A DNA stretch of 64,000 nt, taken from contig CACFIX010000003.1 of the NCBI GenBank assembly GCA_902566515.1, positions 3,889 to 67,888 of the forward strand, in the 5' to 3' direction. How positions within the stretch are numbered: position 1 is the first letter of the stretch; each line of letters begins with the position of its first letter. The translations under genes and the position numbers were made by a program. The stretch comes from an uncultured Candidatus Actinomarina sp. (lineage in GTDB: Bacteria; Actinomycetota; Acidimicrobiia; Actinomarinales; Actinomarinaceae). This document shows positions 1-64,000 of this stretch, piece after piece. Under the pieces are notes generated by a model that was given only the letters and a program-made list of their open reading frames with translations, ran no database searches and was not told the DNA's origin.

Positions 1-3000
1 AAATTTATTCTCAGGAATTGTTGTAGTAGTGGTACAACTAAGTGTCAATAAAGTTGATGTTTCCCAGTTACCATCAACGGCTATTGTAGAAGCATCGCTT
101 GTTGCATCAATTATTCTCCATTGGATATTTTGTCCTTCAGAAATTTCGATAGTCTTTGATGTGTTGTCACCCGCTGGAATGATTAATGTCTCATATCTGG
201 CAAACGTGCCATTATCAACTTTGTATTCAAGTAAGTATGATTTCTGTGAGCTGGAAAGATTAGTTACTTTGATAATTGATAGAGCTTTATTATTCTCACA
301 TGTTCCAAGTGTATGAATTATCTGTTGATTTGTAGTGATGTCACAGTTAACTGGTGCAGTATCAGTCAGAGTTTTGTAATCATTATCAGTCAAATTAGTA
401 GGCTTATATCTCCATCTTATTTGGGTGCCTTTTGTAACATTTATTAAATCACTAAGATGTGTTGTATTAGCTTGAATTAATACAGTCTTTTCATTAGTCC
501 AGCTATTTCCATCAAAAGAGTATGAGTAAGTAACAGTTTGGTTTGTTGTTGTTGGGTTAGAGATTTTTACCTGAGCAAATGGTTGGTCTTCACTACAAAT
601 AAATGTGTTTGTGGCTGTTAATGGGTTACCTACAGTTTCGCAATTAGTGACCTTATAAACCAATCCACTATTACTCCAATTTGTTGTTCCAAATGGAGCA
701 TATTGAAATTCAACATATGGATCAACTAATGTATATTCAACGTTTTTAGAATTGCCTGCTGAAATTGCAGTTGTAGTTAAAGTCTTCCAACTATCAGTTT
801 GTAAATATCTGTATTGTACAGTAACGCTTCCATCCACTGATGATGTATTGTTTAATGTCAAGGTAACTTTTGTGTTACTAACTTGATTACTATTTAAAGT
901 TGATGCATCAGCACAAACGGTCTGTGTCTGTAAGCTAAATACTGGTGTACACTGATTGGTCTTTGCCAGTGAAGGAATAAGAGAATCATTACTAAAATCT
1001 GTGTCCGTTGAAGCGACATACTGCCATCTTATAGTCTCTCCCTGCTGGATTGGCCATTGAAAATCGAAATTCTGTCCACCTGCAATAGGAGTTGAAGGGA
1101 ATTTTGTTTCCCAGTTGCCATTATTAATTTGAATCTGAACTTGGTAATACTGGGTTGTTGAACCATTGTTTGTAATTGTTAATTTAGAGTATTGTTCTCC
1201 ATCAACACAAGTACCTAAAGTATGAACGTGCGATGAAGATTGGAAACATTGAGCTAAATATCCTGGATGAGTATCGTTTGTCCAATCTCCAGCAAAATCA
1301 TTTGATGCAAGTGATGCTCTAAATCTCCAATCAACATAGCCTCCACTAGATAATGCAGGTGCATTAAATCCTTTTGAAGTTCCTGCAGCAATACTTTCAA
1401 CACTTAATGTTGTATATGATGACCAGATATTATTTGTTTCTGATGATTTTGTTCTGTACTGCACCTCTACATATACAGTATTATTTGTTGATGATGGGTT
1501 ATTAATTGTAAATGTTCCGATTCTCTGACCGTCAGCACATGAATCAAATGCATGTGAATAAGTAATTTGAGTAGTTACTAATGAATCACAATCAATTGCT
1601 GGTTTATCATCAGTTAAAACATCGCTTGCGCTTGAAATTGCAGCAGAAGTACTTGCATATTTGTATTTCCACTTAACAACTGATCCGTTTGTAATATTGT
1701 TCTGGGTAAATACTTTTGGTGACGTTGTTATGACTTTCTGACTAGTTGCATGGTTGTTCCAATTAGCTCCACCATCATAACTTATCCATACATCGACATA
1801 AACATCTACAAATCCATCATTTGTCAATGTCAATGTTGATGATGCTTTTCTGTCAACACATGAACCAATAGTAACGTTGTGTGAAATGCTTCCATCACAT
1901 AGCACTGACAGTGGTCCATTAGGTGTTCCAGAAGTAAATGATTTATTAGCAAATGCATCTGTGCTTAGAGAATCTTTGAATCTCCATTGAATTGTTGATC
2001 CCGAACCAACTTCTACAGAGATAGATTGCTCATTACTATTTGTATGTAGGGATGTATAGTAATTTGCTGTCTGTCCTGCTTTAGGATTTGTCCAAGCTCC
2101 ACCGTCTATTGAATACTCAACTAAGAAATATACAGGAGCACCAGTGCTTGGCTTATTTAAATAATAGAATACGGAATCTCTTTTACCACTTTGACAAGCA
2201 TCTAATGCAACTCTCCACTCAATGTCGCCAGAACAGTTAACAGGTCCTTTTGTTTCGCTAACAATGTAGTCAATTCCTGTAAAAGCTGATGTGGTATTAG
2301 TATTTGAAATCTTGTACCTAATAGTAAAGTACTCACCCTCAGACAAGTATTTAGTTTGGGTGTTGGTGTTAGAAGCTACCAATCCAAAATTGTTTGTTAA
2401 AGAAACCCAGTTAGATGGACTTTGCTCAAGTGAGTACTCAATTAAATAAAATTTATCAGATGAACTGTTATTTACCGTTGTAACAGTTGCAGTTTTTGTT
2501 CCGTTAGAGTTACATGTTGTTGGGATAGTTATAGAGACGTCATCACCAGATAAACATGTAATAGTCATTGTGCTTGATTCCGAATAATCAGTGGAGTACG
2601 TTACGTTATCTTTAGAAGTCTTATATCTCCACTTAATAGTGTTACCATTTGAAAGATTTGTTTTCTCAATTGTTGCTTGGCTATTTGGTCCAACAATAAT
2701 TGTTCCTGCTGAAGTATATGCTTCTCCATTAACGCTTACTTCAACTTGGAAATAAACATCTGACGTTGCTGCAGCACCATTCTTAGCATAGAAGTATGCA
2801 TCTTTATTCCCATCTCTACAGGAACCTTGTGCGATCTCAAAACCTGGGTCGATAATACTACAATTAACTGTTGCACTCTGAACAGGTGATTTAGGAGTAG
2901 CGACAGCTATAAGGTTTAGATCATTCGATACAGAATATCTCCACTCAATATATTTTCCTGATGGTACAGATTTTGTAAATGCAGTAGATGTCGTATTTGC

Positions 3001-6000
3001 ATTTAATAAGAAGTCATCATCGACAGTTGTATAAACACTTTCTCCTTGGATTTTGTATTGAATTTTGTAATAAAGATTTGTACCAGTATTGTTCTGGATT
3101 ACATAACTAGATAGTGCCTCACCATTAGTATCACACTCACCAATTGCTACTGTCTCAATAGTGTCGAATGTACAATCTGAGACTGCACTTTCCGTTAACT
3201 CAACATAGACAACTCCTGATGGCGTAGCTACTTGTGTGTGTGGGTAATACTTCCATCTAATTGTTTGACCACTAGGTACAGCAATGGTTTTTTGCTCTGT
3301 AGCTCCAGGCTGCACTTCTTCCACTATAGTTGTCCAGTTAGAACCACCATCTAATGTGTATTGAATATGAAAGAAAGCATTTGCATTTGATGATATTGGA
3401 TTTGTAAAACTGAATGTAGATTGCTGTGCTCCTCCAACACAGTTACCTAAACTTGCTTCTGCAGTACCTGCTACAACTGGACATTCTACAAGATCTGACT
3501 GAACTATTGATGCTACTGTTGCATAAGCAGCTGTATAGTTGTTACTGATATTGGTAGCAGTAACTCTCCAGTAAACACGTTTTGTATGAGGTACATCTAC
3601 TATGACTTCTTGAAAACCTGTTGGGGCAACCTCAACATTGCCCTCTACAACAGTGAAGTTGACATTGTCAAAAGATCTCTCAACTTTGAAATATAAAGTA
3701 GCAAATGTTTCATTATTTGTAAGCCTTACAGTTGATGCTTTTACACCTGCATTACATGTACCAAGTGTCTGAGAAACAGTAAAGTCTTTTACACAGTTAA
3801 CAAATGATGCAGTCTGGTCGTATGTCCAGTTACCGGCAAAAGTATCGGTGTATGACCACTCATATCGCCAAATTATTTTCTGTCCCTCTGAAACATTTAT
3901 AGTGTCACCTGTAACATAGGCTGCACCGTTTGCAGGCAAAAGATCTCCCATTAATGTTGTATTGACCCACGTTCCAGCAGATAAATCTTCACTAGTAGTT
4001 GTATTAATGATTTTGTATTGTACATTTACATACGCCGCTGAAGTTGATGATGTAGTGTTAACAACAGTCATATTTGGTTGTTGCACATTGTTTGTTGTAC
4101 ATACAGGAGTATTAGGTGTAAATGAAACTGTGTTAAATGGACAATCTACAGTAAGTGTGTCTGAGTATTTTAATTCTGCAGTATTTAGTGTTGATGTGCT
4201 TTTACTAATTCTATATCTAACTTGAATAGTTGCTGAGTGAGGAACAGTAATATCTAACTGTAACTGAGCATCATTACCGCCCGTCACAGTTTCCTGTGCC
4301 CTATACACTATCCAATCACTGTCAGTACTTCTCTTATACTCAATCTTAAAATATGTAGTATCTGTTGAATTCACGTCCAAAGTTACTGTTGGTGTAGCAG
4401 AACCATTTCCACAGGAACCTAAAGTAAGATCTACAACACCACCGGAACAACCACAGTCAACAGTCTCACTTGCATCGACAGTTTCCCAATCTTGACCAAC
4501 AAAGTCACCACCATTAGTAGTATCTTTTATTCTCCACGTAATTGTATTTCCGTCTGGTACGAATACTGTCTGCGATGAGTCTGAGGCCCCCGCCGCAACC
4601 GATATGTCGTAGGCCGACTCAATATTTGGATTAGAGTACTGCCATGTTAGACCACCATCCAATGAATACATAACCTTGTAATACGTTGTATAGTTTTCGT
4701 TATTAGTAATAGTTAATGTTGAGTTTGCACCACTATCACTACACACACACTCAGTTACAGTCTGCGAATATGTGGAATCAGGATCGCAGTCCACAGAGAT
4801 ATTAGTAGTATTTTCATACACTATTGTGCTGAAATTCGTTGAGAGAGTGCCATCATTATAATTCTGAGTACTTGTCGGCATTCTTGTATAAAGACCATTT
4901 TTATTTGTTGAACCTATGTGGTCAAAATAACTACTAATCTTGCTGAAATCTCTAATGTAACCCCATTGAACCTGTATTACTGTTGTGTTAGGTAACGTAG
5001 CAGATGTAGGAAGCTCAAACGTTGTGGAGTTATTCAGGTTAACTTTTGTATGATTCGAATACGTCGATCCACCGTTGGTCGAGTACCTGTAAATTAATGT
5101 TGCTGCTTCATAAGGATCAGTATGAGAGATAGTAGTATCAGTAAATGTAAACTGGACTTTTCCTCTATTCTCCTGACACTGTTGTTGAGTAGACACAAGC
5201 GTAACAGGCTCAATATCGTTAGATTCACAACCTAGATTTGCCGCAACATCCATGGTTGTCCATGACAAGTTGTTTAAGGCTGCATGATCGTGGTTCTGCG
5301 AATTTGAGTTGTAGTAACGATATCGAATTTTGTAAGCATGTGAGGAGTCAACAAAATGATATGCAGACCAATTAGCATCACTTTGGGTATACGTACCAAC
5401 GTTTATATATCCAGAGTGGCTTGGGTATGCGGAATTGTAATAAGTTTGGCTGAAATAATAAGTACCACTTGACCAATTTTCATTATTTCCATATCCATAA
5501 AATATCCACGGTCCAAATGGATTCCATGTTTGGCCATCATGGGATATCTGAATATCAAAATGTAGATAATTGTAACTGTTACCAGTACTTTGTATTTTTT
5601 GTGCTTTTAGTTTCAACAAATCTGGGCCAAGTGAGGCACAGCCATCATACGATGTTGATAACGTAAAATAATCATCTAAATTACACGAGACTGTGTATGG
5701 TCCTTTTGAAGTGTATGTAGTGTATGCAGAAGTTGCTGTGAGCTCTGTTCTTAATTCAAATGTTACTGAATCTCCATGTTGAAAATCTATAGGTATTGTT
5801 ACGTAATCATTAGATGATGCATTTACAGTAATACTACCTGTATGTGGCCAGGAAGATCCTCCATCTTCTGAAGCTCTATACTGAAGCTGTATTGAAGTAG
5901 TTTCATCATTATCAATTAAGACTTTAAATCGCTGATTTCCTCCATAACATGTTGCATCTGTATAAACCTGTAACACATCACCAATAGTTGCATTTACATC

Positions 6001-9000
6001 ACAGTCAACAAGAATTGTATTATTCACTGTTGTGAATGTACCTGAAGTAACTGGTGCAGTTGGAGAATGTCTGTATTTCAGAGCAATAGTCTGACCCTGT
6101 GTCATTGTTGGAGTAAAAGTAAATGAAACTGTTTCACCTGGTAACACAGATTTGTATACATCCGTACCAAATGCATCAAGCCAGTTGTCGCCTTGACCTA
6201 CTATTGAGTAATCTACATCATAATGTGCCATTAAATAACCAGTATTAGTAATTGTTACTACAGGTTTGTTACCTCCAGAGACACAGTCTCCTAATGCAAA
6301 AACTAACTGTGCACCAGTACTTGGACAGTTAACTGTTAGAACTGGTGTGGTATATGCAGTCGCATTCGAAAAGTCTCCAGTATCTGGTGAGAGATGTAGT
6401 TTATATTGAATGGTTTGTCCATGATTGAGCTGTGCAGTTTCTTGAAGTAACGTATTAGCATTTAATTGATAATTTGTGTAAACCGTTGTCCAGTCATTAG
6501 CTCCATCAACTTTCTTTTCTAACTTCAGATAATAAATAGCCGAACCTGAATCTGTTTTAATACTAAAAATGGTGTCTGCAAAACCAGTATTAACATCATT
6601 TTGACAAGTGCCTTGTGCTAAAAGATTAGAAACTACAGTACCATTAACGGTCACATCAGTATTCCCACTTCCCTCAATAAAATCTGTTAGATCAACATCA
6701 CATTCTGCAGTCCTGTCAGCTGTTGACATATTCTGTGAACCAAGTTCTATGTAACTAGCATTAGCTAAATCTGATTGTGAAAATGCTCTTTTATATCTGA
6801 GTTTTACTACAGAACCGTCAGCAAGCCTTGTTCCAATCGTGAAATATCTGTAAGAGTAACTTGTCATTTCAATATAAGTTCCAGTAGTAGTTGTTGCAGA
6901 CCAACCATTATTATTAGTTGCTGATGGAGGAGAATGGATTGCAGAAGAGTTGTGTCTCCTGTAGAAAATATTTGCAGTTGACCAGTTTTGTCCATCATCA
7001 ACGGAGTACTCAAAAATCCACCACTGCTTGGAGTAAGCTTCGTTGTTTCCTCCTGAATTGTTATAAAATTGATTTGAAACCCAAATCTGATCGTTTATGC
7101 AGGAATTTGTTTGTGTATTATCAGGAAAGAGATACTGGTAATTACTAGTTGGTAGTGTTTCATATTGATTACAGTTAATTCCGTAATAACCAGAAGTAAT
7201 ATCTGCGGATGACCTAGCTTGACTGACATAGACATAAGGGAACGGGCCTGATGACCAAGTAACATTCTCTACATATGAAACTTGATATCTCCAATGTGCA
7301 AAATATTGCGAACCAACATCTGACGTATATGTTTTTTGAAAACCAGGTCTTGAGTTTGCATCGTATGTGTAGGCTGTGTTTGCTGGAATTGCATAAACGA
7401 CTGCTGCTGGTGAATTATCATAATATGAGTCACTGTTATAACTGGTGGTATTAAGTTGATCTTCTGATGGTTGAATACGAACATAAATAGTTACAGATTC
7501 GTTATTTTGTATAGTAAGCGTTGAAGTTTTTCCTGTGTTAGTACAGGCACTCATTGAATACACTCCAGTAGTTGAAGGATTACAATTTGTTTGTACTGTT
7601 GAAGTGTAATTAAAGTTATGTAATGTTGTATTGGTCCAATCTGGATTTTGTGTAAAAGAGCCCTGAACTTTCCAATAAATATAACTGTTGACACCATATG
7701 TATATGTCTTTGTTGTTGTGTGTGAGTAGGTAGTATTTGCAGCAATGGAGAATAACTGGATATCATCATCTTCGTAATTAGCTGTTGTTGTTTGACTGTT
7801 GCTTGCACCAACTTTTGAAGGTACCGCTCTAAAATAAATTGTCTGAGATTCGTTATTAGTAATTGTAAGTGTTGTAGTTTGACCAGATGCTGAACATGAA
7901 GTTACTGTTTGTGAAACACTAAAATCAGCCTGACAATTTATTGCCTGGGTATAGATGCCCCATGCTGCTGTAGTATCAGGATCTGTTTCATCAATTCTAA
8001 ATCTAAAATATGCAGTTGATCCAGAGGATAATGTAGATGGAGAGTCATACGTTAACGTTACTCCATCGTTAAATGCTACCCCATCAGCCAGAGTTGACCA
8101 CGTTGAACCATTTGTTGAGTAATCAACATCAATAAAACCATTAAAGCTATCGTTTGCTGCATCTCTTTGTTTAATCGTAAATCTTGCAATAGCACTTCCC
8201 TGAGCATCGCAAACCTGTGATATGGTTTTAGTCGTACTGCTATAGTTGTTGCTTGAATTATTAGAGGAACCACCACTACCTACGTAGAAACAGTCAACCT
8301 CTGAGTCAGTAAGCGTTAGATAGGAATCACCAGATTTAACATAGGATCCATAACTTGAATTAGACGTATAAGATCCGTTAACACCGTTCGTTAAAAGATT
8401 ATAAGTAGAATATAAATTGGAATAAATCCATCTTATTTCTGGTGTAACACCATGCCACATTTGAAAAGTGAATGTTTGTGTTGAACCAGCTGAAACCGAT
8501 CTGTAAGTATCAATCCAACTAAAGGTTCCACTCTGACCACTAGAATTTATATTTCCTCGAATGTGAACTTGAGCTGTTTGGTTACCTGTATTTTGCACTG
8601 TCATTGTGTAGGTCTTATATGGTTGATTAGTTGTACATGAAGGTGAATTTAGACTTGCAGTCATACTGTACACAGGACAGTTAATAGTTACACTAGACGA
8701 TTCTGTCCAGTTCGTACCAGATGGATTGCTAGCGCCAACAATATATCTAAAAGTAACGACAGAGTTGTGTGCTACTGCTGACGTTATCTCGTAAGTCTCT
8801 GGAGAGCCAACTGCAACTTGTTCACCATCCTTTAATGCCTGCCAGGCACTACTTCCTACCTTGTACTCAACATCAAAAAATACCGTCGTGTTACCAGTTG
8901 CTGTAAGAGTAATTGTAGGCTTTGCTGTACCATCACCTAAACATGTTCCATTTGCAGTTGCAACAGAACCCGTCGCTAACGTATAGTTTCCACATCCACT

Positions 9001-9335
9001 GACAGTTAATTGTTGACCTACGTTGTAGGAAGTTGCAGAATTAGATGGATTAGATGAGTTATAGCGCATACGGAATTGTATTGTTCGACCGTCATATTCC
9101 TGATTTGCCGAAATCGTTGTATTAGCGCCAGGGGTCACCGACTGCCCGTCAACAAGATTTGTAAACGAACCACCATCTATGCTGACATCTACATCAAAGT
9201 ATTGTGTGCTGGATTTGTTGTTTGTGATTAACAGTTGTGGTGTAGCAAAACCATTGGAACATGCTGTAAGAGTTGCACTAAATGTTGGTGAAAATGGATC
9301 AAATGCATTAGGTCCACAAGAGGCACCATCAGAGT
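1..9335 (-). repeat. Protein-level tandem array of ~27 divergent Cys-bracketed modules (97-155 aa each) inside the giant CDS
   Basis: Module boundaries of the form ..V(N/D)C.. lie at roughly 35, 345, 645, 955, 1245, 1590, 1895, 2235, 2555, 2865, 3175, 3480, 3795, 4140, 4450, 4790, 5225, 5690, 6005, 6325, 6700, 7170, 7595, 7935, 8290, 8680, 8995 and 9320. Each is followed 12-14 aa later by a second Cys, often as (T/S)LG(T/S/N)C. Verified examples are VNCDITTNQQIIHTLGTC, TNCETVGNPLTATNTFIC, AQCFQSSSHVHTLGTC and VNCSGDIEWRVALDAC. There is a mid-module Y-x-(V/I)-(E/Q)-Y-x-x-(D/N)G-x-x-(W/F) motif (LLEYKVDNGTF, YSYSFDGNSW). There is also a late G-x-(T/K)-I-x-W-(R/K)-(Y/F/I) motif (GQNIQWRII, GTQIRWRYK, GETIRWQ, GSVVKWKYK, GSTIQWR, GNTIKWRYK, GKYIEWRYS, GQTIRWK, GQKIIWRY). 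Copies are not identical at the nucleotide level. Confidence 0.8.
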
Positions 9336-10362
9336 TGTTTGTTAAGAAAGAGCTTCCTTTTTGTGTAACGCTATAGTTATTTGTTCCATTTCTTACAATC
9401 TCAAAACGCATACCGTTTGTGTCATCAACAATAAATCGAATCTCACCTTGGGGTGTTTTATAAGAAAATGCAGAAAGTACAGTACTTGCTCCAGAAAACG
9501 CGCTTGTTTGTGGATCAATTGAAGATGAGTTTGATGGATTATCGATATCAAATCTGTGTATTTTGTTATTAATTGCATCATAGGTAACTAGCTCATATCC
9601 GTCCCAGTCCCCTACATAGGCATAGTCAGCAGCATTAATTGGACTAACAAAAGCTGGATCTGGAAAGGTAGTTGTAGTACCACTTGATACGTTATAGATC
9701 ATGTTTGAGTTTGGTCGTGCTATATCTGATCCATTTCCATCAGAGTCAGTATCAAATGCACCCTGTGAGAAATAAATTCTATCTATGCCATCTTTTGAGA
9801 CATACTCACCAGATGAGAAACCATAGTGACCACCACCACCTGGTAGCTGATAGAAATCCAACTGTCCAATAGTTCCATATGAACCCATATTTTTTAAGTG
9901 TGTGAGTGAACCATTAGTATTAATTTGGAAAAGATCAGTACCGTTTGCTGAAGATGTAATTGTGACATACATCTTTCCATCAGGTGACATGGCTAAACCA
10001 TTAATACCTTTTACTCCAGTTATGCTTGTTCCGCCTACCGTTAATCCAGATAAACTGACTTGGGTCTCAGCTAAGTTAACTGTTGATGTTGATGTGGCAA
10101 CATATTGAGAGATTGTAAAAAAGTTGTCCGTAAACTCCCAATCAAGTTTATAGAAATACGCTCTCTCTGCAGCGTCGTTACATTCCCATATCGTATTTGC
10201 ATATGCTTCTTCTTGAGGTGTGGCCCAAGAAGAGATGAATACTAATGCAAATAAAAGGACATGAAGTGTTGTTGTTGTGATTTTTTTATAGTTGATGGCG
10301 TGAAAGAACGTCTTAACCTTAAGACAACACAAAATAAAATTATATTTATTTATCACACACAT
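1..10362 (-). CDS. Giant secreted repeat-module surface protein, 5' portion (>=3454 codons; continues past the left window edge)
   Basis: The minus-strand frame (plus-strand triplets phased from position 1) is open from the upstream TGA at 10393-10395 down to position 1. I hand-translated 1-660 and 9361-10200, plus spot checks at 1201-1260, 2161-2220 and 5281-5340, and all read as clean protein. It is missing from the ORF track only because it has no stop inside the window; a stop in this frame would have produced a listed ORF starting near 10362. Start candidates are TTG 10365, ATG 10362, GTG 10356 and TTG 10332. The N-terminus ...YKKITTTTLHVLLFALVFISSWATPQEEAYA looks like a Sec signal peptide. 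Confidence 0.9.
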   Translation of the reverse strand, partial: MCVINKYNFILCCLKVKTFFHAINYKKITTTTLHVLLFALVFISSWATPQEEAYANTIWECNDAAERAYFYKLDWEFTDNFFTISQYVATSTSTVNLAETQVSLSGLTVGGTSITGVKGINGLAMSPDGKMYVTITSSANGTDLFQINTNGSLTHLKNMGSYGTIGQLDFYQLPGGGGHYGFSSGEYVSKDGIDRIYFSQGAFDTDSDGNGSDIARPNSNMIYNVSSGTTTTFPDPAFVSPINAADYAYVGDWDGYELVTYDAINNKIHRFDIDNPSNSSSIDPQTSAFSGASTVLSAFSYKTPQGEIRFIVDDTNGMRFEIVRNGTNNYSVTQKGSSFLTNNSDGASCGPNAFDPFSPTFSATLTACSNGFATPQLLITNNKSSTQYFDVDVSIDGGSFTNLVDGQSVTPGANTTISANQEYDGRTIQFRMRYNSSNPSNSATSYNVGQQLTVSGCGNYTLATGSVATANGTCLGDGTAKPTITLTATGNTTVFFDVEYKVGSSAWQALKDGEQVAVGSPETYEITSAVAHNSVVTFRYIVGASNPSGTNWTESSSVTINCPVYSMTASLNSPSCTTNQPYKTYTMTVQNTGNQTAQVHIRGNINSSGQSGTFSWIDTYRSVSAGSTQTFTFQMWHGVTPEIRWIYSNLYSTYNLLTNGVNGSYTSNSSYGSYVKSGDSYLTLTDSEVDCFYVGSGGSSNNSSNNYSSTTKTISQVCDAQGSAIARFTIKQRDAANDSFNGFIDVDYSTNGSTWSTLADGVAFNDGVTLTYDSPSTLSSGSTAYFRFRIDETDPDTTAAWGIYTQAINCQADFSVSQTVTSCSASGQTTTLTITNNESQTIYFRAVPSKVGASNSQTTTANYEDDDIQLFSIAANTTYSHTTTKTYTYGVNSYIYWKVQGSFTQNPDWTNTTLHNFNYTSTVQTNCNPSTTGVYSMSACTNTGKTSTLTIQNNESVTIYVRIQPSEDQLNTTSYNSDSYYDNSPAAVVYAIPANTAYTYDANSRPGFQKTYTSDVGSQYFAHWRYQVSYVENVTWSSGPFPYVYVSQARSSADITSGYYGINCNQYETLPTSNYQYLFPDNTQTNSCINDQIWVSNQFYNNSGGNNEAYSKQWWIFEYSVDDGQNWSTANIFYRRHNSSAIHSPPSATNNNGWSATTTTGTYIEMTSYSYRYFTIGTRLADGSVVKLRYKRAFSQSDLANASYIELGSQNMSTADRTAECDVDLTDFIEGSGNTDVTVNGTVVSNLLAQGTCQNDVNTGFADTIFSIKTDSGSAIYYLKLEKKVDGANDWTTVYTNYQLNANTLLQETAQLNHGQTIQYKLHLSPDTGDFSNATAYTTPVLTVNCPSTGAQLVFALGDCVSGGNKPVVTITNTGYLMAHYDVDYSIVGQGDNWLDAFGTDVYKSVLPGETVSFTFTPTMTQGQTIALKYRHSPTAPVTSGTFTTVNNTILVDCDVNATIGDVLQVYTDATCYGGNQRFKVLIDNDETTSIQLQYRASEDGGSSWPHTGSITVNASSNDYVTIPIDFQHGDSVTFELRTELTATSAYTTYTSKGPYTVSCNLDDYFTLSTSYDGCASLGPDLLKLKAQKIQSTGNSYNYLHFDIQISHDGQTWNPFGPWIFYGYGNNENWSSGTYYFSQTYYNSAYPSHSGYINVGTYTQSDANWSAYHFVDSSHAYKIRYRYYNSNSQNHDHAALNNLSWTTMDVAANLGCESNDIEPVTLVSTQQQCQENRGKVQFTFTDTTISHTDPYEAATLIYRYSTNGGSTYSNHTKVNLNNSTTFELPTSATLPNTTVIQVQWGYIRDFSKISSYFDHIGSTNKNGLYTRMPTSTQNYNDGTLSTNFSTIVYENTTNISVDCDPDSTYSQTVTECVCSDSGANSTLTITNNENYTTYYKVMYSLDGGLTWQYSNPNIESAYDISVAAGASDSSQTVFVPDGNTITWRIKDTTNGGDFVGQDWETVDASETVDCGCSGGVVDLTLGSCGNGSATPTVTLDVNSTDTTYFKIEYKRSTDSDWIVYRAQETVTGGNDAQLQLDITVPHSATIQVRYRISKSTSTLNTAELKYSDTLTVDCPFNTVSFTPNTPVCTTNNVQQPNMTVVNTTSSTSAAYVNVQYKIINTTTSEDLSAGTWVNTTLMGDLLPANGAAYVTGDTINVSEGQKIIWRYEWSYTDTFAGNWTYDQTASFVNCVKDFTVSQTLGTCNAGVKASTVRLTNNETFATLYFKVERSFDNVNFTVVEGNVEVAPTGFQEVIVDVPHTKRVYWRVTATNISNNYTAAYATVASIVQSDLVECPVVAGTAEASLGNCVGGAQQSTFSFTNPISSNANAFFHIQYTLDGGSNWTTIVEEVQPGATEQKTIAVPSGQTIRWKYYPHTQVATPSGVVYVELTESAVSDCTFDTIETVAIGECDTNGEALSSYVIQNNTGTNLYYKIQYKIQGESVYTTVDDDFLLNANTTSTAFTKSVPSGKYIEWRYSVSNDLNLIAVATPKSPVQSATVNCSIIDPGFEIAQGSCRDGNKDAYFYAKNGAAATSDVYFQVEVSVNGEAYTSAGTIIVGPNSQATIEKTNLSNGNTIKWRYKTSKDNVTYSTDYSESSTMTITCLSGDDVSITIPTTCNSNGTKTATVTTVNNSSSDKFYLIEYSLEQSPSNWVSLTNNFGLVASNTNTQTKYLSEGEYFTIRYKISNTNTTSAFTGIDYIVSETKGPVNCSGDIEWRVALDACQSGKRDSVFYYLNKPSTGAPVYFLVEYSIDGGAWTNPKAGQTANYYTSLHTNSNEQSISVEVGSGSTIQWRFKDSLSTDAFANKSFTSGTPNGPLSVLCDGSISHNVTIGSCVDRKASSTLTLTNDGFVDVYVDVWISYDGGANWNNHATSQKVITTSPKVFTQNNITNGSVVKWKYKYASTSAAISSASDVLTDDKPAIDCDSLVTTQITYSHAFDSCADGQRIGTFTINNPSSTNNTVYVEVQYRTKSSETNNIWSSYTTLSVESIAAGTSKGFNAPALSSGGYVDWRFRASLASNDFAGDWTNDTHPGYLAQCFQSSSHVHTLGTCVDGEQYSKLTITNNGSTTQYYQVQIQINNGNWETKFPSTPIAGGQNFDFQWPIQQGETIRWQYVASTDTDFSNDSLIPSLAKTNQCTPVFSLQTQTVCADASTLNSNQVSNTKVTLTLNNTSSVDGSVTVQYRYLQTDSWKTLTTTAISAGNSKNVEYTLVDPYVEFQYAPFGTTNWSNSGLVYKVTNCETVGNPLTATNTFICSEDQPFAQVKISNPTTTNQTVTYSYSFDGNSWTNEKTVLIQANTTHLSDLINVTKGTQIRWRYKPTNLTDNDYKTLTDTAPVNCDITTNQQIIHTLGTCENNKALSIIKVTNLSSSQKSYLLEYKVDNGTFARYETLIIPAGDNTSKTIEISEGQNIQWRIIDATSDASTIAVDGNWETSTLLTLSCTTTTTIPENKF

Positions 10363-10449
10363 CAACTTTTTTTTAATTAGATTTAATTCTAATCAACTTA
10401 AGTTAAGTTTAACTGGAATTGATTTAAAGTAAATGTTTTTTTAAAAAAA

Positions 10450-11070
10450 TTAGTACTGTTTTAGTATGTTTTCTACTAAATTTTCGGAGGTTTCAAGAAA
10501 AAACTCCTCTGAATATCTATTAAACAGTTCGTGATCGCCAATATTTAAGGCATATTCGAACATCGCTCCCCTAAAAGCTGTAGCAACATTTACAGCAATT
10601 TCATCTGCTCTGTCCTGATATTGCTCAGAATTACTCAATAAAGCTGTAATTGCTTGTACAGGATCTTGGTCTAGCCATTTATCAACATTGACTAAATTAA
10701 ACATTTGTACAACAATAACTTTTCCTGCATATCCGAGGCTTACAAGGTTCTCAGCATATGTAACTGGAATCTGCTTTAATTTCTCAATCACGCTTAAAGA
10801 TTCGTCCGCAAGTGTGGCACCCATGTTTGCCGCTACATCCATTCTGGAATGAACAATTGCAGAAAATACATCTTCCATTCTGTCAGGAAAATGATTGTAT
10901 GCTGTAGCAGGTGATACACCAGCTTCTTTTGCAATTTGAGTTAAAGTGACTTCTCTAATATCTCCAACTTCATTAATTACATCAACAGCTGTATCAATAA
11001 GTTTTGTCCTATTGAGGTCAAAAATATCTTGCTGCCTACGTGCTCTGCCGTCTTGTTGGATATCAGTCAT
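10450..11070 (-). CDS. TetR/AcrR family transcriptional regulator
   Basis: 206 aa ORF. The N-terminal HTH reads TLTQIAKEAGVSPATAYNHFPDRMEDVF, typical of TetR. It lies directly upstream of and co-directional with the giant gene. Confidence 0.8.
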   Translation of the reverse strand: MTDIQQDGRARRQQDIFDLNRTKLIDTAVDVINEVGDIREVTLTQIAKEAGVSPATAYNHFPDRMEDVFSAIVHSRMDVAANMGATLADESLSVIEKLKQIPVTYAENLVSLGYAGKVIVVQMFNLVNVDKWLDQDPVQAITALLSNSEQYQDRADEIAVNVATAFRGAMFEYALNIGDHELFNRYSEEFFLETSENLVENILKQY

Positions 11071-11112
11071 ATTGGCATATTACATGAATAAATTTAAGAA
11101 TCTAAAATTTTT

Positions 11113-12438
11113 TTAAAAATACTCTTTTATTGTATTTTCAACCACTGAAGAATCTGATTCAGAAACAATGTATTTCTCAATATTTTCTATGTTTTCTACA
11201 GAAAAAGATGGAATTACAGAGGAAATTACATTACTAAATTTTTCAGGTGATGCAGTAGCAATACCAACAACTGGGAGGTTTGAAGTAAATGAAACACTTT
11301 CTGAGACTGCAGTTGCAGTATGAGGATCTACAATCCATTCATAATCCTCATAGAACTCTTTAATCTCTTTTAATATCATTTCATCATCAAATGATTTTGA
11401 AGAAAAGATGCTCTGTAATTTTTTAGCTGCATCTTTATTTAATGTTGCAAGTTTTTCGTTTTGTAGCTGCTCATAGAATAATGAAGTATCCCCTTCTAAA
11501 TCAAAAATTAATCTCTCTAGGCTAGAGGGAATTTGTATATCCATACTTGGTGCAACTGTAGGCATGGTATCTTTTGGTTCTAAGGTTCCACTTGAAATAA
11601 ACCTTGTAAGTACATCATTGAGATTTGATGCACAGAATATTTCATTAATTGGAAGCCCATTACGCCTACCAAACCAAGCAGAATAGGCGTTTCCAAAGTT
11701 TCCAGATGGTATAGAGATGTTAATTGGATTAGTAAATTGTTTTGTAAGCCATACATAATAAGCTGTTTGACCCATAACTCTTAACCAGTTGATTGAATTT
11801 AAAGAAACTACTCTTCTGTTAAACGCGTTTTCCTGTAAAAGAGTTTTGGCAATTTGCTGGCAATCATCATAGGACCCCTCAATTGCAATATTTAATACAT
11901 TGTCTTGAATAACCTCTGTCATCTGACGTCTTTGATATTCACTAACTTTATTGTGTGGATGCAAAACTACTATGTCGATGTTTTTTGAATCTTTTACAGC
12001 TTGGATAGCAGCACTTCCAGTGTCTCCACTTGTTGCGACAATAACTAACCCTCTCTCACCAATTTCTTCTAATCTCTTATCTGCTATTGCACCAAGTGGT
12101 TGAAGTGCATAGTCTTTGAATGATTTTGTTGGACCATGGAATAGCTCCATTACGTATTTATCTTTATTGATCTCTTTAAGCACTGGCTCTGGTGAGTTTT
12201 CAAAGCCTGGATAAATTGATAATTCATCTATATAACTTGCAGAATTTTTATCTAAGGCAATAAATACTGTCTTAACGAAATTTTCATAACTTAAATCTTC
12301 TTGTGTCAGGTTGCTTAAATTTTCAAGAGTTGTTCCATTTGGTAGGTATAATCCTTTGTCTTCTGCGACACCTGAAAGGACAATATCTTGAAAAGAAAGT
12401 GTCGACTTACTTCCACGGGTTGAATGGTATGTAATCAC
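11113..12438 (-). CDS. thrC: Threonine synthase
   Basis: 441 aa. It carries the PLP-lysine motif FHGPTKSFKDYALQ and ATSGDTGSAA, and lies adjacent to hom. Confidence 0.9.
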   Translation of the reverse strand: MITYHSTRGSKSTLSFQDIVLSGVAEDKGLYLPNGTTLENLSNLTQEDLSYENFVKTVFIALDKNSASYIDELSIYPGFENSPEPVLKEINKDKYVMELFHGPTKSFKDYALQPLGAIADKRLEEIGERGLVIVATSGDTGSAAIQAVKDSKNIDIVVLHPHNKVSEYQRRQMTEVIQDNVLNIAIEGSYDDCQQIAKTLLQENAFNRRVVSLNSINWLRVMGQTAYYVWLTKQFTNPINISIPSGNFGNAYSAWFGRRNGLPINEIFCASNLNDVLTRFISSGTLEPKDTMPTVAPSMDIQIPSSLERLIFDLEGDTSLFYEQLQNEKLATLNKDAAKKLQSIFSSKSFDDEMILKEIKEFYEDYEWIVDPHTATAVSESVSFTSNLPVVGIATASPEKFSNVISSVIPSFSVENIENIEKYIVSESDSSVVENTIKEYF

Positions 12439-12442
12439 TTGT

Positions 12443-13702
12443 TTAGAGATAAACTCTGATTGTAGATGTTACAGAGCTGACACTATCGAGATTTGCAATA
12501 CTGTCTATTGAACTTGTTAAATTGTCTTCTGCAGCTTCATGTGTAACAAGAACTAACTCTGCGTTATCTCCTCTGCCTTCTTGAATAACGCTTTCAATGC
12601 TTACATTGTTTTCTCCAAATAAGCTTGCAATAGCTGCAAGAACACCTGGTTCGTCTTTGACTGAGAGCCTAATAAACCAACTTGAATTGACATCTTTTAT
12701 AGCTTTGTCTCCTGTCTTTGGAGTTCGTAATGGATACCAGTTGGTTTGATTGCTTGCCATTTGATGACATGCGCTTAATACGTCTCCAATAATTGCACTT
12801 GCAGTTGGTGCTGCACCAGCACCTGGTCCGGAAAATACTAATTGGTTTATATTGTCACCTTCAACAAGCACAGCATTTAATGCGCCTCTTATAGATGCTA
12901 GGGGGTGCTTGCTGTCAACAAGAGCTGGGAAAACTCTTGCATTGAAACCTTCTTGACCATTATCAATTTGAGCTACTAATTTTATGGTCTTGTTTAGTTT
13001 TTTCGCCCAATCGAAATCTTCTTTTGTAATTTTAGAAATACCTTCTGTATAAACATCATCAGTCGATGGAGATACACCAAAACACAGTAGTGATAAAATC
13101 ATGGCTTTATATTTTGCATCTATACCTTCAACATCATTTGTAGGATCTGGTTCTGCATAGCCTAATTCTTGAGCATTTTGTAATGCATCACCGTATGTGC
13201 TGCCCTCTTCCATTGCAGTCAGGATGTAATTGCTTGTTCCATTAATAATCCCAGCAACCCTTGAGAGTTCTTCTCCTCTTAAGCTTTCAATGAGTGGTTT
13301 TAAAACAGGTATACCAGCTGCGACTGCTGCTTCAAAATATAAACAGGTATTGTTATCCTGAGCGGTCTTAATCAATTCTTCACCACAATCTGCAATGATA
13401 TCTTTGTTTGCAGTAATTACTGATTTTCCTTTTTGTAATAGTGTTTTAATGTACTCTTTTCCTGGTTCTACTCCACCTAAAACTTCAATTACCAAATCAA
13501 TATTTTCATCATTGGCAATTTCATTAAAATCCTCAGTTACAAGATTTGAACCAAAATCTCTGTCTTTAGTGGAATCAGAGACTAAAACCTTGGAAAGATT
13601 GATATTAATTACCTCATTATCAAGATGCAACAATCGAGATATAACTGCAGAGCCAATATTTCCTGCACCTAAAACTGCTACTGTGTATGAATTATTTTTC
13701 AT
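12443..13702 (-). CDS. hom: Homoserine dehydrogenase
   Basis: 419 aa. It has the N-terminal Rossmann motif VAVLGAGNIGSAV, a central homoserine dehydrogenase region, and a C-terminal ACT-like segment FIRLSVKDEPGVLAAIASLFG. Confidence 0.9.
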   Translation of the reverse strand: MKNNSYTVAVLGAGNIGSAVISRLLHLDNEVININLSKVLVSDSTKDRDFGSNLVTEDFNEIANDENIDLVIEVLGGVEPGKEYIKTLLQKGKSVITANKDIIADCGEELIKTAQDNNTCLYFEAAVAAGIPVLKPLIESLRGEELSRVAGIINGTSNYILTAMEEGSTYGDALQNAQELGYAEPDPTNDVEGIDAKYKAMILSLLCFGVSPSTDDVYTEGISKITKEDFDWAKKLNKTIKLVAQIDNGQEGFNARVFPALVDSKHPLASIRGALNAVLVEGDNINQLVFSGPGAGAAPTASAIIGDVLSACHQMASNQTNWYPLRTPKTGDKAIKDVNSSWFIRLSVKDEPGVLAAIASLFGENNVSIESVIQEGRGDNAELVLVTHEAAEDNLTSSIDSIANLDSVSSVTSTIRVYL

Positions 13703-13755
13703 AATTAGTAAGGATAAATGTTATTTTGAGCCAAACAACAATTAATTTTTAGATT

Positions 13756-14757
13756 TTATGAAGAAATTGTTAATGCTGAAACTGCTTCTTGATAAACATC
13801 ACAATAGTCAATCATATCAGCTACCCATTTGCGATCTTGCTCTGGAAGATAGTCGAGCTTGTAATAGTTAGTCCACTTTCCCCCATAATAATAAACAAAA
13901 ACATCTGCTAGATTCTCGTCATCACCATATCTTTGATGTGCAAGTTCTCTAAAGGTAGTTCCACCTTGCAAAATACATCCTCTCAAGACTAAATATGAAT
14001 AGGCATGCGCAGCTTCGTGAATAAGAATATCTTTTAATTTTCCAGATTGTATCCCTCTATCTGATATCCAAATTGTCATAGCCCAATTATTCCCATAATT
14101 TCCATCAGCACCATAACCTACTGGATCAAATACTCCATACACACATCTATTGAATAAAGCTTCACCATAAGGATGGCATCCATTAAGAACATCTACTTCG
14201 GAAGTTAATATTGTTCTCAGAGGATCTGGGAGTTGATATATTGCAAGCTGGATTCTGAGATTAGAATCTTCATTCCCTTCAAATCCAGGATATGAAACAT
14301 CTTCGAGGACAGTTTTGGAATTAAGTTTGTAAGATGGCTCGGCTATGTTTATAGCTGGAGCTTCAATTAAAGAATAAAGAAAATTAGTCACGTCATTTTT
14401 AATACCCGTATTACTTCCATCTCTTCTTTCATGTAGATTAATCAAAACAGCATTCTCATCAGGTATTGTTAAACTACATATTGTAGTTAAGCCTTTAGTA
14501 AGCTCAATTAATGCCTCTTCAAAACTAAATGGACCAAATCTATTACATTCAGAATCATAAAGTATAAATGCGACATTGTATGGATCATCTGAATTTACTA
14601 CATTAGAAGAAAGTTTGTATGAAGGTTCAGCTATTTCAATATTTGGAGATTCTATTCTCAGAACTGAAAATAAATTTATATTTAAAAAATAGGTAATCAA
14701 CCAAATGGCTATGTTGATTGAAAGAAAAGCAAAAAGCACTACTTTAAAAGTTTTCAC
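13756..14757 (-). CDS. Membrane-anchored hypothetical protein with HExxH motif and an internal duplicated IAEPSYKL element
   Basis: 333 aa. It has an N-terminal TM helix (VVLFAFLSINIAIWLITYFL), the zinc-protease-like motif ILIHEAAHAYS, and the duplicated peptide IEIAEPSYKLSSNVV / INIAEPSYKLNSKTV. Confidence 0.5.
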   Translation of the reverse strand: MKTFKVVLFAFLSINIAIWLITYFLNINLFSVLRIESPNIEIAEPSYKLSSNVVNSDDPYNVAFILYDSECNRFGPFSFEEALIELTKGLTTICSLTIPDENAVLINLHERRDGSNTGIKNDVTNFLYSLIEAPAINIAEPSYKLNSKTVLEDVSYPGFEGNEDSNLRIQLAIYQLPDPLRTILTSEVDVLNGCHPYGEALFNRCVYGVFDPVGYGADGNYGNNWAMTIWISDRGIQSGKLKDILIHEAAHAYSYLVLRGCILQGGTTFRELAHQRYGDDENLADVFVYYYGGKWTNYYKLDYLPEQDRKWVADMIDYCDVYQEAVSALTISS

Positions 14758-14800
14758 ATAATGAATGTTAATTTAAAAAAGTTTAAGTTTTAAGGAATCT

Positions 14801-15247
14801 TTATGTTAATTTTTCTTTTACGATTTTACTGACCACTGAACCATCTATGCCTTCACCTTTAGACATAACAGCGCCAATTACTTTACCCATTTGGGAGATA
14901 TCAACTTCGCCCATCTCACTCAGAACTTCATCAATAATTTTTTCAACATCTTCGTCACTAAGTTGCTCAGGCAACCATTCGCTCAGGAAATCAATTTCAA
15001 ACTGAATTTTTTCAGCCATTTCAGTACCTCTATCACCAAGCGACTGATACTCTTCAACTGCTTTAGTCATCTTCTTAACATAAGAGGAAATGACTCCTAA
15101 AACTAATTCATCGGTAGCTTCTTCACCTTTTTCAGCTTTTTTCTTTGCTACCTCTGTCTGAACTTGTCTAATTGCATCAAGTTTAGGCTTATCTTTTGCT
15201 TTCATTGCTTCTTTTAAAGCAGCACTTAAATCATCTGATATTGTCAT
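14801..15247 (-). CDS. GatB/YqeY domain protein
   Basis: 148 aa. The N-terminus LSAALKEAMKAKDKPKLDAIRQVQTEV and the overall size match the YqeY family. Confidence 0.75.
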   Translation of the reverse strand: MTISDDLSAALKEAMKAKDKPKLDAIRQVQTEVAKKKAEKGEEATDELVLGVISSYVKKMTKAVEEYQSLGDRGTEMAEKIQFEIDFLSEWLPEQLSDEDVEKIIDEVLSEMGEVDISQMGKVIGAVMSKGEGIDGSVVSKIVKEKLT

Positions 15248-15250
15248 AAT

Positions 15251-15907
15251 TTACTTTCTATATACATGCATTGTATCAGGAATATCTGTAATTACTCCGA
15301 ATACACCTAACTCCATTAAATATTGAAAATCTTTTTCATCGTTAACTGTCCAGACTCCTGTCTTTTGAAGTGGCAAATCAAAATTCCTACTATCTAATAA
15401 AGTTCTCTCAACCATAAAAAATAAATGTTCATCATGTATTGATAGAGATTTTGCTTGAAATAATCCATCTTCTTGGTCAAGTATGATTCCATAATGGCAA
15501 GTAAATAATTCTTTGAAGTCTTGGATGGCTTTCCAATTAAATGAGGTAACAATATCTTGAGGTAACAAAAGAGAGAGCATTTTTTGAAATAATATGTCTA
15601 TCTGAGTTTTTTCTAAACTATTTGTTTTAATTTCAAAATTAACTTTTCCTTCTATTTGATCTCTTGATGATAAAATCAATTCATCTTTTTCAACATCATT
15701 TAACTTATTTAGTATCTCTTCCGTAGAAAGTTCGTTAATTAATTCTCCATTTATATCAGGGTCATGAAATAAAATAAGATTATTATCGGCTGTAATTCGA
15801 ACATCAGTTTCAACATAATCACAGTAATTAAATGCTTTATTTAGACCTGTTATTGAATTTTCCCTATAAATATAGGGCAGACCCCTATGTCCAAAAATTT
15901 TTCCCAA
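15251..15907 (-). CDS. Glycerophosphodiester phosphodiesterase family protein
   Basis: 218 aa. GDPD motifs are present: GHRGLP...ENS and ETDVRITADNNLILFHD. Confidence 0.75.
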   Translation of the reverse strand: MGKIFGHRGLPYIYRENSITGLNKAFNYCDYVETDVRITADNNLILFHDPDINGELINELSTEEILNKLNDVEKDELILSSRDQIEGKVNFEIKTNSLEKTQIDILFQKMLSLLLPQDIVTSFNWKAIQDFKELFTCHYGIILDQEDGLFQAKSLSIHDEHLFFMVERTLLDSRNFDLPLQKTGVWTVNDEKDFQYLMELGVFGVITDIPDTMHVYRK

Positions 15908-15989
15908 AATGCCTCCATATAAATTAAAGTTGAGTACTATTAAATGTCAAGCTTGTGAAATATTTCACAAAGTAATAAGGTATGTGCAA

Positions 15990-16268
15990 ATGTTAAAAAT
16001 GGAATTTGAACAAGAAGATTGGATGCTAGAGGGTGGCTGTGTCTACTCTGACACTGAGCTGTTTTTTCCTGTCGGATCTTCAATGAAAGCAATGAAACAA
16101 GCTAATGAAGCAAAAGCAATATGCATGGAGTGCCCAGTTGTCACTGAATGTCTTGAATACGCTATAAGAACTAATCAAGATTCTGGTATCTGGGGCGGAA
16201 CAACTGAAGATGAGAGAAAATCAATAAGAAGACAGTATCGTAAAACCGGTCTAGTTATCAACGGTTAG
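15990..16268 (+). CDS. WhiB family transcriptional regulator (Fe-S redox sensor)
   Basis: Four Cys are arranged as C...C-x2-C-x5-C (GGCVYS ... CMECPVVTEC), followed by GIWGGTTEDER. The track ORF starts at 15909, 1 nt from the divergent neighbour's start. The internal ATGs at 15990 or 15999 give a typical ~90 aa WhiB. Confidence 0.85.
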   Translation: MLKMEFEQEDWMLEGGCVYSDTELFFPVGSSMKAMKQANEAKAICMECPVVTECLEYAIRTNQDSGIWGGTTEDERKSIRRQYRKTGLVING

Positions 16269-16497
16269 AAACTAAGCCCGCTCCCCTTTTATTGTCACCA
16301 TCATCTGAGAATTCAATAATCTGAATTAATGATGTATTGACTGCAATTTCACCTTCATCATCTTTATGAATATAAAATTCATTTGCAGAAGTTAAGTTCT
16401 TAATTTCATCTAAGAATTTTTCTTTATCTTTGATATCTACTTCTATAGCTGAGGTTGATCCAACCATATAAATTCTTGCTTTCAAAGTTCCTGCCAT
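16258..16497 (-). CDS. Small conserved actinobacterial protein, DUF3107-like
   Basis: 79 aa. The size and pattern (beta-rich N-terminus, ...IAVNTSLIQIIEFSD...RGAGL) resemble DUF3107 as I recall it. I have no alignment to confirm this. Confidence 0.45.
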   Translation of the reverse strand: MAGTLKARIYMVGSTSAIEVDIKDKEKFLDEIKNLTSANEFYIHKDDEGEIAVNTSLIQIIEFSDDGDNKRGAGLVSNR

Positions 16498-16506
16498 TTT
16501 TACTCC

Positions 16507-17484
16507 TTATAAAACGTTTTCACCCATAAATAATGCTGAGACTGAGTCATCAGTAAATATAGATGTTAGTGCATTTGCAATTATTGGAGAAACACTCAAA
16601 GACTCAACATTTCCTAATTTTTCAGGATTTCCATTCTGCAGCAAAGTATCTGTGACGACTATTTTATCTACTGGTGCATCTTGTAATTTTTCTACTGAAC
16701 CCTCAGAAAATATACCGTGCGTAGCTGCAACATTTACAGATAAAGCTCCACGTTCCTTTAAAATTCTTGAAGCGGCCGCGATAGTACCTCCGGTGTCAAT
16801 AATGTCATCTAGTAGGATTGCATGTCTGTCTTCAACTTCACCAATGATCGTGAAAGACTTTACCTCGTTATGTATCTTCGGATCTCTTTTTTTATGTACA
16901 AAACCAACATACGCTTCAAGATGTTTTGCAAATATAGTTGCTCTCTTTACTCCACCTGCATCAGGCGAAATAATAGAAATTGGACCATCAAATCTATCTT
17001 TAAAATATTCAACAAAAAGTGGCATAGCAGTTAAATGGTCGAATGGCTGATCAACAAAACCCTGTATCTGCTGAGTGTGCAAGTCGATAGATACCATTCT
17101 ATCAACACCTGCGGCAACATACATATCGCTTATTAATCTTGCAGATATTGGTTCCCTAGGAAGTGCTTTTTTATCTTGTCTTGAGTAAGGATAGAAAGGA
17201 AGTACAGCTGTGATTCGTTTTGCTGAAGCACGTTTTAAAGCATCTATCATGAGAAGTTGTTCCATAATTGTTCTATTGATATCTCCAGAATGGCTTTGCA
17301 TAACAAAACAGTCTGCACCTCTAACACTCTCACCAAGTCTCAAATAAATCTCACCGCTAGCAAATTCTTTTCTCTCTACTTCTGATAATTCGGTTCCAAG
17401 ATTTGAAGCTACTTGTTGCGCAAGTTCAACATTTGATGAACCCGAAAAAAGAAGCATTTTTTTCTTGCCAGGTTGTTCAATCAT
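16507..17484 (-). CDS. prs: Ribose-phosphate pyrophosphokinase
   Basis: 325 aa. Motifs are DLHTQQIQGFV and the PRPP-binding loop ILLDDIIDTGGT. The glmU-prs arrangement is classic. Confidence 0.92.
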   Translation of the reverse strand: MIEQPGKKKMLLFSGSSNVELAQQVASNLGTELSEVERKEFASGEIYLRLGESVRGADCFVMQSHSGDINRTIMEQLLMIDALKRASAKRITAVLPFYPYSRQDKKALPREPISARLISDMYVAAGVDRMVSIDLHTQQIQGFVDQPFDHLTAMPLFVEYFKDRFDGPISIISPDAGGVKRATIFAKHLEAYVGFVHKKRDPKIHNEVKSFTIIGEVEDRHAILLDDIIDTGGTIAAASRILKERGALSVNVAATHGIFSEGSVEKLQDAPVDKIVVTDTLLQNGNPEKLGNVESLSVSPIIANALTSIFTDDSVSALFMGENVL

Positions 17485-18841
17485 TTTTTTTCTTTCTATC
17501 CATATAGCCTTCTATGTTTTTTTGATCATTTCTTTCAATACCTAAAGCTTTTGAAGGAACATCTTTTGTAATTACAGAACCTGCACCTATCATTGATTCT
17601 TTTCCAATAGTCACTGGAGCAACAAGCATGACATCTGATCCAATAAAAGCCCCATCTTCAATATCTGTTTTATGTTTATTTTTACCGTCATAATTAACTG
17701 TTATTGATCCTGCAGAAAAGTTTACATCTGTTCCTAATTCTGCATCACCTACATACGCAAGATGAGGAATTTTACTTCCTTTACCAATTTTTGATTTTTT
17801 TGTTTCAGCAAATGCTCCAACCTTCACATTCTCTCCTAGTTCCGAACCAGGTCTAATGTGGGCAAAAGGTCCTATTTGACCTCCATTATCAATAATTGAA
17901 TCGTCTACCACTGAATTCAATACTTTTGAACCTTTACCAACTTTTGAATTATTAATTTGAGCATTTGGTCCAATCTCACAATCAGGGCCTATCACTGTTT
18001 CACCTTTTAAATGACTGTTTGCGTAAACTTTTGTACCAGCAGAAATTTTTACAGTTGAATCTATATATGTAGAGGTTGGATCTTGGAAGTAAACACCTTC
18101 GTCCATGAATTGTTGTATTGTTTGCTTTAATAGAGCGTCTTCAACTTCATTTAGTTGGCCCATAGAATTTATTCCTCTTATTGAATCTTCATCTACTTGT
18201 ACTATAACAATATCTTTTTTTTCATTATTTGCAATACCTATTAAGTCAGTTATGTAAAATTCTCCCTGCGCATTAGAGGTATTCAAATTGTTGATTTGCT
18301 CAAGAAGAAATTCTTTTTCAAAACAATATATCCCTGAATTAATTTCATCAACCAACCTCTCTTCTTCTGTGCAGTCTTTTTCCTCAACTATTTTAATTTG
18401 TCCATCTTGTTGAATGACTCTTCCATATCCAAATGGATTAGAGACCTTAGATGTTAGAAAGCCTATTGTTGAACTTGAGTCAGTTACTTTTTTAATTAGA
18501 TTTTTAATATCATTGCTATTGATCATTGGTACATCTCCTGGAAGAACAAGAATATATTCAGATATATCATTAGCAAATTTTTTATCCTCTAACAGGATTG
18601 AAATTGCATGTCCTGTACCTTTTTGCTCCTCTTGGATAACAAAATTAAGTGATTCTGGCAGAGCTTCCATTACTTGTTTAGCTTCATGCCCTACTACAAC
18701 ATATTTAGTATTGATATCCTCAATAACCTCAAGGGCGTATGAAATTAATTTTTTTCCTGAAACAGAATGTAAGACTTTTGGTAAATTGGACTTCATTCTA
18801 GTCCCTTTACCTGCGGCTAATATTACTCCTGATACATTCAT
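17477..18841 (-). CDS. glmU: Bifunctional UDP-N-acetylglucosamine pyrophosphorylase / glucosamine-1-phosphate N-acetyltransferase
   Basis: The N-terminus reads MNVSGVILAAGKGTRMKS, and the C-terminus has left-handed beta-helix hexapeptide repeats. The track ORF start (18928) reads through a tRNA gene, so I trimmed it to the internal ATG at 18841. Confidence 0.9.
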   Translation of the reverse strand: MNVSGVILAAGKGTRMKSNLPKVLHSVSGKKLISYALEVIEDINTKYVVVGHEAKQVMEALPESLNFVIQEEQKGTGHAISILLEDKKFANDISEYILVLPGDVPMINSNDIKNLIKKVTDSSSTIGFLTSKVSNPFGYGRVIQQDGQIKIVEEKDCTEEERLVDEINSGIYCFEKEFLLEQINNLNTSNAQGEFYITDLIGIANNEKKDIVIVQVDEDSIRGINSMGQLNEVEDALLKQTIQQFMDEGVYFQDPTSTYIDSTVKISAGTKVYANSHLKGETVIGPDCEIGPNAQINNSKVGKGSKVLNSVVDDSIIDNGGQIGPFAHIRPGSELGENVKVGAFAETKKSKIGKGSKIPHLAYVGDAELGTDVNFSAGSITVNYDGKNKHKTDIEDGAFIGSDVMLVAPVTIGKESMIGAGSVITKDVPSKALGIERNDQKNIEGYMDRKKKND

Positions 18842-18852
18842 TTCAAAATTGA

Positions 18853-18927
18853 TGGCTGGGGGAGAAGGACTCGAACCCTCAACGATGGGACCAAAACCCA
18901 TTGTGTTGCCAATTACACCATCCCCCA
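18853..18927 (-). tRNA. tRNA-Gln (anticodon UUG), CCA encoded
   Basis: The reverse complement folds as a 75 nt cloverleaf: acceptor TGGGGGA/TCCCCCA (U1-A72), D arm GTGT-AATTGGCA-ACAC, anticodon arm ATGGG-TTTTGGT-CCCAT (anticodon TTG), T arm GAGGG-TTCGAGT-CCTTC, discriminator G, then CCA. Confidence 0.9.
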
Positions 18928-18946
18928 ATTGTTATGCAAATATATT

Positions 18947-19768
18947 CTAATCGTCATTTTGAGAGAAACTACAATCAATTTTCTTAGTTATTGAAAAAAA
19001 TTTTAGATTTAATTCTTCGGAATCTATTTCTTCAATCTCTTCATGTTCTTCAAACAAGGAAAAAAGAGCCGACCCACTGCCAGACATAAAAAAGTTTTTG
19101 TTGTATCTCTCTTCAAGATCTTGTTTTATTGCATTAAGTTCTGGATAGATTTCTATAGATGTATTCCAGAGATCATTAAAAAGTGAGATATCATTCCACA
19201 AATACTTTTCAGTTTCCTTTGGTTGTGTTTCGTCATATTTTTCAAAGACTTCTTTTGTACTTAAACCGTTTTTTGGAACAGCAATAATGATTTTCATTGG
19301 TGGAGTGTCATTCAGGTTTAGGACATTTTCACCAATACCTGATATATTTGCTGGTTGTTTATTTATAAAGAATGGAACATCACTTCCAACATACTTCACA
19401 ACATCATAATAAGAAGGCATTGATAATTCATAATTTAAACAGAGGAAATTAATTATTGCTGCACCGTTTGAACTTCCTCCACCAAGTCCAGATTCTATTG
19501 GTATCTGCTTATCAACTTTGATTTCAAAGTATTTATCAAAAGAAGGATTGAGTTTTCTCATTAATGATAAAGATTTATGAATGGTTGTTAACTCATTATT
19601 TAATTTATCATTATTAAAAACGATCTGATCTTTTTTACTTTCTTTAATTACTATTTCATCAAAAATACCAACAGGAATAATATCTGATTCAATCTTGTGA
19701 AAATTATCTTGTAAGCCATCATGAATTTTTAAATTAAGATTGATTTTTGCTGAAGTTAATATTTTCAC
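18947..19768 (-). CDS. ispE: 4-diphosphocytidyl-2-C-methyl-D-erythritol kinase
   Basis: 273 aa. It has the GHMP kinase motifs KINLNLKI and ESGLGGGSSNGAA, and the conserved ksgA-ispE linkage. Confidence 0.85.
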   Translation of the reverse strand: MKILTSAKINLNLKIHDGLQDNFHKIESDIIPVGIFDEIVIKESKKDQIVFNNDKLNNELTTIHKSLSLMRKLNPSFDKYFEIKVDKQIPIESGLGGGSSNGAAIINFLCLNYELSMPSYYDVVKYVGSDVPFFINKQPANISGIGENVLNLNDTPPMKIIIAVPKNGLSTKEVFEKYDETQPKETEKYLWNDISLFNDLWNTSIEIYPELNAIKQDLEERYNKNFFMSGSGSALFSLFEEHEEIEEIDSEELNLKFFSITKKIDCSFSQNDD

Positions 19769-20556
19769 AATATGTCCTTTGCAATATCATAATAATTTTC
19801 AGGAGTTAAATTACTTGCGCGATTATTAGGGTCTATACCTAATTCAACAAGACTGTCCTCAGAGATTATTGATTTGAGTGATGTTCTGACTTTTTTTCTT
19901 TTTTGTTGAAAAGCAATTTTGGATATTTCAAATGCTCGAATTCTTGTTTCTTCATCCAAGATAGTCTCTCTTTGAATAGTCAGCACAGAAGAAGTAATTT
20001 TTGGAGGTGGATAGAAACAATTTTTTGAAACATCAAATTGAATCTTGGATTCAGTAAATAATTTAAATAAGACTGATAAAGCACCATATTCTTTTCCACC
20101 AGGTTTCGCAACAATTCTATCTCCCACCTCTTTTTGAACCATGACAACATATCTATGAATTACAGGAACTTCAGTTATCAATTTAACCAACAATCTTGTT
20201 CCGATATTGTAAGGCAAATTCGATACAAAAATCCACCATGGACCCTGAAGTTGTGTGTAGTCAAATTCCATTGCATCTTCATTGAATATCTCCAGATTAG
20301 GTACATCAATAAATCTTTCATTTAGAATCTCTGCAAGATTCCCATCAATTTCTACGGCCTTAATTCTGTAATTATCTTTTAATAATTCACTTGTTAAAGA
20401 TCCCGTGCCAGGGCCAACTTCAATTATTGGATCTGCTAATTGTCCCTGAACTAATTTTGTAATTTTTCTTGATATATTTGAATCAATTAGAAAATTCTGG
20501 CCTAATTTATAATTTGGCTTTGTTTCTAATTTTTCAACCCATTCTTGTTCACTCAT
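19765..20556 (-). CDS. rsmA: 16S rRNA (adenine1518/1519-N6)-dimethyltransferase
   Basis: 263 aa. Motifs are GQNFL, the SAM site VGPGTGSLT, and SNLPYNI. Confidence 0.9.
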   Translation of the reverse strand: MSEQEWVEKLETKPNYKLGQNFLIDSNISRKITKLVQGQLADPIIEVGPGTGSLTSELLKDNYRIKAVEIDGNLAEILNERFIDVPNLEIFNEDAMEFDYTQLQGPWWIFVSNLPYNIGTRLLVKLITEVPVIHRYVVMVQKEVGDRIVAKPGGKEYGALSVLFKLFTESKIQFDVSKNCFYPPPKITSSVLTIQRETILDEETRIRAFEISKIAFQQKRKKVRTSLKSIISEDSLVELGIDPNNRASNLTPENYYDIAKDIL

Positions 20557-21328
20557 TTAAATCTCGAGATAATAATCTATCAGTATTGTTTTTAGTCAGT
20601 TCTGAAAACTCATTTAGCGATATATCTAATATTTTTGAAATTTTTTCAGCAGTATACATAATATAAGACGGTTTATTTTTTTGTCCTTTATAAGGTTCAG
20701 GAGCTAAATAAGGAATGTCTGTTTCAACTAAAATTTTATTTAATGGAATATTATTAACTGCTAGTTGCAAATCTTGAGCAGTGTCGTACGTTACAATTCC
20801 AGATATAGAGAAATAAACACCAAGTTCTGCAAACTTTTTAGTCCACTTATTACCCCCAGTCCATGAATGTAGAATAATTTTATTGTTGCTTTCTCTCTCA
20901 CTAAGAATTTTATAAATATCAGAAAAACTATCTCTGCAATGAACAATTACTGGTTTAGAAAGCTTTTCACCAACTTCAAGGTGGTAAAGAAAGCTATTTA
21001 TCTGATCTTCCTTTGATGATAAATTGCGATAGTAATCCAGTCCAGTTTCGCCAATCAAGTCAGCTTCGATAAATAAAGTATCGAGTGATTGTTTTAACGT
21101 TTCAAATTCACTGGCTTGATGTGGATGCAAGCCTGCTGACCAATAAGACAGTTTTTTTAAACTATTAGAAACTTGCTTTGCTTTTAATGAAGACTCTACA
21201 TCAACACCTGGAATCACTACATACTCTAGATTAAATAGGTCCCTTTCATCGATTTCATTACTCCAAAGCTGAAGATGACAATGCGTATCTACCCATTTGA
21301 ATTGCTCTAATGTTTTATTTTTATTCAC
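20549..21328 (-). CDS. TatD family metal-dependent hydrolase
   Basis: 259 aa. It has the DTHCHL N-terminal metal site and overall TatD-like length and pattern. Confidence 0.8.
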   Translation of the reverse strand: MNKNKTLEQFKWVDTHCHLQLWSNEIDERDLFNLEYVVIPGVDVESSLKAKQVSNSLKKLSYWSAGLHPHQASEFETLKQSLDTLFIEADLIGETGLDYYRNLSSKEDQINSFLYHLEVGEKLSKPVIVHCRDSFSDIYKILSERESNNKIILHSWTGGNKWTKKFAELGVYFSISGIVTYDTAQDLQLAVNNIPLNKILVETDIPYLAPEPYKGQKNKPSYIMYTAEKISKILDISLNEFSELTKNNTDRLLSRDLNE

Positions 21329-21358
21329 TACTATATAAGCATAGGATTAAATACATTT

Positions 21359-21598
21359 ATGAGTAAAGGTAACAGAAGTAAAATTGATAATCTTGGAAGG
21401 GTTGTAATTCCAAAATCTATTAGGAAAGCTCTTGATGTTGAAGCTAATAGTGAAATCTCAATGTATGTTGAAGATAAAAAGTTAATAATTACAAAGGGCT
21501 ATCAAACTTGTTCTATATGTGGCTCCAAAGATGTCACATATCAACTCAAAGATAAATTTCTATGTTCTAATTGTATAAACGATATTAAGAGTCTTTAA
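21359..21598 (+). CDS. AbrB/MazE/SpoVT-type DNA-binding protein with C-terminal CxxC...CxxC zinc ribbon
   Basis: 79 aa. The swapped-hairpin motif is IDNLGRVVIPKSIRKAL, followed by CSICGSKD...CSNC. Confidence 0.65.
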   Translation: MSKGNRSKIDNLGRVVIPKSIRKALDVEANSEISMYVEDKKLIITKGYQTCSICGSKDVTYQLKDKFLCSNCINDIKSL

Positions 21599-22400
21599 TT
21601 TTATCGTAGATTGCGTTTGTAGGAATGTCAGTAATCAGAGATACTGCTTTTGCTAAATCTCTTTTAGGAACACCATTATCTAATAATATTTTTAGTGCAG
21701 AATCTAGTTCAAAATTTACATTTGTATTTAATTCACTAGGTGCAATGACGAGCGTTATTTCGCCTTTGAGATTATCTGAGCTAAGCTTTTCTTTAACTTC
21801 TGCTATATCGCCTCGGTGAATTGTTTCAAATTTTTTTGTTAATTCCCTACACAATGTTATTTGTGAATTCAATCCATTTTTTTCAAAATAATCAAGATCT
21901 TTTATTACACGTTTTGGAGAAGTAAAACAGACACTTGGCATTTGAGCATTTAATAATTTTGTTAAAAATTCGCTTTTCTCTTTTCCTGATTTAGGTATGA
22001 ATCCTAAAAATTGAAAATTTGAAATGTCGAATCCAGAAAGAGTTAAAGCTACTAGCACACTTGAGGGACCGGGTATTGATTCAACTCTAAATCCTTCCTT
22101 GATTATTATTTCTACTAGTTTATTACCTGGATCAGAAATTAAAGGCGTACCTGCATCAGAAATAAGTGCTAGGTTTAAATTATTTCCTAAATGACTTTTG
22201 ATATCTTCAATTTTATTGATTTCATTGCCAATAAAGTATGACTCTATTCCTGTTTCAATACCAAAATAATTTAAAAGTTTTTTTGCACGTCTTGTATCCT
22301 CACAATAAATTAAATCGACATTGTTTAATACATCAAGGAGTCTTTGTGATACATCATCTAAATTTCCAATTGGGGTTGGGCAAATGTATAAAGTACCCAC
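21585..22400 (-). CDS. rsmI: 16S rRNA (cytidine1402-2'-O)-methyltransferase
   Basis: 271 aa. The N-terminus GTLYICPTPIGNLDDVS and the tetrapyrrole-methylase-fold pattern fit RsmI. Confidence 0.85.
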   Translation of the reverse strand: MGTLYICPTPIGNLDDVSQRLLDVLNNVDLIYCEDTRRAKKLLNYFGIETGIESYFIGNEINKIEDIKSHLGNNLNLALISDAGTPLISDPGNKLVEIIIKEGFRVESIPGPSSVLVALTLSGFDISNFQFLGFIPKSGKEKSEFLTKLLNAQMPSVCFTSPKRVIKDLDYFEKNGLNSQITLCRELTKKFETIHRGDIAEVKEKLSSDNLKGEITLVIAPSELNTNVNFELDSALKILLDNGVPKRDLAKAVSLITDIPTNAIYDKIKDS

Positions 22401-22405
22401 TTTGT

Positions 22406-23806
22406 TTATAAGTCACCAAGCTGTGATGAGATTTCATCAATAATATTTATGTCTTGAGAAAGGACCATTTTTACAAAACCATTTTGCTTTGAAATCCATA
22501 CATTGGTGGAGCCTTTATAAATAACTCCGTTGTACTGTTCAACCACTTCTGTAAATCTTTTTTGGGTATCGCCCCATAAAATAAATGCATCATATATTTC
22601 ATCAAGATCTGCAGCAGTGTCGCCACTTATTTTTACAGTCATTACTAAATTGCCAGATGAATCAACGTAGTCTTTCCATGAACCTCCCCCGATTCCAACT
22701 GCAGCAGTAATTGCAGGGATAGGTCCAATGGTGTCTTGTAGAAGATAAACAAGGTCCAAAGATCCAAGTGTACCTTCATCTATTAACTCAAAATTATTAA
22801 TTTCAACATCAGCAATTTCGATGACATCATATCTTTCATTAGCAAAATACTTTTCAGAGGAATATATCTGTTCAGAGGTAGGGAGGTTTGTTAAGCCAGT
22901 TCTTTTATACTCACCTAGCGCGTCATTTAAAGCTGCCATTTTTCCTTTATTGATAATTTCTCTTGAAAGTATTGGACCATAGGTGTAATACAAATCTGAA
23001 GGTATATAAAAATAATTTGGAAGCTGAACCCTGCAGGAAATATTTGGAATCTGTGCTTGCATAGTTTGACGGTCATATGCATCTAAACTATCAACCCATT
23101 TTGCTTCGACCCACTCAGCTTGAGCCTCCATTAATGCTCTAATTCCTGGATAGTTAGAGAAATCATCTAAGTCATCCATTTCTTGATACCACTCAGATAC
23201 CTCAAAATGCATACCCTGTAAAGAATGGACAAGTTCATGAACTACTACTCTCTGTTCATAAAAATTAAGCTTTTTTTGACCTGATTTTATAGGGACTCTT
23301 AGTGTTTTATCTAATAAGTTGTATGAACCAGCAGAGAAACAACGTTGGAATTCTACTTGTAAATTTAAAAGTTGGTCAGCTGAGAAATCATTTAAACCCC
23401 ACATATTTTCTGAAAGTACAGCTCTTTCCCACTCACCTTCTTCATAATCTTCTTCAAAATCATCTAGAAAAGAAAGAGCATTGTATTCTTGATAATCATT
23501 AAGAGTGTAAAAATCATAGAGAGGTTCTTCGATAAACTCTAAACCTATTCTTCTCTCAATAAATTTCATTAATTCAGCTAATTGATTTTTGATTTCAGTT
23601 GGCGGTTCTTGAATCTCTAATCCAAACTCATCAATTGCAAACGGAGGCTCTTCATAAACAGTTGTTGTTGTAGAGGTAGATGTAGTTGTGGTACTTTCAG
23701 TAGTTGTAGATTCTTCTGCCTGGGTTTCAGAAACAGATTCTTCAGTAGTTCCTGATGAGCAGGATATTAAAATTAGACACAAAAAAGTTAGTAAAAATTT
23801 TCTCAT
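22406..23806 (-). CDS. Lipoprotein with Thr-rich linker and HExxH motif (putative secreted metallopeptidase-like protein)
   Basis: 466 aa. It has the lipobox LILISCSS, the linker ESTTTESTTTTSTSTTTTV, and the motif VVHELVHSLQ. Confidence 0.5.
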   Translation of the reverse strand: MRKFLLTFLCLILISCSSGTTEESVSETQAEESTTTESTTTTSTSTTTTVYEEPPFAIDEFGLEIQEPPTEIKNQLAELMKFIERRIGLEFIEEPLYDFYTLNDYQEYNALSFLDDFEEDYEEGEWERAVLSENMWGLNDFSADQLLNLQVEFQRCFSAGSYNLLDKTLRVPIKSGQKKLNFYEQRVVVHELVHSLQGMHFEVSEWYQEMDDLDDFSNYPGIRALMEAQAEWVEAKWVDSLDAYDRQTMQAQIPNISCRVQLPNYFYIPSDLYYTYGPILSREIINKGKMAALNDALGEYKRTGLTNLPTSEQIYSSEKYFANERYDVIEIADVEINNFELIDEGTLGSLDLVYLLQDTIGPIPAITAAVGIGGGSWKDYVDSSGNLVMTVKISGDTAADLDEIYDAFILWGDTQKRFTEVVEQYNGVIYKGSTNVWISKQNGFVKMVLSQDINIIDEISSQLGDL

Positions 23807-23858
23807 AGGTTATTAGATTACATGTATTCTATTATTTATAAAAACAATTGGAGGAATT

Positions 23859-24260
23859 TTGATTAAAGAATTTAGAGATTTTATCAATAGAGGGAATGTT
23901 GTTGAACTTGGAGTAGCGTTCGTTATGGGTGCTTCTTTTAAGTCATTGGTTGATGTTTTTACCAAGAGATTAGTTGAGCCATTGATTGGTTTAATAATAA
24001 ATCTTCCTAATTTAGATAAGCTAGGAATGTTTGGAGATATAGATCCTGCATCTGGTACGTCTGCAGGCTCTTTTGGAGCATTTTTAGGGGAAGTAATAAA
24101 TTATACAATTATTGCTTTTGTAATGTTTTTAGTAATAAAAGCTTACAACCATTTTGAAGATATTGTTTCTGATGAAGAAACTGAAGCAGTAGCTGCAGAA
24201 TCAAAAGAGGTATTATTGCTTAAAGAAATTAGAGATGGAATAAATAAGATTAGTAAATAA
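23859..24260 (+). CDS. mscL: Large-conductance mechanosensitive channel
   Basis: 133 aa with a TTG start preceded by GGAGGA. The N-terminus FRDFINRGNVVELGVAFVMG is diagnostic for MscL. Confidence 0.9.
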   Translation: MIKEFRDFINRGNVVELGVAFVMGASFKSLVDVFTKRLVEPLIGLIINLPNLDKLGMFGDIDPASGTSAGSFGAFLGEVINYTIIAFVMFLVIKAYNHFEDIVSDEETEAVAAESKEVLLLKEIRDGINKISK

Positions 24261-24271
24261 TAAAAAATTTT

Positions 24272-26035
24272 ATGAAAGAAAATAATTTAAGAGATTTATT
24301 TAACTACGCACTTGAGCAAGATACAAAGGTTCGTAGAGGAATAATTTATTCAATACTAAATAAAATATTTGACTTAGCTCCTCCTGTTTTGATTGGTATT
24401 GCAATAGATATAGTGGTGGAAGGATCTGATTCCTTTATAGGAAATCTTGGATATAGCGACAGAAGACAGCAATTAATTATTCTCGCCATCTTAACTTTTA
24501 TAATATGGGGACTAGAATCAGCATTCGATTATATCGCGGCTGTTACTTGGAGAAACATCTCTCAAGATATCGAACATTCTTTACGCACAGATGCCTTTAA
24601 TAATGTCCTCGGTCTTGATTTGGCTTTTTTTGAAAATAAATCTTCTGGAAGATTGATGGCAATCCTTAATGATGATGTAAATCAACTAGAGACTTTCTTG
24701 GATAACGGTGCAAACAGACTAGTTCAAACTGCTACAACCGTTCTTGTTATTGGTGGAACATTCTTGTATATTTCACCGCTAGTTGCTGTGTTTGCCTTTA
24801 TACCCATTCCAATTATTATTTTTGGCTCACTTAAATTCACTAACAGAATTGCAGAAAGGTATACAAAGATTCGAAATGATATAGAAAATTTAAATGCCAA
24901 TCTTTCGAACTCTCTTACAGGAATACTCACAGTAAAAAGTTTTAATAGAGAAAAAAAAGAAAGCGAAAGAATAATTTTTTCATCAAATGAGGTTAAAAGT
25001 GCAAATTATCATGCAATAAGACTATCTGCAGCATTTATTCCTATAATTCGAATTGCAATACTATTTGGATTTACAGCAACACTTTTAATTGGTGGTTTCT
25101 TAGCCCTAGACGGAGAAATTAAAGTAGCAACCTATTCAGTAATGCTATTTATAACACAGAGATTATTGTGGCCATTAACTGAACTCGGAGTGATTTTTGA
25201 TTCTTATCAAAAAGCAATGGCATCATTTAGACGAATTATAAATTTAAAAAATACTTCACCCACAATCGATAATGGAAACAAAAAGCTCACAAGTTTTAAT
25301 AATAAAATTGAGATATCAAATTTAAATTTTGAATATGTTACAAATTTTCCAGTTTTAAATGACGTTTCTATAGACATAAATAAAGGTCAAACTACAGCGA
25401 TTGTTGGAAGCACAGGTTCTGGGAAATCTACTCTAATAAAACTTATTTTAAGATTATACGATTCAACTTCTGGAGAAATTAAATTTGATGGCAAAAATAT
25501 AAGAGATTTAGAGTTAGACAGTTTGAGAAATAAAATCGGATTGGTTAGCCAAGATATATTTTTATTTGAAGGTACAGTTTTTGAAAATATTGCATACGGA
25601 AATCTAGATGCAAAAGATGAAGAAGTTTGGGAAGCAGCAAAACTTTCAGAGTCTGACAAATTTATAAATCTATTGCCTAATAAAGAAAATACAATCGTTG
25701 GAGAAAGAGGACAAAAACTATCAGGTGGCCAAAGGCAAAGAATCTCAATAGCAAGAGCAATACTAAAAAATCCAGAAATATTAATTTTAGATGAAGCAAC
25801 TTCAGCCGTTGACAATGAAACTGAAGCTGCAATACAGAGGTCTATTAATACCTTAAAAGAAGGAAGGACTGTTATTGCAATAGCGCATCGTTTATCCACT
25901 ATAAGAAATGCTGAAATTATTTATGTTTTAGAAAAAGGTAAAGTTGTTGAATCTGGAAATCACGAAAGCCTTCTAGAAATTAATGGAGTTTACTCAAAGC
26001 TATGGTCAGTTCAAACAGGAGAAAAAATTAGTTAA
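24272..26035 (+). CDS. ABC transporter, fused permease/ATPase (exporter type)
   Basis: 587 aa. It has a six-TM N-terminal half, Walker A GSTGSGKST, signature LSGGQRQR, and Walker B ILILDEATSAVD. Confidence 0.9.
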   Translation: MKENNLRDLFNYALEQDTKVRRGIIYSILNKIFDLAPPVLIGIAIDIVVEGSDSFIGNLGYSDRRQQLIILAILTFIIWGLESAFDYIAAVTWRNISQDIEHSLRTDAFNNVLGLDLAFFENKSSGRLMAILNDDVNQLETFLDNGANRLVQTATTVLVIGGTFLYISPLVAVFAFIPIPIIIFGSLKFTNRIAERYTKIRNDIENLNANLSNSLTGILTVKSFNREKKESERIIFSSNEVKSANYHAIRLSAAFIPIIRIAILFGFTATLLIGGFLALDGEIKVATYSVMLFITQRLLWPLTELGVIFDSYQKAMASFRRIINLKNTSPTIDNGNKKLTSFNNKIEISNLNFEYVTNFPVLNDVSIDINKGQTTAIVGSTGSGKSTLIKLILRLYDSTSGEIKFDGKNIRDLELDSLRNKIGLVSQDIFLFEGTVFENIAYGNLDAKDEEVWEAAKLSESDKFINLLPNKENTIVGERGQKLSGGQRQRISIARAILKNPEILILDEATSAVDNETEAAIQRSINTLKEGRTVIAIAHRLSTIRNAEIIYVLEKGKVVESGNHESLLEINGVYSKLWSVQTGEKIS

Positions 26036-27206
26036 TCTTTTCTGCAATATACTCACCAATAGCTAAAGAAGCTGTTGCTGCAGGGCTTGGTGCATTTAGA
26101 ACATGAAGAGAGTTATTACCCTCCTCAAAAACAAAATCGTCAATCAAGTCGCCGTTAGAACTTACAGCTTGCGCCCTTACTCCAGCTACTCGGGGTTCTA
26201 AATCTTTTAACTCAACATTAGGAATATAATTTAATATTTCCTTTAGAAATACTCTCTTATTTAAAGATCTATACATCTCAGAAACTCCTGTACCAAAGTA
26301 TTTCTTGCCTAGCTTCCACATTCCTTTGTATGAAATTGTTTTACTAAATTCAAAAACATTTATGTTGCTCCATTTATATCCCTCTTTAGCAAATGCTAAA
26401 ACTGCATTTGGACCAGCTTCAATTTGACCATCAACTGTTTTGGTAAGATGAATACCCAAAAATGGTAAGTTTGGATCACTTATTGGATAAATCATATTAT
26501 TTACTAAATGAGATTTCTCTTGATTCAATACAAAATATTCACCCCTAAAAGGAATTATTCTTAAATTGGGCTTAATATTGTCCATTAAGGCAACTGTATC
26601 AGAAAATAAACCTGCACAGTTTATTAGATATTCTGAAGTAAATGTTTCCTTATCACTGGTAAGAATTTTAAAATCATTTTTTGAATCTATTGATTTTATT
26701 TTTTGAAAATATTTAACAGTTCCTCCTAAAGTCTCAAATTTCTTCGCAATTGTCTCTGTTACTACCTTATAGTCAACTACTCCAGCCTGAGGAACATATA
26801 ATGCTGATTCAAATTTACAATTTGGTTCTAAATCTAGTATCTCATTTCTTTCCAAAGGCCTTACACCATCCATGTTAAGTTCTTTAGCTCTATTGTTTAA
26901 ATGGGTAATTTTTTCTATATCATGATCGACTACAATTTTTCCTTCAATTCTGAATGGGATGCTTTCCGAATTCATAAAATCAATTAATAGTTCTCTACCT
27001 CTAATACAAAGATTTGATTTGAAAGACTGAGGTTTGTAATAAATTCCAGAATGAATAACTCCTGAGTTTCTACCAGACTGGTGGGTCCCTGGAGATTTTT
27101 CTTTATCTAATACAAGAACATTTTTACCTTGTTCTTGTAATTTTAGAGCCGTTGAGAGACCAACAATACCTGCCCCTACAATTGCAACATCATATATTTT
27201 ATTCAT
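26028..27206 (-). CDS. FAD-dependent oxidoreductase, L-2-hydroxyglutarate oxidase-like
   Basis: The FAD-binding motif is YDVAIVGAGIVGLS. The track ORF start (27251) reads into the tmRNA gene, so I trimmed it to ATG 27206 (MNKIYDVAIVGAG). Confidence 0.75.
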   Translation of the reverse strand: MNKIYDVAIVGAGIVGLSTALKLQEQGKNVLVLDKEKSPGTHQSGRNSGVIHSGIYYKPQSFKSNLCIRGRELLIDFMNSESIPFRIEGKIVVDHDIEKITHLNNRAKELNMDGVRPLERNEILDLEPNCKFESALYVPQAGVVDYKVVTETIAKKFETLGGTVKYFQKIKSIDSKNDFKILTSDKETFTSEYLINCAGLFSDTVALMDNIKPNLRIIPFRGEYFVLNQEKSHLVNNMIYPISDPNLPFLGIHLTKTVDGQIEAGPNAVLAFAKEGYKWSNINVFEFSKTISYKGMWKLGKKYFGTGVSEMYRSLNKRVFLKEILNYIPNVELKDLEPRVAGVRAQAVSSNGDLIDDFVFEEGNNSLHVLNAPSPAATASLAIGEYIAEKIN

Positions 27207-27543
27207 GGTGGAGGTGCGGGGAGTCGAACCCCGGTCCTTCCAAGCTATCAAACAGATTCTCCGAGTGCATCCGATGTTTTACTGCTAGGCAAGTCATCGG
27301 AACCTATAACCTAACAGGTTTACCTAAATCTTAAGAGTTAGTCGGTAACCCAACTCAGCATCCCACATTTCGACGCCATTGCTATCCGAGGTGGGAACCC
27401 CGATAGGTGACGAGCAGCTGTTAGGCTGCTAAAGCCAACTTAGGTTTGGCAGTTATATTGTTTTCCTACGTTTTTTACGAGGCCCTAGGACCCTCGACTC
27501 GCTACTGAGAGACTCGCTTCAAAGTCGAAGCCAGTTCACCCCC
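27206..27543 (-). ncRNA. ssrA: tmRNA (ssrA), one-piece
   Basis: On the reverse complement the 5' end is GGGGGTGAACTGGCTTCGAC and the 3' end is GGACCGGGGTTCGACTCCCCGCACCTCCACCA. The acceptor stem has a G3-U70 pair. The tag frame ends ...GCC AAA CCT AAG TTG GCT TTA GCA GCC TAA (..AKPKLALAA stop). Confidence 0.92.
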
Positions 27544-27595
27544 ATACAGTTTTATTAGTTCTAAAATTATACTTGAGAATTAGATTATTTGAAAT

Positions 27596-28240
27596 ATGAA
27601 AATTAATAACAATAGCTTTGAACTAAACGAACAATTACAAATGGTAATTGATTCAAATGATAATGATGGGTTAATTTTTATACCAAAAAATATTCAACTT
27701 GATGTAGAAATAGAAAACTATTTTGGAAAAATTGTAATTTGTAAGTTAGTTATTCATCCTTCTGAGAGTGAATTTCAAATTGGTAAATTAACAATTGAAA
27801 ATAACATTCCAAATATGGATATTAAGTTACTTGATCGATATATTTATAAAGTTTTATCTGACAAGTCTGGATTAGCCTACTCTCCTTACAAATTTTTCCC
27901 TAATTACGATTTTACAGTTTTTGAAAAAGGCAGAAGGCCCTCGCCGTTAGATTGGGCTATGTTTGCTTCTATATATGTGTTTAGTTGCAATGTCTTACCG
28001 CAATCAATAAAAGTAGAATTATCACTTGCAAAGTATCTAAGAATATCAGAGGAAAACTTTAAAAGATTTATGAAAAAGATTCCTGAAGATTTATTTAGAA
28101 AATCAGGACACACCGAATCTAGAGGTGGGGATATCTCATTGAATGCAGAAAATTTAATTAAAGAATTTCTAGGAGCAGAACAGGAATCTTTTGAGAACAA
28201 TCCTTTTTTAAAGTTTTACTCTGAAGCTGATTTTGCCTGA
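27596..28240 (+). CDS. Hypothetical protein (orphan, 214 aa)
   Basis: It is a clean ORF in an otherwise fully coding region. I recognise no motif in it. Confidence 0.5.
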   Translation: MKINNNSFELNEQLQMVIDSNDNDGLIFIPKNIQLDVEIENYFGKIVICKLVIHPSESEFQIGKLTIENNIPNMDIKLLDRYIYKVLSDKSGLAYSPYKFFPNYDFTVFEKGRRPSPLDWAMFASIYVFSCNVLPQSIKVELSLAKYLRISEENFKRFMKKIPEDLFRKSGHTESRGGDISLNAENLIKEFLGAEQESFENNPFLKFYSEADFA

Positions 28241-28659
28241 GCTCTGCTGACCATAGATATAACCTTATTAACATCAATTTCCCATATTTCTCTGGATTTG
28301 AATCCTGCTTGCTCCCAAGTGACATCTTTTGTTCTACCATATGGTTTACCTGAATATCTATTTGATAAATAATCTATGTGCTCATTTGCAGTTGAATCTT
28401 GAACAATATTCCCAACAACGCCCCTTAACTCCCAGCATGTATACATATCAGATGGATGAAATATAACTAGTGAAATATTTGGTTCCTTCCTAATGTTTAC
28501 TGTTTTTTTTCTTCCTTGCTCTGTATTGATAAGAATTTTATTATCTTTGTAATCAACCCACATTAAATGATTCTGCATCTCTTTTTCATTGATTTTGGTT
28601 GATAATGCACAAAAAGCATTGTTATCAATTGCTTGCTTAAGTTCATTAGGAAGTTGCAT
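28216..28659 (-). CDS. Pyridoxamine 5'-phosphate oxidase-like (PPOX-class, possibly F420/FMN-dependent) protein
   Basis: 147 aa. Its split-barrel-like pattern (CALSTK...HLMWVDY...KILINTEQGRKKTVNIRK.PNISLVI) resembles PPOX-class proteins. This rests on family recall only. Confidence 0.55.
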   Translation of the reverse strand: MQLPNELKQAIDNNAFCALSTKINEKEMQNHLMWVDYKDNKILINTEQGRKKTVNIRKEPNISLVIFHPSDMYTCWELRGVVGNIVQDSTANEHIDYLSNRYSGKPYGRTKDVTWEQAGFKSREIWEIDVNKVISMVSRAQAKSASE

Positions 28660-28689
28660 ACATCCTTATTTTAAGTAAAAATTATTAAT

Positions 28690-29250
28690 ATGGCATTTAT
28701 TAAATTGTTCAAATTTAATGACTCTACTGGTCTTCTCAAAAAAGAGTACGAGAAAGGCTTGAGAAGAGCTGGGAGAATTTGGAACATACTGACTATTCAA
28801 TCTCAAACCCCAGAAATTTTAAGAGATTCGATGCGATTATATAATTCAACAATGTTTGGAAATTTAGAAATATCTCGTTTTGATAGAGAATTACTTGCAG
28901 TAATCACTTCAATTTCCAATGAATGCGAATATTGAATTCGAGCACATTTATATGATCTCCGGTCGGAGACAAAAGACCAAAAATTAGTTGATGAGATTGC
29001 TAATGATTGGAAAAAAAGTAGCTTAACAAAAGAACAAATCGCTTTATGTAATTTTGCGGAAAAATTGACTTTGAAACCGGGTGAAATAACACAATTTGAT
29101 TACAAAGAATTACAAAAAAATAATTTTGATGACAAAGCAATATCAGAAATAGTTCAAGTAATTTCCTACTTTAATTACATCAATAGAGTTGCCGATGGAC
29201 TTGGTTTAGAACCTGAGGAATTTATTGACGAAAAAGGTTATAAAAAATAA
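28690..29250 (+). CDS. AhpD/carboxymuconolactone-decarboxylase (CMD) family peroxidase-related protein with one in-frame TGA at the catalytic Cys position (candidate selenocysteine; alternatively a pseudogene)
   Basis: Track ORFs 28690-28935 and 29065-29250 share a frame (375 nt apart), and the only stop between them is TGA 28933-28935. The joined reading is ...RELLAVITSISNECEY[TGA]IRAHLYDL..., which is E-x11-C-x-x-[TGA]-x3-H, the AhpD active-site pattern. The C-terminal part ...ALCNFAEKLTLKPGEIT...VISYFNYINRVADGLG is typical of the family. Confidence 0.7.
28953..28971 (+). promoter_or_regulatory. Candidate bacterial SECIS-like hairpin downstream of the in-frame TGA
   Basis: The sequence UG(A)UCUCC-GGUC-GGAGACA forms a 7 bp stem with one bulged A and a GGUC apical loop. 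The loop G lies 26-27 nt after the UGA. The hairpin is small and weak. Confidence 0.35.
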
Positions 29251-29290
29251 AGTACCTTGTAAGAATTTAAAGTACTTATAACATATAGAT

Positions 29291-30436
29291 ATGCAACAAA
29301 ACACTAAAGGCTTACTCCTTTTTGTATTTTTAATTTCCGTAAGTGTAGTTGGTATAAACCTTTTTAACAATAATGATTCTGAAGAGAGTGTAGAGGTAAC
29401 TCAAACAACATTATTTGAAGCTACCACGACAACATCTCCTGTAGTTAAAATCGAAAAATATGCTTATCCAAGTTTTGATTTTGAAAAAGAAACAACATCC
29501 TCTCTGGAGTCTATAAGTGACTTATGTTACATAACAGGAAATTGGTTCAGCTTAACAAGAGAGTGTCTTTCAGAATGGGAAAATTCATTAAAAATTATCG
29601 ATAGTAAAAGAGATGCTTACCTTGAACATTATGAATACACTTTGAATTATTTTAAAAATAATTATGCCAATATTGATGAAGATACATTTTTGTATATTGT
29701 TTCAACTTTGACAATTAATGAGAGGGTAAATTTCTTTACGTCACAATTAAAAGAAGTTGAGGAAGTAATAAGAATCAAAGAAAATCAAGATGAAAATATT
29801 ACATCTATATTTTTATCGGACGAATCAGTTACAAAATCTAAAGAGTTGGAAACAGAAGATCTGAAAAACGGTTGTTATCTAGAGAATTCAGAAGATCCTA
29901 TAGAGAATCCTGAACTTATTGAAGTTGAAACAATAAATACAAGAGATGACAAAAAGTTTAATTTTGGAATAAAGGTTGAATCTTCTTTAAATATCGATCC
30001 TGAGTGTATAAAAAAGTTATTGGATTTGATATTGAATCATGAAAAAGGCTGGATAAACATAACTAATAAAGGCTTCTATCATACAAACGTTGAAGATAGT
30101 GATTTCGTATATACATTTGCTTCTCCTGAAACTACTGACGAACTTTGTTACCCCTTGCAAACAAATGGGATATATTCATGTAGAAATGAAAGAGAGATAG
30201 TTATTAACGACTTTAGATGGAAAAATGGTGCTAGGGATTTTTTAAGAGATTTAGAAACTTACAGATTGTATCTTATTAATCATGAAACTGGCCATATTTT
30301 AGGTTGGGGGCACACAAGTTGTCCTAAAGAAGGTGCAATTGCACCAGTAATGATGCAACAAAGTAAAGGTACTGATGGATGTATTCCATATGGTTGGCCT
30401 ATTTACGAAATTATAAAAGCCAATTTTGGTGATTAG
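29291..30436 (+). CDS. Membrane-anchored secreted protein with HExxHxxGxxH zinc-binding motif (DUF3152-like, from memory)
   Basis: 381 aa. It has an N-terminal TM segment LLLFVFLISVSVVGINLF and, near the C-terminus, the motif INHETGHILGWGH. Confidence 0.55.
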   Translation: MQQNTKGLLLFVFLISVSVVGINLFNNNDSEESVEVTQTTLFEATTTTSPVVKIEKYAYPSFDFEKETTSSLESISDLCYITGNWFSLTRECLSEWENSLKIIDSKRDAYLEHYEYTLNYFKNNYANIDEDTFLYIVSTLTINERVNFFTSQLKEVEEVIRIKENQDENITSIFLSDESVTKSKELETEDLKNGCYLENSEDPIENPELIEVETINTRDDKKFNFGIKVESSLNIDPECIKKLLDLILNHEKGWINITNKGFYHTNVEDSDFVYTFASPETTDELCYPLQTNGIYSCRNEREIVINDFRWKNGARDFLRDLETYRLYLINHETGHILGWGHTSCPKEGAIAPVMMQQSKGTDGCIPYGWPIYEIIKANFGD

Positions 30437-30523
30437 TTAATTTTATTGGTGCCAGCCTTAATAACTAAATTGTTATTTTATTATCGTGTTGTTTTGTTTT
30501 TATTACAATAGTTTTTTAAAAAT

Positions 30524-31447
30524 TTAAAGAGCTACAGATTCATCCCCGGCTAAAATTTTTTTTATATTTTCAATAGTTTCTAAACCTGCTTTAAGTTGAG
30601 CTTCATTTGTAGATGCACCCATGTGTGGAGTGGTAACCAGATTTAAGCCATTATATCGATCTACATTTTTTGGTGGTTCATTTGAATATACATCCAACCC
30701 AGCTCCAAAAACTTTCTCTGATTCTAAAAGTTCAAATAAATAATCTTCATCCAAAACACCACCTCTTGAAGTATTTACAATTATTGAACTGGGTTTGAGT
30801 AAATCTAGCATGTCTTTAGAAATCAAATTTTCTGTATCCTTAGTCTTAATTACATGAATTGATACTACATCTGCAGTTCTTAGTAAATCATCAAGCTTGA
30901 TACTTTCTTCTGAACCATTCCAGTCCGTAACATATGGATCATAAAATACAATTGACATACCAAAACTTTTCATTCTCTCTGCGACTAAACGACCAGCTTT
31001 ACCAAAGCCAACTATTCCTAATGTTTTTCCATAAAGTTCATAGCCTAGAAATTGAGATCTGTTCCATTCACCTTTCTTAAGATGCGAATCAGCAAGGCTT
31101 AATTTTCTAGATACACTGATTATTAAAGCAACTGTTAACTCAACAACAGATATTAAATTAGCTGAGGGAGAATTAGTAACAAAAATATTCTTAGATTTTG
31201 CAAAATCTATATCAACATTATCTATCCCAACACCACACCTAGCTATTATTTTTAGTTGTTCTGCGTTGTCTAAAACTTCTTTTGTTAATTTTGTAGCACT
31301 ACGTATTACTACAATTTCACAGTCTTTTATATGATTAGCTAAGTCTTTATCTTTTGAATTAGATTTAGATATATCTACACAATCACCGATTGTTTCAAGC
31401 TCTTTATAAACTTGTTGATTCAAGTTATCACAGATAAGTATTTTCAT
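30524..31447 (-). CDS. D-isomer specific 2-hydroxyacid dehydrogenase (phosphoglycerate dehydrogenase-like)
   Basis: 307 aa. It has the NAD site LGIVGFGKAGRLVA and the catalytic-region pattern NTSRGGVLDE...TPHMGAST. Confidence 0.8.
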   Translation of the reverse strand: MKILICDNLNQQVYKELETIGDCVDISKSNSKDKDLANHIKDCEIVVIRSATKLTKEVLDNAEQLKIIARCGVGIDNVDIDFAKSKNIFVTNSPSANLISVVELTVALIISVSRKLSLADSHLKKGEWNRSQFLGYELYGKTLGIVGFGKAGRLVAERMKSFGMSIVFYDPYVTDWNGSEESIKLDDLLRTADVVSIHVIKTKDTENLISKDMLDLLKPSSIIVNTSRGGVLDEDYLFELLESEKVFGAGLDVYSNEPPKNVDRYNGLNLVTTPHMGASTNEAQLKAGLETIENIKKILAGDESVAL

Positions 31448-31452
31448 TTTAT

Positions 31453-32241
31453 TTATTGAAGTTTTGATAACGCCTGTTCGTGAATTTGCTTTGATGCAGA
31501 TGCAAGTACGTAAACATTGCTTTCATCAAAATTTAATTTTTTACCCTCCCAATCTGTCATGATACCACCAGCGCCCTCAACAATTTTAATTAGTGGCAAA
31601 TAATCATGTGGAAAAGATAATCGCTCAGCGACAATATCTATATGACCACTGGCTAAAAGTCCATAGTTATAACAATCACTACCAGTAGTAGTTACCTTTA
31701 CAGATTGTTCTAGCGACTGATAAGCTCTCCATTTTTTCATTCCAAATTCATGACTAGAGGTTGTAGCCATTACTGCATCTTCTAATTTTTCAACAGATTT
31801 ACAGATAGTTGGCTGGTTATTTACTTTTGTAAGATCAGGTTGGAATGAAGACCATCTTTCGCTTAAGGCCGGACAATCTATAACTCCTGCAACTAACTGA
31901 TCTTCAATGACTAATGAAATTAATGTACCAAAATCATGTTTACCAGCTAAAAAGCTCCTAGTTCCATCAATAGGATCAATGTACCAAGTGATATTTTCTG
32001 TACCAATAACCTCTTTATATTCTTCTCCAACAATATTGTGATTTGGGTAATGATTAAGAATTTGTGTTCTAATATATTTTTCTATCTCTTTATCTGCCTT
32101 GGTTACTGGACTCATATCTCTTTTAAGTGACAAATCTTTTATATCACGAAAATATTTCAGCGCAATTTTTCCTGTATTATCTAAAATATTATTTATGAAT
32201 ATTTCAAAATCATTCGTTTTATTATCAACCATGAATACCAT
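31453..32241 (-). CDS. Inositol monophosphatase family protein (possibly histidinol-phosphatase HisN type)
   Basis: 262 aa. IMPase motifs are GEE...WYIDPIDGT and the downstream GSDCYNYGLLASGHIDI. Confidence 0.75.
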   Translation of the reverse strand: MVFMVDNKTNDFEIFINNILDNTGKIALKYFRDIKDLSLKRDMSPVTKADKEIEKYIRTQILNHYPNHNIVGEEYKEVIGTENITWYIDPIDGTRSFLAGKHDFGTLISLVIEDQLVAGVIDCPALSERWSSFQPDLTKVNNQPTICKSVEKLEDAVMATTSSHEFGMKKWRAYQSLEQSVKVTTTGSDCYNYGLLASGHIDIVAERLSFPHDYLPLIKIVEGAGGIMTDWEGKKLNFDESNVYVLASASKQIHEQALSKLQ

Positions 32242-32309
32242 TTAAATTAATTAATTCTATCTTAAGCATGAATTCATATGGTTAATTAACAAAGTTTTAA
32301 CAACAAAGG

Positions 32310-32558
32310 TTAAATGTAATTTAATTGTTTTAGTTTTAGCTCCAACTCAACATCAGATGGCTCAACTAGAAAAGTATCGTCCTCAAATACAATAGTTGGG
32401 ATTCTTCTCTGATTGTTTTGTAACTTTGTTATGTATTCATTTGCTTCTGAGTTGATATCTACATTGATTTCTTCAAAATCAACATTCAATTTGTTAAGTA
32501 AAGCTTTAGATCGTACACAATCCCCACACCAGTCAGTTGTGTAGAATTTAATATTCAT
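32310..32558 (-). CDS. Glutaredoxin-like / mycoredoxin-like small thiol-disulfide oxidoreductase
   Basis: 82 aa. It has the FYTTDWCGDCVRSK CxxC motif and a thioredoxin-fold length. Confidence 0.7.
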   Translation of the reverse strand: MNIKFYTTDWCGDCVRSKALLNKLNVDFEEINVDINSEANEYITKLQNNQRRIPTIVFEDDTFLVEPSDVELELKLKQLNYI

Positions 32559-32560
32559 GT

Positions 32561-32842
32561 CTAGGAATTTCCTTGTAATTGACTAAATAACTCAAGAAAG
32601 TTATTAAAAAATAATGACAGATCACTTAGAGTTTTGAATGCTTCTCCAAATTGTGATTGCAATGAAGAAACAGCATCTGCAGTAGCGTTTAGTTTTGGAA
32701 GTAGTGCTTGAATTTCTTGAATCACAGACATCACAGTTTCAATTTCAGAATTGATTACTTGCACATAATTGTAAAAATAAATCCCAGCACCTACAAGCAA
32801 AGATAAGGTTAAGACTTGTAAAAATAAAACTACTCGAAGCAA
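32561..32842 (-). CDS. Small membrane-anchored hypothetical protein
   Basis: 93 aa with one N-terminal TM helix and then a helical region. It is tightly packed between trxA and the glutaredoxin-like gene. Confidence 0.45.
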   Translation of the reverse strand: MLRVVLFLQVLTLSLLVGAGIYFYNYVQVINSEIETVMSVIQEIQALLPKLNATADAVSSLQSQFGEAFKTLSDLSLFFNNFLELFSQLQGNS

Positions 32843-32843
32843 C

Positions 32844-33152
32844 TTAGATTAAAGCGGAAACTTTTTCTTTAATTACTTCTTTTGGCTGTACACCAACAAA
32901 ACGTTCTTTGACTTCCCCGCCTTTTAACATAACTACTGTTGGTACTCCCATAACTCCATTGGCTCCAGCGATATCTGGATGTTGATCGACGTCAAGCTTC
33001 ACAAACTCTACTCCTTCAACTTCACTTGATAACTCTTCAAGGATTGGACTTAAAACTTTGCATGGACCACACCATGTTGCGTGAAAATCAATAACAACTG
33101 GCGAATCGGAATTAAGTAATTCGCTATATTCTTGTGCATTTATATCTTTCAT
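32844..33152 (-). CDS. trxA: Thioredoxin
   Basis: 102 aa with the WCGPCK active site. Confidence 0.92.
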   Translation of the reverse strand: MKDINAQEYSELLNSDSPVVIDFHATWCGPCKVLSPILEELSSEVEGVEFVKLDVDQHPDIAGANGVMGVPTVVMLKGGEVKERFVGVQPKEVIKEKVSALI

Positions 33153-33251
33153 TAATTCACTCCTTATTGTTTTATAAGTTTATAGTTGTTGAATTTATAC
33201 GAGTAACTTTCAAAAGGAAATATATATTAAAAATTACTTATAATTGTTACT

Positions 33252-34781
33252 ATGAATGACATAATCGTCTCACCTCACTATCTATCTACTGATATTGCTT
33301 CTCAAATATATAACAAAGGTGGAAATGCAGTTGATGCTGCTATTGCAACTAATCTTATTCAAGGTATCGTAGCACCAGAAACTTGTGGTATTGGTGGAGA
33401 CCTATTTGCGCTAGTTTGGGACCCATCAAAAAATGAACCCGATTTTCTAGACGCTTCCGGATATGCTGGTACTTTTGCAAATCCTGATGATTTGCAAAAT
33501 ATGGAATCAATACCATTAAATCATCCATTATCTGTAACTGTTCCAGGAGCAGTCGCAGGATGGATAGAGCTCAATAAAAGATATGGCAATTTAAAAGTAG
33601 AGGAGATTTTAGATCTTGGAATAGATTTATGTCACGAGGGTTTTGAAATCAACGAAGAACTTTATAACTCTCTAACTATACATAAAGAGGAACTCAGCGG
33701 ACAGGCATCTGGATATGGGTTTTACAGAGGTAACCAGCCATTTGAAAAAGGTAAGGTGATAAGGCGTCCTCAATTAGGAAAGACTCTAGAGCAATTAAAA
33801 ACAAATGGCCTTGAATATTTTTATGATAGTGAAATTGCAAAATCGATCTCTTCAAGTGTCAATGGAATTTTATCATTGGATGATTTAAGAAATTATAAAG
33901 CTGAATGGAAAAAGCCTCTGCATACAAATATTTATGGGTTTGATGGCTGGACATCACCTCCACATACTCAGGGTTACCTAACTTTATCAACGTTGAAAGC
34001 AATTGAGATGTTAGGTACTGAGAACAATGATATACATAAAATTATTGAGACATACAGAATTCTTGCAGCAGATCGAGACAATATTACTTACGATTATGGA
34101 AAAAATATAAAAGATTTTAAAGGCGTTGATATAGATTACTTACAAGAAAAAATAAAGCTATTCAACCCAAATCATTCCGAAAAATTTGATTTTCCTAAAC
34201 CACATGGTGGAGGAACAGCATATATGAACACAGTTGATAAAGACGGATTAGGAGTATCACTTATACAATCTAATTTTCACGGAATTGGGAGCAGGATAGG
34301 TGTAGGAAGTTTTGGATTTTTCCTACACAACAGAGGATGTGGATTTAATCTAGACTCAAAACACCCAAATTATTTAACACCAGGAAGAAAACCGCTTCAT
34401 ACTCTTTCACCAACAATTTGGTCTAAAAATGGAAATTTAGAATTTATAGCTGGCACCAGAGGAGGAAGATATCAACCTCAACTATTAATTCAAACAATAC
34501 TGCCTTATATTCAAAAATCAGATTCTTTCGAAGAAATAATTAAAGAACCCAGATGGGTCATAGAAAATTTTTCTAGTGAAACGATATCAAAATTAAGATT
34601 CGAAAAAATTAATAATGAAGATTTAGAAATTTTACTGAAAAAAGGGCACAAAGTTGAAGTAGAAAATAAACTTAACAAAGCTTATGGTCCTATTTCAATT
34701 ATTTATAAAAAGGTTGAGGGAAATTTTGAAGGTGTTTGTGATATTAGAGTAGGTACTGAGAAAGTTTTTAATAGTTTTTAA
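33252..34781 (+). CDS. Gamma-glutamyltransferase family protein (no obvious signal peptide)
   Basis: 509 aa. The GGT pattern is GGNAVDAAIA...CGIGGD and the autoprocessing region is HGGGTAYMNTVD. Confidence 0.8.
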   Translation: MNDIIVSPHYLSTDIASQIYNKGGNAVDAAIATNLIQGIVAPETCGIGGDLFALVWDPSKNEPDFLDASGYAGTFANPDDLQNMESIPLNHPLSVTVPGAVAGWIELNKRYGNLKVEEILDLGIDLCHEGFEINEELYNSLTIHKEELSGQASGYGFYRGNQPFEKGKVIRRPQLGKTLEQLKTNGLEYFYDSEIAKSISSSVNGILSLDDLRNYKAEWKKPLHTNIYGFDGWTSPPHTQGYLTLSTLKAIEMLGTENNDIHKIIETYRILAADRDNITYDYGKNIKDFKGVDIDYLQEKIKLFNPNHSEKFDFPKPHGGGTAYMNTVDKDGLGVSLIQSNFHGIGSRIGVGSFGFFLHNRGCGFNLDSKHPNYLTPGRKPLHTLSPTIWSKNGNLEFIAGTRGGRYQPQLLIQTILPYIQKSDSFEEIIKEPRWVIENFSSETISKLRFEKINNEDLEILLKKGHKVEVENKLNKAYGPISIIYKKVEGNFEGVCDIRVGTEKVFNSF

Positions 34782-35202
34782 TTTCTTTTTTATGCTGTTT
34801 TTCAATAAGTTTTTTTCTTTTATCGTAGTCTTTTTTACCTCTAGCAAGAGCAAGCTCAACTTTTATATACCCATTTTTTTCAAAAATTTTTGTAGCGATT
34901 AATGTAAATCCTTTTTGAGAAGTTAAACCTATTAGTTTTTTTATCTCACCTTTGTGAAGTAAAAGTTTCCTTTGATTTTTTGGATTGTAATCTGTCTGAT
35001 CCGCATATTTATATGGCTCAATGTTCATTTCCATAAGAAATGCTTCCTCATTTTCAATTATTGCGAATGCGTCAACAATTGAAACCGCACCAGTTCTTAC
35101 ACTCTTAGTTTCTGGACCAGTTAAGACAATTCCAGCTTCATAAAATTCTTGAAATTCATAAGAATTTCTCGCTTTTCTATTTTCTGCAAATACTTTCATC
35201 AA
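34768..35202 (-). CDS. smpB: SsrA-binding protein
   Basis: 144 aa. The sequence NRKARNSYEFQEFYEAGIVLTGPETKSVR matches SmpB. Confidence 0.92.
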   Translation of the reverse strand: MMKVFAENRKARNSYEFQEFYEAGIVLTGPETKSVRTGAVSIVDAFAIIENEEAFLMEMNIEPYKYADQTDYNPKNQRKLLLHKGEIKKLIGLTSQKGFTLIATKIFEKNGYIKVELALARGKKDYDKRKKLIEKQHKKEIKNY

Positions 35203-36572
35203 TCTAGAAAACAGTAAGGATTTACTCTACCTCTAGAAGTTGGATCAAGATATGGTAGTGAACAGTTAGCGGAACTTGGATTTTTTAATCTTACTTCAAA
35301 GTGTAAATGTGGTCCTGTAGAACGACCTGTAGAGCCAACTGTTCCAATTTGGTCACCTGTCACTACAGTTTGACCAACTGAAACTAAAATTTTATCCATA
35401 TGGAAATATAAAGTTGTCATTCCTCCGCCATGATCGATGAATACAGTCCTTCCAGCTAGACCGTAATATCTTGCAAGAATAACTACACCACCTGCAGCAG
35501 CTTTAATTGGCGTGCCTCTACTTGCTGCTATATCTATAGCACCATGAAAACTAGTTGTTCCTCCAAGCCTTCTCCATTTGTATCCACTAGAAACATATCC
35601 CGTTGTTACAGGCCAACTTAGTTTGTTTGGAGCAACACCTCCTACACTACTTAACCTTTCTATATCTGCCTGGATTGCATCTTCAAGTTTTTCTAAATCA
35701 GCATGTTCTTTATCTAGCTTTTCTAATTCTTTATTAGCTTGATTTAATAAACTTTGAGCATTTTGCCTAGCTCTAAGAACCTGAGATTTTTTAGCCTCAA
35801 CTTGCCTTTTCTCTCTTTCTACAGTTTCTTTTTTCTCTTCTACTTCTTCAGCAAATTCTTCAGCTTCAATAGAAATTTCAGTTTTTCTTGTTTCCTCATT
35901 TTGTAAGAGATTAACTATTTCTTCCCTTTCTTCTTCTCTTTCAGTCAAAAATACTGTCTGAGTTGAAGCAAGATTTTTTAAAGCATTTAGTTGTTCAACA
36001 ATCTCATAAGCAGAGTCAACAATTGTAGAGGCATATCCTAGGGCAACTAAAAACCTTGATAATTCATTTAATTCCACGAACAATGCTGTTGTAGGACTCA
36101 TAACACCATTTATGTAGAGGCTTACAGCTTGTTCTTGTAACTTATCATCTGCTTCTACCAAGTTTTTTTGAGTTTCAAACAATTCGTCAGATACATTAGA
36201 TATTTCATTTTTAATTTTTCCAAGTTTAGTTTGTTCTTGAACAATAGTCTGCTGAACTTCAGCCAAGTCATTTAAGGTTCCATCGTAATTTTCTAATGCT
36301 TTTTCTAATTCCCTTTCAGCAGCAGAAAGCCTTGACTGTACTTCTGCAAGTTCTTGATTGACTTGTTGCAAATCTTTATCGTTTTCCAAAATAGCATTTT
36401 CAAGATCAGTAAGTTGTCCTTCGTAGTTACTGATCTGCTCAGCGATTGCCTGAAGTTGTCTTTCAACCTCTATCAATCTATCCTCTGCAGTTATAGCCAT
36501 CGAATTTGCTGGAAACATTAAAGTCAAAACTAAAAATATTGGCAGTGAAAGAGTTAGAAACCTTCTAATCAT
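35199..36572 (-). CDS. Coiled-coil M23 (LytM) family peptidoglycan endopeptidase, FtsEX-associated
   Basis: 457 aa. It has a signal/TM segment and ~300 aa of heptad-rich coiled coil. The M23 domain has intact HxxxD (HGAIDI) and HxH (GPHLHFEV) motifs. It follows ftsX with an 8 nt overlap. Confidence 0.8.
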   Translation of the reverse strand: MIRRFLTLSLPIFLVLTLMFPANSMAITAEDRLIEVERQLQAIAEQISNYEGQLTDLENAILENDKDLQQVNQELAEVQSRLSAAERELEKALENYDGTLNDLAEVQQTIVQEQTKLGKIKNEISNVSDELFETQKNLVEADDKLQEQAVSLYINGVMSPTTALFVELNELSRFLVALGYASTIVDSAYEIVEQLNALKNLASTQTVFLTEREEEREEIVNLLQNEETRKTEISIEAEEFAEEVEEKKETVEREKRQVEAKKSQVLRARQNAQSLLNQANKELEKLDKEHADLEKLEDAIQADIERLSSVGGVAPNKLSWPVTTGYVSSGYKWRRLGGTTSFHGAIDIAASRGTPIKAAAGGVVILARYYGLAGRTVFIDHGGGMTTLYFHMDKILVSVGQTVVTGDQIGTVGSTGRSTGPHLHFEVRLKNPSSANCSLPYLDPTSRGRVNPYCFLD

Positions 36573-37440
36573 TCAATACTTTCCTTATACCCACAAAAGA
36601 AGCAAACAATCCAAAAATTATTGAGGACAGTAGTAGAACCAAAGTTAGGTAAATCAAATAACTATCAGAAATTGTTATGTCAAAAATGCTTTCAGCTACT
36701 ATCGAATTTTTAGAATACTCAATTATTCCCCACCCAAGACCAACAGCAATACTAGTTCCAATTAAAGATTCGAAAACTGCTTCAAAAATAAATGGCAATC
36801 TAATATAAGTCGAAGATGCACCGACTAATCTCATTATTTTTATTTCTTTTTTCTTTGAATATGCAGCAAGCCTTAATGTATTGATAATAAGAATGAATGC
36901 TGCAAAACCTATAAGTAATGCAAATGTTGATGCTGAAATTACTAAGGTATTGGTCAAGCTTAATAATCTTTCTATAGCTTCACCACTTGTCCTTATTTCC
37001 TTAACTGCTGGATTACCATCCATCCTCTCAATTATTAATTCATAATCAGATGGATCATTAAGATTTACCCTTAAAGACGAAGGTAGTTTTTCATAATCTA
37101 CTTCACTTAATAATTCTGGTTGATCTTTGAATAATATTTTAAATTCTTCCTCTGCTTCAGATTTAGTAAAATATTCAACAGTTCTAATCTCTGGGTAAAT
37201 TTCAAGTGACTCTTGTAATTGTTTATGTGCTGTAGTGGTAACCCTGTCATCAAGAAAAATTACAACATGCGTACCGTTTTGCCATCTGACTGTGTTGTTT
37301 TGAACAATAGACCTGGCAGAAAGAGTTGTGAAAACTAAAAAGCTAGATACCAATACTGCAATTATTGTTGCAAAAACCAATAAAGGAGTTCTTCTCATAT
37401 TTAAAATTGTATTTTTTATTACATATGAAAATTTGTTCAT
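36565..37440 (-). CDS. ftsX: Cell division permease-like protein FtsX
   Basis: 291 aa with four-TM FtsX topology and a large first extracytoplasmic loop, immediately downstream of ftsE. Confidence 0.85.
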   Translation of the reverse strand: MNKFSYVIKNTILNMRRTPLLVFATIIAVLVSSFLVFTTLSARSIVQNNTVRWQNGTHVVIFLDDRVTTTAHKQLQESLEIYPEIRTVEYFTKSEAEEEFKILFKDQPELLSEVDYEKLPSSLRVNLNDPSDYELIIERMDGNPAVKEIRTSGEAIERLLSLTNTLVISASTFALLIGFAAFILIINTLRLAAYSKKKEIKIMRLVGASSTYIRLPFIFEAVFESLIGTSIAVGLGWGIIEYSKNSIVAESIFDITISDSYLIYLTLVLLLSSIIFGLFASFVGIRKVLND

Positions 37441-37443
37441 GAT

Positions 37444-38127
37444 TTACCTAAGAATATAACTTCCTTCACTTTCATCTCTAGCAATTTTTCCGTTTGCAAG
37501 TTCAATAACTCGTTTTTTTCTTCTATTCACGATTGAAGAATCATGTGTAGCCATAACAACTGTTGTTCCAGCTCTATTGATTTTTTCAAGCAAAGAAACT
37601 ATCTGGATACTCAATTCAGGATCAAGATTACCTGTAGGCTCATCACACAAAAGTACAAGTGGATTGTTAGCTAATGACCTTGCAATACTTACTCTTGTTT
37701 GTTCACCACCAGAAAGTTGGTCTGGATATTTAAAAGCATTTTCATTTAGCTCTACAAGATCTAATAAGGTATTTGTTTTAGATTCGATCTCATCATTTGG
37801 AGTGCCCATAACTTCTAAAGCAAAAGCTATATTTTCGTAAGTATTTCTCTTTTCTAATAGTTGAGGCTCTTGAGTAACAATTCCAAGTTTTCTTCTTAAC
37901 AATGGTGTCTTCCATCTAGGCAGTTGAACAACATCGAGTCCTGCAACTTCAATACTTCCTTTTGTAGAAATATACTCCTTATATAAAAGTTTTAGAAAAG
38001 AAGACTTTCCGCTTCCAGAATGACCAACAAGATAAACGAATTCTCCTTCGTTTATAGTCGTACTTATATTGGAAAGTGCAACACTTCCACCTTGAAATAC
38101 TAATGAAACATTATCTAACTTAATCAT
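37444..38127 (-). CDS. ftsE: Cell division ATP-binding protein FtsE
   Basis: 227 aa. It has Walker A GHSGSGKSS, signature LSGGEQTR, and Walker B LLCDEPTGNLD. Confidence 0.9.
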   Translation of the reverse strand: MIKLDNVSLVFQGGSVALSNISTTINEGEFVYLVGHSGSGKSSFLKLLYKEYISTKGSIEVAGLDVVQLPRWKTPLLRRKLGIVTQEPQLLEKRNTYENIAFALEVMGTPNDEIESKTNTLLDLVELNENAFKYPDQLSGGEQTRVSIARSLANNPLVLLCDEPTGNLDPELSIQIVSLLEKINRAGTTVVMATHDSSIVNRRKKRVIELANGKIARDESEGSYILR

Positions 38128-39224
38128 TTATTCCCTGTCTACGCCATTTTAGGTACTCTTTAATAAATATGGAAATATCCCCATCAAGAACATTCTGTAC
38201 ATTTCCAACCTCAACACTGTTTCTAGCATCTTTTACTTGCTGATATGGTTGAAGTACATAAGACCTAATTTGCCTTCCCCATCCAGCCTCGTGCTGATCT
38301 CCTCTTATTTCATTCAATTTTTTTAATTCTTCTTCTCTTTTTTTTAATAATAATTTTGTTTTTAAAAGTTCTAATGCTCTTGTTTTATTTTGAAGCTGAG
38401 ATCTTTCTGCCTGACAAGCCACAACTATTCCAGTAGCAATATGTGTAATTCTTACAGCTGAATCTGTAGTATTTACATGCTGACCTCCTGCTCCAGAAGA
38501 TCTATAAACATCAATTCTTATTTCATCATCTTGGATATTAATTTCGTCATTATTTTCAATTAAAGGAATTACATCTACTCCTGCAAAGCTAGTGTGTCTT
38601 CTTTTATTACTATCAAAAGGGCTAATTCTTACTAATCTATGAACTCCTCTTTCACTCTCTAAATTTGCATATGCTCTAAATCCATTGATTCTTATAGACG
38701 CTGACTTAATTCCCGCTTCTTCACCCTGAGAGATTTCTTCAATTTGATGATCTATATTGTTACTGGAAAGGTGTCTTGTATACATTCTTAAAAGCATCTC
38801 AGCCCAGTCATGAGCATCAACCCCACCAGCACCTGCATTAATAGTCAAAACTGCATTCAAGTCATCATACTTATCGAAATAAAGTGCTTCGTCTTCAATC
38901 TCCTCAATCATATTTTCTAATTTATTTATTTCATCTTGATAAACTTCTTCATTGATATTTTCTTCTTCAGTAAGCTCAATTAATTCTTTAAGCTCTTTGA
39001 GGTCATTTTCTAAACTACTTAAAGACGTTATCAATTTTTCTATTGTAGAAGCTTCAATTGATACCTTTTGGGCATACTGCGGATTGTCCCAAAATCCTTT
39101 TTTATTTATCTCAAGGTTTAATTGATCAAGCTTCTTTTTTTTGTTTTCAAAGTCAAAGATACCCCTTTGCAGAAATCAATCTTTCATTAAAAGTGCTAAC
39201 TTTGCTTAAGATTTCTTTATACAT
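38120..39224 (-). CDS. prfB: Peptide chain release factor 2 (requires programmed +1 frameshift)
   Basis: Frame 0 is ATG 39224 ... MYKEILSKVSTFNERLISAKGYL then TGA (39155-39153). The +1 frame continues DFENKKKKLDQLNLEINKKGFWDNPQYAQK... into the track ORF 38120-39034. The RF2 motifs SPF (RISPFDS) and GGQ (SGAGGQHVN) are present. Total length is ~367 aa. Confidence 0.92.
39152..39167 (-). promoter_or_regulatory. prfB autoregulatory +1 frameshift site (SD-like AGGGG, then TAT CTT TGA C)
   Basis: The reverse complement of 39152-39170 reads GCAAAGGGGTATCTTTGAC. This is essentially the same as the classical E. coli prfB shift site AGGGGGTATCTTTGAC. Confidence 0.9.
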
Positions 39225-41824
39225 TTATCAACCATTCCACATTTTTTATATTTTATACCTGAACCACAATAGCAAGGATCATTCCTACCAATCTTATCTT
39301 TAATTATTTGTGTAGTCTTTACATTATCCTTGTTTTCTTGATTTTGTAAGATAAAACTTTTATCAAAATTCATAAGAATTCTAATTACTGAAAACTTAAC
39401 ATTCTCTATTAAATCCTCAAAAAGTGTATATCCCTCATTTTGGTACTCAACAAGCGGATCTCTTTGACCCATTGCCCTTAGTCCAATTCCAGATCTTAAA
39501 TAATCCATTTCAGCTAAATGATCCTTCCAAGATTGGTCAATAAATGATAGAGATGAACCTCTTGCTAATTTCCAAAATGTATCAGAGTCTTGTGATTCAT
39601 TATTATTAAAAAGATTCTCCAGCTCATGATCAATTTGCAATTGATCATTGATTTCGATATTTCTTACAAATTCTTTTTTAACTCCATCACTTAATAAATT
39701 ACTTAATTCATCAGAAATTAATTGGTTGAAATGCTCTAAGTTTTCGTAATTTTTTTTATATAGTTCAATATTATTTGAAATTGTGCTGACAACATCATCA
39801 AACCATTCTGAAATTAGATTTTCAATACTATCTGACCTAAGTAGTTGTCTTCTCCATTTGTATATAACTTCCCTTTGTTGATTTAGAACTTGATCAAATT
39901 TAAGTACATTTTTTCTGATTTCAAAATTGAGTGATTCAACCTGAGCTTGCGCTCTTTCTATACTTTTAGTAACCATTGATTGTTCTATTCGTTCTTCATC
40001 TGGAAGATTGAGTTTATTCATTATTGATTCAATTCTTTCACCTTGAAATCTTCTCATTAAATCATCTTGAAGTGAAATATAGAATCTTGACTCTCCAGGG
40101 TCACCCTGCCTTCCAGATCTTCCTCTTAACTGATTATCAATTCTTCTTGAGTCATGTCTCTCCGTGCCTAAAACATAAAGCCCACCAAGTTCTAATACTT
40201 TATTTTTTTCTTCATCAACTTGTAACTCCAACTCATTAATCTTTGAATCTAAATACATTGGATCGTCTAATTTATCTTCAATTATTTGGTGCTGAACTGC
40301 CATGTCCTCAGGATTTCCACCTAGTTTTATGTCAACACCTCTACCAGCCATATTTGTGGCAACCGTAACAGCGCCTAATCTTCCCGCCTGTGCAATGATT
40401 TGCGCTTCCTGTTCATGATTTTTTGCATTTAAAACATTATGTACGATTCCTTTATTGGTTAATTGTTTAGATACTTCTTCTGAAGCTTCGACAGATACAG
40501 TTCCTAATAAGATTGGTTGTCCTTTTTTGTTTCTGTCAATAATATCGTCAATAACTGCGTTAAGTTTTGCTTCATTGGTTTTATATACAGCATCCTGTTG
40601 ATCTATTCTCTGTATAGGTAGGTTCGTTGGAATTTCAACAACCTCAAGATTGTATATTTGAATAAACTCTTCTTCTTCAGTTTTTGCAGTACCTGTCATT
40701 CCTGCCAAATTTTCATACATTCTAAAATAGTTTTGATATGTTATTGATGCTAGTGTTTGGTTTTCATCTTGGATTCTCACATTTTCTTTAGCTTCTAATG
40801 CTTGATGTAACCCGTCTGAATACCTCCTTCCTTCAAGAACTCTGCCAGTAAATTCATCAACAATGTTGATTTGGCCATTTGAGACAATATAATCTACATC
40901 TTTTGCAAATATTGTTTTAGCTCTTAAACATGCTGTTAAATAATGTATAAAGTTTGTTTGTGAGTTTTCATATAAATTTGAGATACCCAGCTTTGACTCT
41001 ACATACTCAATGCCTAATTCTGTAGGATGAACTTGTTTTTTGGCTTCATCAATATCATAGTGAACATCTCTTTTCATTCCTTTTACAATCTTGGTAAACT
41101 CTGTGTACCATTTTGTTGAATCACTTACCTTGCCAGAGATAATTAAAGGGGTTCTTGCTTCGTCAACTAGTATTGAATCTACCTCATCAATAACACTGTA
41201 AAACAAATCTCCTTGAACTAGTTGTTCACTTGAAATTGCCATGTTGTCTCTGAGATAATCAAAACCAAATTCATTGTTGGTACCATATGTAATATCTTTT
41301 TTGTATGCTTTAATCTTTTCTTCATAATCTTGATTTGAATAAATCAGGCCTACTTCAAGACCTAAAAAATTATAAATTGGGCTCATCCACTCTGCGTCCC
41401 TTTTTGCGAGGTATTCATTAACTGTTACAACATGTACGCCTTTTTTATATAAAGCCATTAAAGAGATGGGCAAGGTTGAAACAAGAGTTTTACCTTCACC
41501 AGTTTTCATTTCAGATATTTTATTTCTAAGAAGAACCAGTCCTCCAAATAGTTGAACATCATAATGTCTTTGATTAAGTGTTCTTTTTGCAGCCTCTCTT
41601 ATATATGCAAATGCTTCTACCTCAATATCTGATGGTGAATCAACAATTTTTTCAGAAAGATTCTGAAAATTAGTTTTTATTTCTTCATCGGATAATTTTT
41701 CAAAAGATTGTTCTTTTTTATTTATCTCTTCAACAATCCCATTTAGCTCAGAAGTTAACTTCCCACTACCAACTGAAAGTGCTTTTTTAAATAAATTCAA
41801 ATTTAGCTGGTGCCATGCTCCCAA
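39206..41824 (-). CDS. secA: Preprotein translocase ATPase SecA
   Basis: 872 aa. It has Walker A MKTGEGKTL, the DEAD-like motif DEVDSILVDEARTPLIISG, and the C-terminal zinc site CYCGSGIKYKKC. The start is uncertain: TTG 41824 overlaps ahcY, and an in-frame TTG at 41800 is an alternative. Confidence 0.92.
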   Translation of the reverse strand: MGAWHQLNLNLFKKALSVGSGKLTSELNGIVEEINKKEQSFEKLSDEEIKTNFQNLSEKIVDSPSDIEVEAFAYIREAAKRTLNQRHYDVQLFGGLVLLRNKISEMKTGEGKTLVSTLPISLMALYKKGVHVVTVNEYLAKRDAEWMSPIYNFLGLEVGLIYSNQDYEEKIKAYKKDITYGTNNEFGFDYLRDNMAISSEQLVQGDLFYSVIDEVDSILVDEARTPLIISGKVSDSTKWYTEFTKIVKGMKRDVHYDIDEAKKQVHPTELGIEYVESKLGISNLYENSQTNFIHYLTACLRAKTIFAKDVDYIVSNGQINIVDEFTGRVLEGRRYSDGLHQALEAKENVRIQDENQTLASITYQNYFRMYENLAGMTGTAKTEEEEFIQIYNLEVVEIPTNLPIQRIDQQDAVYKTNEAKLNAVIDDIIDRNKKGQPILLGTVSVEASEEVSKQLTNKGIVHNVLNAKNHEQEAQIIAQAGRLGAVTVATNMAGRGVDIKLGGNPEDMAVQHQIIEDKLDDPMYLDSKINELELQVDEEKNKVLELGGLYVLGTERHDSRRIDNQLRGRSGRQGDPGESRFYISLQDDLMRRFQGERIESIMNKLNLPDEERIEQSMVTKSIERAQAQVESLNFEIRKNVLKFDQVLNQQREVIYKWRRQLLRSDSIENLISEWFDDVVSTISNNIELYKKNYENLEHFNQLISDELSNLLSDGVKKEFVRNIEINDQLQIDHELENLFNNNESQDSDTFWKLARGSSLSFIDQSWKDHLAEMDYLRSGIGLRAMGQRDPLVEYQNEGYTLFEDLIENVKFSVIRILMNFDKSFILQNQENKDNVKTTQIIKDKIGRNDPCYCGSGIKYKKCGMVDKCIKKS

Positions 41825-43047
41825 GAGTCGAGATATTCAATTTGCTCTTTTGTGAGTATTTCTAACTCTCCACCCATGAGTCCTAACTTAGTTGCAGCGA
41901 TTTTTAAATCAACTTCACTTGGAAGGGTGTACACTTTTGCTTCCAATGTTTTATGGTTTTCTTTAATCCACTCAGCAGCCAAAGCTTGATTTGCAAAGGA
42001 CATGTCCATAACCGATGCTGGATGCCCAGTAGCAGCGGCTAAATTTACGAGTCTTCCTTCAGCAAGTACCAATATTTCTTTTCCATCATATTTATAACTT
42101 TCAACATGTTCTCTAACCCTATTAACCTCTGAACTATCCTCTTTTAATCTTTCTAAATTTATTTCTACATCAAAATGTCCTGCATTGGCCAAAACAACAC
42201 CATCTTTCATTACATCAAAATGTTGCTTGTCAAGTGCGTGCATATTTCCAGTTACTGACACAACAACATCAGCAATTTTTGAAGCATTAATACTATTTTT
42301 AACCTCATATCCATGCATTAATGCTTCTAGTGCACGTACCGAGTTTGGTTCAACAACAGTAACTTTTGCTCCCATGCCGTAGGCTCTCTCTGCAACTCCT
42401 TTTCCGCAATCGCCAAAACCAACCACAACTACATTTAATCCAGCAATTAAAAGATCTGTAGCTCTAACAACACCGTCCATTGCACTTTGTCCCGTGCCAA
42501 ATCTGTTATCAAATAAATGCTTTGTGTCAGAGTCATTTACAGCTACAACTGGGAATCGAAGTTTATTATTCTTTTCCATAGATTTTAGCCTTATTACTCC
42601 AGTGGTAGTTTCTTCCATTGAACCCATTATTGGAATGTCAGATCGATCTGTAAGTAATAAAGTGACTAAATCTGCCCCATCATCCATTGTAATATCTGGT
42701 TTTGTATCCAAAACAGAGTTGAGGTGTTTAAAGAATTCATCATTAGAGACTCCATGAACAGCATGAACTTCTACATCATTTTCGGCAAGATAAGCTGCAA
42801 CTGAGTCTTTTGTAGATAGTGGATTTGATGCACATAAAGCTACATTTGCTCCAGCTTCTTTTAAAGTAAGCATTAAGTTTGCAGTTTCTTTTGTTACATG
42901 CATGCAAGCACCAATATTTAAGCCGTTTAGAGGTTTAGTAGATGAAAATTCATTTTTTATTTCCTCTAGAACTTGCATCTGTCTACTAGCCCAACTTACT
43001 TCTTCATGTCCTATGTTTGCTAATTTTGAATTTTTTATTGTTGACAT
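41803..43047 (-). CDS. ahcY: Adenosylhomocysteinase
   Basis: 414 aa. It has the NAD-binding VVVVGFGDCGKG and an overall SAH hydrolase pattern (HVTKETANLMLTLKEAGA...). Confidence 0.9.
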   Translation of the reverse strand: MSTIKNSKLANIGHEEVSWASRQMQVLEEIKNEFSSTKPLNGLNIGACMHVTKETANLMLTLKEAGANVALCASNPLSTKDSVAAYLAENDVEVHAVHGVSNDEFFKHLNSVLDTKPDITMDDGADLVTLLLTDRSDIPIMGSMEETTTGVIRLKSMEKNNKLRFPVVAVNDSDTKHLFDNRFGTGQSAMDGVVRATDLLIAGLNVVVVGFGDCGKGVAERAYGMGAKVTVVEPNSVRALEALMHGYEVKNSINASKIADVVVSVTGNMHALDKQHFDVMKDGVVLANAGHFDVEINLERLKEDSSEVNRVREHVESYKYDGKEILVLAEGRLVNLAAATGHPASVMDMSFANQALAAEWIKENHKTLEAKVYTLPSEVDLKIAATKLGLMGGELEILTKEQIEYLDSWEHGTS

Positions 43048-43050
43048 TAC

Positions 43051-44040
43051 CTATCCTTTTAATTTTTTCTTTAAATTTTCAATAGCATCAATGTTAAATG
43101 GATCAATATTTAATTGATCTGCTATATTAACACTTACTAAATCACCTATTAAGACTAAATGAAACAAATCTATAATTAAATTGTCAGATGAAATATTTCT
43201 AACATCAATCGTGTCTACTTTTGAGCCTATAAGTTCCTTTGTAAATTCAAATCTATTGTCTATCTTTTTATAGTCATCTCCTCTAAGAAGGATTAAAATA
43301 AAGTTATTTTTTGATCCCTCTTGGTCTGCTTCCCATGAAAGTATTTCATTATGGTGTACTTCGGGCATGAAACCAACATAAGCTTTAGATTTAGAATTCT
43401 CATTTATTTGTGTTTTCCATCTTTGAGCAACCAAATAGGTTAAGTCTGAACCAGCGTAAATTACAGCAGTTTTCGTTCCTATTTGATTAGCAATATTCTT
43501 TGAAATTTCAAAAACTTCATTTGAAGCGTCTTTCGTTAAATTATTTAAATAATTTCCAGCTTCCTCACATGCATTAATAAAAATCTCTTTAGTTGGATTT
43601 GGTAAATAATTAATAACTGCTTTGGTCATGAGACCAAATGCAGCCCTAGGCTGAAGCCCATTTGGTACTTTGACAAACTTTTTATTATGTTTAGTTGCTA
43701 AATCTAGAAGCTCTCCACCACTAGAGATTGCTGCCCATTCCAAATTTTCATCTATTGCATCCTTAGCAACACTTATTGTTTCTTCTGTATTTCCAGAATA
43801 CGAAATGAATAAACAAAAAGGTCGGGCTGCTATTTGGTTTTTTGTTAAATTGTATGTTTTCCTAACTTCTACATCTATATTGGTATGTTGATTTAATATA
43901 AGTTTAAGAACATCACCTGCTACTCCAGAACCACCCATCCCAACAATAAGAATTCTCTCATAATCAACTGATGCAAATCCCTCTGAAGTCTCTAAATCAG
44001 TTGTTAGCTGATTACCTAAATTTAAAACATGTTCTAACAT
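43051..44040 (-). CDS. SIS-domain bifunctional phosphoglucose/phosphomannose isomerase family protein
   Basis: 329 aa. It has the SIS motif ILIVGMGGSGVAGD and a second SIS-like half, and lies next to manB. Confidence 0.7.
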   Translation of the reverse strand: MLEHVLNLGNQLTTDLETSEGFASVDYERILIVGMGGSGVAGDVLKLILNQHTNIDVEVRKTYNLTKNQIAARPFCLFISYSGNTEETISVAKDAIDENLEWAAISSGGELLDLATKHNKKFVKVPNGLQPRAAFGLMTKAVINYLPNPTKEIFINACEEAGNYLNNLTKDASNEVFEISKNIANQIGTKTAVIYAGSDLTYLVAQRWKTQINENSKSKAYVGFMPEVHHNEILSWEADQEGSKNNFILILLRGDDYKKIDNRFEFTKELIGSKVDTIDVRNISSDNLIIDLFHLVLIGDLVSVNIADQLNIDPFNIDAIENLKKKLKG

Positions 44041-44046
44041 TTACAA

Positions 44047-45381
44047 CTAAATACTACTCGAAATTTTTTCTAAAACTTGATCAAGAATTTCTTGAGTATC
44101 AGCTTCAACATTAATTCTTAACTTATTTTCAGTATTTGAACCCCTGACATTAAACCAAAAGTTTCTATACAGACAACTAAGTCCGTCAGTTTGATCAAAC
44201 TCCCCTTCAAAGATGCTTTCAATTTTGCTAATTGACTCATTAATATCTTCAACAGAAAAATTTATTTCACCAGAACTAGGTGGAAAGTTATAGTTATCAA
44301 TTATTGAGCTGAGTTTGTCTTTATTATTGGAAAGCAATTTCATAAATATCAAAAGTGTGAGAATTGCAGAATCAGCATAAAAGTTATCTCTGTAATAAAA
44401 ATGTGCGCTATGTTCTCCGCCAAAATCAGCATCTACATCACGCATCATTTTTTTTATATTGGAATGACCAACTTTACATTTATATAATTCAATATTGTTG
44501 TTTTTCATCATTTTTAAAGCATGAGGAGAGACGTTTACATTGTGGACTACACTAAATTCATTTTTTTGTGAAGACAAAAATTCTGATATTAAGACTGTCA
44601 TCATACTCCCTGAAATAACTCTCCCAAGATTATCTATAAATACACCTCTATCAGCGTCCCCATCAAATGCTATTCCAAAATCTAGATCATTATCTATTAC
44701 TAAATTTTTTAAATCAGTTAAGTTTGATTCGTCTGATGGGTCAGCAGGATGATTAGGGAAATTTCCATCAACTTCTAAATATATAGCCTTCGCATTGAAT
44801 TTGTATATATTATTTAAAGTATCAAATACCGCACCAAATACACCGTTTCCTCCATCAATACCAAAATTTAATTTTTGTGAAATACTCTCTGGAGATACTA
44901 AGTTTTTGAGATGTTCATAATATTCATTACCTAAGTATTTGTCGTTAATTTTAAATTTCTCAATACGTATTTCTAAATTTCTATCGGCTAATTTTTTGAT
45001 ATCCATTAGGCCAGAGTTTTCACCTATTGGTATTGCGCCAGCACTACAGAGTTTTAAACCATTATAATTTTTTGGATTGTGTGAAGCAGTAATTATTGCA
45101 CCTGGTTTTTTAAGTAAGCCGGATAGTGAATAGACAGTATCTGTTGGGACTAATCCAACATAGATAATTTCCTTGTTAATGGATTTAATTCCAGAAGTAA
45201 AGGCATCAAGCATTTCAATATTTGAAACTCTCCCGTCATGACCAACAATAATAGTGTCATCTGGAACAAATTCTGCAAAAGCTTTGCCAATTTTATATGC
45301 TATATCTTGGTCTATACTGTCACCATAAACACCTCTGATGTCATAAGATTTAAAAATTAAATCTAGTTTATTTTTTGTCAT
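44047..45381 (-). CDS. Phosphomannomutase/phosphoglucomutase
   Basis: 444 aa. It has the active-site TASHNP, the metal loop FDGDADR, and the sugar loop GGEHSAH. Confidence 0.88.
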   Translation of the reverse strand: MTKNKLDLIFKSYDIRGVYGDSIDQDIAYKIGKAFAEFVPDDTIIVGHDGRVSNIEMLDAFTSGIKSINKEIIYVGLVPTDTVYSLSGLLKKPGAIITASHNPKNYNGLKLCSAGAIPIGENSGLMDIKKLADRNLEIRIEKFKINDKYLGNEYYEHLKNLVSPESISQKLNFGIDGGNGVFGAVFDTLNNIYKFNAKAIYLEVDGNFPNHPADPSDESNLTDLKNLVIDNDLDFGIAFDGDADRGVFIDNLGRVISGSMMTVLISEFLSSQKNEFSVVHNVNVSPHALKMMKNNNIELYKCKVGHSNIKKMMRDVDADFGGEHSAHFYYRDNFYADSAILTLLIFMKLLSNNKDKLSSIIDNYNFPPSSGEINFSVEDINESISKIESIFEGEFDQTDGLSCLYRNFWFNVRGSNTENKLRINVEADTQEILDQVLEKISSSI

Positions 45382-45402
45382 TACTCAATTATTGTACTGT
45401 TC

Positions 45403-46137
45403 ATGGATTCAAACTCTAGTTTTAATAACTTTTCAATTGTGATTCCTATTTATAATGAGGAAGATATTCTTGCCGAATCAATAAATAATATTCTCTCTAT
45501 TTGTGAGAGAACATCTGTCGAATATGAAATCATAATCTCAGAAAATGGGTCTACTGACAATACAAAAAATCTTGCTAGAGATTTTGAACAAAATAATTCC
45601 AAAATAGTTTTAATTGAAAGCGATCATCCAAATTATGGTGAAGCACTGAAAAGAGGATTTTTGAAATGCAAAAATGAAATTATAATTTCATTTGATATTG
45701 ACTACTATTCTGAAAGTTTTCTAAAAGAGTGTTTATTGCTTGAGGATAAATATGCAGGTTTAATTGCTTCAAAAAGATTGAGCAATTCTGAAGATGGAAG
45801 AAGACTGATACGAAAATTGGCCACTAATTTCTTTGTTTATATTTTAAGAATTTTATTTAAAACTAAATTATCTGACACACACGGAATGAAAGCAGTCAGA
45901 AAAAGTTTTGTAAATAATCATATTGATTTAGTAATTTCAACACAAGATTTATTTGATACAGAGCTACTACTTAGAATTGAAAGAACTGGAAATGAATTTA
46001 AGGAAGTTCCCGCCAAAATTAACGAAATAAGACCAAGTGTTTCAGTTATATATAAAAGAATTCCAAGAACTTTGAAGAGCTTATTTAAGCTAAAAATTGC
46101 TTTTTATAAAGAGTCCTTAAAAACAAAAAATTTATAA
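45403..46137 (+). CDS. Family 2 glycosyltransferase (polyprenyl-phosphate sugar synthase-like: GtrB / CsbB / Ppm1 type)
   Basis: 244 aa. The N-terminus is SIVIPIYNEE, there is a DxD-like FDIDY, and no TM domain is obvious. Confidence 0.75.
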   Translation: MDSNSSFNNFSIVIPIYNEEDILAESINNILSICERTSVEYEIIISENGSTDNTKNLARDFEQNNSKIVLIESDHPNYGEALKRGFLKCKNEIIISFDIDYYSESFLKECLLLEDKYAGLIASKRLSNSEDGRRLIRKLATNFFVYILRILFKTKLSDTHGMKAVRKSFVNNHIDLVISTQDLFDTELLLRIERTGNEFKEVPAKINEIRPSVSVIYKRIPRTLKSLFKLKIAFYKESLKTKNL

Positions 46138-46565
46138 ATTAAATACTTGATTGGAAGTATTGATCCATGAATTAAAACTGTAATTACCAAATAATAGAAC
46201 TCGTTTTTTTGAAATTCAGGGTTCCATAAATTAATTAAAAACCAAACAAGAATTGGGATTCCTAAATTAAGTAAGCTAACAGAAATATATTTAACGAACT
46301 CCCTCCATGAGCCATCAAGATATGAAAGTTGAAAAATAATTTTTCTTGATAAAAAATAAGAAACCACTACACCAATTGCAAATGAAAATGTATTAGTTAA
46401 ATAAGTTCTGAGAGGAAAACTAATCATAGTTAAAATTAAAAATTGAAAAATATAATTCAAAAAAAGACCAAATATTAAATTAAATGCTCCAACAATATAT
46501 GTTCTAAATAATTCAGCAAATGAGCTGTCACTTTTTGTGAGTTTGTTAATGAGATTATTCAGCAT
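46104..46565 (-). CDS. GtrA family membrane protein (putative polyprenyl-P-sugar flippase)
   Basis: 153 aa. It has four predicted TM helices and the GtrA-like N-terminal pattern FAELFRTYIVGAFNLIFGLFLNYIF. Confidence 0.7.
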   Translation of the reverse strand: MLNNLINKLTKSDSSFAELFRTYIVGAFNLIFGLFLNYIFQFLILTMISFPLRTYLTNTFSFAIGVVVSYFLSRKIIFQLSYLDGSWREFVKYISVSLLNLGIPILVWFLINLWNPEFQKNEFYYLVITVLIHGSILPIKYLIYKFFVFKDSL

Positions 46566-48741
46566 ATTTTTTAATTCTAAATACTAGAAGATATGCTGTA
46601 AGTAAAAAAATAATTAATGAAATAATATTTAAGGATTTTTCTAAAAATGTATTTTCGAACGTTATGCTTACTTCGTTAGAATAAGGAATAACACCAATAA
46701 ATGATGGTGACAATCTATATGGGCCAGAACCATTTTCTATTGTCCAATTTGGAAAATATGATACTTTGACAATGTGAAGTTCATTAGGGTGTTCTGTTTC
46801 AAAAGTTATTCTGTTATTTGAAATTCTGACATTATTAATCTCACTTTTTTTGTTGGGAAGTCTGTTTTGAATCTGAGATTCTTCAGCATCTATTCCTTCA
46901 ATAATTCTTTTTTTATTATCTAACTTGAATTCTTTCATTGCAAGACTGAAAAAACTATCAGTTTTTTCTTGTTTAAATATCGAATTAGAAATTCTTTCAA
47001 ATAATTCTGGCTGACTAAAGTTTACTAATTCAGCATCAACAACTTGAACTTTGTCAGAATAAATTTTAAAAACTGTAAATGGAGAGCTCTGGAATAAATT
47101 CTCTAACTCGTCTGACATTATTGCTTTGTCAGTAATCGAATCTGTATAAGAAATAAAATAATCAACTCCTAACTCTTTCATGTATCTAACTCCTCTATCA
47201 AAATCACCATTTATATAACTTAGTCCTCCTACTGGGTTAGATGGACTTTCTGCAACACCAGATACAGTCACAAAGTGAAAAGGGGTAGTTATGCTCGAAT
47301 CAAAATAAAGACCTTCAACACTTTCATGATTTGTAAACATAGGAATTGTCATTAAAACCATAGGTGTACCATATTTGTTTAAATCTGAATTTGGCTCCCA
47401 CATTATTCTTCCAGGCTCCAGTTGGTTTAATCCAGAGTATAAATTTGTTATATCGCTCCAATCATCTTTTTGATCATACCCAGTAAAATTCCAATTCAAC
47501 CAATGTGGTAAGAAATTTACTGAAGACAGAACTAATGCAATAAGCGTAATTCCTAATCCATATTTAGGTTTAAAAATAGTAATTAGGAAAGAAAGCAAAA
47601 TTATAAAAGCAATGAAATAAACTGTAATTGCATACCTATCTTGCCATTTTTGGACATAATTAAAAATAAAGAATGATGAACATATTAAATAAAACAATAT
47701 AATCAAGTATTTTTGTTTTATTCTTTCAATTAAAAAGTCCATTTTCTCTTCAAAGATTTTGAAAAATAAGATAATTAGACCCAAATTTAAAAAAGGTACT
47801 AATCTTCCATTCCATAAAGCACCCTCTGGGCCATAAAAAAATAACAATGTTGATACAAAAATTAAGTACATTTCGGTTGATAGAAATATATTTTTCAAAT
47901 TTCTTCCTGCTGTAAAAATTCCATAAGAAAATATCGCAATTGCAAAAGGAAGGATATCAGGCTTTATTAAATCTTTGATTTTTGTGTAAGGAGAGTATGT
48001 CATATTTGTTGTAAATTCTAGATTTAGAAACAAAGAGATAGAAAAGCGCAAAGTTAGAAACAAAAAAATCAATAACCCAATTAATTTTTCAAGATTTATT
48101 GATTTTGAAGACAAAAAATAAATTAAAAATATTGGTGCATAGATCAAAAATGGAATTATATGAGAAAGCAAGGATAATCCCAACAATATTGACCCTTTAA
48201 TGACTGAATACTTTATCAATTTATTACGCATGTAATAAATTGATAAATTTGCAAATGCTAAAGAATATGTGAATGAATACTGGCCAGCAAGAGAGGATGC
48301 TAGATTACCCCCAAAAATAGTAAAAGACTCAGTTAATAGATACAACAATCCTCCAGCAAACCCAATATAAGATAAAGTACCAATTTTGAAGTTTATTAAC
48401 TTTTCTATAGAAATAACTAGAAGAACTAAAGCAATTAACACCATAATTTTAAATGAGATATTGAAGGGAAGAATAAGATTTAAAATTGCAACAATAGATG
48501 GCGGTAATGGAAAATAAAAATAATATGCAGGGTAGCCTGCAAACCAGTCATTTGACCAACCACTAATTTTAAAATTGTAAAAAAGCTCTTCAACAAAAAA
48601 TTTAGTTGGTACGATATGAGCACCCATATCTCCACCTGTTGGGAGTGTATTAAGAAGTATTAAATCAATTCTTAAAAATATTAAGAGTATTGCAAACGGA
48701 AATACAGTCGCAATTTTATTTGATTGAAAGTTAAACTTCAC
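46555..48741 (-). CDS. Large polytopic membrane protein, putative GT-C-type extracytoplasmic glycosyltransferase (YfhO-like)
   Basis: 728 aa. It has at least 10 TM helices followed by a ~300 aa soluble C-terminal domain and a final TM segment. The first loop carries GGDMGAHI ... GWSNDWFAGYPAYYFYFPLP. It overlaps gtrA by 11 nt. The assignment rests on architecture and context, not on an alignment. Confidence 0.5.
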   Translation of the reverse strand: MKFNFQSNKIATVFPFAILLIFLRIDLILLNTLPTGGDMGAHIVPTKFFVEELFYNFKISGWSNDWFAGYPAYYFYFPLPPSIVAILNLILPFNISFKIMVLIALVLLVISIEKLINFKIGTLSYIGFAGGLLYLLTESFTIFGGNLASSLAGQYSFTYSLAFANLSIYYMRNKLIKYSVIKGSILLGLSLLSHIIPFLIYAPIFLIYFLSSKSINLEKLIGLLIFLFLTLRFSISLFLNLEFTTNMTYSPYTKIKDLIKPDILPFAIAIFSYGIFTAGRNLKNIFLSTEMYLIFVSTLLFFYGPEGALWNGRLVPFLNLGLIILFFKIFEEKMDFLIERIKQKYLIILFYLICSSFFIFNYVQKWQDRYAITVYFIAFIILLSFLITIFKPKYGLGITLIALVLSSVNFLPHWLNWNFTGYDQKDDWSDITNLYSGLNQLEPGRIMWEPNSDLNKYGTPMVLMTIPMFTNHESVEGLYFDSSITTPFHFVTVSGVAESPSNPVGGLSYINGDFDRGVRYMKELGVDYFISYTDSITDKAIMSDELENLFQSSPFTVFKIYSDKVQVVDAELVNFSQPELFERISNSIFKQEKTDSFFSLAMKEFKLDNKKRIIEGIDAEESQIQNRLPNKKSEINNVRISNNRITFETEHPNELHIVKVSYFPNWTIENGSGPYRLSPSFIGVIPYSNEVSITFENTFLEKSLNIISLIIFLLTAYLLVFRIKKYAE

Positions 48742-48979
48742 TTAAGGTTTTTCCCAAGTATTTTGTTCTTCTTTTTCCATTTTCTGTCCATTCGGCATAC
48801 CAATATGGACCGTGTGGACATTTTTGGCATGATTCTTTACCGCATTTAATATTTTTTGACCTATATGAGACGTTAATGTCTTTATGAAGATTTAATTTAT
48901 TATCAACTAGAAGCTTTATTCTCTTTAAGTCTGTTTCGTTTAGTTCAGCTAAACCTTCTAGAATATCTTTATCTATCAT
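48731..48979 (-). CDS. Small zinc-ribbon protein, DUF6788-like (CGK..C..C.HGPYWY motif)
   Basis: 82 aa. The motif is KCGKESCQKCPHGPYWYAEWTENGKRRTKYLGK. It overlaps the start of the GT-C-like gene by 11 nt. Confidence 0.5.
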   Translation of the reverse strand: MIDKDILEGLAELNETDLKRIKLLVDNKLNLHKDINVSYRSKNIKCGKESCQKCPHGPYWYAEWTENGKRRTKYLGKTLSEV

Positions 48980-49024
48980 TATTAAAATGTTAGTTGAAAG
49001 GTCAAGAATAATAGGTTCTTAAAA

Positions 49025-49921
49025 TTGAAAAAAGTTACATATTTAAGCGGCGGTGTAGGTGGTGCAAAATTTGCTAAAGGCTTATATAAAACAAGTTTGA
49101 ACAAACTTTCGATAATTGTTAACACTGGTGATGACGAACATGTAAATGGTGTCTCACTATCTCCAGATATAGATACTGTAATATATGGTCTAGCTGGAAT
49201 TGAAGGTGAATTTGGATGGGGAATAAAAAAAGATAAATTTACAGTTCATGAACAGTTAAATAAATTTTTAAATACCAATTTCATGATCGGCGATAAAGAT
49301 TTGGCTACCAATTTATTTAGAAACCAAATGCTACATGAGGGAAAAACTTTGACAGAAATTACTAATGAAATAAAATCTAAATTCAACATTCTTTGTGAAA
49401 TTATTCCAATGACTGATGACAAGGTAAGTACAAAATTAATTACAAAGCAGGGTGAAAGGCTTGATTTTCAAAACTATTTTGTCCAAAAAAGAGGAAAGCC
49501 AAGATTAAAAAATATAACATACAACGGATCAAGTCAAGCAAAAGTTAGCAGCAAACTAATAAGAACAATTAAAGAAAGCGATACGATTATCATTGGCCCC
49601 TCTAATCCTTATTTATCAATCGGACCAATTTTGTCTCTAAGAAAAATAAAGGATGCATTAATTCAACATGATAATGTTATAGTTATTAGCCCATTTATTA
49701 ATAACAATGCCATAAAAGGACCTTCGAAAAAAAACTTTACAGATATGGGCCTCACAGCAGATATTAAAGGCATTAAAAAATTCTATAAAAATATAGCTAA
49801 CAAATATGTCGTACATTTTGGAGATTCTGATAATTTAAGCAATACTTACGAAGAGAACATACTTTTTAAAACAATTGAAGATTCAAAGAAATTAGCTACA
49901 AAACTACTTAGTTATGAATGA
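49025..49921 (+). CDS. cofD: 2-phospho-L-lactate transferase (F420 biosynthesis)
   Basis: 298 aa with a TTG start. The N-terminus YLSGGVGGAKFAKGL and the GPSNPYLSIGPIL motif fit CofD, and cofE follows. Confidence 0.85.
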   Translation: MKKVTYLSGGVGGAKFAKGLYKTSLNKLSIIVNTGDDEHVNGVSLSPDIDTVIYGLAGIEGEFGWGIKKDKFTVHEQLNKFLNTNFMIGDKDLATNLFRNQMLHEGKTLTEITNEIKSKFNILCEIIPMTDDKVSTKLITKQGERLDFQNYFVQKRGKPRLKNITYNGSSQAKVSSKLIRTIKESDTIIIGPSNPYLSIGPILSLRKIKDALIQHDNVIVISPFINNNAIKGPSKKNFTDMGLTADIKGIKKFYKNIANKYVVHFGDSDNLSNTYEENILFKTIEDSKKLATKLLSYE

Positions 49922-50612
49922 AATTTCGATTATTCCGTTAAAAGGATTGCCCGAAGTCAAAAAAGGTGATGACCTAGCTTCCATGACTTTTGACCTGATT
50001 AATAAGTCAGGAAATGAGATTAAAAATAATGATGTATTTGTAATTACACAAAAAATTGTTTCAAAGAGTGAAGGTATGGAAAGAGATTTAAATGAATATG
50101 AATTTGAAGATTTAATTAAAAGTGAAACGAAACAAATTATTAGAAAACGAGGAGATTTAATAATTGCAAAAACAAAACACGGTTTCATATGTGCAAATGC
50201 AGGAATAGATAAATCTAATATTGAGAAAAACAAAGCTCTTCTTTTACCCGAAGATCCAAATAAATCAGCTCATAAATTTAGAAGTCAAATAGAGACTTCA
50301 AGTGGAAAAAGAGTAGCTGTAGTGATTTCTGATACGTTTGGAAGAGCATGGAGAAAAGGTCAGGTTAATTTTGCAATAGGTTCCTCTGGTATTTCTCCTA
50401 TTACAAACTACATTGGGAAATACGACTCATTTAACAATGAACTATTTGCAACAGAAATTGCAACAATTGATGAAATTGCTAGTGCAGCAGAATTAGTTAT
50501 GGAAAAGTCGATTAATATTCCAATAGCTATCATAAGAGGACTTAAATATGAATCCTCAAATGAAAATGCGGAGATATTAATTAGAGAAGATCAAGAAGAT
50601 TTTTTTCTTTAA
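49914..50612 (+). CDS. cofE: Coenzyme F420-0:L-glutamate ligase
   Basis: 232 aa. Motifs are VITQKIVSKSEG, CANAGID.SN, and SDTFGRAWRKGQVNFAIG. Confidence 0.85.
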   Translation: MNEISIIPLKGLPEVKKGDDLASMTFDLINKSGNEIKNNDVFVITQKIVSKSEGMERDLNEYEFEDLIKSETKQIIRKRGDLIIAKTKHGFICANAGIDKSNIEKNKALLLPEDPNKSAHKFRSQIETSSGKRVAVVISDTFGRAWRKGQVNFAIGSSGISPITNYIGKYDSFNNELFATEIATIDEIASAAELVMEKSINIPIAIIRGLKYESSNENAEILIREDQEDFFL

Positions 50613-51532
50613 GTTTTTAACCAGCTTACTACTTCTTTTATGCCCTTATTTAATGAAAATTGAGATTCCCAATTTAATTCTTTTTGTGCCTTAGAACTAT
50701 TCAAAACACTTCGCAGAAGTTCACCTTTTCTTGACTCCTTATATATTGGTTCTACATCAGATGCAAATTCAGATTTTATCGTTTCTAACAATTGATTTAC
50801 TGATGTCTCTATCCCCGTCCCAATATTAAGAAATAAATTGGAGTCAATCTTTGAAGATAAAATTAATGCATTTACAACATCTTTCACATATATATAGTCT
50901 CTTGTTTGTTCTCCGTCGCCATAAATAATTGGTTTTTCATTATTTAAAATTTTATTTGAAAATATAGATACTACTCCTGCTTCACCATGGGGATCTTGAC
51001 GTGGTCCGTAAACATTTGAGAGGTTCAAAATTGAATATGACAAATGTGTATTAATTGTCATACTTTTGATAATTTCGTTTAACTTCTTTTTACCAATACC
51101 ATATGGTGACTCAGGTTCGCCTGCAAAATCTTCTTCTCCAGTTGGTAAAATGCTTGGCTCACCAAATATCGTTCCACCAGAAGAGGCAAAAACAAATTTA
51201 CTACAATCAGTGCTTAATAAAGTTTTTATAAGTTGGACTGGTTGTAAGATATTATGCTCAAAATCAAGTAACGGATAATCTACAGAAACTACAACAGAAG
51301 ATTGGGCTGCCAAGTGAAAACAAATTTGAGGATTAAATTCTTTAATTAAATTTAATGAATTCTTATTACCTAAATCATCTTCAATTAATTTAAAATTACC
51401 CTTGAATTCAATATTTTCTTTTTTACCGGTTATAAAGTTATCAAATACTAATATTTCATTATCAGATGATAAAAGTTCTTCTAATAGGTGTGAGCCAATA
51501 AAACCTGCTCCACCCGTAATTAAGATTTTCAT
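50609..51532 (-). CDS. NAD-dependent nucleotide-sugar epimerase/dehydratase (SDR family)
   Basis: 307 aa. It has ILITGGAGFIGSHL and the catalytic YxxxK (SPYGIGKKK). Confidence 0.85.
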   Translation of the reverse strand: MKILITGGAGFIGSHLLEELLSSDNEILVFDNFITGKKENIEFKGNFKLIEDDLGNKNSLNLIKEFNPQICFHLAAQSSVVVSVDYPLLDFEHNILQPVQLIKTLLSTDCSKFVFASSGGTIFGEPSILPTGEEDFAGEPESPYGIGKKKLNEIIKSMTINTHLSYSILNLSNVYGPRQDPHGEAGVVSIFSNKILNNEKPIIYGDGEQTRDYIYVKDVVNALILSSKIDSNLFLNIGTGIETSVNQLLETIKSEFASDVEPIYKESRKGELLRSVLNSSKAQKELNWESQFSLNKGIKEVVSWLKT

Positions 51533-51534
51533 TT

Positions 51535-52410
51535 TTAATTTGTTCTAACTATTTCGTTCTTAATTATACTTCCACTTTCAATTGTGGAATTATTGGAAAT
51601 AATTGAATTTTCGATCACAACGTTTTCACCGATTTTACAACCATCCAAAATAACGCTGTTTTTAATAAATGAATCTTGATTTATTTTTGTATTGTTTGGA
51701 GATATCCAATTTTCTTTGCCATCATCAAGGTGTGCTTCAATAAATGCCTCTCTAGTTCCAACATCAATCATATTTCCTTTAACGGTATACGTACTCAACA
51801 ATTGATTTGTTGACAGTCGAGGAAATACATCTCTCTCAAAAGAGCACGGAATATCAAGTGAAGAAAGGATGGACATAATATCTTTTTTGAAAAGGTGATA
51901 GAGTCCTAAGCTAATTTTATTTCCAAATCTGTCATCCTCTGGCTTTTCTATGAAAGCTTCAACCTCCATCTTTTCATTTACTTTTAAAACTCCATATCTT
52001 GATGGATTTTCAACTTCAAATGAACCAATTAATGAATTAGTACAGTTACGAGCTGAATCAATGAAATTTTCTAAATCAACGTCTAATAATAGATCTCCGT
52101 TCATGCATAGAAATTTATCAGGCATCGTTTGAATATTTTCAATGATATAACCAGCTGTGTCTAGTTTTTTTTGCTCAAATAATAGATTGATATTGTTGCT
52201 TGATGACACTTCATAATCATTCCAATGCTGTCTGTGCTTTTCTGAACAAATTAGATTAAATGTAAAATCAGAAAATTGTGAAAACTGAGTAATTATCTTA
52301 TCAATTATTTTTTCACCTCTTATTGTTAGAAGTGCTTTGGGAATTCCAGTAGATAATGGTTGAAGCCTAGTTGCCTCTCCCCCAACAAGAAGAAATATTT
52401 CATTCATCAT
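51535..52410 (-). CDS. Sugar-phosphate nucleotidyltransferase with C-terminal hexapeptide-repeat domain
   Basis: 291 aa. It has the N-terminal LLVGGEATRLQPLS motif and a C-terminal LbH-like repeat region. Confidence 0.75.
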   Translation of the reverse strand: MMNEIFLLVGGEATRLQPLSTGIPKALLTIRGEKIIDKIITQFSQFSDFTFNLICSEKHRQHWNDYEVSSSNNINLLFEQKKLDTAGYIIENIQTMPDKFLCMNGDLLLDVDLENFIDSARNCTNSLIGSFEVENPSRYGVLKVNEKMEVEAFIEKPEDDRFGNKISLGLYHLFKKDIMSILSSLDIPCSFERDVFPRLSTNQLLSTYTVKGNMIDVGTREAFIEAHLDDGKENWISPNNTKINQDSFIKNSVILDGCKIGENVVIENSIISNNSTIESGSIIKNEIVRTN

Positions 52411-53782
52411 CTTGTAGGATATTAAAGAATTTAGTTAATTCGTCATCTTTTTCTAAATTGATAACCTGTTCCCATAATGACATTGATTTTTCTAAAGAAA
52501 GAACTTTTTGTACATTTCTTATGAATTTATCTTTTAATAGTGGAATGGCTTCCTCTCTTCTAGATGGATGCCCTATGGGATTTTCAATGGTGATTTTTTC
52601 AGAAGTGGAGTTATCATCATAAACAATTTCTATGGAGTTTGATATATGTCTCTTTGAAAATTCATAGTAATTTTTGGTAAAATTTGAGTCTTCACTAACA
52701 ACAATTTTTTTTCTTAAACTTTCTATTTTTTTTAATCCAAAGAAATCGTTTCCGTACATTTCGTATTTCAATTCTCCAAAAAGAAGAGCAGCTGAAACCA
52801 TATATTCAAGACTGTGATCCCTATCAGACGCGTTAGATAAATTTTCTTTATTTGCGATTATCCTTATTGCAGGTTCATGTGTAAAAATGTTAATTTTTTT
52901 TACTTTATCAATATTTTGATTGAATTCTTTACTTAACTTGATTGCACCTTCAACTGCTGACTGCCCATGAAATTCGGCTGGAAATAAAACTTTAAATAAT
53001 ACATTTTGAATTACCCAATCATTTAATTCTTTACCAAATTTAATTTCAGAATCATTTAGATAATTTTTTTCAAATCCCCAATTTTTATCTTCTTGGATGG
53101 AGCTATAAACTTCATCATTTAATTGGCTGATTTTAGCGAGTTCAATCCCTCGTTTTGATGCATCTGCTGCTGCCCAGCTTTTTCTCTTTCCTACGTTAGG
53201 AAAGTGTCTATAGGATCTTAGGGAAGGACCATCAAGTAAAATATGATTAATAGTTCTATGAACAATATTCTCATTTCCTTTACTTAATAAAGATGAGAAA
53301 ACAGCTCCAGATGCTAACTTCACATAAAACACATGGTCATAACCTAGTTGGTTTAATGAAGTCCCAAGACATAAAGAACCTTGAATTTCGTAAGCTTTTG
53401 TTAGAGCAGTTGTAAAGTCTATAAATTTGAAATTTGGATTCGCATAAAAATAACTGTACACGGTCCCAAAGTTGTCTGATGGGTGGGCCCACTCTTTTGC
53501 AAGAAAAGTGTCGTTGTAGTCAAACCATCTAGTTAATACAGTTAAATACCATGCAACTTCTTGGTAGGAATTTAATTTCCCAACATTTAAGAAAGGGTTT
53601 GAAAATAATTCAAATGATTTATCTTCTATAGCAAAATTATTGACTTCGTCATGAGTACTTGCTTCAATTATGCAACCAAGGGTATCAAGGATTGCAAGCT
53701 TAGCAGAAGTAAAATGGTCATCACTTTTCAAAGGAGTGGAAAGAAAGTTAAATATTTGTTTATCTAAGTTCTTATTTTGCAA
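52400..53782 (-). CDS. MmgE/PrpD family protein (2-methylcitrate dehydratase-like)
   Basis: 460 aa. Its length and pattern are typical of PrpD, and it is adjacent to a citrate/methylcitrate synthase. Confidence 0.7.
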   Translation of the reverse strand: MQNKNLDKQIFNFLSTPLKSDDHFTSAKLAILDTLGCIIEASTHDEVNNFAIEDKSFELFSNPFLNVGKLNSYQEVAWYLTVLTRWFDYNDTFLAKEWAHPSDNFGTVYSYFYANPNFKFIDFTTALTKAYEIQGSLCLGTSLNQLGYDHVFYVKLASGAVFSSLLSKGNENIVHRTINHILLDGPSLRSYRHFPNVGKRKSWAAADASKRGIELAKISQLNDEVYSSIQEDKNWGFEKNYLNDSEIKFGKELNDWVIQNVLFKVLFPAEFHGQSAVEGAIKLSKEFNQNIDKVKKINIFTHEPAIRIIANKENLSNASDRDHSLEYMVSAALLFGELKYEMYGNDFFGLKKIESLRKKIVVSEDSNFTKNYYEFSKRHISNSIEIVYDDNSTSEKITIENPIGHPSRREEAIPLLKDKFIRNVQKVLSLEKSMSLWEQVINLEKDDELTKFFNILQDDE

Positions 53783-53785
53783 AAA

Positions 53786-54847
53786 CTATCTTTCAGAAGG
53801 CCCAATATATTTTGCCGCAGGTCTTATTAAAATATCCTGTTCCCTTTGTTCAAAGTAATGCGCAGCCCATCCAACAGACCTTCCTGCTACAAATATTGGA
53901 GTAAAAAGGTCCACTTCAAATCCTAATTCAGCTAAAAGCAGACCTCCATAAAAGTCGACATTTGGAAAGAGATTTTTTTCTTCATCCATAATTTGGTCAA
54001 TTTTCTTTGCAATTTCAAATCTATTTTTAGAAAAATCATTATCTACTAACTGTTCTACCCAGTTTTTCACAACTGGGCTTCTTGGATCTTGAACTTTATA
54101 TACTCCGTGTCCAAATCCCATAATTTTTTTCTTTTCATCAAGAAGTGTGTAAATTCCTTTTTCAGCATCTTCTACTGTATTAAAACTGTTAATTAATTCA
54201 ACTGCTCTTTCATTTGCTCCACCATGTAGTTCTCCTTTTAAAGTTGCTATACCGGAAACAATTGCACCAGTTAAATCGGCTCTTGTAGATGCAGTAACTC
54301 TTGTTGCAAAAGTTGATGCATTAAAACCATGCTCAGCATAAAGGATAAGCATATCATCTAATGCTTCAAGCATTTCATCGCTTGCATCATTTGGTAAAAG
54401 TGAGCTGGCAACTAAATACTTATCTGAAAGAGTATTTGTATCAGCTTTATGATATGAGGCAATTGCGAAACAGACAGTTGCACTAATCCTAGCTATTGAT
54501 TCAATTTCGGTATCAGAGTCCATTTCTTCTCCACCAGATACGATAGTTCTTAATAAATCCATTGGATGCATTCCTTTTGGATGTATCGATTTTAGATTCT
54601 CTATATTTTTTGAAAGTGTTTCATCCTCAAGAGCTTTATTGTTGTAATGTTTTAAAAATGCTTCTTTGAACTCATCTCCATCTAAGGAATCTTTAATAAT
54701 TAGAGATGCAACTTCTTCATAAGTATTATTCTTTGTCAGTTCAATTGCGTCGTAGCCTCTGTATCGAAGTGAAGTACCTTCTTTACCAACCGTTGAAATA
54801 GAGGTTTCCCCAGCAATAACTCCTCTTAAGCCTGGTGAAAATTCCAT
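53786..54847 (-). CDS. Citrate synthase family protein (short type; citrate or 2-methylcitrate synthase)
   Basis: 353 aa. Motifs are LKGELHGGANE, GFGHGVYK and the DPRS region. Confidence 0.85.
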   Translation of the reverse strand: MEFSPGLRGVIAGETSISTVGKEGTSLRYRGYDAIELTKNNTYEEVASLIIKDSLDGDEFKEAFLKHYNNKALEDETLSKNIENLKSIHPKGMHPMDLLRTIVSGGEEMDSDTEIESIARISATVCFAIASYHKADTNTLSDKYLVASSLLPNDASDEMLEALDDMLILYAEHGFNASTFATRVTASTRADLTGAIVSGIATLKGELHGGANERAVELINSFNTVEDAEKGIYTLLDEKKKIMGFGHGVYKVQDPRSPVVKNWVEQLVDNDFSKNRFEIAKKIDQIMDEEKNLFPNVDFYGGLLLAELGFEVDLFTPIFVAGRSVGWAAHYFEQREQDILIRPAAKYIGPSER

Positions 54848-54894
54848 ATGTCTAATTGTACAATATTGTTACATATAAGGATTAGAATTTTCTC

Positions 54895-57777
54895 ATGGCA
54901 GAAATACATAATCTTGAAAACAAGACAAGATTTGGCTCAAGGTACATAGCTGGATTTTTATTAATACTCAGTAGTTTTCTTTTTGCCGCCTGGGTTGGTT
55001 TTTTTGTCTTCCTCCCTATAAAATCTGCAATGTCAGTCGTAACTGATTTAGAAGAAAAATTTCTCCCAAGAGCTGAAGGAATGGTATTAAATTTTGTTTC
55101 ACTATCTGAACCTTCGATCATTTACACTTCTGATAATCAAATTCTTGATGAATTGCATGATGGATTAAACAGGGATCCAATTGCTTTGTCAGATGTTCCG
55201 CCTTTTGTAATAAACACACTTTTAGCTGCTGAAGATAGTAATTATTACCAGCACGAAGGAGTAGATTTTATCGCAATTCTCAGTGCTGTTTTAGATAATC
55301 TAAGGGGCGTAACGAGAGGTGGTTCAACTATAACTTCACAGGTTGCAAAACAATCTTTTGTTGGTGACGAAATTTCTATAAGAAGAAAAGTAGCTGAGGC
55401 TGTAGTAGCAGCAGAGCTTGAACGAAGATACACAAAAGATCAAATTCTTGAATATTATATTAATTCAATTTATTGGGGTTCAGGCGCTTATGGAATCCAA
55501 TCAGCAGCTTATGAATACTTTGATAAAACTGTACAGGGGTTAACACTTGATGAGGCAGCAACCTTAGTTGTAATTATTAGAAGCCCTGCTTATTACAACC
55601 CGAGAAAATATCCAGATAGAGTTCTTGAAAGAAGAAATGATGTCATAAATATAATGCTAAAAGAAGGGTTTATAGTAGATATCCAAGCAAGATCAGCAAA
55701 ACTTGCTCCTCTAAATGTTGTTGAATCCAAAAATTTTGTAGCACAGGCAGAACATGTTGTGGCAGAAGTAAAAAGACAATTATTAAATGATCCCCAATTT
55801 GCTGTATTAGGCAATACAAAAGAAGAGAGAAAGAAAGCAGTTTTTGGTTGTCCCTCTGATGATACGAATTGTTTTGGAGGTGGAGGTTTAAAAGTATATG
55901 TGACTCTTAATTTGTCGTTGCAACAACATGCAAATACTGTACTCAATACCTGGGTTCCGCCTGATCCCGACGAAGAAAACCCAGATGAACCAAAACCAAC
56001 AGGTGTAATTACATTAATTAACAATTACACAGGTGCAATTGAAGTAATGGCTTCAGGATTGCCTTTTGATGAAGAACAATACAATTTAGCAACACAAGGT
56101 AAAAGAAATCCTGGGTCCGCTTTTAAACCAATAACTCTTTTGGCAGCACTTGAATCAGGTGCAAAGTTGTACAGCTATAGAGATTCTAGAAGTCCAGTTG
56201 AAATTAATTGTGGTTATCCTTGTGCTCCTGATGGTGTAGGAGAAAAATGGGTTGTAAGAAATTATGGAACATCAATTACCGCAGATAGATACCTTAATAA
56301 AATTGATGCTCAAGATAGAGCTATTGAACTTCAATGCTTTGATTTTCATGTTGAAGAAATTAAAAATAAAGATTTTATAAAACAATTCCCTCTCGGTTTA
56401 AATCTTGATGAGTTAGAAACGGAGGAAGAAAAAATTATGGAAATTGCAAAAGCATTAGGCCAATATGATTCTGAAGGTAATTTAATAATTTATAGAGAAT
56501 TAGAAGAAGGAGAAGAAATTCCAGAAGATCAAGTCATAATTTTTGATCCCGAACTTATTGAAAATCAACTAAATCTAACTCAAATTGATTTAGAGTCAGA
56601 AATTCAATATATTTTTAAACCTTGCCAAGATAAAGCTGAATACAACAGATCTATAAAACTATTAGATACCTCAGGAATGATATCTTTGGAAGAAGCAACA
56701 AGAAGATCAATAAATACTGTATTTGCACAGCTTGCATCTGAGCTTGGTGGAGAAAAATTAGCTTCTACTGCAAAAAGAATAGGAATTAATTCATCATTAG
56801 ATCCTGTTATTTCTTTAACTTTAGGCGCTGGAGCTGCAACGCCAATTGAGATGGCTTCTGCATATTCATCATTCGCCACAAATGGTGTTTTAGCTCCTAC
56901 ATACTTAATTGAAAAAATTGAGGATGATAAAGGCAATGTTATTTATAGGCATATTGTATCTCCAAGGACTAGTATCCCTGACCCAGGTGCTGCAGCTGCA
57001 GTGCGAAAAACACTTGAGGTAGCAGCTCAGTATGGAACTGGTACAAGAGCTGTCCTTGATGATAGAGAGATTGCTGGAAAAACAGGAACTCATCAAGGCT
57101 TTAGAGAAGCATGGTTTATCGGATTTATACCCCAATACACTTCATCAGTTTGGGTTGGTTTTGCCGAAGAACAATTGCCTCTCACAGATGTAGAAATAAA
57201 AGGAGAAGTCATAAGAAATGTGTCTGGTGGAAGAGTACCTGCTCCTATGTGGAAAGAATTTATGACTGAGGTAGTTAAAGACTTGCCTGTTGTTAACTGG
57301 CCATTAGATCCAAGTGATATAGATAAATATTATGAAATACCTACAATAGAAATTCCACAACTAGTTGGTTTAAATATTCTAGATGCAGAAGAAATTGCCT
57401 TTTCATCTTATATTTTACCAACAATAAATTTAGTAGAATCTGATGAGGCTCCTGGTCTAGTATTAACTCAGGATATTGAAAATGGTGAAGAATTACCAGA
57501 AGGAACAGAGGTAATCCTAGAAGTTTCAGGTAATAAATTTTCAGCTGCAATTCCAAGTATTACACCATGCACTTTGACACCTGAAGAAGGTGAAAGTCTA
57601 ATCAGAGATTTCATGAGGGATAATAATGTTATTATTTTCCTCAAAGAAGAGTTCGAAGAAAATGAGCTAGATAATTGTAATGGAAAAATCATTGGAACAA
57701 ATGTTGCTCAAGGAGCAGTTATGACAACTGGTGATACTTTAGTTTTTGTTATAAGTAAATTTACTGAGGATTCTTAG
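54895..57777 (+). CDS. Class A penicillin-binding protein (GT51 transglycosylase + transpeptidase + C-terminal PASTA)
   Basis: 960 aa with an N-terminal TM anchor. GT51 motifs are EDSNYYQHEGVD and RGGSTITSQ. Transpeptidase motifs are SAFKP (SxxK), SIN (SxN) and KTGT. The PASTA-like segment is IPQLVGLNILDAEE...VILEVSG. Confidence 0.9.
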   Translation: MAEIHNLENKTRFGSRYIAGFLLILSSFLFAAWVGFFVFLPIKSAMSVVTDLEEKFLPRAEGMVLNFVSLSEPSIIYTSDNQILDELHDGLNRDPIALSDVPPFVINTLLAAEDSNYYQHEGVDFIAILSAVLDNLRGVTRGGSTITSQVAKQSFVGDEISIRRKVAEAVVAAELERRYTKDQILEYYINSIYWGSGAYGIQSAAYEYFDKTVQGLTLDEAATLVVIIRSPAYYNPRKYPDRVLERRNDVINIMLKEGFIVDIQARSAKLAPLNVVESKNFVAQAEHVVAEVKRQLLNDPQFAVLGNTKEERKKAVFGCPSDDTNCFGGGGLKVYVTLNLSLQQHANTVLNTWVPPDPDEENPDEPKPTGVITLINNYTGAIEVMASGLPFDEEQYNLATQGKRNPGSAFKPITLLAALESGAKLYSYRDSRSPVEINCGYPCAPDGVGEKWVVRNYGTSITADRYLNKIDAQDRAIELQCFDFHVEEIKNKDFIKQFPLGLNLDELETEEEKIMEIAKALGQYDSEGNLIIYRELEEGEEIPEDQVIIFDPELIENQLNLTQIDLESEIQYIFKPCQDKAEYNRSIKLLDTSGMISLEEATRRSINTVFAQLASELGGEKLASTAKRIGINSSLDPVISLTLGAGAATPIEMASAYSSFATNGVLAPTYLIEKIEDDKGNVIYRHIVSPRTSIPDPGAAAAVRKTLEVAAQYGTGTRAVLDDREIAGKTGTHQGFREAWFIGFIPQYTSSVWVGFAEEQLPLTDVEIKGEVIRNVSGGRVPAPMWKEFMTEVVKDLPVVNWPLDPSDIDKYYEIPTIEIPQLVGLNILDAEEIAFSSYILPTINLVESDEAPGLVLTQDIENGEELPEGTEVILEVSGNKFSAAIPSITPCTLTPEEGESLIRDFMRDNNVIIFLKEEFEENELDNCNGKIIGTNVAQGAVMTTGDTLVFVISKFTEDS

Positions 57778-59143
57778 ACAATAGCTTAAAGAAATTCACC
57801 AAACCAATAACACCAAAGCCAGTGCCACCCTCTGGGTTTAAAGCGGAACTACTTCTGGCTCTTGCTGGGCCTGCTATATCTAAGTGAACCCAAGGAATTT
57901 CATCAACAAACTCTTCAAGTATTAATGCAGCAGTAATTGCACCTCCAAATCTTCCTCCAGTGTTTTTCATATCAGCAATGCTAGATTTTATTAAAGATTT
58001 GTAACCTTGAAATAAAGGAAGTTCGTGATAAGACTCAACCTGATTTTTATTGGATTTTATGAATTCAGCTGCATACTTTTCTGAATTGGAAATAACTGCA
58101 CCTATATCAACACCCAAAGCAACATACGCAGCTCCAGTCAATGTTGCTACGTCACATATTAAATCTGGTTTTTTTTCAGCAGCAAAAGCTAGAGCGTCTG
58201 CCATAATTAATCTTCCCTCAGCATCAGTGTTTAAAACTTCTACAGTTTTTCCATTTCTCATTTTTAAAACATCACCAGGCCTAATTGCAGTACTGCTTGG
58301 CATGTTTTCTACCAAAGGCGTATAAACTTTTACACCAACATTTAACCCCAGTGAAGCAACAAGTTTTATAACAGCCCAAGCAGTTGCAGCACCTGCCATA
58401 TCTGTTTTCATGGTTTCCATTCCAGATGGAGATTTTAACGAAAGTCCACCTGAATCAAACAGTACGCCTTTACCAATTAGTGCTATTTGAAAATCAGCAC
58501 CAGTGTTATATTCACCAACAAGAAAGTAGGGGTCTTTTGAAGAACCTTGCGCGACACCAATTACACCACCAAAATTTTCTTTCAATAACCATTTCTTATC
58601 AAATATTGTTAATTTAATTTTTTCATTATCAATTAGTTGCTTAACTTCATTAATAAAATAATCTGGAGTTTTATCTAGTGCTGGTAAATTAACTAGGTCT
58701 CTAACAAAATAGATTGAATCTTTAATAAATTTTTGCTCATCGATGTTAATTGACTCATCAAATTGAATATTGATTTCTTTGGAGTCCGTTTCAACGTATT
58801 TTTCAAATTTGTAACCTGATAGGATTAATCCAAGTGTAAATTCCTTAAGATCTACTTCAGTTTCCAGATTCAAAAGATAACTTATATTGCAATCAAAAGG
58901 GATTTTATTTCTTACTTTTGAGCCAAGCTCACATAATTCATTCTTATTTAAAGAATCATCTATCGATACTATAATTGTATCTTTTTCATTTTTTAAATAT
59001 AGTTTCGGTACAAGCAACATCTCTTTTTTGCTTGCTTTAAATTTATTAATTTCAAAATAATCTTTGATTTGCTCTTCGTCTTTAAAATTATTTAATAGAC
59101 TATCATTCACAGAATCTACAAATAAAATAGACAGTTCTTTCAT
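57761..59143 (-). CDS. pepA: Leucyl aminopeptidase (M17)
   Basis: 460 aa. It has the signature NTDAEGRL and the metal ligand region GKGVLFDSGG. Confidence 0.9.
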   Translation of the reverse strand: MKELSILFVDSVNDSLLNNFKDEEQIKDYFEINKFKASKKEMLLVPKLYLKNEKDTIIVSIDDSLNKNELCELGSKVRNKIPFDCNISYLLNLETEVDLKEFTLGLILSGYKFEKYVETDSKEINIQFDESINIDEQKFIKDSIYFVRDLVNLPALDKTPDYFINEVKQLIDNEKIKLTIFDKKWLLKENFGGVIGVAQGSSKDPYFLVGEYNTGADFQIALIGKGVLFDSGGLSLKSPSGMETMKTDMAGAATAWAVIKLVASLGLNVGVKVYTPLVENMPSSTAIRPGDVLKMRNGKTVEVLNTDAEGRLIMADALAFAAEKKPDLICDVATLTGAAYVALGVDIGAVISNSEKYAAEFIKSNKNQVESYHELPLFQGYKSLIKSSIADMKNTGGRFGGAITAALILEEFVDEIPWVHLDIAGPARARSSSALNPEGGTGFGVIGLVNFFKLLSKNPQ

Positions 59144-59685
59144 TAGCTACTTGGTGTCCAATCTTCTTCAAATTCACGTGCCATCATCCAAAGAAAGTCT
59201 GACAACCTGTTCAAATAGGTTACAACTTTTGTGTCTTCAATTTGCAAAGTTTTATACCATGTAACACATTTTCTTTCGGCTCTTCTGGAAACCACTCTTG
59301 CCCAATCAAATTTTGCCGATATAACATTTTCACCGGGGACAACGAAATATGTAGGAATGCCATTTTTTTCAGTGAGAAAGTCAATATCTTTCTCGAGAGT
59401 TTTAATCATAGATTCAGTTACCCTTGTTTTACCATCTTCTAATTTATTTCTTTTTTCTTTGTCAGTCGCTAGCTCTGCACCAACAATAAATAGTTCTCTT
59501 TGAATTCGGAGAATAGTATCTTTTACTTCAATCGGCAATTTATCTTCACACCTTATTAAGCCAAGTGCAGCAACAAGTTCGTCTACTGATCCATATGCTT
59601 CTGGTGCTATGTTGTCTTTTGAGACTTGGTCACCATATAAAAGACTGGTATCACCTTTGTCGCCTTTCTTTGTATAAATTTTCAT
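59143..59685 (-). CDS. PduO-type ATP:cob(I)alamin adenosyltransferase
   Basis: 180 aa with the N-terminus MKIYTKKGDKGDTSL. Confidence 0.85.
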   Translation of the reverse strand: MKIYTKKGDKGDTSLLYGDQVSKDNIAPEAYGSVDELVAALGLIRCEDKLPIEVKDTILRIQRELFIVGAELATDKEKRNKLEDGKTRVTESMIKTLEKDIDFLTEKNGIPTYFVVPGENVISAKFDWARVVSRRAERKCVTWYKTLQIEDTKVVTYLNRLSDFLWMMAREFEEDWTPSS

Positions 59686-59700
59686 ACTCTTAGATTAGTG

Positions 59701-60363
59701 TTAAATGGAAAGTATTAATGTTCCTGATGCACCCATTGATACAATTAATGACAAATAACTCAGTCCTGTACTTGCCATTACACCCGTATACGACTTTTCT
59801 TGTAAAGATTTATATGAACCAAAAGATAATAGTGCTGCAGAGAGGTATAAAAATATAATGATATTATTAAGCATATTTGTAGAAATTAAATTAAATAAAC
59901 TTGATGAGCTCTCGTACAAACCGGAAAATACAAGTATTGAGATTCCAATCGATAAATAGGTTGAAAATAAAGCTGTATTTTTCATACCCTCTCTACTTAT
60001 TGTAGGATCTACCAAAAACCAATGTCCTATCATCATTAAAGAAAATACAGAAGATACCATCATTATTGGCAATGCAGACATAAATAAGGTTTGGCCTACT
60101 AAAGTGTATGCTCCAACTGCAAAACTAATAAAACTTAGAAATAAAAGGTAAAGCTTTTCTGATCTTTTAAATAAATTTAAATACATAGCAAGAAAAAATG
60201 CTCCAATATATGAAAACTGATTCATATATAGAAAAATATTCATTGCAATAACTGCAGAAAATAAAATACTAAAGCCCTTTTTCGGTTCAGTGCTTTTAAT
60301 GATATAGGCAAAAAACGGCACACATAGTGCTAGAAAGATATAAGTAAACTCACTCAATTGCAT
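59701..60363 (-). CDS. Polytopic membrane protein, unknown function
   Basis: 220 aa with about 6-7 hydrophobic helices. I recognise no motif. Confidence 0.5.
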   Translation of the reverse strand: MQLSEFTYIFLALCVPFFAYIIKSTEPKKGFSILFSAVIAMNIFLYMNQFSYIGAFFLAMYLNLFKRSEKLYLLFLSFISFAVGAYTLVGQTLFMSALPIMMVSSVFSLMMIGHWFLVDPTISREGMKNTALFSTYLSIGISILVFSGLYESSSSLFNLISTNMLNNIIIFLYLSAALLSFGSYKSLQEKSYTGVMASTGLSYLSLIVSMGASGTLILSI

Positions 60364-60738
60364 ATATTCTTTACAATAATATATATGTTTATATCAATAT
60401 TGAAAAAAAATTTCAAAAAAGCAATCTTGTTAACCATGGCTTTTATTGGATTAATTTATTTTCTTGAAGACAATACTTCAATTAACTTTTTTTCACCTGA
60501 ATTTTTACTAACTTTTCTAATGTATTTGATATTATTTGCAATATCACTTGATGCACTTGATAAAAATAAATTCTTGGGATTATTGATGTCTTTTTCTTTA
60601 TTATTTTTACCACCAGCAATTTTTCCAGGATTTGCAGGAAAATTATTTCCACTGACTTACGGAATTTTTATCATTTATCTTTTTTTTACTTATGGATTGA
60701 ATATGTTTAGAAATTGGAAAAATAATGCTGGATTGTGA
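60358..60738 (+). CDS. Small polytopic membrane protein, unknown function (start uncertain)
   Basis: 126 aa with 3-4 hydrophobic helices. The annotated start overlaps the divergent neighbour's start, so the internal ATGs (60385, 60436) are alternatives. Confidence 0.4.
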   Translation: MHIFFTIIYMFISILKKNFKKAILLTMAFIGLIYFLEDNTSINFFSPEFLLTFLMYLILFAISLDALDKNKFLGLLMSFSLLFLPPAIFPGFAGKLFPLTYGIFIIYLFFTYGLNMFRNWKNNAGL

Positions 60739-60768
60739 AATATATATCAATTTATCTAAAATGATTAC

Positions 60769-63738
60769 ATGAAACAGGGGTTTTTAAAAAATTCTGCTTA
60801 TATTTTTACGTTTTTAATAGCTTTCGCATTGGTATTTTCACCAAAAGAAGAAGCAAAAGCACTAGAGATTAAATATGACACAAATATGTTCTGCGTGGAT
60901 AATGCAGTGGCTCCGCTTAATAATCTCTTAGATATTCAAACATTTCTAAGTTGTAATGGGTTTAATCCAGGACCAATTGATGGCTTGAGTGGCACGAGAA
61001 CAAATAACGCAATAATAACTTTTCAGAAATCAGTTGGTTTGACTCCTGATGGCGTTGTTGGTCCAGCAACAAAACAAGCAATGAGAGGATACAGTACAGT
61101 GTCTTTTACTTTTACTGGTAGTGGTTGGGGTCATGGTGTTGGACTTAGCCAATATGGTGCCAAAGGTTTAACAGAACTTGGTGCAAGTTTTTGCAGTAAT
61201 ACTAGCTCATGTACATCTACTGAGGTTGTTGATTATTACTTCAAAGACACTACCGTGAAAAATCTTTCTGAAATTAGCTTATCATCTCCAGATATTGCAA
61301 CTGGTAATAATGCTTTGTGGGTTGGACTAGCAAGAAATGCTAGGAGTATAAATCTCACTACACTTCCTTCATCTAGTCCACCTATACTCTCTATTTGCCA
61401 AGATGGACTTTCTGATGTGGCAGGAGTCCAAGTATTCTTAACTTCTAGAGGCTTCGAACCCGGTCCTGTTGACGGTGCTTTTGGTGATAAAACATCAAAT
61501 GCTTTAAAAAATTACCAAGCATCCGTTGGCCTGAGTCAGTCAGGGAGTATTGATACTGAAACATTAAATAAAATCAAGTCCGAGGCAAGTTCTGATGGCT
61601 CATGTGAATCTATATTTGGACCGCTAAAAATAAGTGGTGGGGCAACAATTAATGTAATTTCAAATGGAAATGGATGCTACTTTAATGGCCATCCCCTTGT
61701 TAATAGAACAACAGCTAGTTGTAATATTGGTATCAGTTGGTCTGACGGTGGAAGAATTAGAGTTGGACCTCGTGAACACAAACATGGTGTACTTAAATTA
61801 CGTTCCCAAAATGTCTCTTCAGGATTTCATGTTGTTTTATCTGTAAATATAGAAAAGTATTTATATGGACTAGCAGAAATGCCATCTCACTGGAATGTGA
61901 AAGCATTAGAAGCTCAGGCACTTGTTGGTAGGAGTTATGCTGTCTATCAATATTTAAAACAAAATATACCAGCTCAATCTACAGATCTGAACGCGGGCTT
62001 ATCTACATCTAGGCAAGCATATTGTTGGTGTCATATTGGTTCAACCGCATCAAGTCAATATTATTATGGGTATTTAAAGGAAATAGCTGGTCCTAATTGG
62101 GTTCAAGCTGTAAATAATACATCAGGAAAAGTCATAACATACTCTGGTGGCTACACTCAAAGCTCTGTAATTCAAGCTTTCTACTCTTCATCTACTGGTG
62201 GGAAGACTAATAATAATGCAGTTGGATTTGGTTCTGCTACGGCATGGCCATATCTGCAAACAGTTGATGATCCTTGGTCAGTTGACAACAGAGTAGGAAA
62301 TCCAAAAGCTGCATGGTCTTATGACTTCTCAACTTATCAATTATCCAAAAACATACTGTGTGGAGACATTCCTTGTTTTGATTCAATCACAGATATATAT
62401 ATTTCATCTGTAGCGGAATCTGGTGCGGCTATTGAAGTAACAATGAAAGGATTTAGAAATGGTTCTTCAAAAACTGTTACAAAATCTGGAAGAAATATTA
62501 AATCTCAATTAGGATTTACTTCTCATTATTTTAAAACATCTAGTCAATCAGATGTGTCTAACCTTTCAATTGGACCAGTAACAGTTAACACTTCACCCAC
62601 TACTTCTAATAATGGTACAAGTGTTACAAGTACTACTGGTGATGTTGCTCAGTATGCAACTTCTACAGCAGGGTTAAATTATTTATCTGGAGCTGGATTG
62701 TTAAATAACTGCGCTGAAACTTCATCAGCTTGTCAGGCTAAAACTATGACAAGAGAAGAAGCAGCTGCTGTGGTCACAGTTATCGGAGGAATTTCACTAG
62801 ATGCACCAAATGCATACAGTGATGATGATCAAAGCATTTTTCAAAAAGCAATTAATGGCATACCTTATTATGGAATACAAGTGTGTATAGGCAGTCCATT
62901 CCAGTTTCAACCAACAGAGACCATATCTAGAGACCAGTTTGCATGTATGCTTGTCAAAGCAATTACAGCAGGATCTACAACAAATTTATCAGGAGCAATA
63001 GATAAATACTCTGATGAGGGTGCAAGTAAATGGACAAATGAAATTAATGTTTTGGCTGCAAATGATGTTATTCCAGCTTGTAGTTCTCTTCAAGATAAAT
63101 TTTGTCCAAGTAGAAAAATCTCTATTGGTGAAGTTGCATTCATAGTGAACCAAATGGTGAGTAAATCTTTAATATCAAGCGATACATTTAATTCAAATCC
63201 TTTTCAAGAAGGATGGTCTGCAAATGGTTCAGAAGTTGAAGATGCTAGTGCAACTGCAGTTTCCAATCCGAATGCAGGTAACGACGCATGCGTTCCAAAA
63301 GACAATTCAGGTTTGGTTATAAATTCAATATTAGACGTACAACAGTTTTTATCGAATAATGGTTTCAATCCTGGTCCAATTGATGGACAAAGTGGGCCAA
63401 AAACTAAAAATGCTGTTATCGCATTCCAAAAAGAGAGTGGCCTTCTAGCAGATGGTATTGTTGGTAACAAAACTAAAGAAGCTATGCGTGCTTATACAGG
63501 TTGTAGAAGTACTAATGTTTGTAATGCGAGAGACAATACCGGAGCCAAATTGGATTCAGTCGCAGATATCCAAACATATCTCTCAAACAACGGATTTAAT
63601 CCAGGAATAATTGACGGAGAAATGGGTTCTTATACAAAAGAGGCCATAAAAGCATTTCAAAGAAAAGTTGATTTAATACCTGATGGTGTGGCTGGAAATA
63701 GAACGAAATCCGCTATGCGCGCTTATACAGGTTGTTAA
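60769..63738 (+). CDS. Secreted SpoIID/LytB-domain protein with four PG_binding_1 domains and SLH-like repeats
   Basis: 989 aa with a signal/TM N-terminus. SpoIID motifs are GSGWGHGVGLSQYGAKG, IEKYLYGLAEMPSHWNVKALEAQALVGRSYA and YSSSTGGKT. There are four copies of the IQ.FL..NGFNPGPIDG..G..T..A...FQ...GL..DG.VG..T peptidoglycan-binding motif. The SLH-like segments are ..FQPTETISRDQFACMLVKA.. and ..FCPSRKISIGEVAFIVNQM.. Confidence 0.8.
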   Translation: MKQGFLKNSAYIFTFLIAFALVFSPKEEAKALEIKYDTNMFCVDNAVAPLNNLLDIQTFLSCNGFNPGPIDGLSGTRTNNAIITFQKSVGLTPDGVVGPATKQAMRGYSTVSFTFTGSGWGHGVGLSQYGAKGLTELGASFCSNTSSCTSTEVVDYYFKDTTVKNLSEISLSSPDIATGNNALWVGLARNARSINLTTLPSSSPPILSICQDGLSDVAGVQVFLTSRGFEPGPVDGAFGDKTSNALKNYQASVGLSQSGSIDTETLNKIKSEASSDGSCESIFGPLKISGGATINVISNGNGCYFNGHPLVNRTTASCNIGISWSDGGRIRVGPREHKHGVLKLRSQNVSSGFHVVLSVNIEKYLYGLAEMPSHWNVKALEAQALVGRSYAVYQYLKQNIPAQSTDLNAGLSTSRQAYCWCHIGSTASSQYYYGYLKEIAGPNWVQAVNNTSGKVITYSGGYTQSSVIQAFYSSSTGGKTNNNAVGFGSATAWPYLQTVDDPWSVDNRVGNPKAAWSYDFSTYQLSKNILCGDIPCFDSITDIYISSVAESGAAIEVTMKGFRNGSSKTVTKSGRNIKSQLGFTSHYFKTSSQSDVSNLSIGPVTVNTSPTTSNNGTSVTSTTGDVAQYATSTAGLNYLSGAGLLNNCAETSSACQAKTMTREEAAAVVTVIGGISLDAPNAYSDDDQSIFQKAINGIPYYGIQVCIGSPFQFQPTETISRDQFACMLVKAITAGSTTNLSGAIDKYSDEGASKWTNEINVLAANDVIPACSSLQDKFCPSRKISIGEVAFIVNQMVSKSLISSDTFNSNPFQEGWSANGSEVEDASATAVSNPNAGNDACVPKDNSGLVINSILDVQQFLSNNGFNPGPIDGQSGPKTKNAVIAFQKESGLLADGIVGNKTKEAMRAYTGCRSTNVCNARDNTGAKLDSVADIQTYLSNNGFNPGIIDGEMGSYTKEAIKAFQRKVDLIPDGVAGNRTKSAMRAYTGC

Positions 63739-63739
63739 T

Positions 63740-64000
63740 TTACAATAGATCTAAAATCTGCTGAGATATTTTTTTGGCTTCCATATTGAAATTGTCTTCT
63801 AACTGATCAATTGGTGCTGAAGCCCCAAAGGAATCTATGCTAAAACTTTTTGTTACTGGTCCTACATAGTCTTGCCAGCCTATCGATCTTCCTAACTCAA
63901 TAGTGAAAACTTTATTATTAATATCTAAAGAACTAATTAACTCTGGTTTCAATTTATTAAGTATTGGGGTACTAATTATCTGTATTGATTTTCCTTTTAA
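63740..64000 (-). CDS. tkt: Transketolase, C-terminal end (partial; continues beyond the right window edge)
   Basis: The frame is open to position 64000. The C-terminal pattern is ...IELGRSIGWQDYVGP....SIDSFGASAP...L...F. Confidence 0.8.
   Translation of the reverse strand, partial: LKGKSIQIISTPILNKLKPELISSLDINNKVFTIELGRSIGWQDYVGPVTKSFSIDSFGASAPIDQLEDNFNMEAKKISQQILDLL

Follow-up and report, generated by a model that had tools for sequence, protein, structure and literature searches.

Fibrillar adhesins and related giant surface proteins

Gram-positive bacteria display a range of sortase-anchored fibrillar adhesins, of which SasG/Aap, Rib/alpha-C, and the Cna-type MSCRAMMs are examples. Comparable structures are seen in the pilins and adhesin domains locked by Lys-Asn/Asp isopeptide bonds, such as Spy0128, SpaA, and the Cna_B/FctA folds. 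Domains of this isopeptide type have been the subject of a survey (PMC12617251), and the fibrillar adhesins have been defined as a class by Monzon, Lafita, and Bateman in 2021 (PMC8286594). Further parallels are offered by the SprB (PF13573) gliding adhesins of Bacteroidota and by the Asp-box (BNR-like) fn3 domains of bacterial repeat proteins.

The protein described here is of a well-known type; what is new is the domain from which it is built, and its host is an unexpected one. Like the fibrillar adhesins (PMC8286594), it combines a signal peptide, a distal nonrepetitive head, and a stalk of tandem Ig-like domains with, as read from its orthologs, a sorting signal and a cognate sortase. Unlike them, it has a stalk domain that belongs to no Pfam stalk family and that is apparently stabilized by one disulfide per domain rather than by isopeptide bonds or metal sites; further, its signal is of the xAxTG (class-E-like) type and not LPXTG, and its host is an ultrasmall, planktonic, free-living actinobacterium (~1.1 Mb) and not a host-associated or biofilm organism. 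When the elements that define the class are taken in turn, the elongated stalk of tandem domains is supplied by 27 beta-sandwich modules, the surface anchor is seen in the orthologs only (L006, L001, L004, and L007), and the position of the adhesive domain is occupied by a conserved nonrepetitive head with a low-confidence model and no match to a known adhesive domain. We consider it probable that the protein forms a fiber on the cell surface, anchored there by a sortase, in which a disulfide-bracketed, Ig/fn3-like stalk holds out a conserved binding head.

The host, Candidatus Actinomarina, has genomes of ~1.1 Mb (PMC7771536) and a cell volume of ~0.013 cubic micrometers (PMC3747508). These marine low-GC Actinobacteria are abundant in the surface ocean, uncultured, and a model of extreme genome streamlining. 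A text search of the two genome papers (PMC7771536 and PMC3747508) found no mention of the giant fiber gene; likewise, our literature search found no paper joining Actinomarina and sortase, the matches to “giant” being concerned with viruses or unrelated proteins.

Gene and domain architecture

In the window, by which we mean the whole stretch of 64,000 nucleotides that was analyzed, the sole open frame across positions 1 to 10392 lies on the minus strand, a point on which the original prediction was silent, and comprises 3,464 codons. The giant gene begins within it at an ATG at 10362 (minus strand) and is free of stops down to position 1. As there is no stop before position 1, the C terminus of the protein lies beyond the window, and positions 1 to 10362 encode residues 1 to 3,454 of a protein that is ~3,660 residues long, the gene being ~11 kb in size with a frame that is uninterrupted within the window.

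All parts of the gene are given below by their minus-strand coordinates. The start codon is followed by a predicted signal peptide (residues 1 to 46; 10225 to 10362), which was recognized by inspection of the translation from its basic n-region, its hydrophobic stretch (LHVLLFALVFISS), and a cleavage-like site between SWA and TPQEEAYA; the P-x-E-x-AYA motif just past the hydrophobic stretch is also present in the distant homologs P0008, P0012, and P0020. This leads into an N-terminal head (residues 47 to 345; 9328 to 10224), followed by the stalk of 27 tandem Cys-bracketed modules, M01 to M27 (residues 346 to 3439; 46 to 9327). The translation of positions 1 to 45 gives a linker rich in Thr, followed by the beginning of a divergent 28th, C-terminal sandwich. 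The remaining ~210 residues, including the sorting signal, lie beyond the window, and the complete C terminus was read from the ortholog L006.

A locus search, for which a single protein of 744 residues served as the query, recovered five related loci in single-cell genomes or MAGs of Candidatus Actinomarina/OCS155, with identities of 74 to 99%. One of these, L006, shares 94% nucleotide identity with the window along a collinear stretch of 14.3 kb. Two distant homologs, P0008 and P0013, have their parts arranged in the same way (a signal peptide, then the head, the modules, the C-terminal sandwich, an acidic linker, and the signal), and the N-terminally truncated P0007 retains the C-terminal portion of this architecture.

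The repeat array

The frame contains 61 cysteines, 57 of them in the array, where the gaps between them alternate 28 times between short (12 to 32 residues) and long (84 to 137 residues). Cutting at each first Cys yields 27 complete modules of 99 to 157 residues (297 to 471 nt) between positions 46 and 9327, with the start of a 28th unit at 1 to 45 and two near-invariant cysteines per module. This agrees closely with the original prediction, which had counted ~27 tandem modules with a period of 290 to 470 nt ending near position 9335. That prediction had also staked itself on periodic conservation along the array. In a leave-one-out test, in which an HMM built from 26 modules scored the omitted one, with 20 shuffles of each module as the control, 25 of the 27 modules scored 19 to 68 bits, far above the shuffles (at most 11.7 bits). 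The two others, M07 and M11, carry large insertions and reach just 5 to 6 bits. They are the most aberrant members of a block, M03 to M12 (4798 to 8688, as delimited by the module boundaries and the leave-one-out scores), in which the modules extend up to 157 residues and bear Tyr/Asn/Trp-rich insertions; longer modules had indeed been noted between ~4790 and ~8680, and the stretch quoted as their example, HAYKIRYRYYNSNSQNHDHA, falls in M11. Between orthologs, too, M03, M06, M07, and M11 rank with the most divergent modules.

The motifs named at the outset recur along the array, although their counts are looser than had been implied. A C-x11-31-C spacing is common to all 27 modules, and the narrower C-x12-14-C is found in 18; an LG(T/S)C-like motif is present in 8, and G.TI.WRY occurs in 14 in a relaxed form and in 4 in its strict form. 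A regular expression for the Asp-box-like S.DG..W matches 19 of the 27, and the Pfam BNR profile matches 3, all below threshold. The modules are 16 to 29% (~20%) identical to one another, and Tandem Repeats Finder detected no array at the DNA level; hence, their description as strongly diverged copies is right.

Fold and affinities of the stalk module

The AlphaFold2 model of M17 (pLDDT 85) has seven strands, and its Foldseek matches among PDB and viral structures are all generic Ig/fn3-like folds (E of at least 1e-3; TM of at most ~0.6), including GH3 FnIII-like domains and monobodies (TM of at most 0.54; E of at least 1e-3). The stalk modules are thus predicted to be Ig/fn3-like beta-sandwiches, as had been anticipated from the strand-like motifs. 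At the sequence level, profiles from Pfam, NCBIfam, and PDB sequences gave no significant match to the modules; the best PDB sequence matches (E = 0.025 to 0.04) are beta-sandwich domains of unrelated enzymes, and a comparison of the whole protein and the 27 modules with Pfam left no module at any gathering score. The isopeptide-type families Cna_B, SpaA, and FctA gave no Pfam or NCBIfam match at E values up to 1. The earlier statement that the motif set belongs to no recognized named domain therefore stands: no full-length match to a well-described family was found, only a remote profile-profile similarity to fn3/Ig-like repeats, which places the module inside that broad fold class.

This similarity raises the question of whether we are simply dealing with fibronectin type III (or SprB or Ig-like) domains of the ordinary sort, with nothing new at the domain level. 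An exhaustive profile search recovered 476 proteins at E of at most 1e-3 among 1.84 billion representatives; of the best 150 of these, ~60 are true family members, nearly all of them metagenomic fragments, and the others are fn3-, SprB-, or Ig-like repeat proteins brought in by partial matches. Even with the true family members removed, hhalign aligns the module with fn3/SprB/Ig-type units at 94 to 96% probability over 53 to 80 columns (94.6% over 65 columns for an fn3-type alignment), and the modeled fold is itself a seven-strand sandwich. However, the hhalign targets had been preselected by the profile of the modules themselves, which inflates the result, and the segment in common is largely the Asp-box hairpin, with the core “Y.vEYS.DGG.tW ... 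G..y.~R,” a motif that reportedly recurs in unrelated beta folds (Copley et al. 2001). Further, among the 149 best matches (per-stretch E of at most 1e-3), no nonfamily protein has a match that spans at least 80% of a module; fn3 (PF00041) is not among the 25 Pfam families listed when these are ranked by modules matched at E up to 1; SprB (PF13573) matches 1 of the 27 modules, at E = 0.015; and the cysteine pattern is unlike that of both SprB and Ig repeats. An identity with these ordinary domains thus strikes us as doubtful, if still worth serious consideration.

The closest comparisons show the same mixture. The Asp-box fn3 domains of bacterial repeat proteins share with the modules the seven-strand sandwich and the above core, but the two conserved cysteines are missing from those retrieved (0 to 1 Cys in P0022, P0023, and P0032), and the match is below Pfam thresholds. 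The SprB proteins are likewise giant surface proteins with dozens of Cys-containing beta repeats of ~80 to 100 residues, and an alignment matches the first Cys of the SprB unit, and its hairpin, to the second Cys and “YSIDGG.tW” hairpin of the module; however, the match is restricted to columns 9 to 67, at 13 to 16 bits per unit, and SprB proteins belong to diderm Bacteroidota and use type IX secretion with a C-terminal sorting domain, in contrast to the sortase signal and actinobacterial host seen here. A gliding adhesin of the Bacteroidota SprB type, which low GC content and Cys-rich repeats might suggest, is excluded by that host and signal. We accordingly suggest the module to domain databases as a possible new family of stalk domains.

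Cysteine connectivity

The original prediction took the C-x12-14-C at the opening of each module for a possible local disulfide clasp. We examined cysteine parity in four complete or nearly complete members (L006, P0008, P0013, and P0007): local C-x13-C pairing leaves two conserved cysteines over in each of them, whereas if the second Cys of each module is joined to the first Cys of the one that follows, every extracellular cysteine has a partner in all four. On this count, the local clasp is probably wrong. The ends of the protein fit the second scheme, in that the head is bracketed by exactly two cysteines, 275 to 288 residues apart, and the last sandwich has two cysteines 85 to 86 residues apart, which is the usual spacing from a second Cys to the next first Cys. 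In the window, the head holds exactly one Cys, C61 (codon 10180 to 10182), and the first Cys of the array, C349 (codon 9316 to 9318), lies 4 residues beyond its C-terminal end.

An additional indication comes from the junction of M13 and M14 (4447 to 4749), where two extra cysteines are present: the second-Cys site of M13 reads CVC (C1872/C1874) and the first-Cys site of M14 reads CGC (C1970/C1972). These are exactly the sites that domain bracketing would make neighbors, and the extra pair is conserved in L003 to L007 and in P0018. The M17 model places the second Cys at the A-B turn; the first Cys of the next module, which lies beyond the modeled construct, would follow ~6 residues after strand G. 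In seven-strand fn3-type sandwiches, both of these positions are at the C-terminal pole. Single-Cys variants among metagenomic fragments are few, and most resemble sequencing or frameshift artifacts. Judged from the parity, spacing, and extra pair of cysteines, the most likely arrangement is that every domain, the head and the last sandwich among them, is bracketed by a single disulfide.

Such an arrangement would parallel the isopeptide-locked pilins, with a covalent intradomain cross-link that joins the start of an Ig-like domain to its end, so that load bypasses the fold and the fiber is inextensible. It would differ from them in that the cross-link is a putative disulfide, the fiber is a single polypeptide and not a sortase-polymerized pilus, and, as noted above, there is no sequence match to their domain families. 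If the bracketing disulfides are real, the protein would illustrate, in a clear natural case, how Ig-like domains can be locked by disulfides so that load bypasses them.

The N-terminal head

No other part of the gene is as conserved as the head, which shows 96 to 98% identity to the orthologs and dN/dS of 0.04 to 0.08. Homologous heads are found in P0008, P0012, P0016, and P0020 (17 to 26% identity), and a word index of 5.8 billion proteins gave just 10 matches. Searches of Pfam, NCBIfam, and PDB sequences brought up nothing that matched it, and in particular no lectin, glycosidase, or adhesive-domain family. Its AlphaFold2 model, made from an alignment of nine sequences, is all beta and poor (pLDDT 47). 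The top 50 Foldseek matches to this model are almost all beta-propellers (TM 0.2 to 0.39), a hint that the head is possibly a propeller. Given the unreliable model and the lack of a family match, its adhesive role is putative and read from the architecture.

The propeller matches include fucose lectins (AofleA, FleA, RSL, and PLL), sialidases, and GH43 enzymes. They thereby suggest a tethered device for nutrient capture or enzymatic attack, in which a lectin or glycoside hydrolase head would act on dissolved polysaccharide and the stalk would widen the capture radius. As the low pLDDT and TM scores make the head “propeller-like” at best and the sequence searches brought up neither lectins nor glycosidases, we regard such a device as very improbable.

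C-terminal sorting signal and sortase

Both the sorting signal and the sortase lie beyond the window and were read from orthologs. Complete orthologs measure 3,663 residues and end in the divergent last sandwich, an acidic linker, and a sorting signal comprising an xAxTG motif, a hydrophobic stretch, and a basic tail. The C termini of the five orthologs show FAPTG, YAITG, YAVTG, or YGPTG, followed by ~17 to 20 hydrophobic residues and then RRGYR[YF] or SRGYRF; at the same place, the distant homolog P0007 has a canonical LPETG. Neither the C-terminal 241 residues of L006 nor P0007 matched the LPXTG-anchor models PF00746 and TIGR01167, which are short models tuned to LPXTG. The giant gene is followed directly by one whose start overlaps its stop and whose product contains a Sortase domain (PF04203; E = 2e-30); an adjacent sortase is seen in L006, L001, L004, and L007. 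Among NCBIfam models, class E sortase fits this product best, at 126 bits and thus below the 160-bit cutoff. This synteny extends to the distant homolog P0013.

The sorting-signal-like C terminus and the adjacent sortase together point to a sortase-anchored fibrillar surface protein, which would be attached to the cell wall by this enzyme. With the predicted signal peptide and the head-and-stalk layout, they support the surface fiber or adhesin of the original prediction. The S-layer-like structure that it also entertained is not supported, searches of Pfam and NCBIfam having found no SLH or other S-layer feature.

Evolution of the array

Orthologs at a synonymous divergence of at least 1 retain the same 28 units in one-to-one correspondence, with identical cysteine spacing, and the dN/dS of the modules is 0.05 to 0.7, every module that allowed its calculation having a value below 1 (against L007, no dS could be obtained for M24 and M26). 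These comparisons uphold the view of the array as old and maintained, and they show purifying selection. Synonymous divergence varies from 0.1 to 2.2 along the giant gene against 0.7 to 1.0 in its flanks, which indicates recombination and marks the gene as a recombination mosaic. Positive selection was considered for the variable modules and rejected, dN/dS being below 1 in every computable module and dS itself being mosaic.

Divergence is much faster in the stalk modules than in the head or the flanking genes: M16 to M24 are 55 to 74% identical between orthologs, against 88 to 96% for thrC/hom. Together with the mosaic dS, this pattern is what one typically sees in surface-exposed structures on which phages or predators act, and for a genome of ~1.1 Mb (PMC7771536) to carry a gene of 11 kb implies strong selection for its presence. 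One could therefore envisage a protective brush or spacer of wall-anchored fibers that fends off phages, the feeding structures of grazers, or other cells, or that acts as a variable decoy layer, with no specific ligand. However, the computable modules give no sign of diversifying selection, the strong conservation of the head suggests a specific function at the tip, and the number of units does not vary between species, staying at 28, whereas decoy and brush proteins often vary in length. On balance, we think a brush of this kind unlikely.

Proposed function

Returning to the anchored fiber with a binding head, we propose that the protein would be exported through its Sec signal peptide, after which the downstream class-E-like sortase would cut the xAxTG signal and join the protein to peptidoglycan. 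The 27 tandem sandwiches and the divergent C-terminal one would then form a stalk roughly 100 nm long, on the assumption of ~3.5 to 4 nm per domain, keeping the all-beta head away from the cell, where it may bind a ligand. With each domain shut by a disulfide between the Cys at the A-B turn and the Cys just past the last strand, tensile load would run from disulfide to disulfide via only ~13 residues per module, and this bypass could make the fiber nearly inextensible and resistant to unfolding.

Against adhesion stands the nature of the host, a free-living, planktonic, extremely streamlined cell without an obvious substrate for attachment. Nevertheless, a conserved 11-kb gene for a wall-anchored fiber that would measure about one-third of the cell width suggests an important surface interaction, be it attachment, capture, or defense, which is absent from the current picture of Candidatus Actinomarina. 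More speculatively, and with limited credence on our part, the smallest known free-living cells might be spending ~1% of a 1.1-Mb genome on a ~100-nm tether with a disulfide in every domain of an unnamed family, whose highly conserved head would recognize one particular partner, for instance a phytoplankton cell, a particle, or a polymer. If so, these bacteria would attach at least transiently and not be purely free-floating, and the disulfide per domain would represent an independent answer to a problem that other Gram-positive bacteria have solved with isopeptide bonds.

Genomic neighborhood

No second module-bearing gene was found within the window. Directly upstream of the giant gene, at a distance of 87 bp and also on the minus strand, is a gene for a TetR-family regulator (10450 to 11070; PF00440, E = 8e-8). 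The order of these two genes is conserved in L001, L004, L006, and L007, and the TetR-family protein is possibly a regulator of the giant gene. The window also carries genes for a PBP1 with a PASTA domain and for SpoIID and peptidoglycan-binding proteins, which provide a cell wall context.

A giant exported repeat protein

Positions 1-10392 of the window hold a single open frame among the six (minus strand, 3,464 codons). Its ATG is at 10362 and it runs to position 1 without a stop, which places the 3' end of this giant gene beyond the window. The 3,454 residues encoded inside the window from the ATG begin with a signal-peptide-like N-terminus, namely a basic n-region followed by LHVLLFALVFISS and then SWA|TPQEEAYA. 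About 300 residues of nonrepetitive sequence (the head) separate this segment from a regular cysteine array, which holds 57 of the 61 cysteines of the protein and in which short gaps (12-32 residues) alternate with long ones (84-137) 28 times. When the array is divided at the leading Cys of every pair, 27 complete modules of 99-157 aa result (M01-M27; window 46-9327), beyond which the window includes only the first residues of a 28th unit. The giant repeat gene is a real feature, and the periodicity of its modules exceeds chance. Pairwise module identity is only 16-29%; in a leave-one-out test, HMMs trained on 26 modules gave the left-out module 19-68 bits for 25 of the 27, against at most 11.7 bits for shuffled modules, with the insertion-rich M07 and M11 reaching only 5-6 bits. 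Tandem Repeats Finder found no DNA-level tandem array. The motifs named in the original prediction are present as consensus features, none of them being an invariant: the C-x12-14-C opening occurs in 18 modules (a looser C-x11-31-C in 27/27), a relaxed form of the late G.TI.WRY motif in 14/27, and an Asp-box-like S.DG..W in 19/27. The stalk formed by these modules is rich in Thr (14%), Ser (11%) and Asn (8%) and is net acidic.

Fold and relatives of the modules

Scanning the whole protein and every module with Pfam and NCBIfam gave no significant match, and the best match of the module profiles among all PDB sequences had E = 0.025. Among 5.8 billion proteins, a word-indexed search returned only four sequences, all of them fragments of this protein or of nearly identical ones; scanning 1.84 billion cluster representatives exhaustively with HMMER returned 476 proteins at E up to 1e-3. 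By inspection, the 150 best of these 476 fall into two classes. About 60, nearly all of them metagenomic fragments, are genuine members of the family, in which the modules are full-length and have the Cys pair. The remainder are long repeat proteins of fn3-, SprB- or Ig-like type, which align over the central 50-70 columns only, centered on a "Y.vEYS.DGG.tW" hairpin, which is an Asp-box/BNR-like motif. Even with the true family members removed, profile-profile comparison linked the modules to such units at 94-96% probability over 53-80 columns; because these targets had been pre-selected with the modules' own profile, the result speaks for membership in a fold class only. Hence, the modules likely belong to the broad fn3/Ig-like fold class rather than to a named family.

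An AlphaFold2 model of M17, based on the 27-module alignment, has seven strands (pLDDT 85, pTM 0.75). Foldseek comparison with the PDB and viral models retrieved generic Ig/fn3-like sandwiches only, including GH3 FnIII-like and GH2 Ig-like domains, CsgC, monobodies and phage fn3 domains (E 1e-3 or higher; TM mostly 0.4-0.6), so the predicted fold class, an Ig/fn3-like sandwich, is clear and a close structural relative is absent. The stalk domain is new in lying outside every named family.

Orthologues, the C-terminus and an adjacent sortase

When GTDB species genomes were pattern-scanned for modules 13-19, five loci at 74-99% identity came up, all in single-cell genomes or MAGs of Candidatus Actinomarina/OCS155. 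One of them, L006, matches the window collinearly over 14.3 kb (94% nucleotide identity) and carries the complete giant gene of 3,663 aa. Past module 27, its product continues through a Thr/Pro linker into a divergent sandwich (FEPLISTSRVC...SDC), also kept in the distant homologues P0007, P0008 and P0013, and then through an acidic linker to the end, ...FAPTG-SNVGRLIILLGSLLMMAGGFIL-SRGYRF*. In place of FAPTG, other orthologues carry YAITG, YAVTG or YGPTG, and P0007 carries LPETG. From its sequence, the orthologue C-terminus is a predicted three-part cell-wall sorting signal, to which the LPXTG-anchor models of Pfam and NCBIfam give no match. The motif, xAxTG, is new for the fibrillar-adhesin class; its Ala at position 2 is also found in LAXTG, the class E sortase motif.

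In L006, the start of the neighboring gene (L006:15424-17055) overlaps the stop of the giant gene, and its product is a membrane protein with a Sortase domain (PF04203, E = 2e-30), whose best NCBIfam match, class E sortase, falls below the cut-off (126 versus 160 bits). The distant homologue P0013 itself runs on into a sortase domain; thus, the pairing of giant protein and sortase is conserved. Two further genes lie 3' of the sortase within L006:17052-19457, outside the window, and may belong to the same surface-assembly operon. One encodes a 518-aa multipass membrane protein with a weak match to FGLLP-motif membrane proteins (E = 8e-12, far below the cut-off) and the other a 280-aa Thr-rich secreted protein with a long poly-Thr/Ser tract.

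The L006 sortase, encoded outside the window, is unusually long at 543 aa, with an N-terminal membrane segment, a cytoplasmic region, a second membrane segment and the catalytic domain. The cytoplasmic region matches the RecA C-terminal domain (PF21096, E = 1e-16); we know of no other such module in a sortase.

Disulfide connectivity

The C-x12-14-C opening had been suggested to form a local clasp, and the cysteine counts in the complete or nearly complete family members L006, P0008, P0013 and P0007 argue against this. Exactly two cysteines bracket the head: 275-288 residues separate the one right at its beginning from the one immediately after its end. In the last sandwich, the two cysteines are 85-86 residues apart, which is the spacing from the second Cys of an ordinary module to the first Cys of the next. 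The acidic tails of L006 and P0008 add a final C-x5-7-C pair, which P0013 and P0007 lack. Pairing the second Cys of each module with the first Cys of the following one leaves zero unpaired extracellular cysteines in all four proteins; local pairing always leaves two without a partner, the first Cys of the head and the last of the terminal sandwich. The array has only two extra cysteines, which occur together (window 4447-4749): M13 carries CVC in place of its second Cys, and M14 carries CGC in place of its first. These two cysteines are conserved in all orthologues, including those at about 75% identity, and may give this single junction a second disulfide, parallel to the first. In the M17 model, for which the construct lacked the partner Cys of the next module, the second Cys lies at the A-B turn and the first Cys of the next module would follow about six residues past strand G. 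Both such positions are at the C-terminal pole in fn3-type sandwiches. Given the cysteine parity, the placement of the extra pair and the modeled positions, we favor one bracketing disulfide per domain over the local clasp as the rather more probable arrangement; this disulfide-per-domain design is probably new. Actinobacteria reportedly form disulfides in exported proteins.

Conservation and recombination

Orthologues at a flank dS of 0.7-1.0 retain the same 28 units and the same Cys spacing, from which it follows that the array is old, with one orthologue per module. The protein, exported and built of repeated beta-sandwiches, is under purifying selection: dN/dS is below 1 (0.05-0.7) in every module where computable (dS was not for M24 and M26 versus L007) and lowest in the head (0.04-0.08). 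Window 46-10224 was compared with the orthologous loci L004, L006 and L007. Against L007, the head, M01-M02, M04, M08, M13 and M14 are 90-98% identical, M16-M24 57-74%, and the flanking thrC and hom 88-90%. The corresponding dS stays at 0.12-0.36 through the head and M01-M05 and is 1.0 or more throughout M15-M27, against 0.7-1.0 in the flanks; between neighboring module blocks it ranges from about 0.1 to above 2. The head to M05 and M13-M14 are far more alike than the genome background, and M15-M27 are equally or more divergent. The dS pattern along the gene differs against L006. This mosaic indicates homologous recombination between lineages rather than positive selection as the cause of the variable modules.

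The head and a proposed function

The head is homologous across the family (17-26% identity), rare (10 word-index matches) and without a match among known families. The model obtained for it is of low quality (pLDDT 47) but all-beta, with repeats of four strands; among the top Foldseek matches seen, nearly all are beta-propellers (lectins, sialidases, GH43) with a TM of only 0.2-0.39, a hint at most that the head might be propeller-like. We propose that the sortase would anchor the giant protein to peptidoglycan, with the conserved head at the fiber tip binding a ligand. A tethered lectin or enzyme, or a protective brush, are rival functions for such a protein. The 28 sandwiches, at ~3.5-4 nm each, would give a stalk of about 100 nm. 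Bracketing disulfides would pass load through ~13 residues and one disulfide per module, making the fiber nearly inextensible and functionally akin to isopeptide-locked pilins.

This architecture fits the fibrillar-adhesin class (PMC8286594), and the host, new for such a protein, is among the smallest free-living cells: the reported Actinomarina cell volume of 0.013 cubic micrometres (PMC3747508) corresponds to a sphere about 0.29 micrometres in diameter. In a genome of ~1.1 Mb (PMC7771536), the giant gene alone takes up ~1%. Searched by term, the two main Actinomarina genome papers yielded no mention of it, and a literature search found no paper joining Actinomarina with sortase.

Other genes in the window

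A 466-aa ORF (22406-23806, minus strand) without a Pfam match at E up to 1e-5 combines a lipoprotein-like N-terminus (LISCSSG) with a Thr-rich linker and the HExxH sequence VHELVH; its product may belong to an undescribed family of zinc metalloproteases, secreted or tethered. A multipass membrane protein of 728 aa whose large C-terminal part is soluble (46555-48741, minus strand; no Pfam match at E up to 1e-5) is encoded in a chromosome region rich in envelope genes, and a 333-aa ORF (13756-14757, minus strand) without a Pfam match lies between hom and a YqeY-like gene. The automatically called glmU ORF (17477-18928, TTG at 18928) contains a tRNA gene (18856-18927) within its 5' end, both on the minus strand; as the NTP-transferase domain begins at residue 34, the true glmU start is probably downstream of the tRNA. 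Similarly, the 3' end of the tmRNA gene (27206-27543, minus strand; RF00023, 155 bits) overlaps the called TTG start (27251) of a FAD-oxidoreductase ORF (26028-27251) by 46 nt, which makes that start probably wrong.

Follow-up and report, generated by a model that had tools for sequence, protein, structure and literature searches.

A predicted selenocysteine-containing AhpD-like oxidoreductase of the TIGR01926 family in Candidatus Actinomarina

Positions 28690-29250 of the 64-kb stretch of Candidatus Actinomarina DNA analysed here (the whole of which is called the window) very probably constitute one functional gene for a selenocysteine (Sec)-containing AhpD-like thiol/selenol oxidoreductase, a member of the TIGR01926 branch of the AhpD/CMD proteins. 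The gene carries a single in-frame TGA at the position of a catalytic Cys. A first-pass annotation made from the window alone had favored a selenoprotein over a nonsense mutation, and this preference is borne out by the conservation of the TGA, by selection on the codons downstream of it, by a covarying hairpin, and by alignment with Cys-containing homologues.

One gene with a single in-frame TGA

Translation of 28690-29250 on the forward strand yielded 186 sense codons with TGA 28933-28935 as the single internal stop. The residues around this codon read ...RELLAVITSISNEC-E-Y-[TGA]-I-R-A-H-LYDL.... The features of the gene are as follows.

28690..29250, + strand: CDS of the predicted AhpD-like (TIGR01926) selenoprotein, 186 codons, Sec82 among them, and a TAA stop (29248-29250)
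28888..28947, + strand: active-site segment E67-x11-C79-x2-U82-x3-H86, its spacing taken directly from the sequence
28888-28890, 28924-28926, 28933-28935 and 28945-28947, + strand: catalytic codons of E67, C79 (TGC), U82 and H86, respectively
28933..28935, + strand: UGA codon 82, predicted selenocysteine, equal to the second Cys of CxxC (C79-E-Y-U82)

The first-pass annotation had described a single reading frame whose sole interruption is this TGA, and within it the arrangement E-x11-C-x-x-C-x3-H with the TGA at the second Cys. Our retranslation agrees with the former, and the spacing of E67, C79, U82, and H86 matches the latter exactly. The two ORFs that a mechanical ORF finder gives for this single gene, 28690-28935 and 29065-29250, do not represent two independent small genes. 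The frame is open from 28936, past the TGA, and the separate ORF 29065-29250 is artificial, its start having been placed at the first TTG that follows the stop. The gene is demonstrably intact, with 104 codons between the TGA (codon 82) and the terminal TAA. Its Actinomarina orthologues, found in 11 genomes, comprise 186-190 codons and share a common ATG start (MAFI...). In an alignment of 30 sequences, E67, Y81, and H86 were invariant.

For profile searches, the window protein was used with Cys substituted at position 82. It scored 134.4 bits against the NCBIfam model TIGR01926 "peroxidase-related enzyme" (cutoff 81.8), which covered residues 13-176 of 186, and 30.9 bits against Pfam CMD (PF02627; gathering score 23); the generic AhpD core-domain model, TIGR00778, was also passed with 31.8 bits. 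When the family profile was compared with solved structures, the full-length match to PDB 6K40 reached E = 1.9e-38, and the others were 3C1L, 2PFX, 2OYO, and 2PRR; E-values for these solved CxxC proteins ranged from 1.9e-38 to 1.8e-29. Alignment to Cys homologues had been proposed as a check in the first pass, and at the level of single residues the TGA column falls on the second Cys of CxxC, namely that of NRCVYC in 6K40 and of NHCYYC in 3C1L. Cys also occupies this column in the sequences L034 and P0046-P0050, which completes a Sec/Cys pair. Judged by its sequence, the window gene has the characters of the AhpD-like TIGR01926 CxxU selenoprotein family, to which the profile scores firmly assign it.

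Closely allied families fit less well. The window protein has the catalytic Glu, Cys-x-x-Cys, and His of AhpD, yet no match to the AhpD equivalog model occurred among the NCBIfam hits, where TIGR00778 was the one generic AhpD match, and there is no ahpC neighbor; we therefore do not regard it as AhpD sensu stricto. A gamma-carboxymuconolactone decarboxylase (PcaC) was rejected as well. The only match in that direction was the broad Pfam CMD model; the NCBIfam hits contained no PcaC model, and the ORFs of the window include no pca genes nearby. Two AhpD-superfamily models that do provide for Sec were scored far under their cutoffs, which rules out membership in either: NF041238 'AhpD_rel_CFYUT alkylhydroperoxidase-related (seleno)protein' (55 bits against a cutoff of 175) and NF053654 'YciW-related (seleno)protein' (19.5 bits against 310).

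Conservation of the TGA and of a downstream hairpin

To find relatives of the gene, one genome per GTDB species was scanned, and the codon at the TGA column was examined in the best 80 loci. TGA stood at the codon-82 column in 79 of these 80 best genomic relatives, which represent at least eight phyla and span 31-74% GC. The 79 loci include all 11 of 11 Candidatus Actinomarina genomes, and TGA was also found in Acidimicrobiia, Acidobacteriota, several Chloroflexota orders, Latescibacterota, Marinimicrobia, Gemmatimonadota, Planctomycetota, Calditrichota (Calditrichaceae), and others. The closest loci, L001 and L002, are 97% and 96% identical to the window protein in amino acids, respectively, and L003-L010 together with L017 are 73-92% identical; these come from Actinomarina single-cell (SAG) and metagenome-assembled (MAG) genomes. 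The one Cys form among the best 80, L034, has Thr for the first Cys and hence a TxxC motif. No Actinomarina sequence had TGG or TGY at codon 82, and none of the 80 genomes, including those of up to 74% GC, had TGG in the column.

In protein databases, about 40 clusters with 70-97% identity show "W" at the Sec column. We inspected the DNA behind two of them (549 and 655 member sequences), and in both metagenome contigs the codon was TGA. The "W" in the databases is therefore attributable to metagenome-mode gene callers applying a code-4 model.

The part of the gene that follows the TGA is under purifying selection. Among the window gene and ten Actinomarina orthologues, dN/dS downstream of the TGA was about 0.06-0.3, comparable to that of the part before it, while synonymous sites were near saturation (pS 0.5-0.9). 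Further disabling mutations in close relatives, named in the first pass among the observations that would speak against a selenoprotein, did not turn up: the window gene and the ten full-length Actinomarina orthologues contain no extra stops or frameshifts after the TGA, and the 104 downstream codons stay open.

Shortly after the UGA, the coding sequence contains a hairpin of the bacterial SECIS (bSECIS) type.

28953..28971, + strand: bacterial SECIS-type hairpin within the CDS, UG-A(bulge)-UCUCC / GGUC loop / GGAGA-CA
28956-28969, + strand: its core stem-loop UCUCC/GGUC/GGAGA, which two further pairs across the bulged A extend to 28953-28971

The hairpin lies 20 nt 3' of the UGA, and 25 nt separate the UGA from the first nucleotide of the apical loop. 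It combines a 4-nt loop beginning with GG and a stem of 5 bp, or 7 bp with the bulged A. The published bSECIS model specifies a loop of 3-9 nt, a stem of 4-16 bp, a G in the first two loop positions, and a spacing of 16-37 nt (PMC13188914); the loop, stem, and spacing of the window hairpin all fall inside these ranges.

Folded alone, the hairpin is unimpressive. The isolated 26-nt hairpin has a free energy of -6.9 kcal/mol and so narrowly misses the bSECISearch energy threshold of -7.5 kcal/mol or lower, which is a search heuristic and not a biological definition; a 50-nt segment reaches -8.0 kcal/mol with a different fold. Hairpins of relatives in GC-rich phyla have about -11 kcal/mol. In single-sequence folding, the 26-nt hairpin was not clearly better than its shuffles (z = -1.97), and the minimum-energy folds of 50 nt and 71 nt around the TGA chose other pairings and were no better than shuffles. 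It is the comparative evidence that makes the hairpin convincing. A hairpin occurs at the same position in all 80 TGA-containing sequences, in most phyla as GACCUC / CGGGNU / GAGGUC, encoded by D-L-R-x-E-V. Over the 80 aligned sequences, 93.5% of the cells of the 7-bp hairpin were paired, as against 22-48% in slid registers. At two positions of the stem C-G alternates with U-A, in 15 and 4 sequences, and a third pair is C-G versus U-A/G-C. A total of 31 cells were changed on both sides in a compensatory manner, a number matched by none of 500 shuffles.

Conservation of the hairpin across phyla is partly confounded by the conserved peptide D-L-R-x-E-V. Because amino-acid conservation could mimic part of the covariation, we examined codon choice within Actinomarina. 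Codons 89-94 (GAT CTC CGG TCG GAG ACA) are fixed in 12 Actinomarina sequences except for three changes, the pair-preserving CTC-to-CTT in two sequences and ACA-to-ACT in one. In the long ORFs of the window, CGG is used for none of 455 Arg residues, TCG for 3% of Ser, and CTC for 5% of Leu. Elsewhere in the gene, the Arg, Ser, and Leu codons of the Actinomarina sequences vary freely. That these rare codons are fixed while the others vary demonstrates selection on the RNA and not on the protein. Thus, as far as aligned sequences can tell, the hairpin at 28953-28971 is a covarying SECIS-like element under RNA-level selection.

Probable recoding of UGA82, and proposed redox chemistry and role

UGA serves as a genuine stop elsewhere in the window. 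TGA terminates 7 of 39 long ORFs, and the first-pass annotation had pointed to ORF 60358-60738, which we also see ending in TGA, as well as to a release factor 2 (RF2) gene with a UGA frameshift site; both parts of the latter were located.

38120-39034, - strand: RF2
39158-39152, - strand: RF2 autoregulatory frameshift site AGGGG-N3-CUU UGA C

Two scans of the window, for long and for short ORFs split by a single TGA, detected no other selenoprotein genes; whatever else they returned was antisense noise or came from the frameshift of RF2.

The Sec machinery itself lies outside this stretch. ARAGORN and Rfam found no tRNA-Sec in the 64-kb window, ARAGORN found none in the flanks of 60 related loci, and neither Pfam nor NCBIfam searches, which covered the 46 non-overlapped window ORFs of 120 aa or longer, revealed SelA, SelB, or SelD. 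The 2026 preprint "Actinomarina, resolved" covers 84 complete genomes of the genus and reports selC, selA, selD, and a divergent selB from every one of them (bioRxiv 10.64898/2026.04.03.716425). Since the 64 kb hold no sel genes or tRNA-Sec, the Sec competence of the source genome rests on this genus-level report. The same preprint predicts about 5 selenoproteins per Actinomarina genome, mostly uncharacterised, and no selenouridine synthase; the AhpD-like family is not named in its main text or supplement (bioRxiv 10.64898/2026.04.03.716425).

With this background, we infer SelB-dependent insertion of Sec. As the ribosome reaches UGA82, the hairpin at 28953-28971 would act as a bSECIS and recruit SelB with Sec-tRNA(Sec); the UGA at codon 82 would escape RF2, Sec would be inserted, and translation would run 104 more codons to the TAA. 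Other readings of the codon have to be weighed against this one. A nonsense mutation from TGY to TGA at the catalytic codon would have left the gene dead or cut to 81 residues, and such a pseudogene might be suspected from the way standard gene callers split the gene and from the lack of visible Sec machinery in the window. It is, however, at odds with a TGA shared by 79 of 80 orthologues in at least eight phyla and by every Actinomarina genome and metagenome contig examined, and with 104 downstream codons that are in frame, stop-free, and held at a dN/dS of 0.06-0.3. Conservation of the TGA and purifying selection on the codons behind it exclude a nonsense pseudogene, leaving it a vanishingly small probability.

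Nor is it at all probable that UGA82 is read as a standard amino acid without Sec, be it Trp as in code 4 or Cys by near-cognate decoding. Public gene calls do give W at codon 82, and a small AT-rich genome is the setting in which UGA has been reassigned to Trp elsewhere. Yet the database "W" is a product of the code-4 gene-caller model, and UGA ends 7 of 39 long ORFs in a window that encodes RF2 with its autoregulatory UGA frameshift site. Furthermore, the column corresponds to the catalytic Cys of solved homologues, and 3' of the codon stands a dedicated hairpin on which selection acts at the RNA level. Trp, normally encoded by TGG, is excluded by the absence of TGG from the column in 80 genomes, by the use of UGA as a working stop, and by the presence of RF2.

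In M. tuberculosis AhpD, a Glu-water-His relay activates the second Cys of CxxC, the attacking nucleophile, and resolution falls to the first Cys. The window protein has in common with this enzyme the E-x11-C-x2-C-x3-H arrangement and the AhpD core domain (TIGR00778); the two sequences are only distantly related, and the M. tuberculosis protein uses Cys, not Sec. M. tuberculosis ahpD also adjoins ahpC, whereas the window is without ahpC. If residue roles are alike, Sec82 would be the nucleophile in place of the second Cys and would attack an oxidised substrate; Cys79 would resolve the mixed selenosulfide, leaving an Se-S bond within the molecule, with E67 and H86 as the presumed proton relay.

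The enzyme might reduce an oxidised peroxiredoxin-type partner, or hydroperoxides directly, and so contribute to oxidative-stress defence in the sunlit surface ocean. Our best guess, by analogy with the closest characterised Cys homologue, is a role in peroxide defence of a photoheterotroph of sunlit surface waters, and this is the least secure part of the proposal. Analogy is the basis here because the window has no peroxiredoxin or AhpC partner: neither Pfam nor NCBIfam scans detected a peroxiredoxin/AhpC domain among its ORFs. Candidate reductants, both recognised by eye, are encoded 3-4 kb away, a thioredoxin at 32844-33152 (WCGPC) and a NrdH-like glutaredoxin at 32310-32558.

A true selenoprotein with some other redox chemistry known from the AhpD/CMD superfamily, such as a further thiol/selenol-dependent reduction or the reduction of another protein partner, possibly tied to its DUF3152 or PPOX-class neighbors, is a possibility that we take seriously while thinking it the less probable. 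TIGR01926 members are annotated merely as 'peroxidase-related', the superfamily extends to decarboxylases and to Bmp8, a debrominase matched weakly in the PDB (E = 5.8e-05), and the window offers no AhpC/Prx gene. The DUF3152 gene begins 41 nt downstream of the selenoprotein gene, and in two related metagenome contigs a called gene follows at 41-42 nt. Against such a role, the complete AhpD constellation of E, C, C(U), and H is conserved, and the sole characterised close Cys homologue, DR1765, points to peroxide: its deletion sensitises D. radiodurans to H2O2 in a CxxC-dependent manner (reviewed in PMC8945050). Peroxide defence remains the role that we prefer.

The DUF3152 gene and the PPOX-class enzyme encoded upstream are conserved neighbors. 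Farther upstream are a tmRNA at 1.1 kb and tRNA-Gln at about 9.8 kb, a synteny common to Actinomarina loci. A scan of 28200-30600 for promoters and terminators gave nothing beyond chance. The GC content of the window, 30-37%, is in line with the genus Actinomarina.

Relation to known selenoproteins and SECIS elements

The family is not new. The "AhpD-like protein" (COG2128, CxxU) was introduced as a new selenoprotein family of the Sargasso Sea in 2005, with 27 sequences and a predicted SECIS (PMC1088965), and the GOS survey of 2008 counted 299 Sec sequences and 902 Cys homologues of "AhpD-like 1", which ranked fourth in abundance among the prokaryotic selenoprotein families there (PMC2398784). 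It is listed as "AhpD-like protein, TIGR01926, CxxU" in a 2026 review (PMC13188914) and forms a browsable entry of BSepDB (PMC13326102). The first-pass statement that AhpD-like selenoproteins are known from marine metagenomes agrees with these sources (PMC1088965, PMC2398784, PMC13188914). The window gene shares with AhpD-like 1 of the metagenomes the TIGR01926 assignment, a CxxU motif whose predicted Sec takes the place of the second Cys, a predicted SECIS downstream, and the marine surface habitat. There is no difference in kind; what is added here is a named host lineage, Candidatus Actinomarina, to which the metagenome sequences were not attributed (PMC1088965, PMC2398784), and a SECIS backed by covariation and codon usage.

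The solved protein DR1765 (6K40, "AhpD") and the structural-genomics "peroxidase-related proteins" 3C1L, 2PFX, 2OYO, and 2PRR resemble the window protein in full-length homology, in an aligned active-site helix, and in a size of about 190 aa; unlike it, they have CxxC and no recoding signal. As for the RNA element, the SECIS of E. coli fdhF (MG1655 sequence) is likewise an in-CDS hairpin 3' of the UGA, with an identical GGUC loop and a bulged stem nucleotide. In fdhF the loop stands 18 nt from the UGA, as against 25 nt in Actinomarina, where the stem is shorter and weaker.

Since family, motif, and SECIS type have all been described, general knowledge of selenoproteins is unchanged. The family has been known since 2005, and Sec use in the lineage has just been reported; the finding is a sound annotation correction. 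Standard pipelines mis-annotate the gene, either splitting it or placing Trp at the catalytic position, so that its recognition puts right the proteome of a bacterium that ranks among the most abundant in the surface ocean. The finding also gives a functional label, that of an AhpD-like redox enzyme with a CxxU motif, to one of the approximately 5 largely uncharacterised selenoproteins per Actinomarina genome, and supports the proposal that oxidative-stress defence may be a use of the Sec machinery in so small a genome, of 1.1 Mb (bioRxiv 10.64898/2026.04.03.716425).

Two aspects are mildly novel. One is the near-universal use of Sec predicted from the TGA codons of 79 of the 80 best relatives in a clade that extends across many phyla. 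Judging from these codons in at least eight phyla, with the SECIS fixed inside D-L-R-x-E-V, this TIGR01926 clade appears almost obligately Sec-dependent, as would be expected if the Sec form were ancient or had been transferred repeatedly, and not of recent Cys-to-Sec switches. The other is the retention of a very short SECIS against extreme codon bias, presumably read by the divergent SelB. Indeed, the SelB of Actinomarina, the supposed reader of the hairpin, has been reported as divergent (bioRxiv 10.64898/2026.04.03.716425). With its 5-bp stem, its GGUC tetraloop, a fold energy that falls short of the usual threshold, and codons nearly unused in the genome, the Actinomarina element may come close to a minimal natural bSECIS. 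The combined proposal, a near-minimal bSECIS read by a divergent SelB together with an ancient or repeatedly transferred Sec form, is a speculative one that we offer tentatively. If it is true, the minimum RNA determinants for recognition by SelB could be defined in Actinomarina, whose streamlined 1.1-Mb genome would be a compact natural system for this purpose.

Sec codon in relatives and in public gene calls

In the public metagenome gene calls for the related database proteins P0001-P0042 and the metagenome contigs L081 and L082, the Sec codon of the AhpD-like selenoprotein appears as 'W', because genetic code 4 was applied to these contigs. When the family's public metagenome gene calls were looked up, the contig DNA did not translate to the query protein. 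The code-4 'W' is a systematic annotation artefact that conceals selenoproteins in AT-rich marine contigs.

Among the 80 best genomic relatives compared at this codon, the sole Cys form was found in L034, an Acidobacteriota MAG locus (10238-10291). Here Thr occupies the position of the first Cys (S-T-R-Y-C, TxxC), as it likewise does in the database proteins P0046, P0048, and P0050, and the SECIS-region hairpin is degraded (GACUAU...GAGGUC).

Genes around the selenoprotein gene

The following genes accompany the selenoprotein gene (28690-29250, +):

28216-28659, -, PPOX-class protein gene, transcribed divergently from the selenoprotein gene at a distance of 30 nt
29291-30436, +, DUF3152 protein gene, starting 41 nt past the selenoprotein stop
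32310-32558, -, NrdH/glutaredoxin-like protein, motif CGDC, identified by eye
32844-33152, -, thioredoxin, motif WCGPC, identified by eye
49025-50612, +, F420 biosynthesis genes cofD and cofE, in the same window as the PPOX-class gene

The PPOX-class protein matched the F420-dependent model TIGR03618 with a score below that model's cutoff. The DUF3152 protein carries a zinc-protease-like motif, HETGHILG, and its gene may be co-transcribed with the selenoprotein gene; a called gene also lies 41-42 nt downstream of the selenoprotein homologue in L081 and L082. Both small thiol-redox genes, situated 3-4 kb downstream of the selenoprotein gene with a putative 93-aa membrane protein encoded between them, are in the Cys form, and their products might serve to reduce the AhpD-like protein.

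Other features of the window

1-10392, -, one uninterrupted frame, at least 3,464 codons long, extending past the left end of the window
26028-27251, -, L-2-hydroxyglutarate oxidase ORF with a mechanical TTG start
27206-27543, -, tmRNA gene
38120-39034, -, RF2 body
39152-39166, -, programmed +1 frameshift site of prfB, intact (AAGGGG TAT CTT TGA C)

At the prfB site, the frame before the shift reads ...ERLISAKGYL and the frame after it DFENKKKKLDQL...; this first frame is short and seems to start within the 3' end of secA (ORF 39206-41824).

Because the 1-10392 frame continues beyond the left end, no ORF of at least 120 aa was listed in 1-10450. Its product is composed of repeated Thr/Ser/Asn-rich modules of ~100 aa in which Cys, Trp, and 'DGG..W' motifs are conserved, and it resembles a giant cell-surface protein.

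The mechanical TTG start places the L-2-hydroxyglutarate oxidase ORF 46 nt into the tmRNA gene. The HMM match starts at residue 20, which makes the ATG at residue 17 (MNKIYDVAIVGAG) the probable true start.

GC content reaches the window minimum (0.276-0.30) at about 44000-52000, where a GT2 glycosyltransferase, a GtrA-like protein, an epimerase/dehydratase, a sugar nucleotidyltransferase, and a 728-aa protein without any Pfam match are encoded. An envelope-glycosylation flexible island has been described in Actinomarinales, and this low-GC stretch may be part of it.
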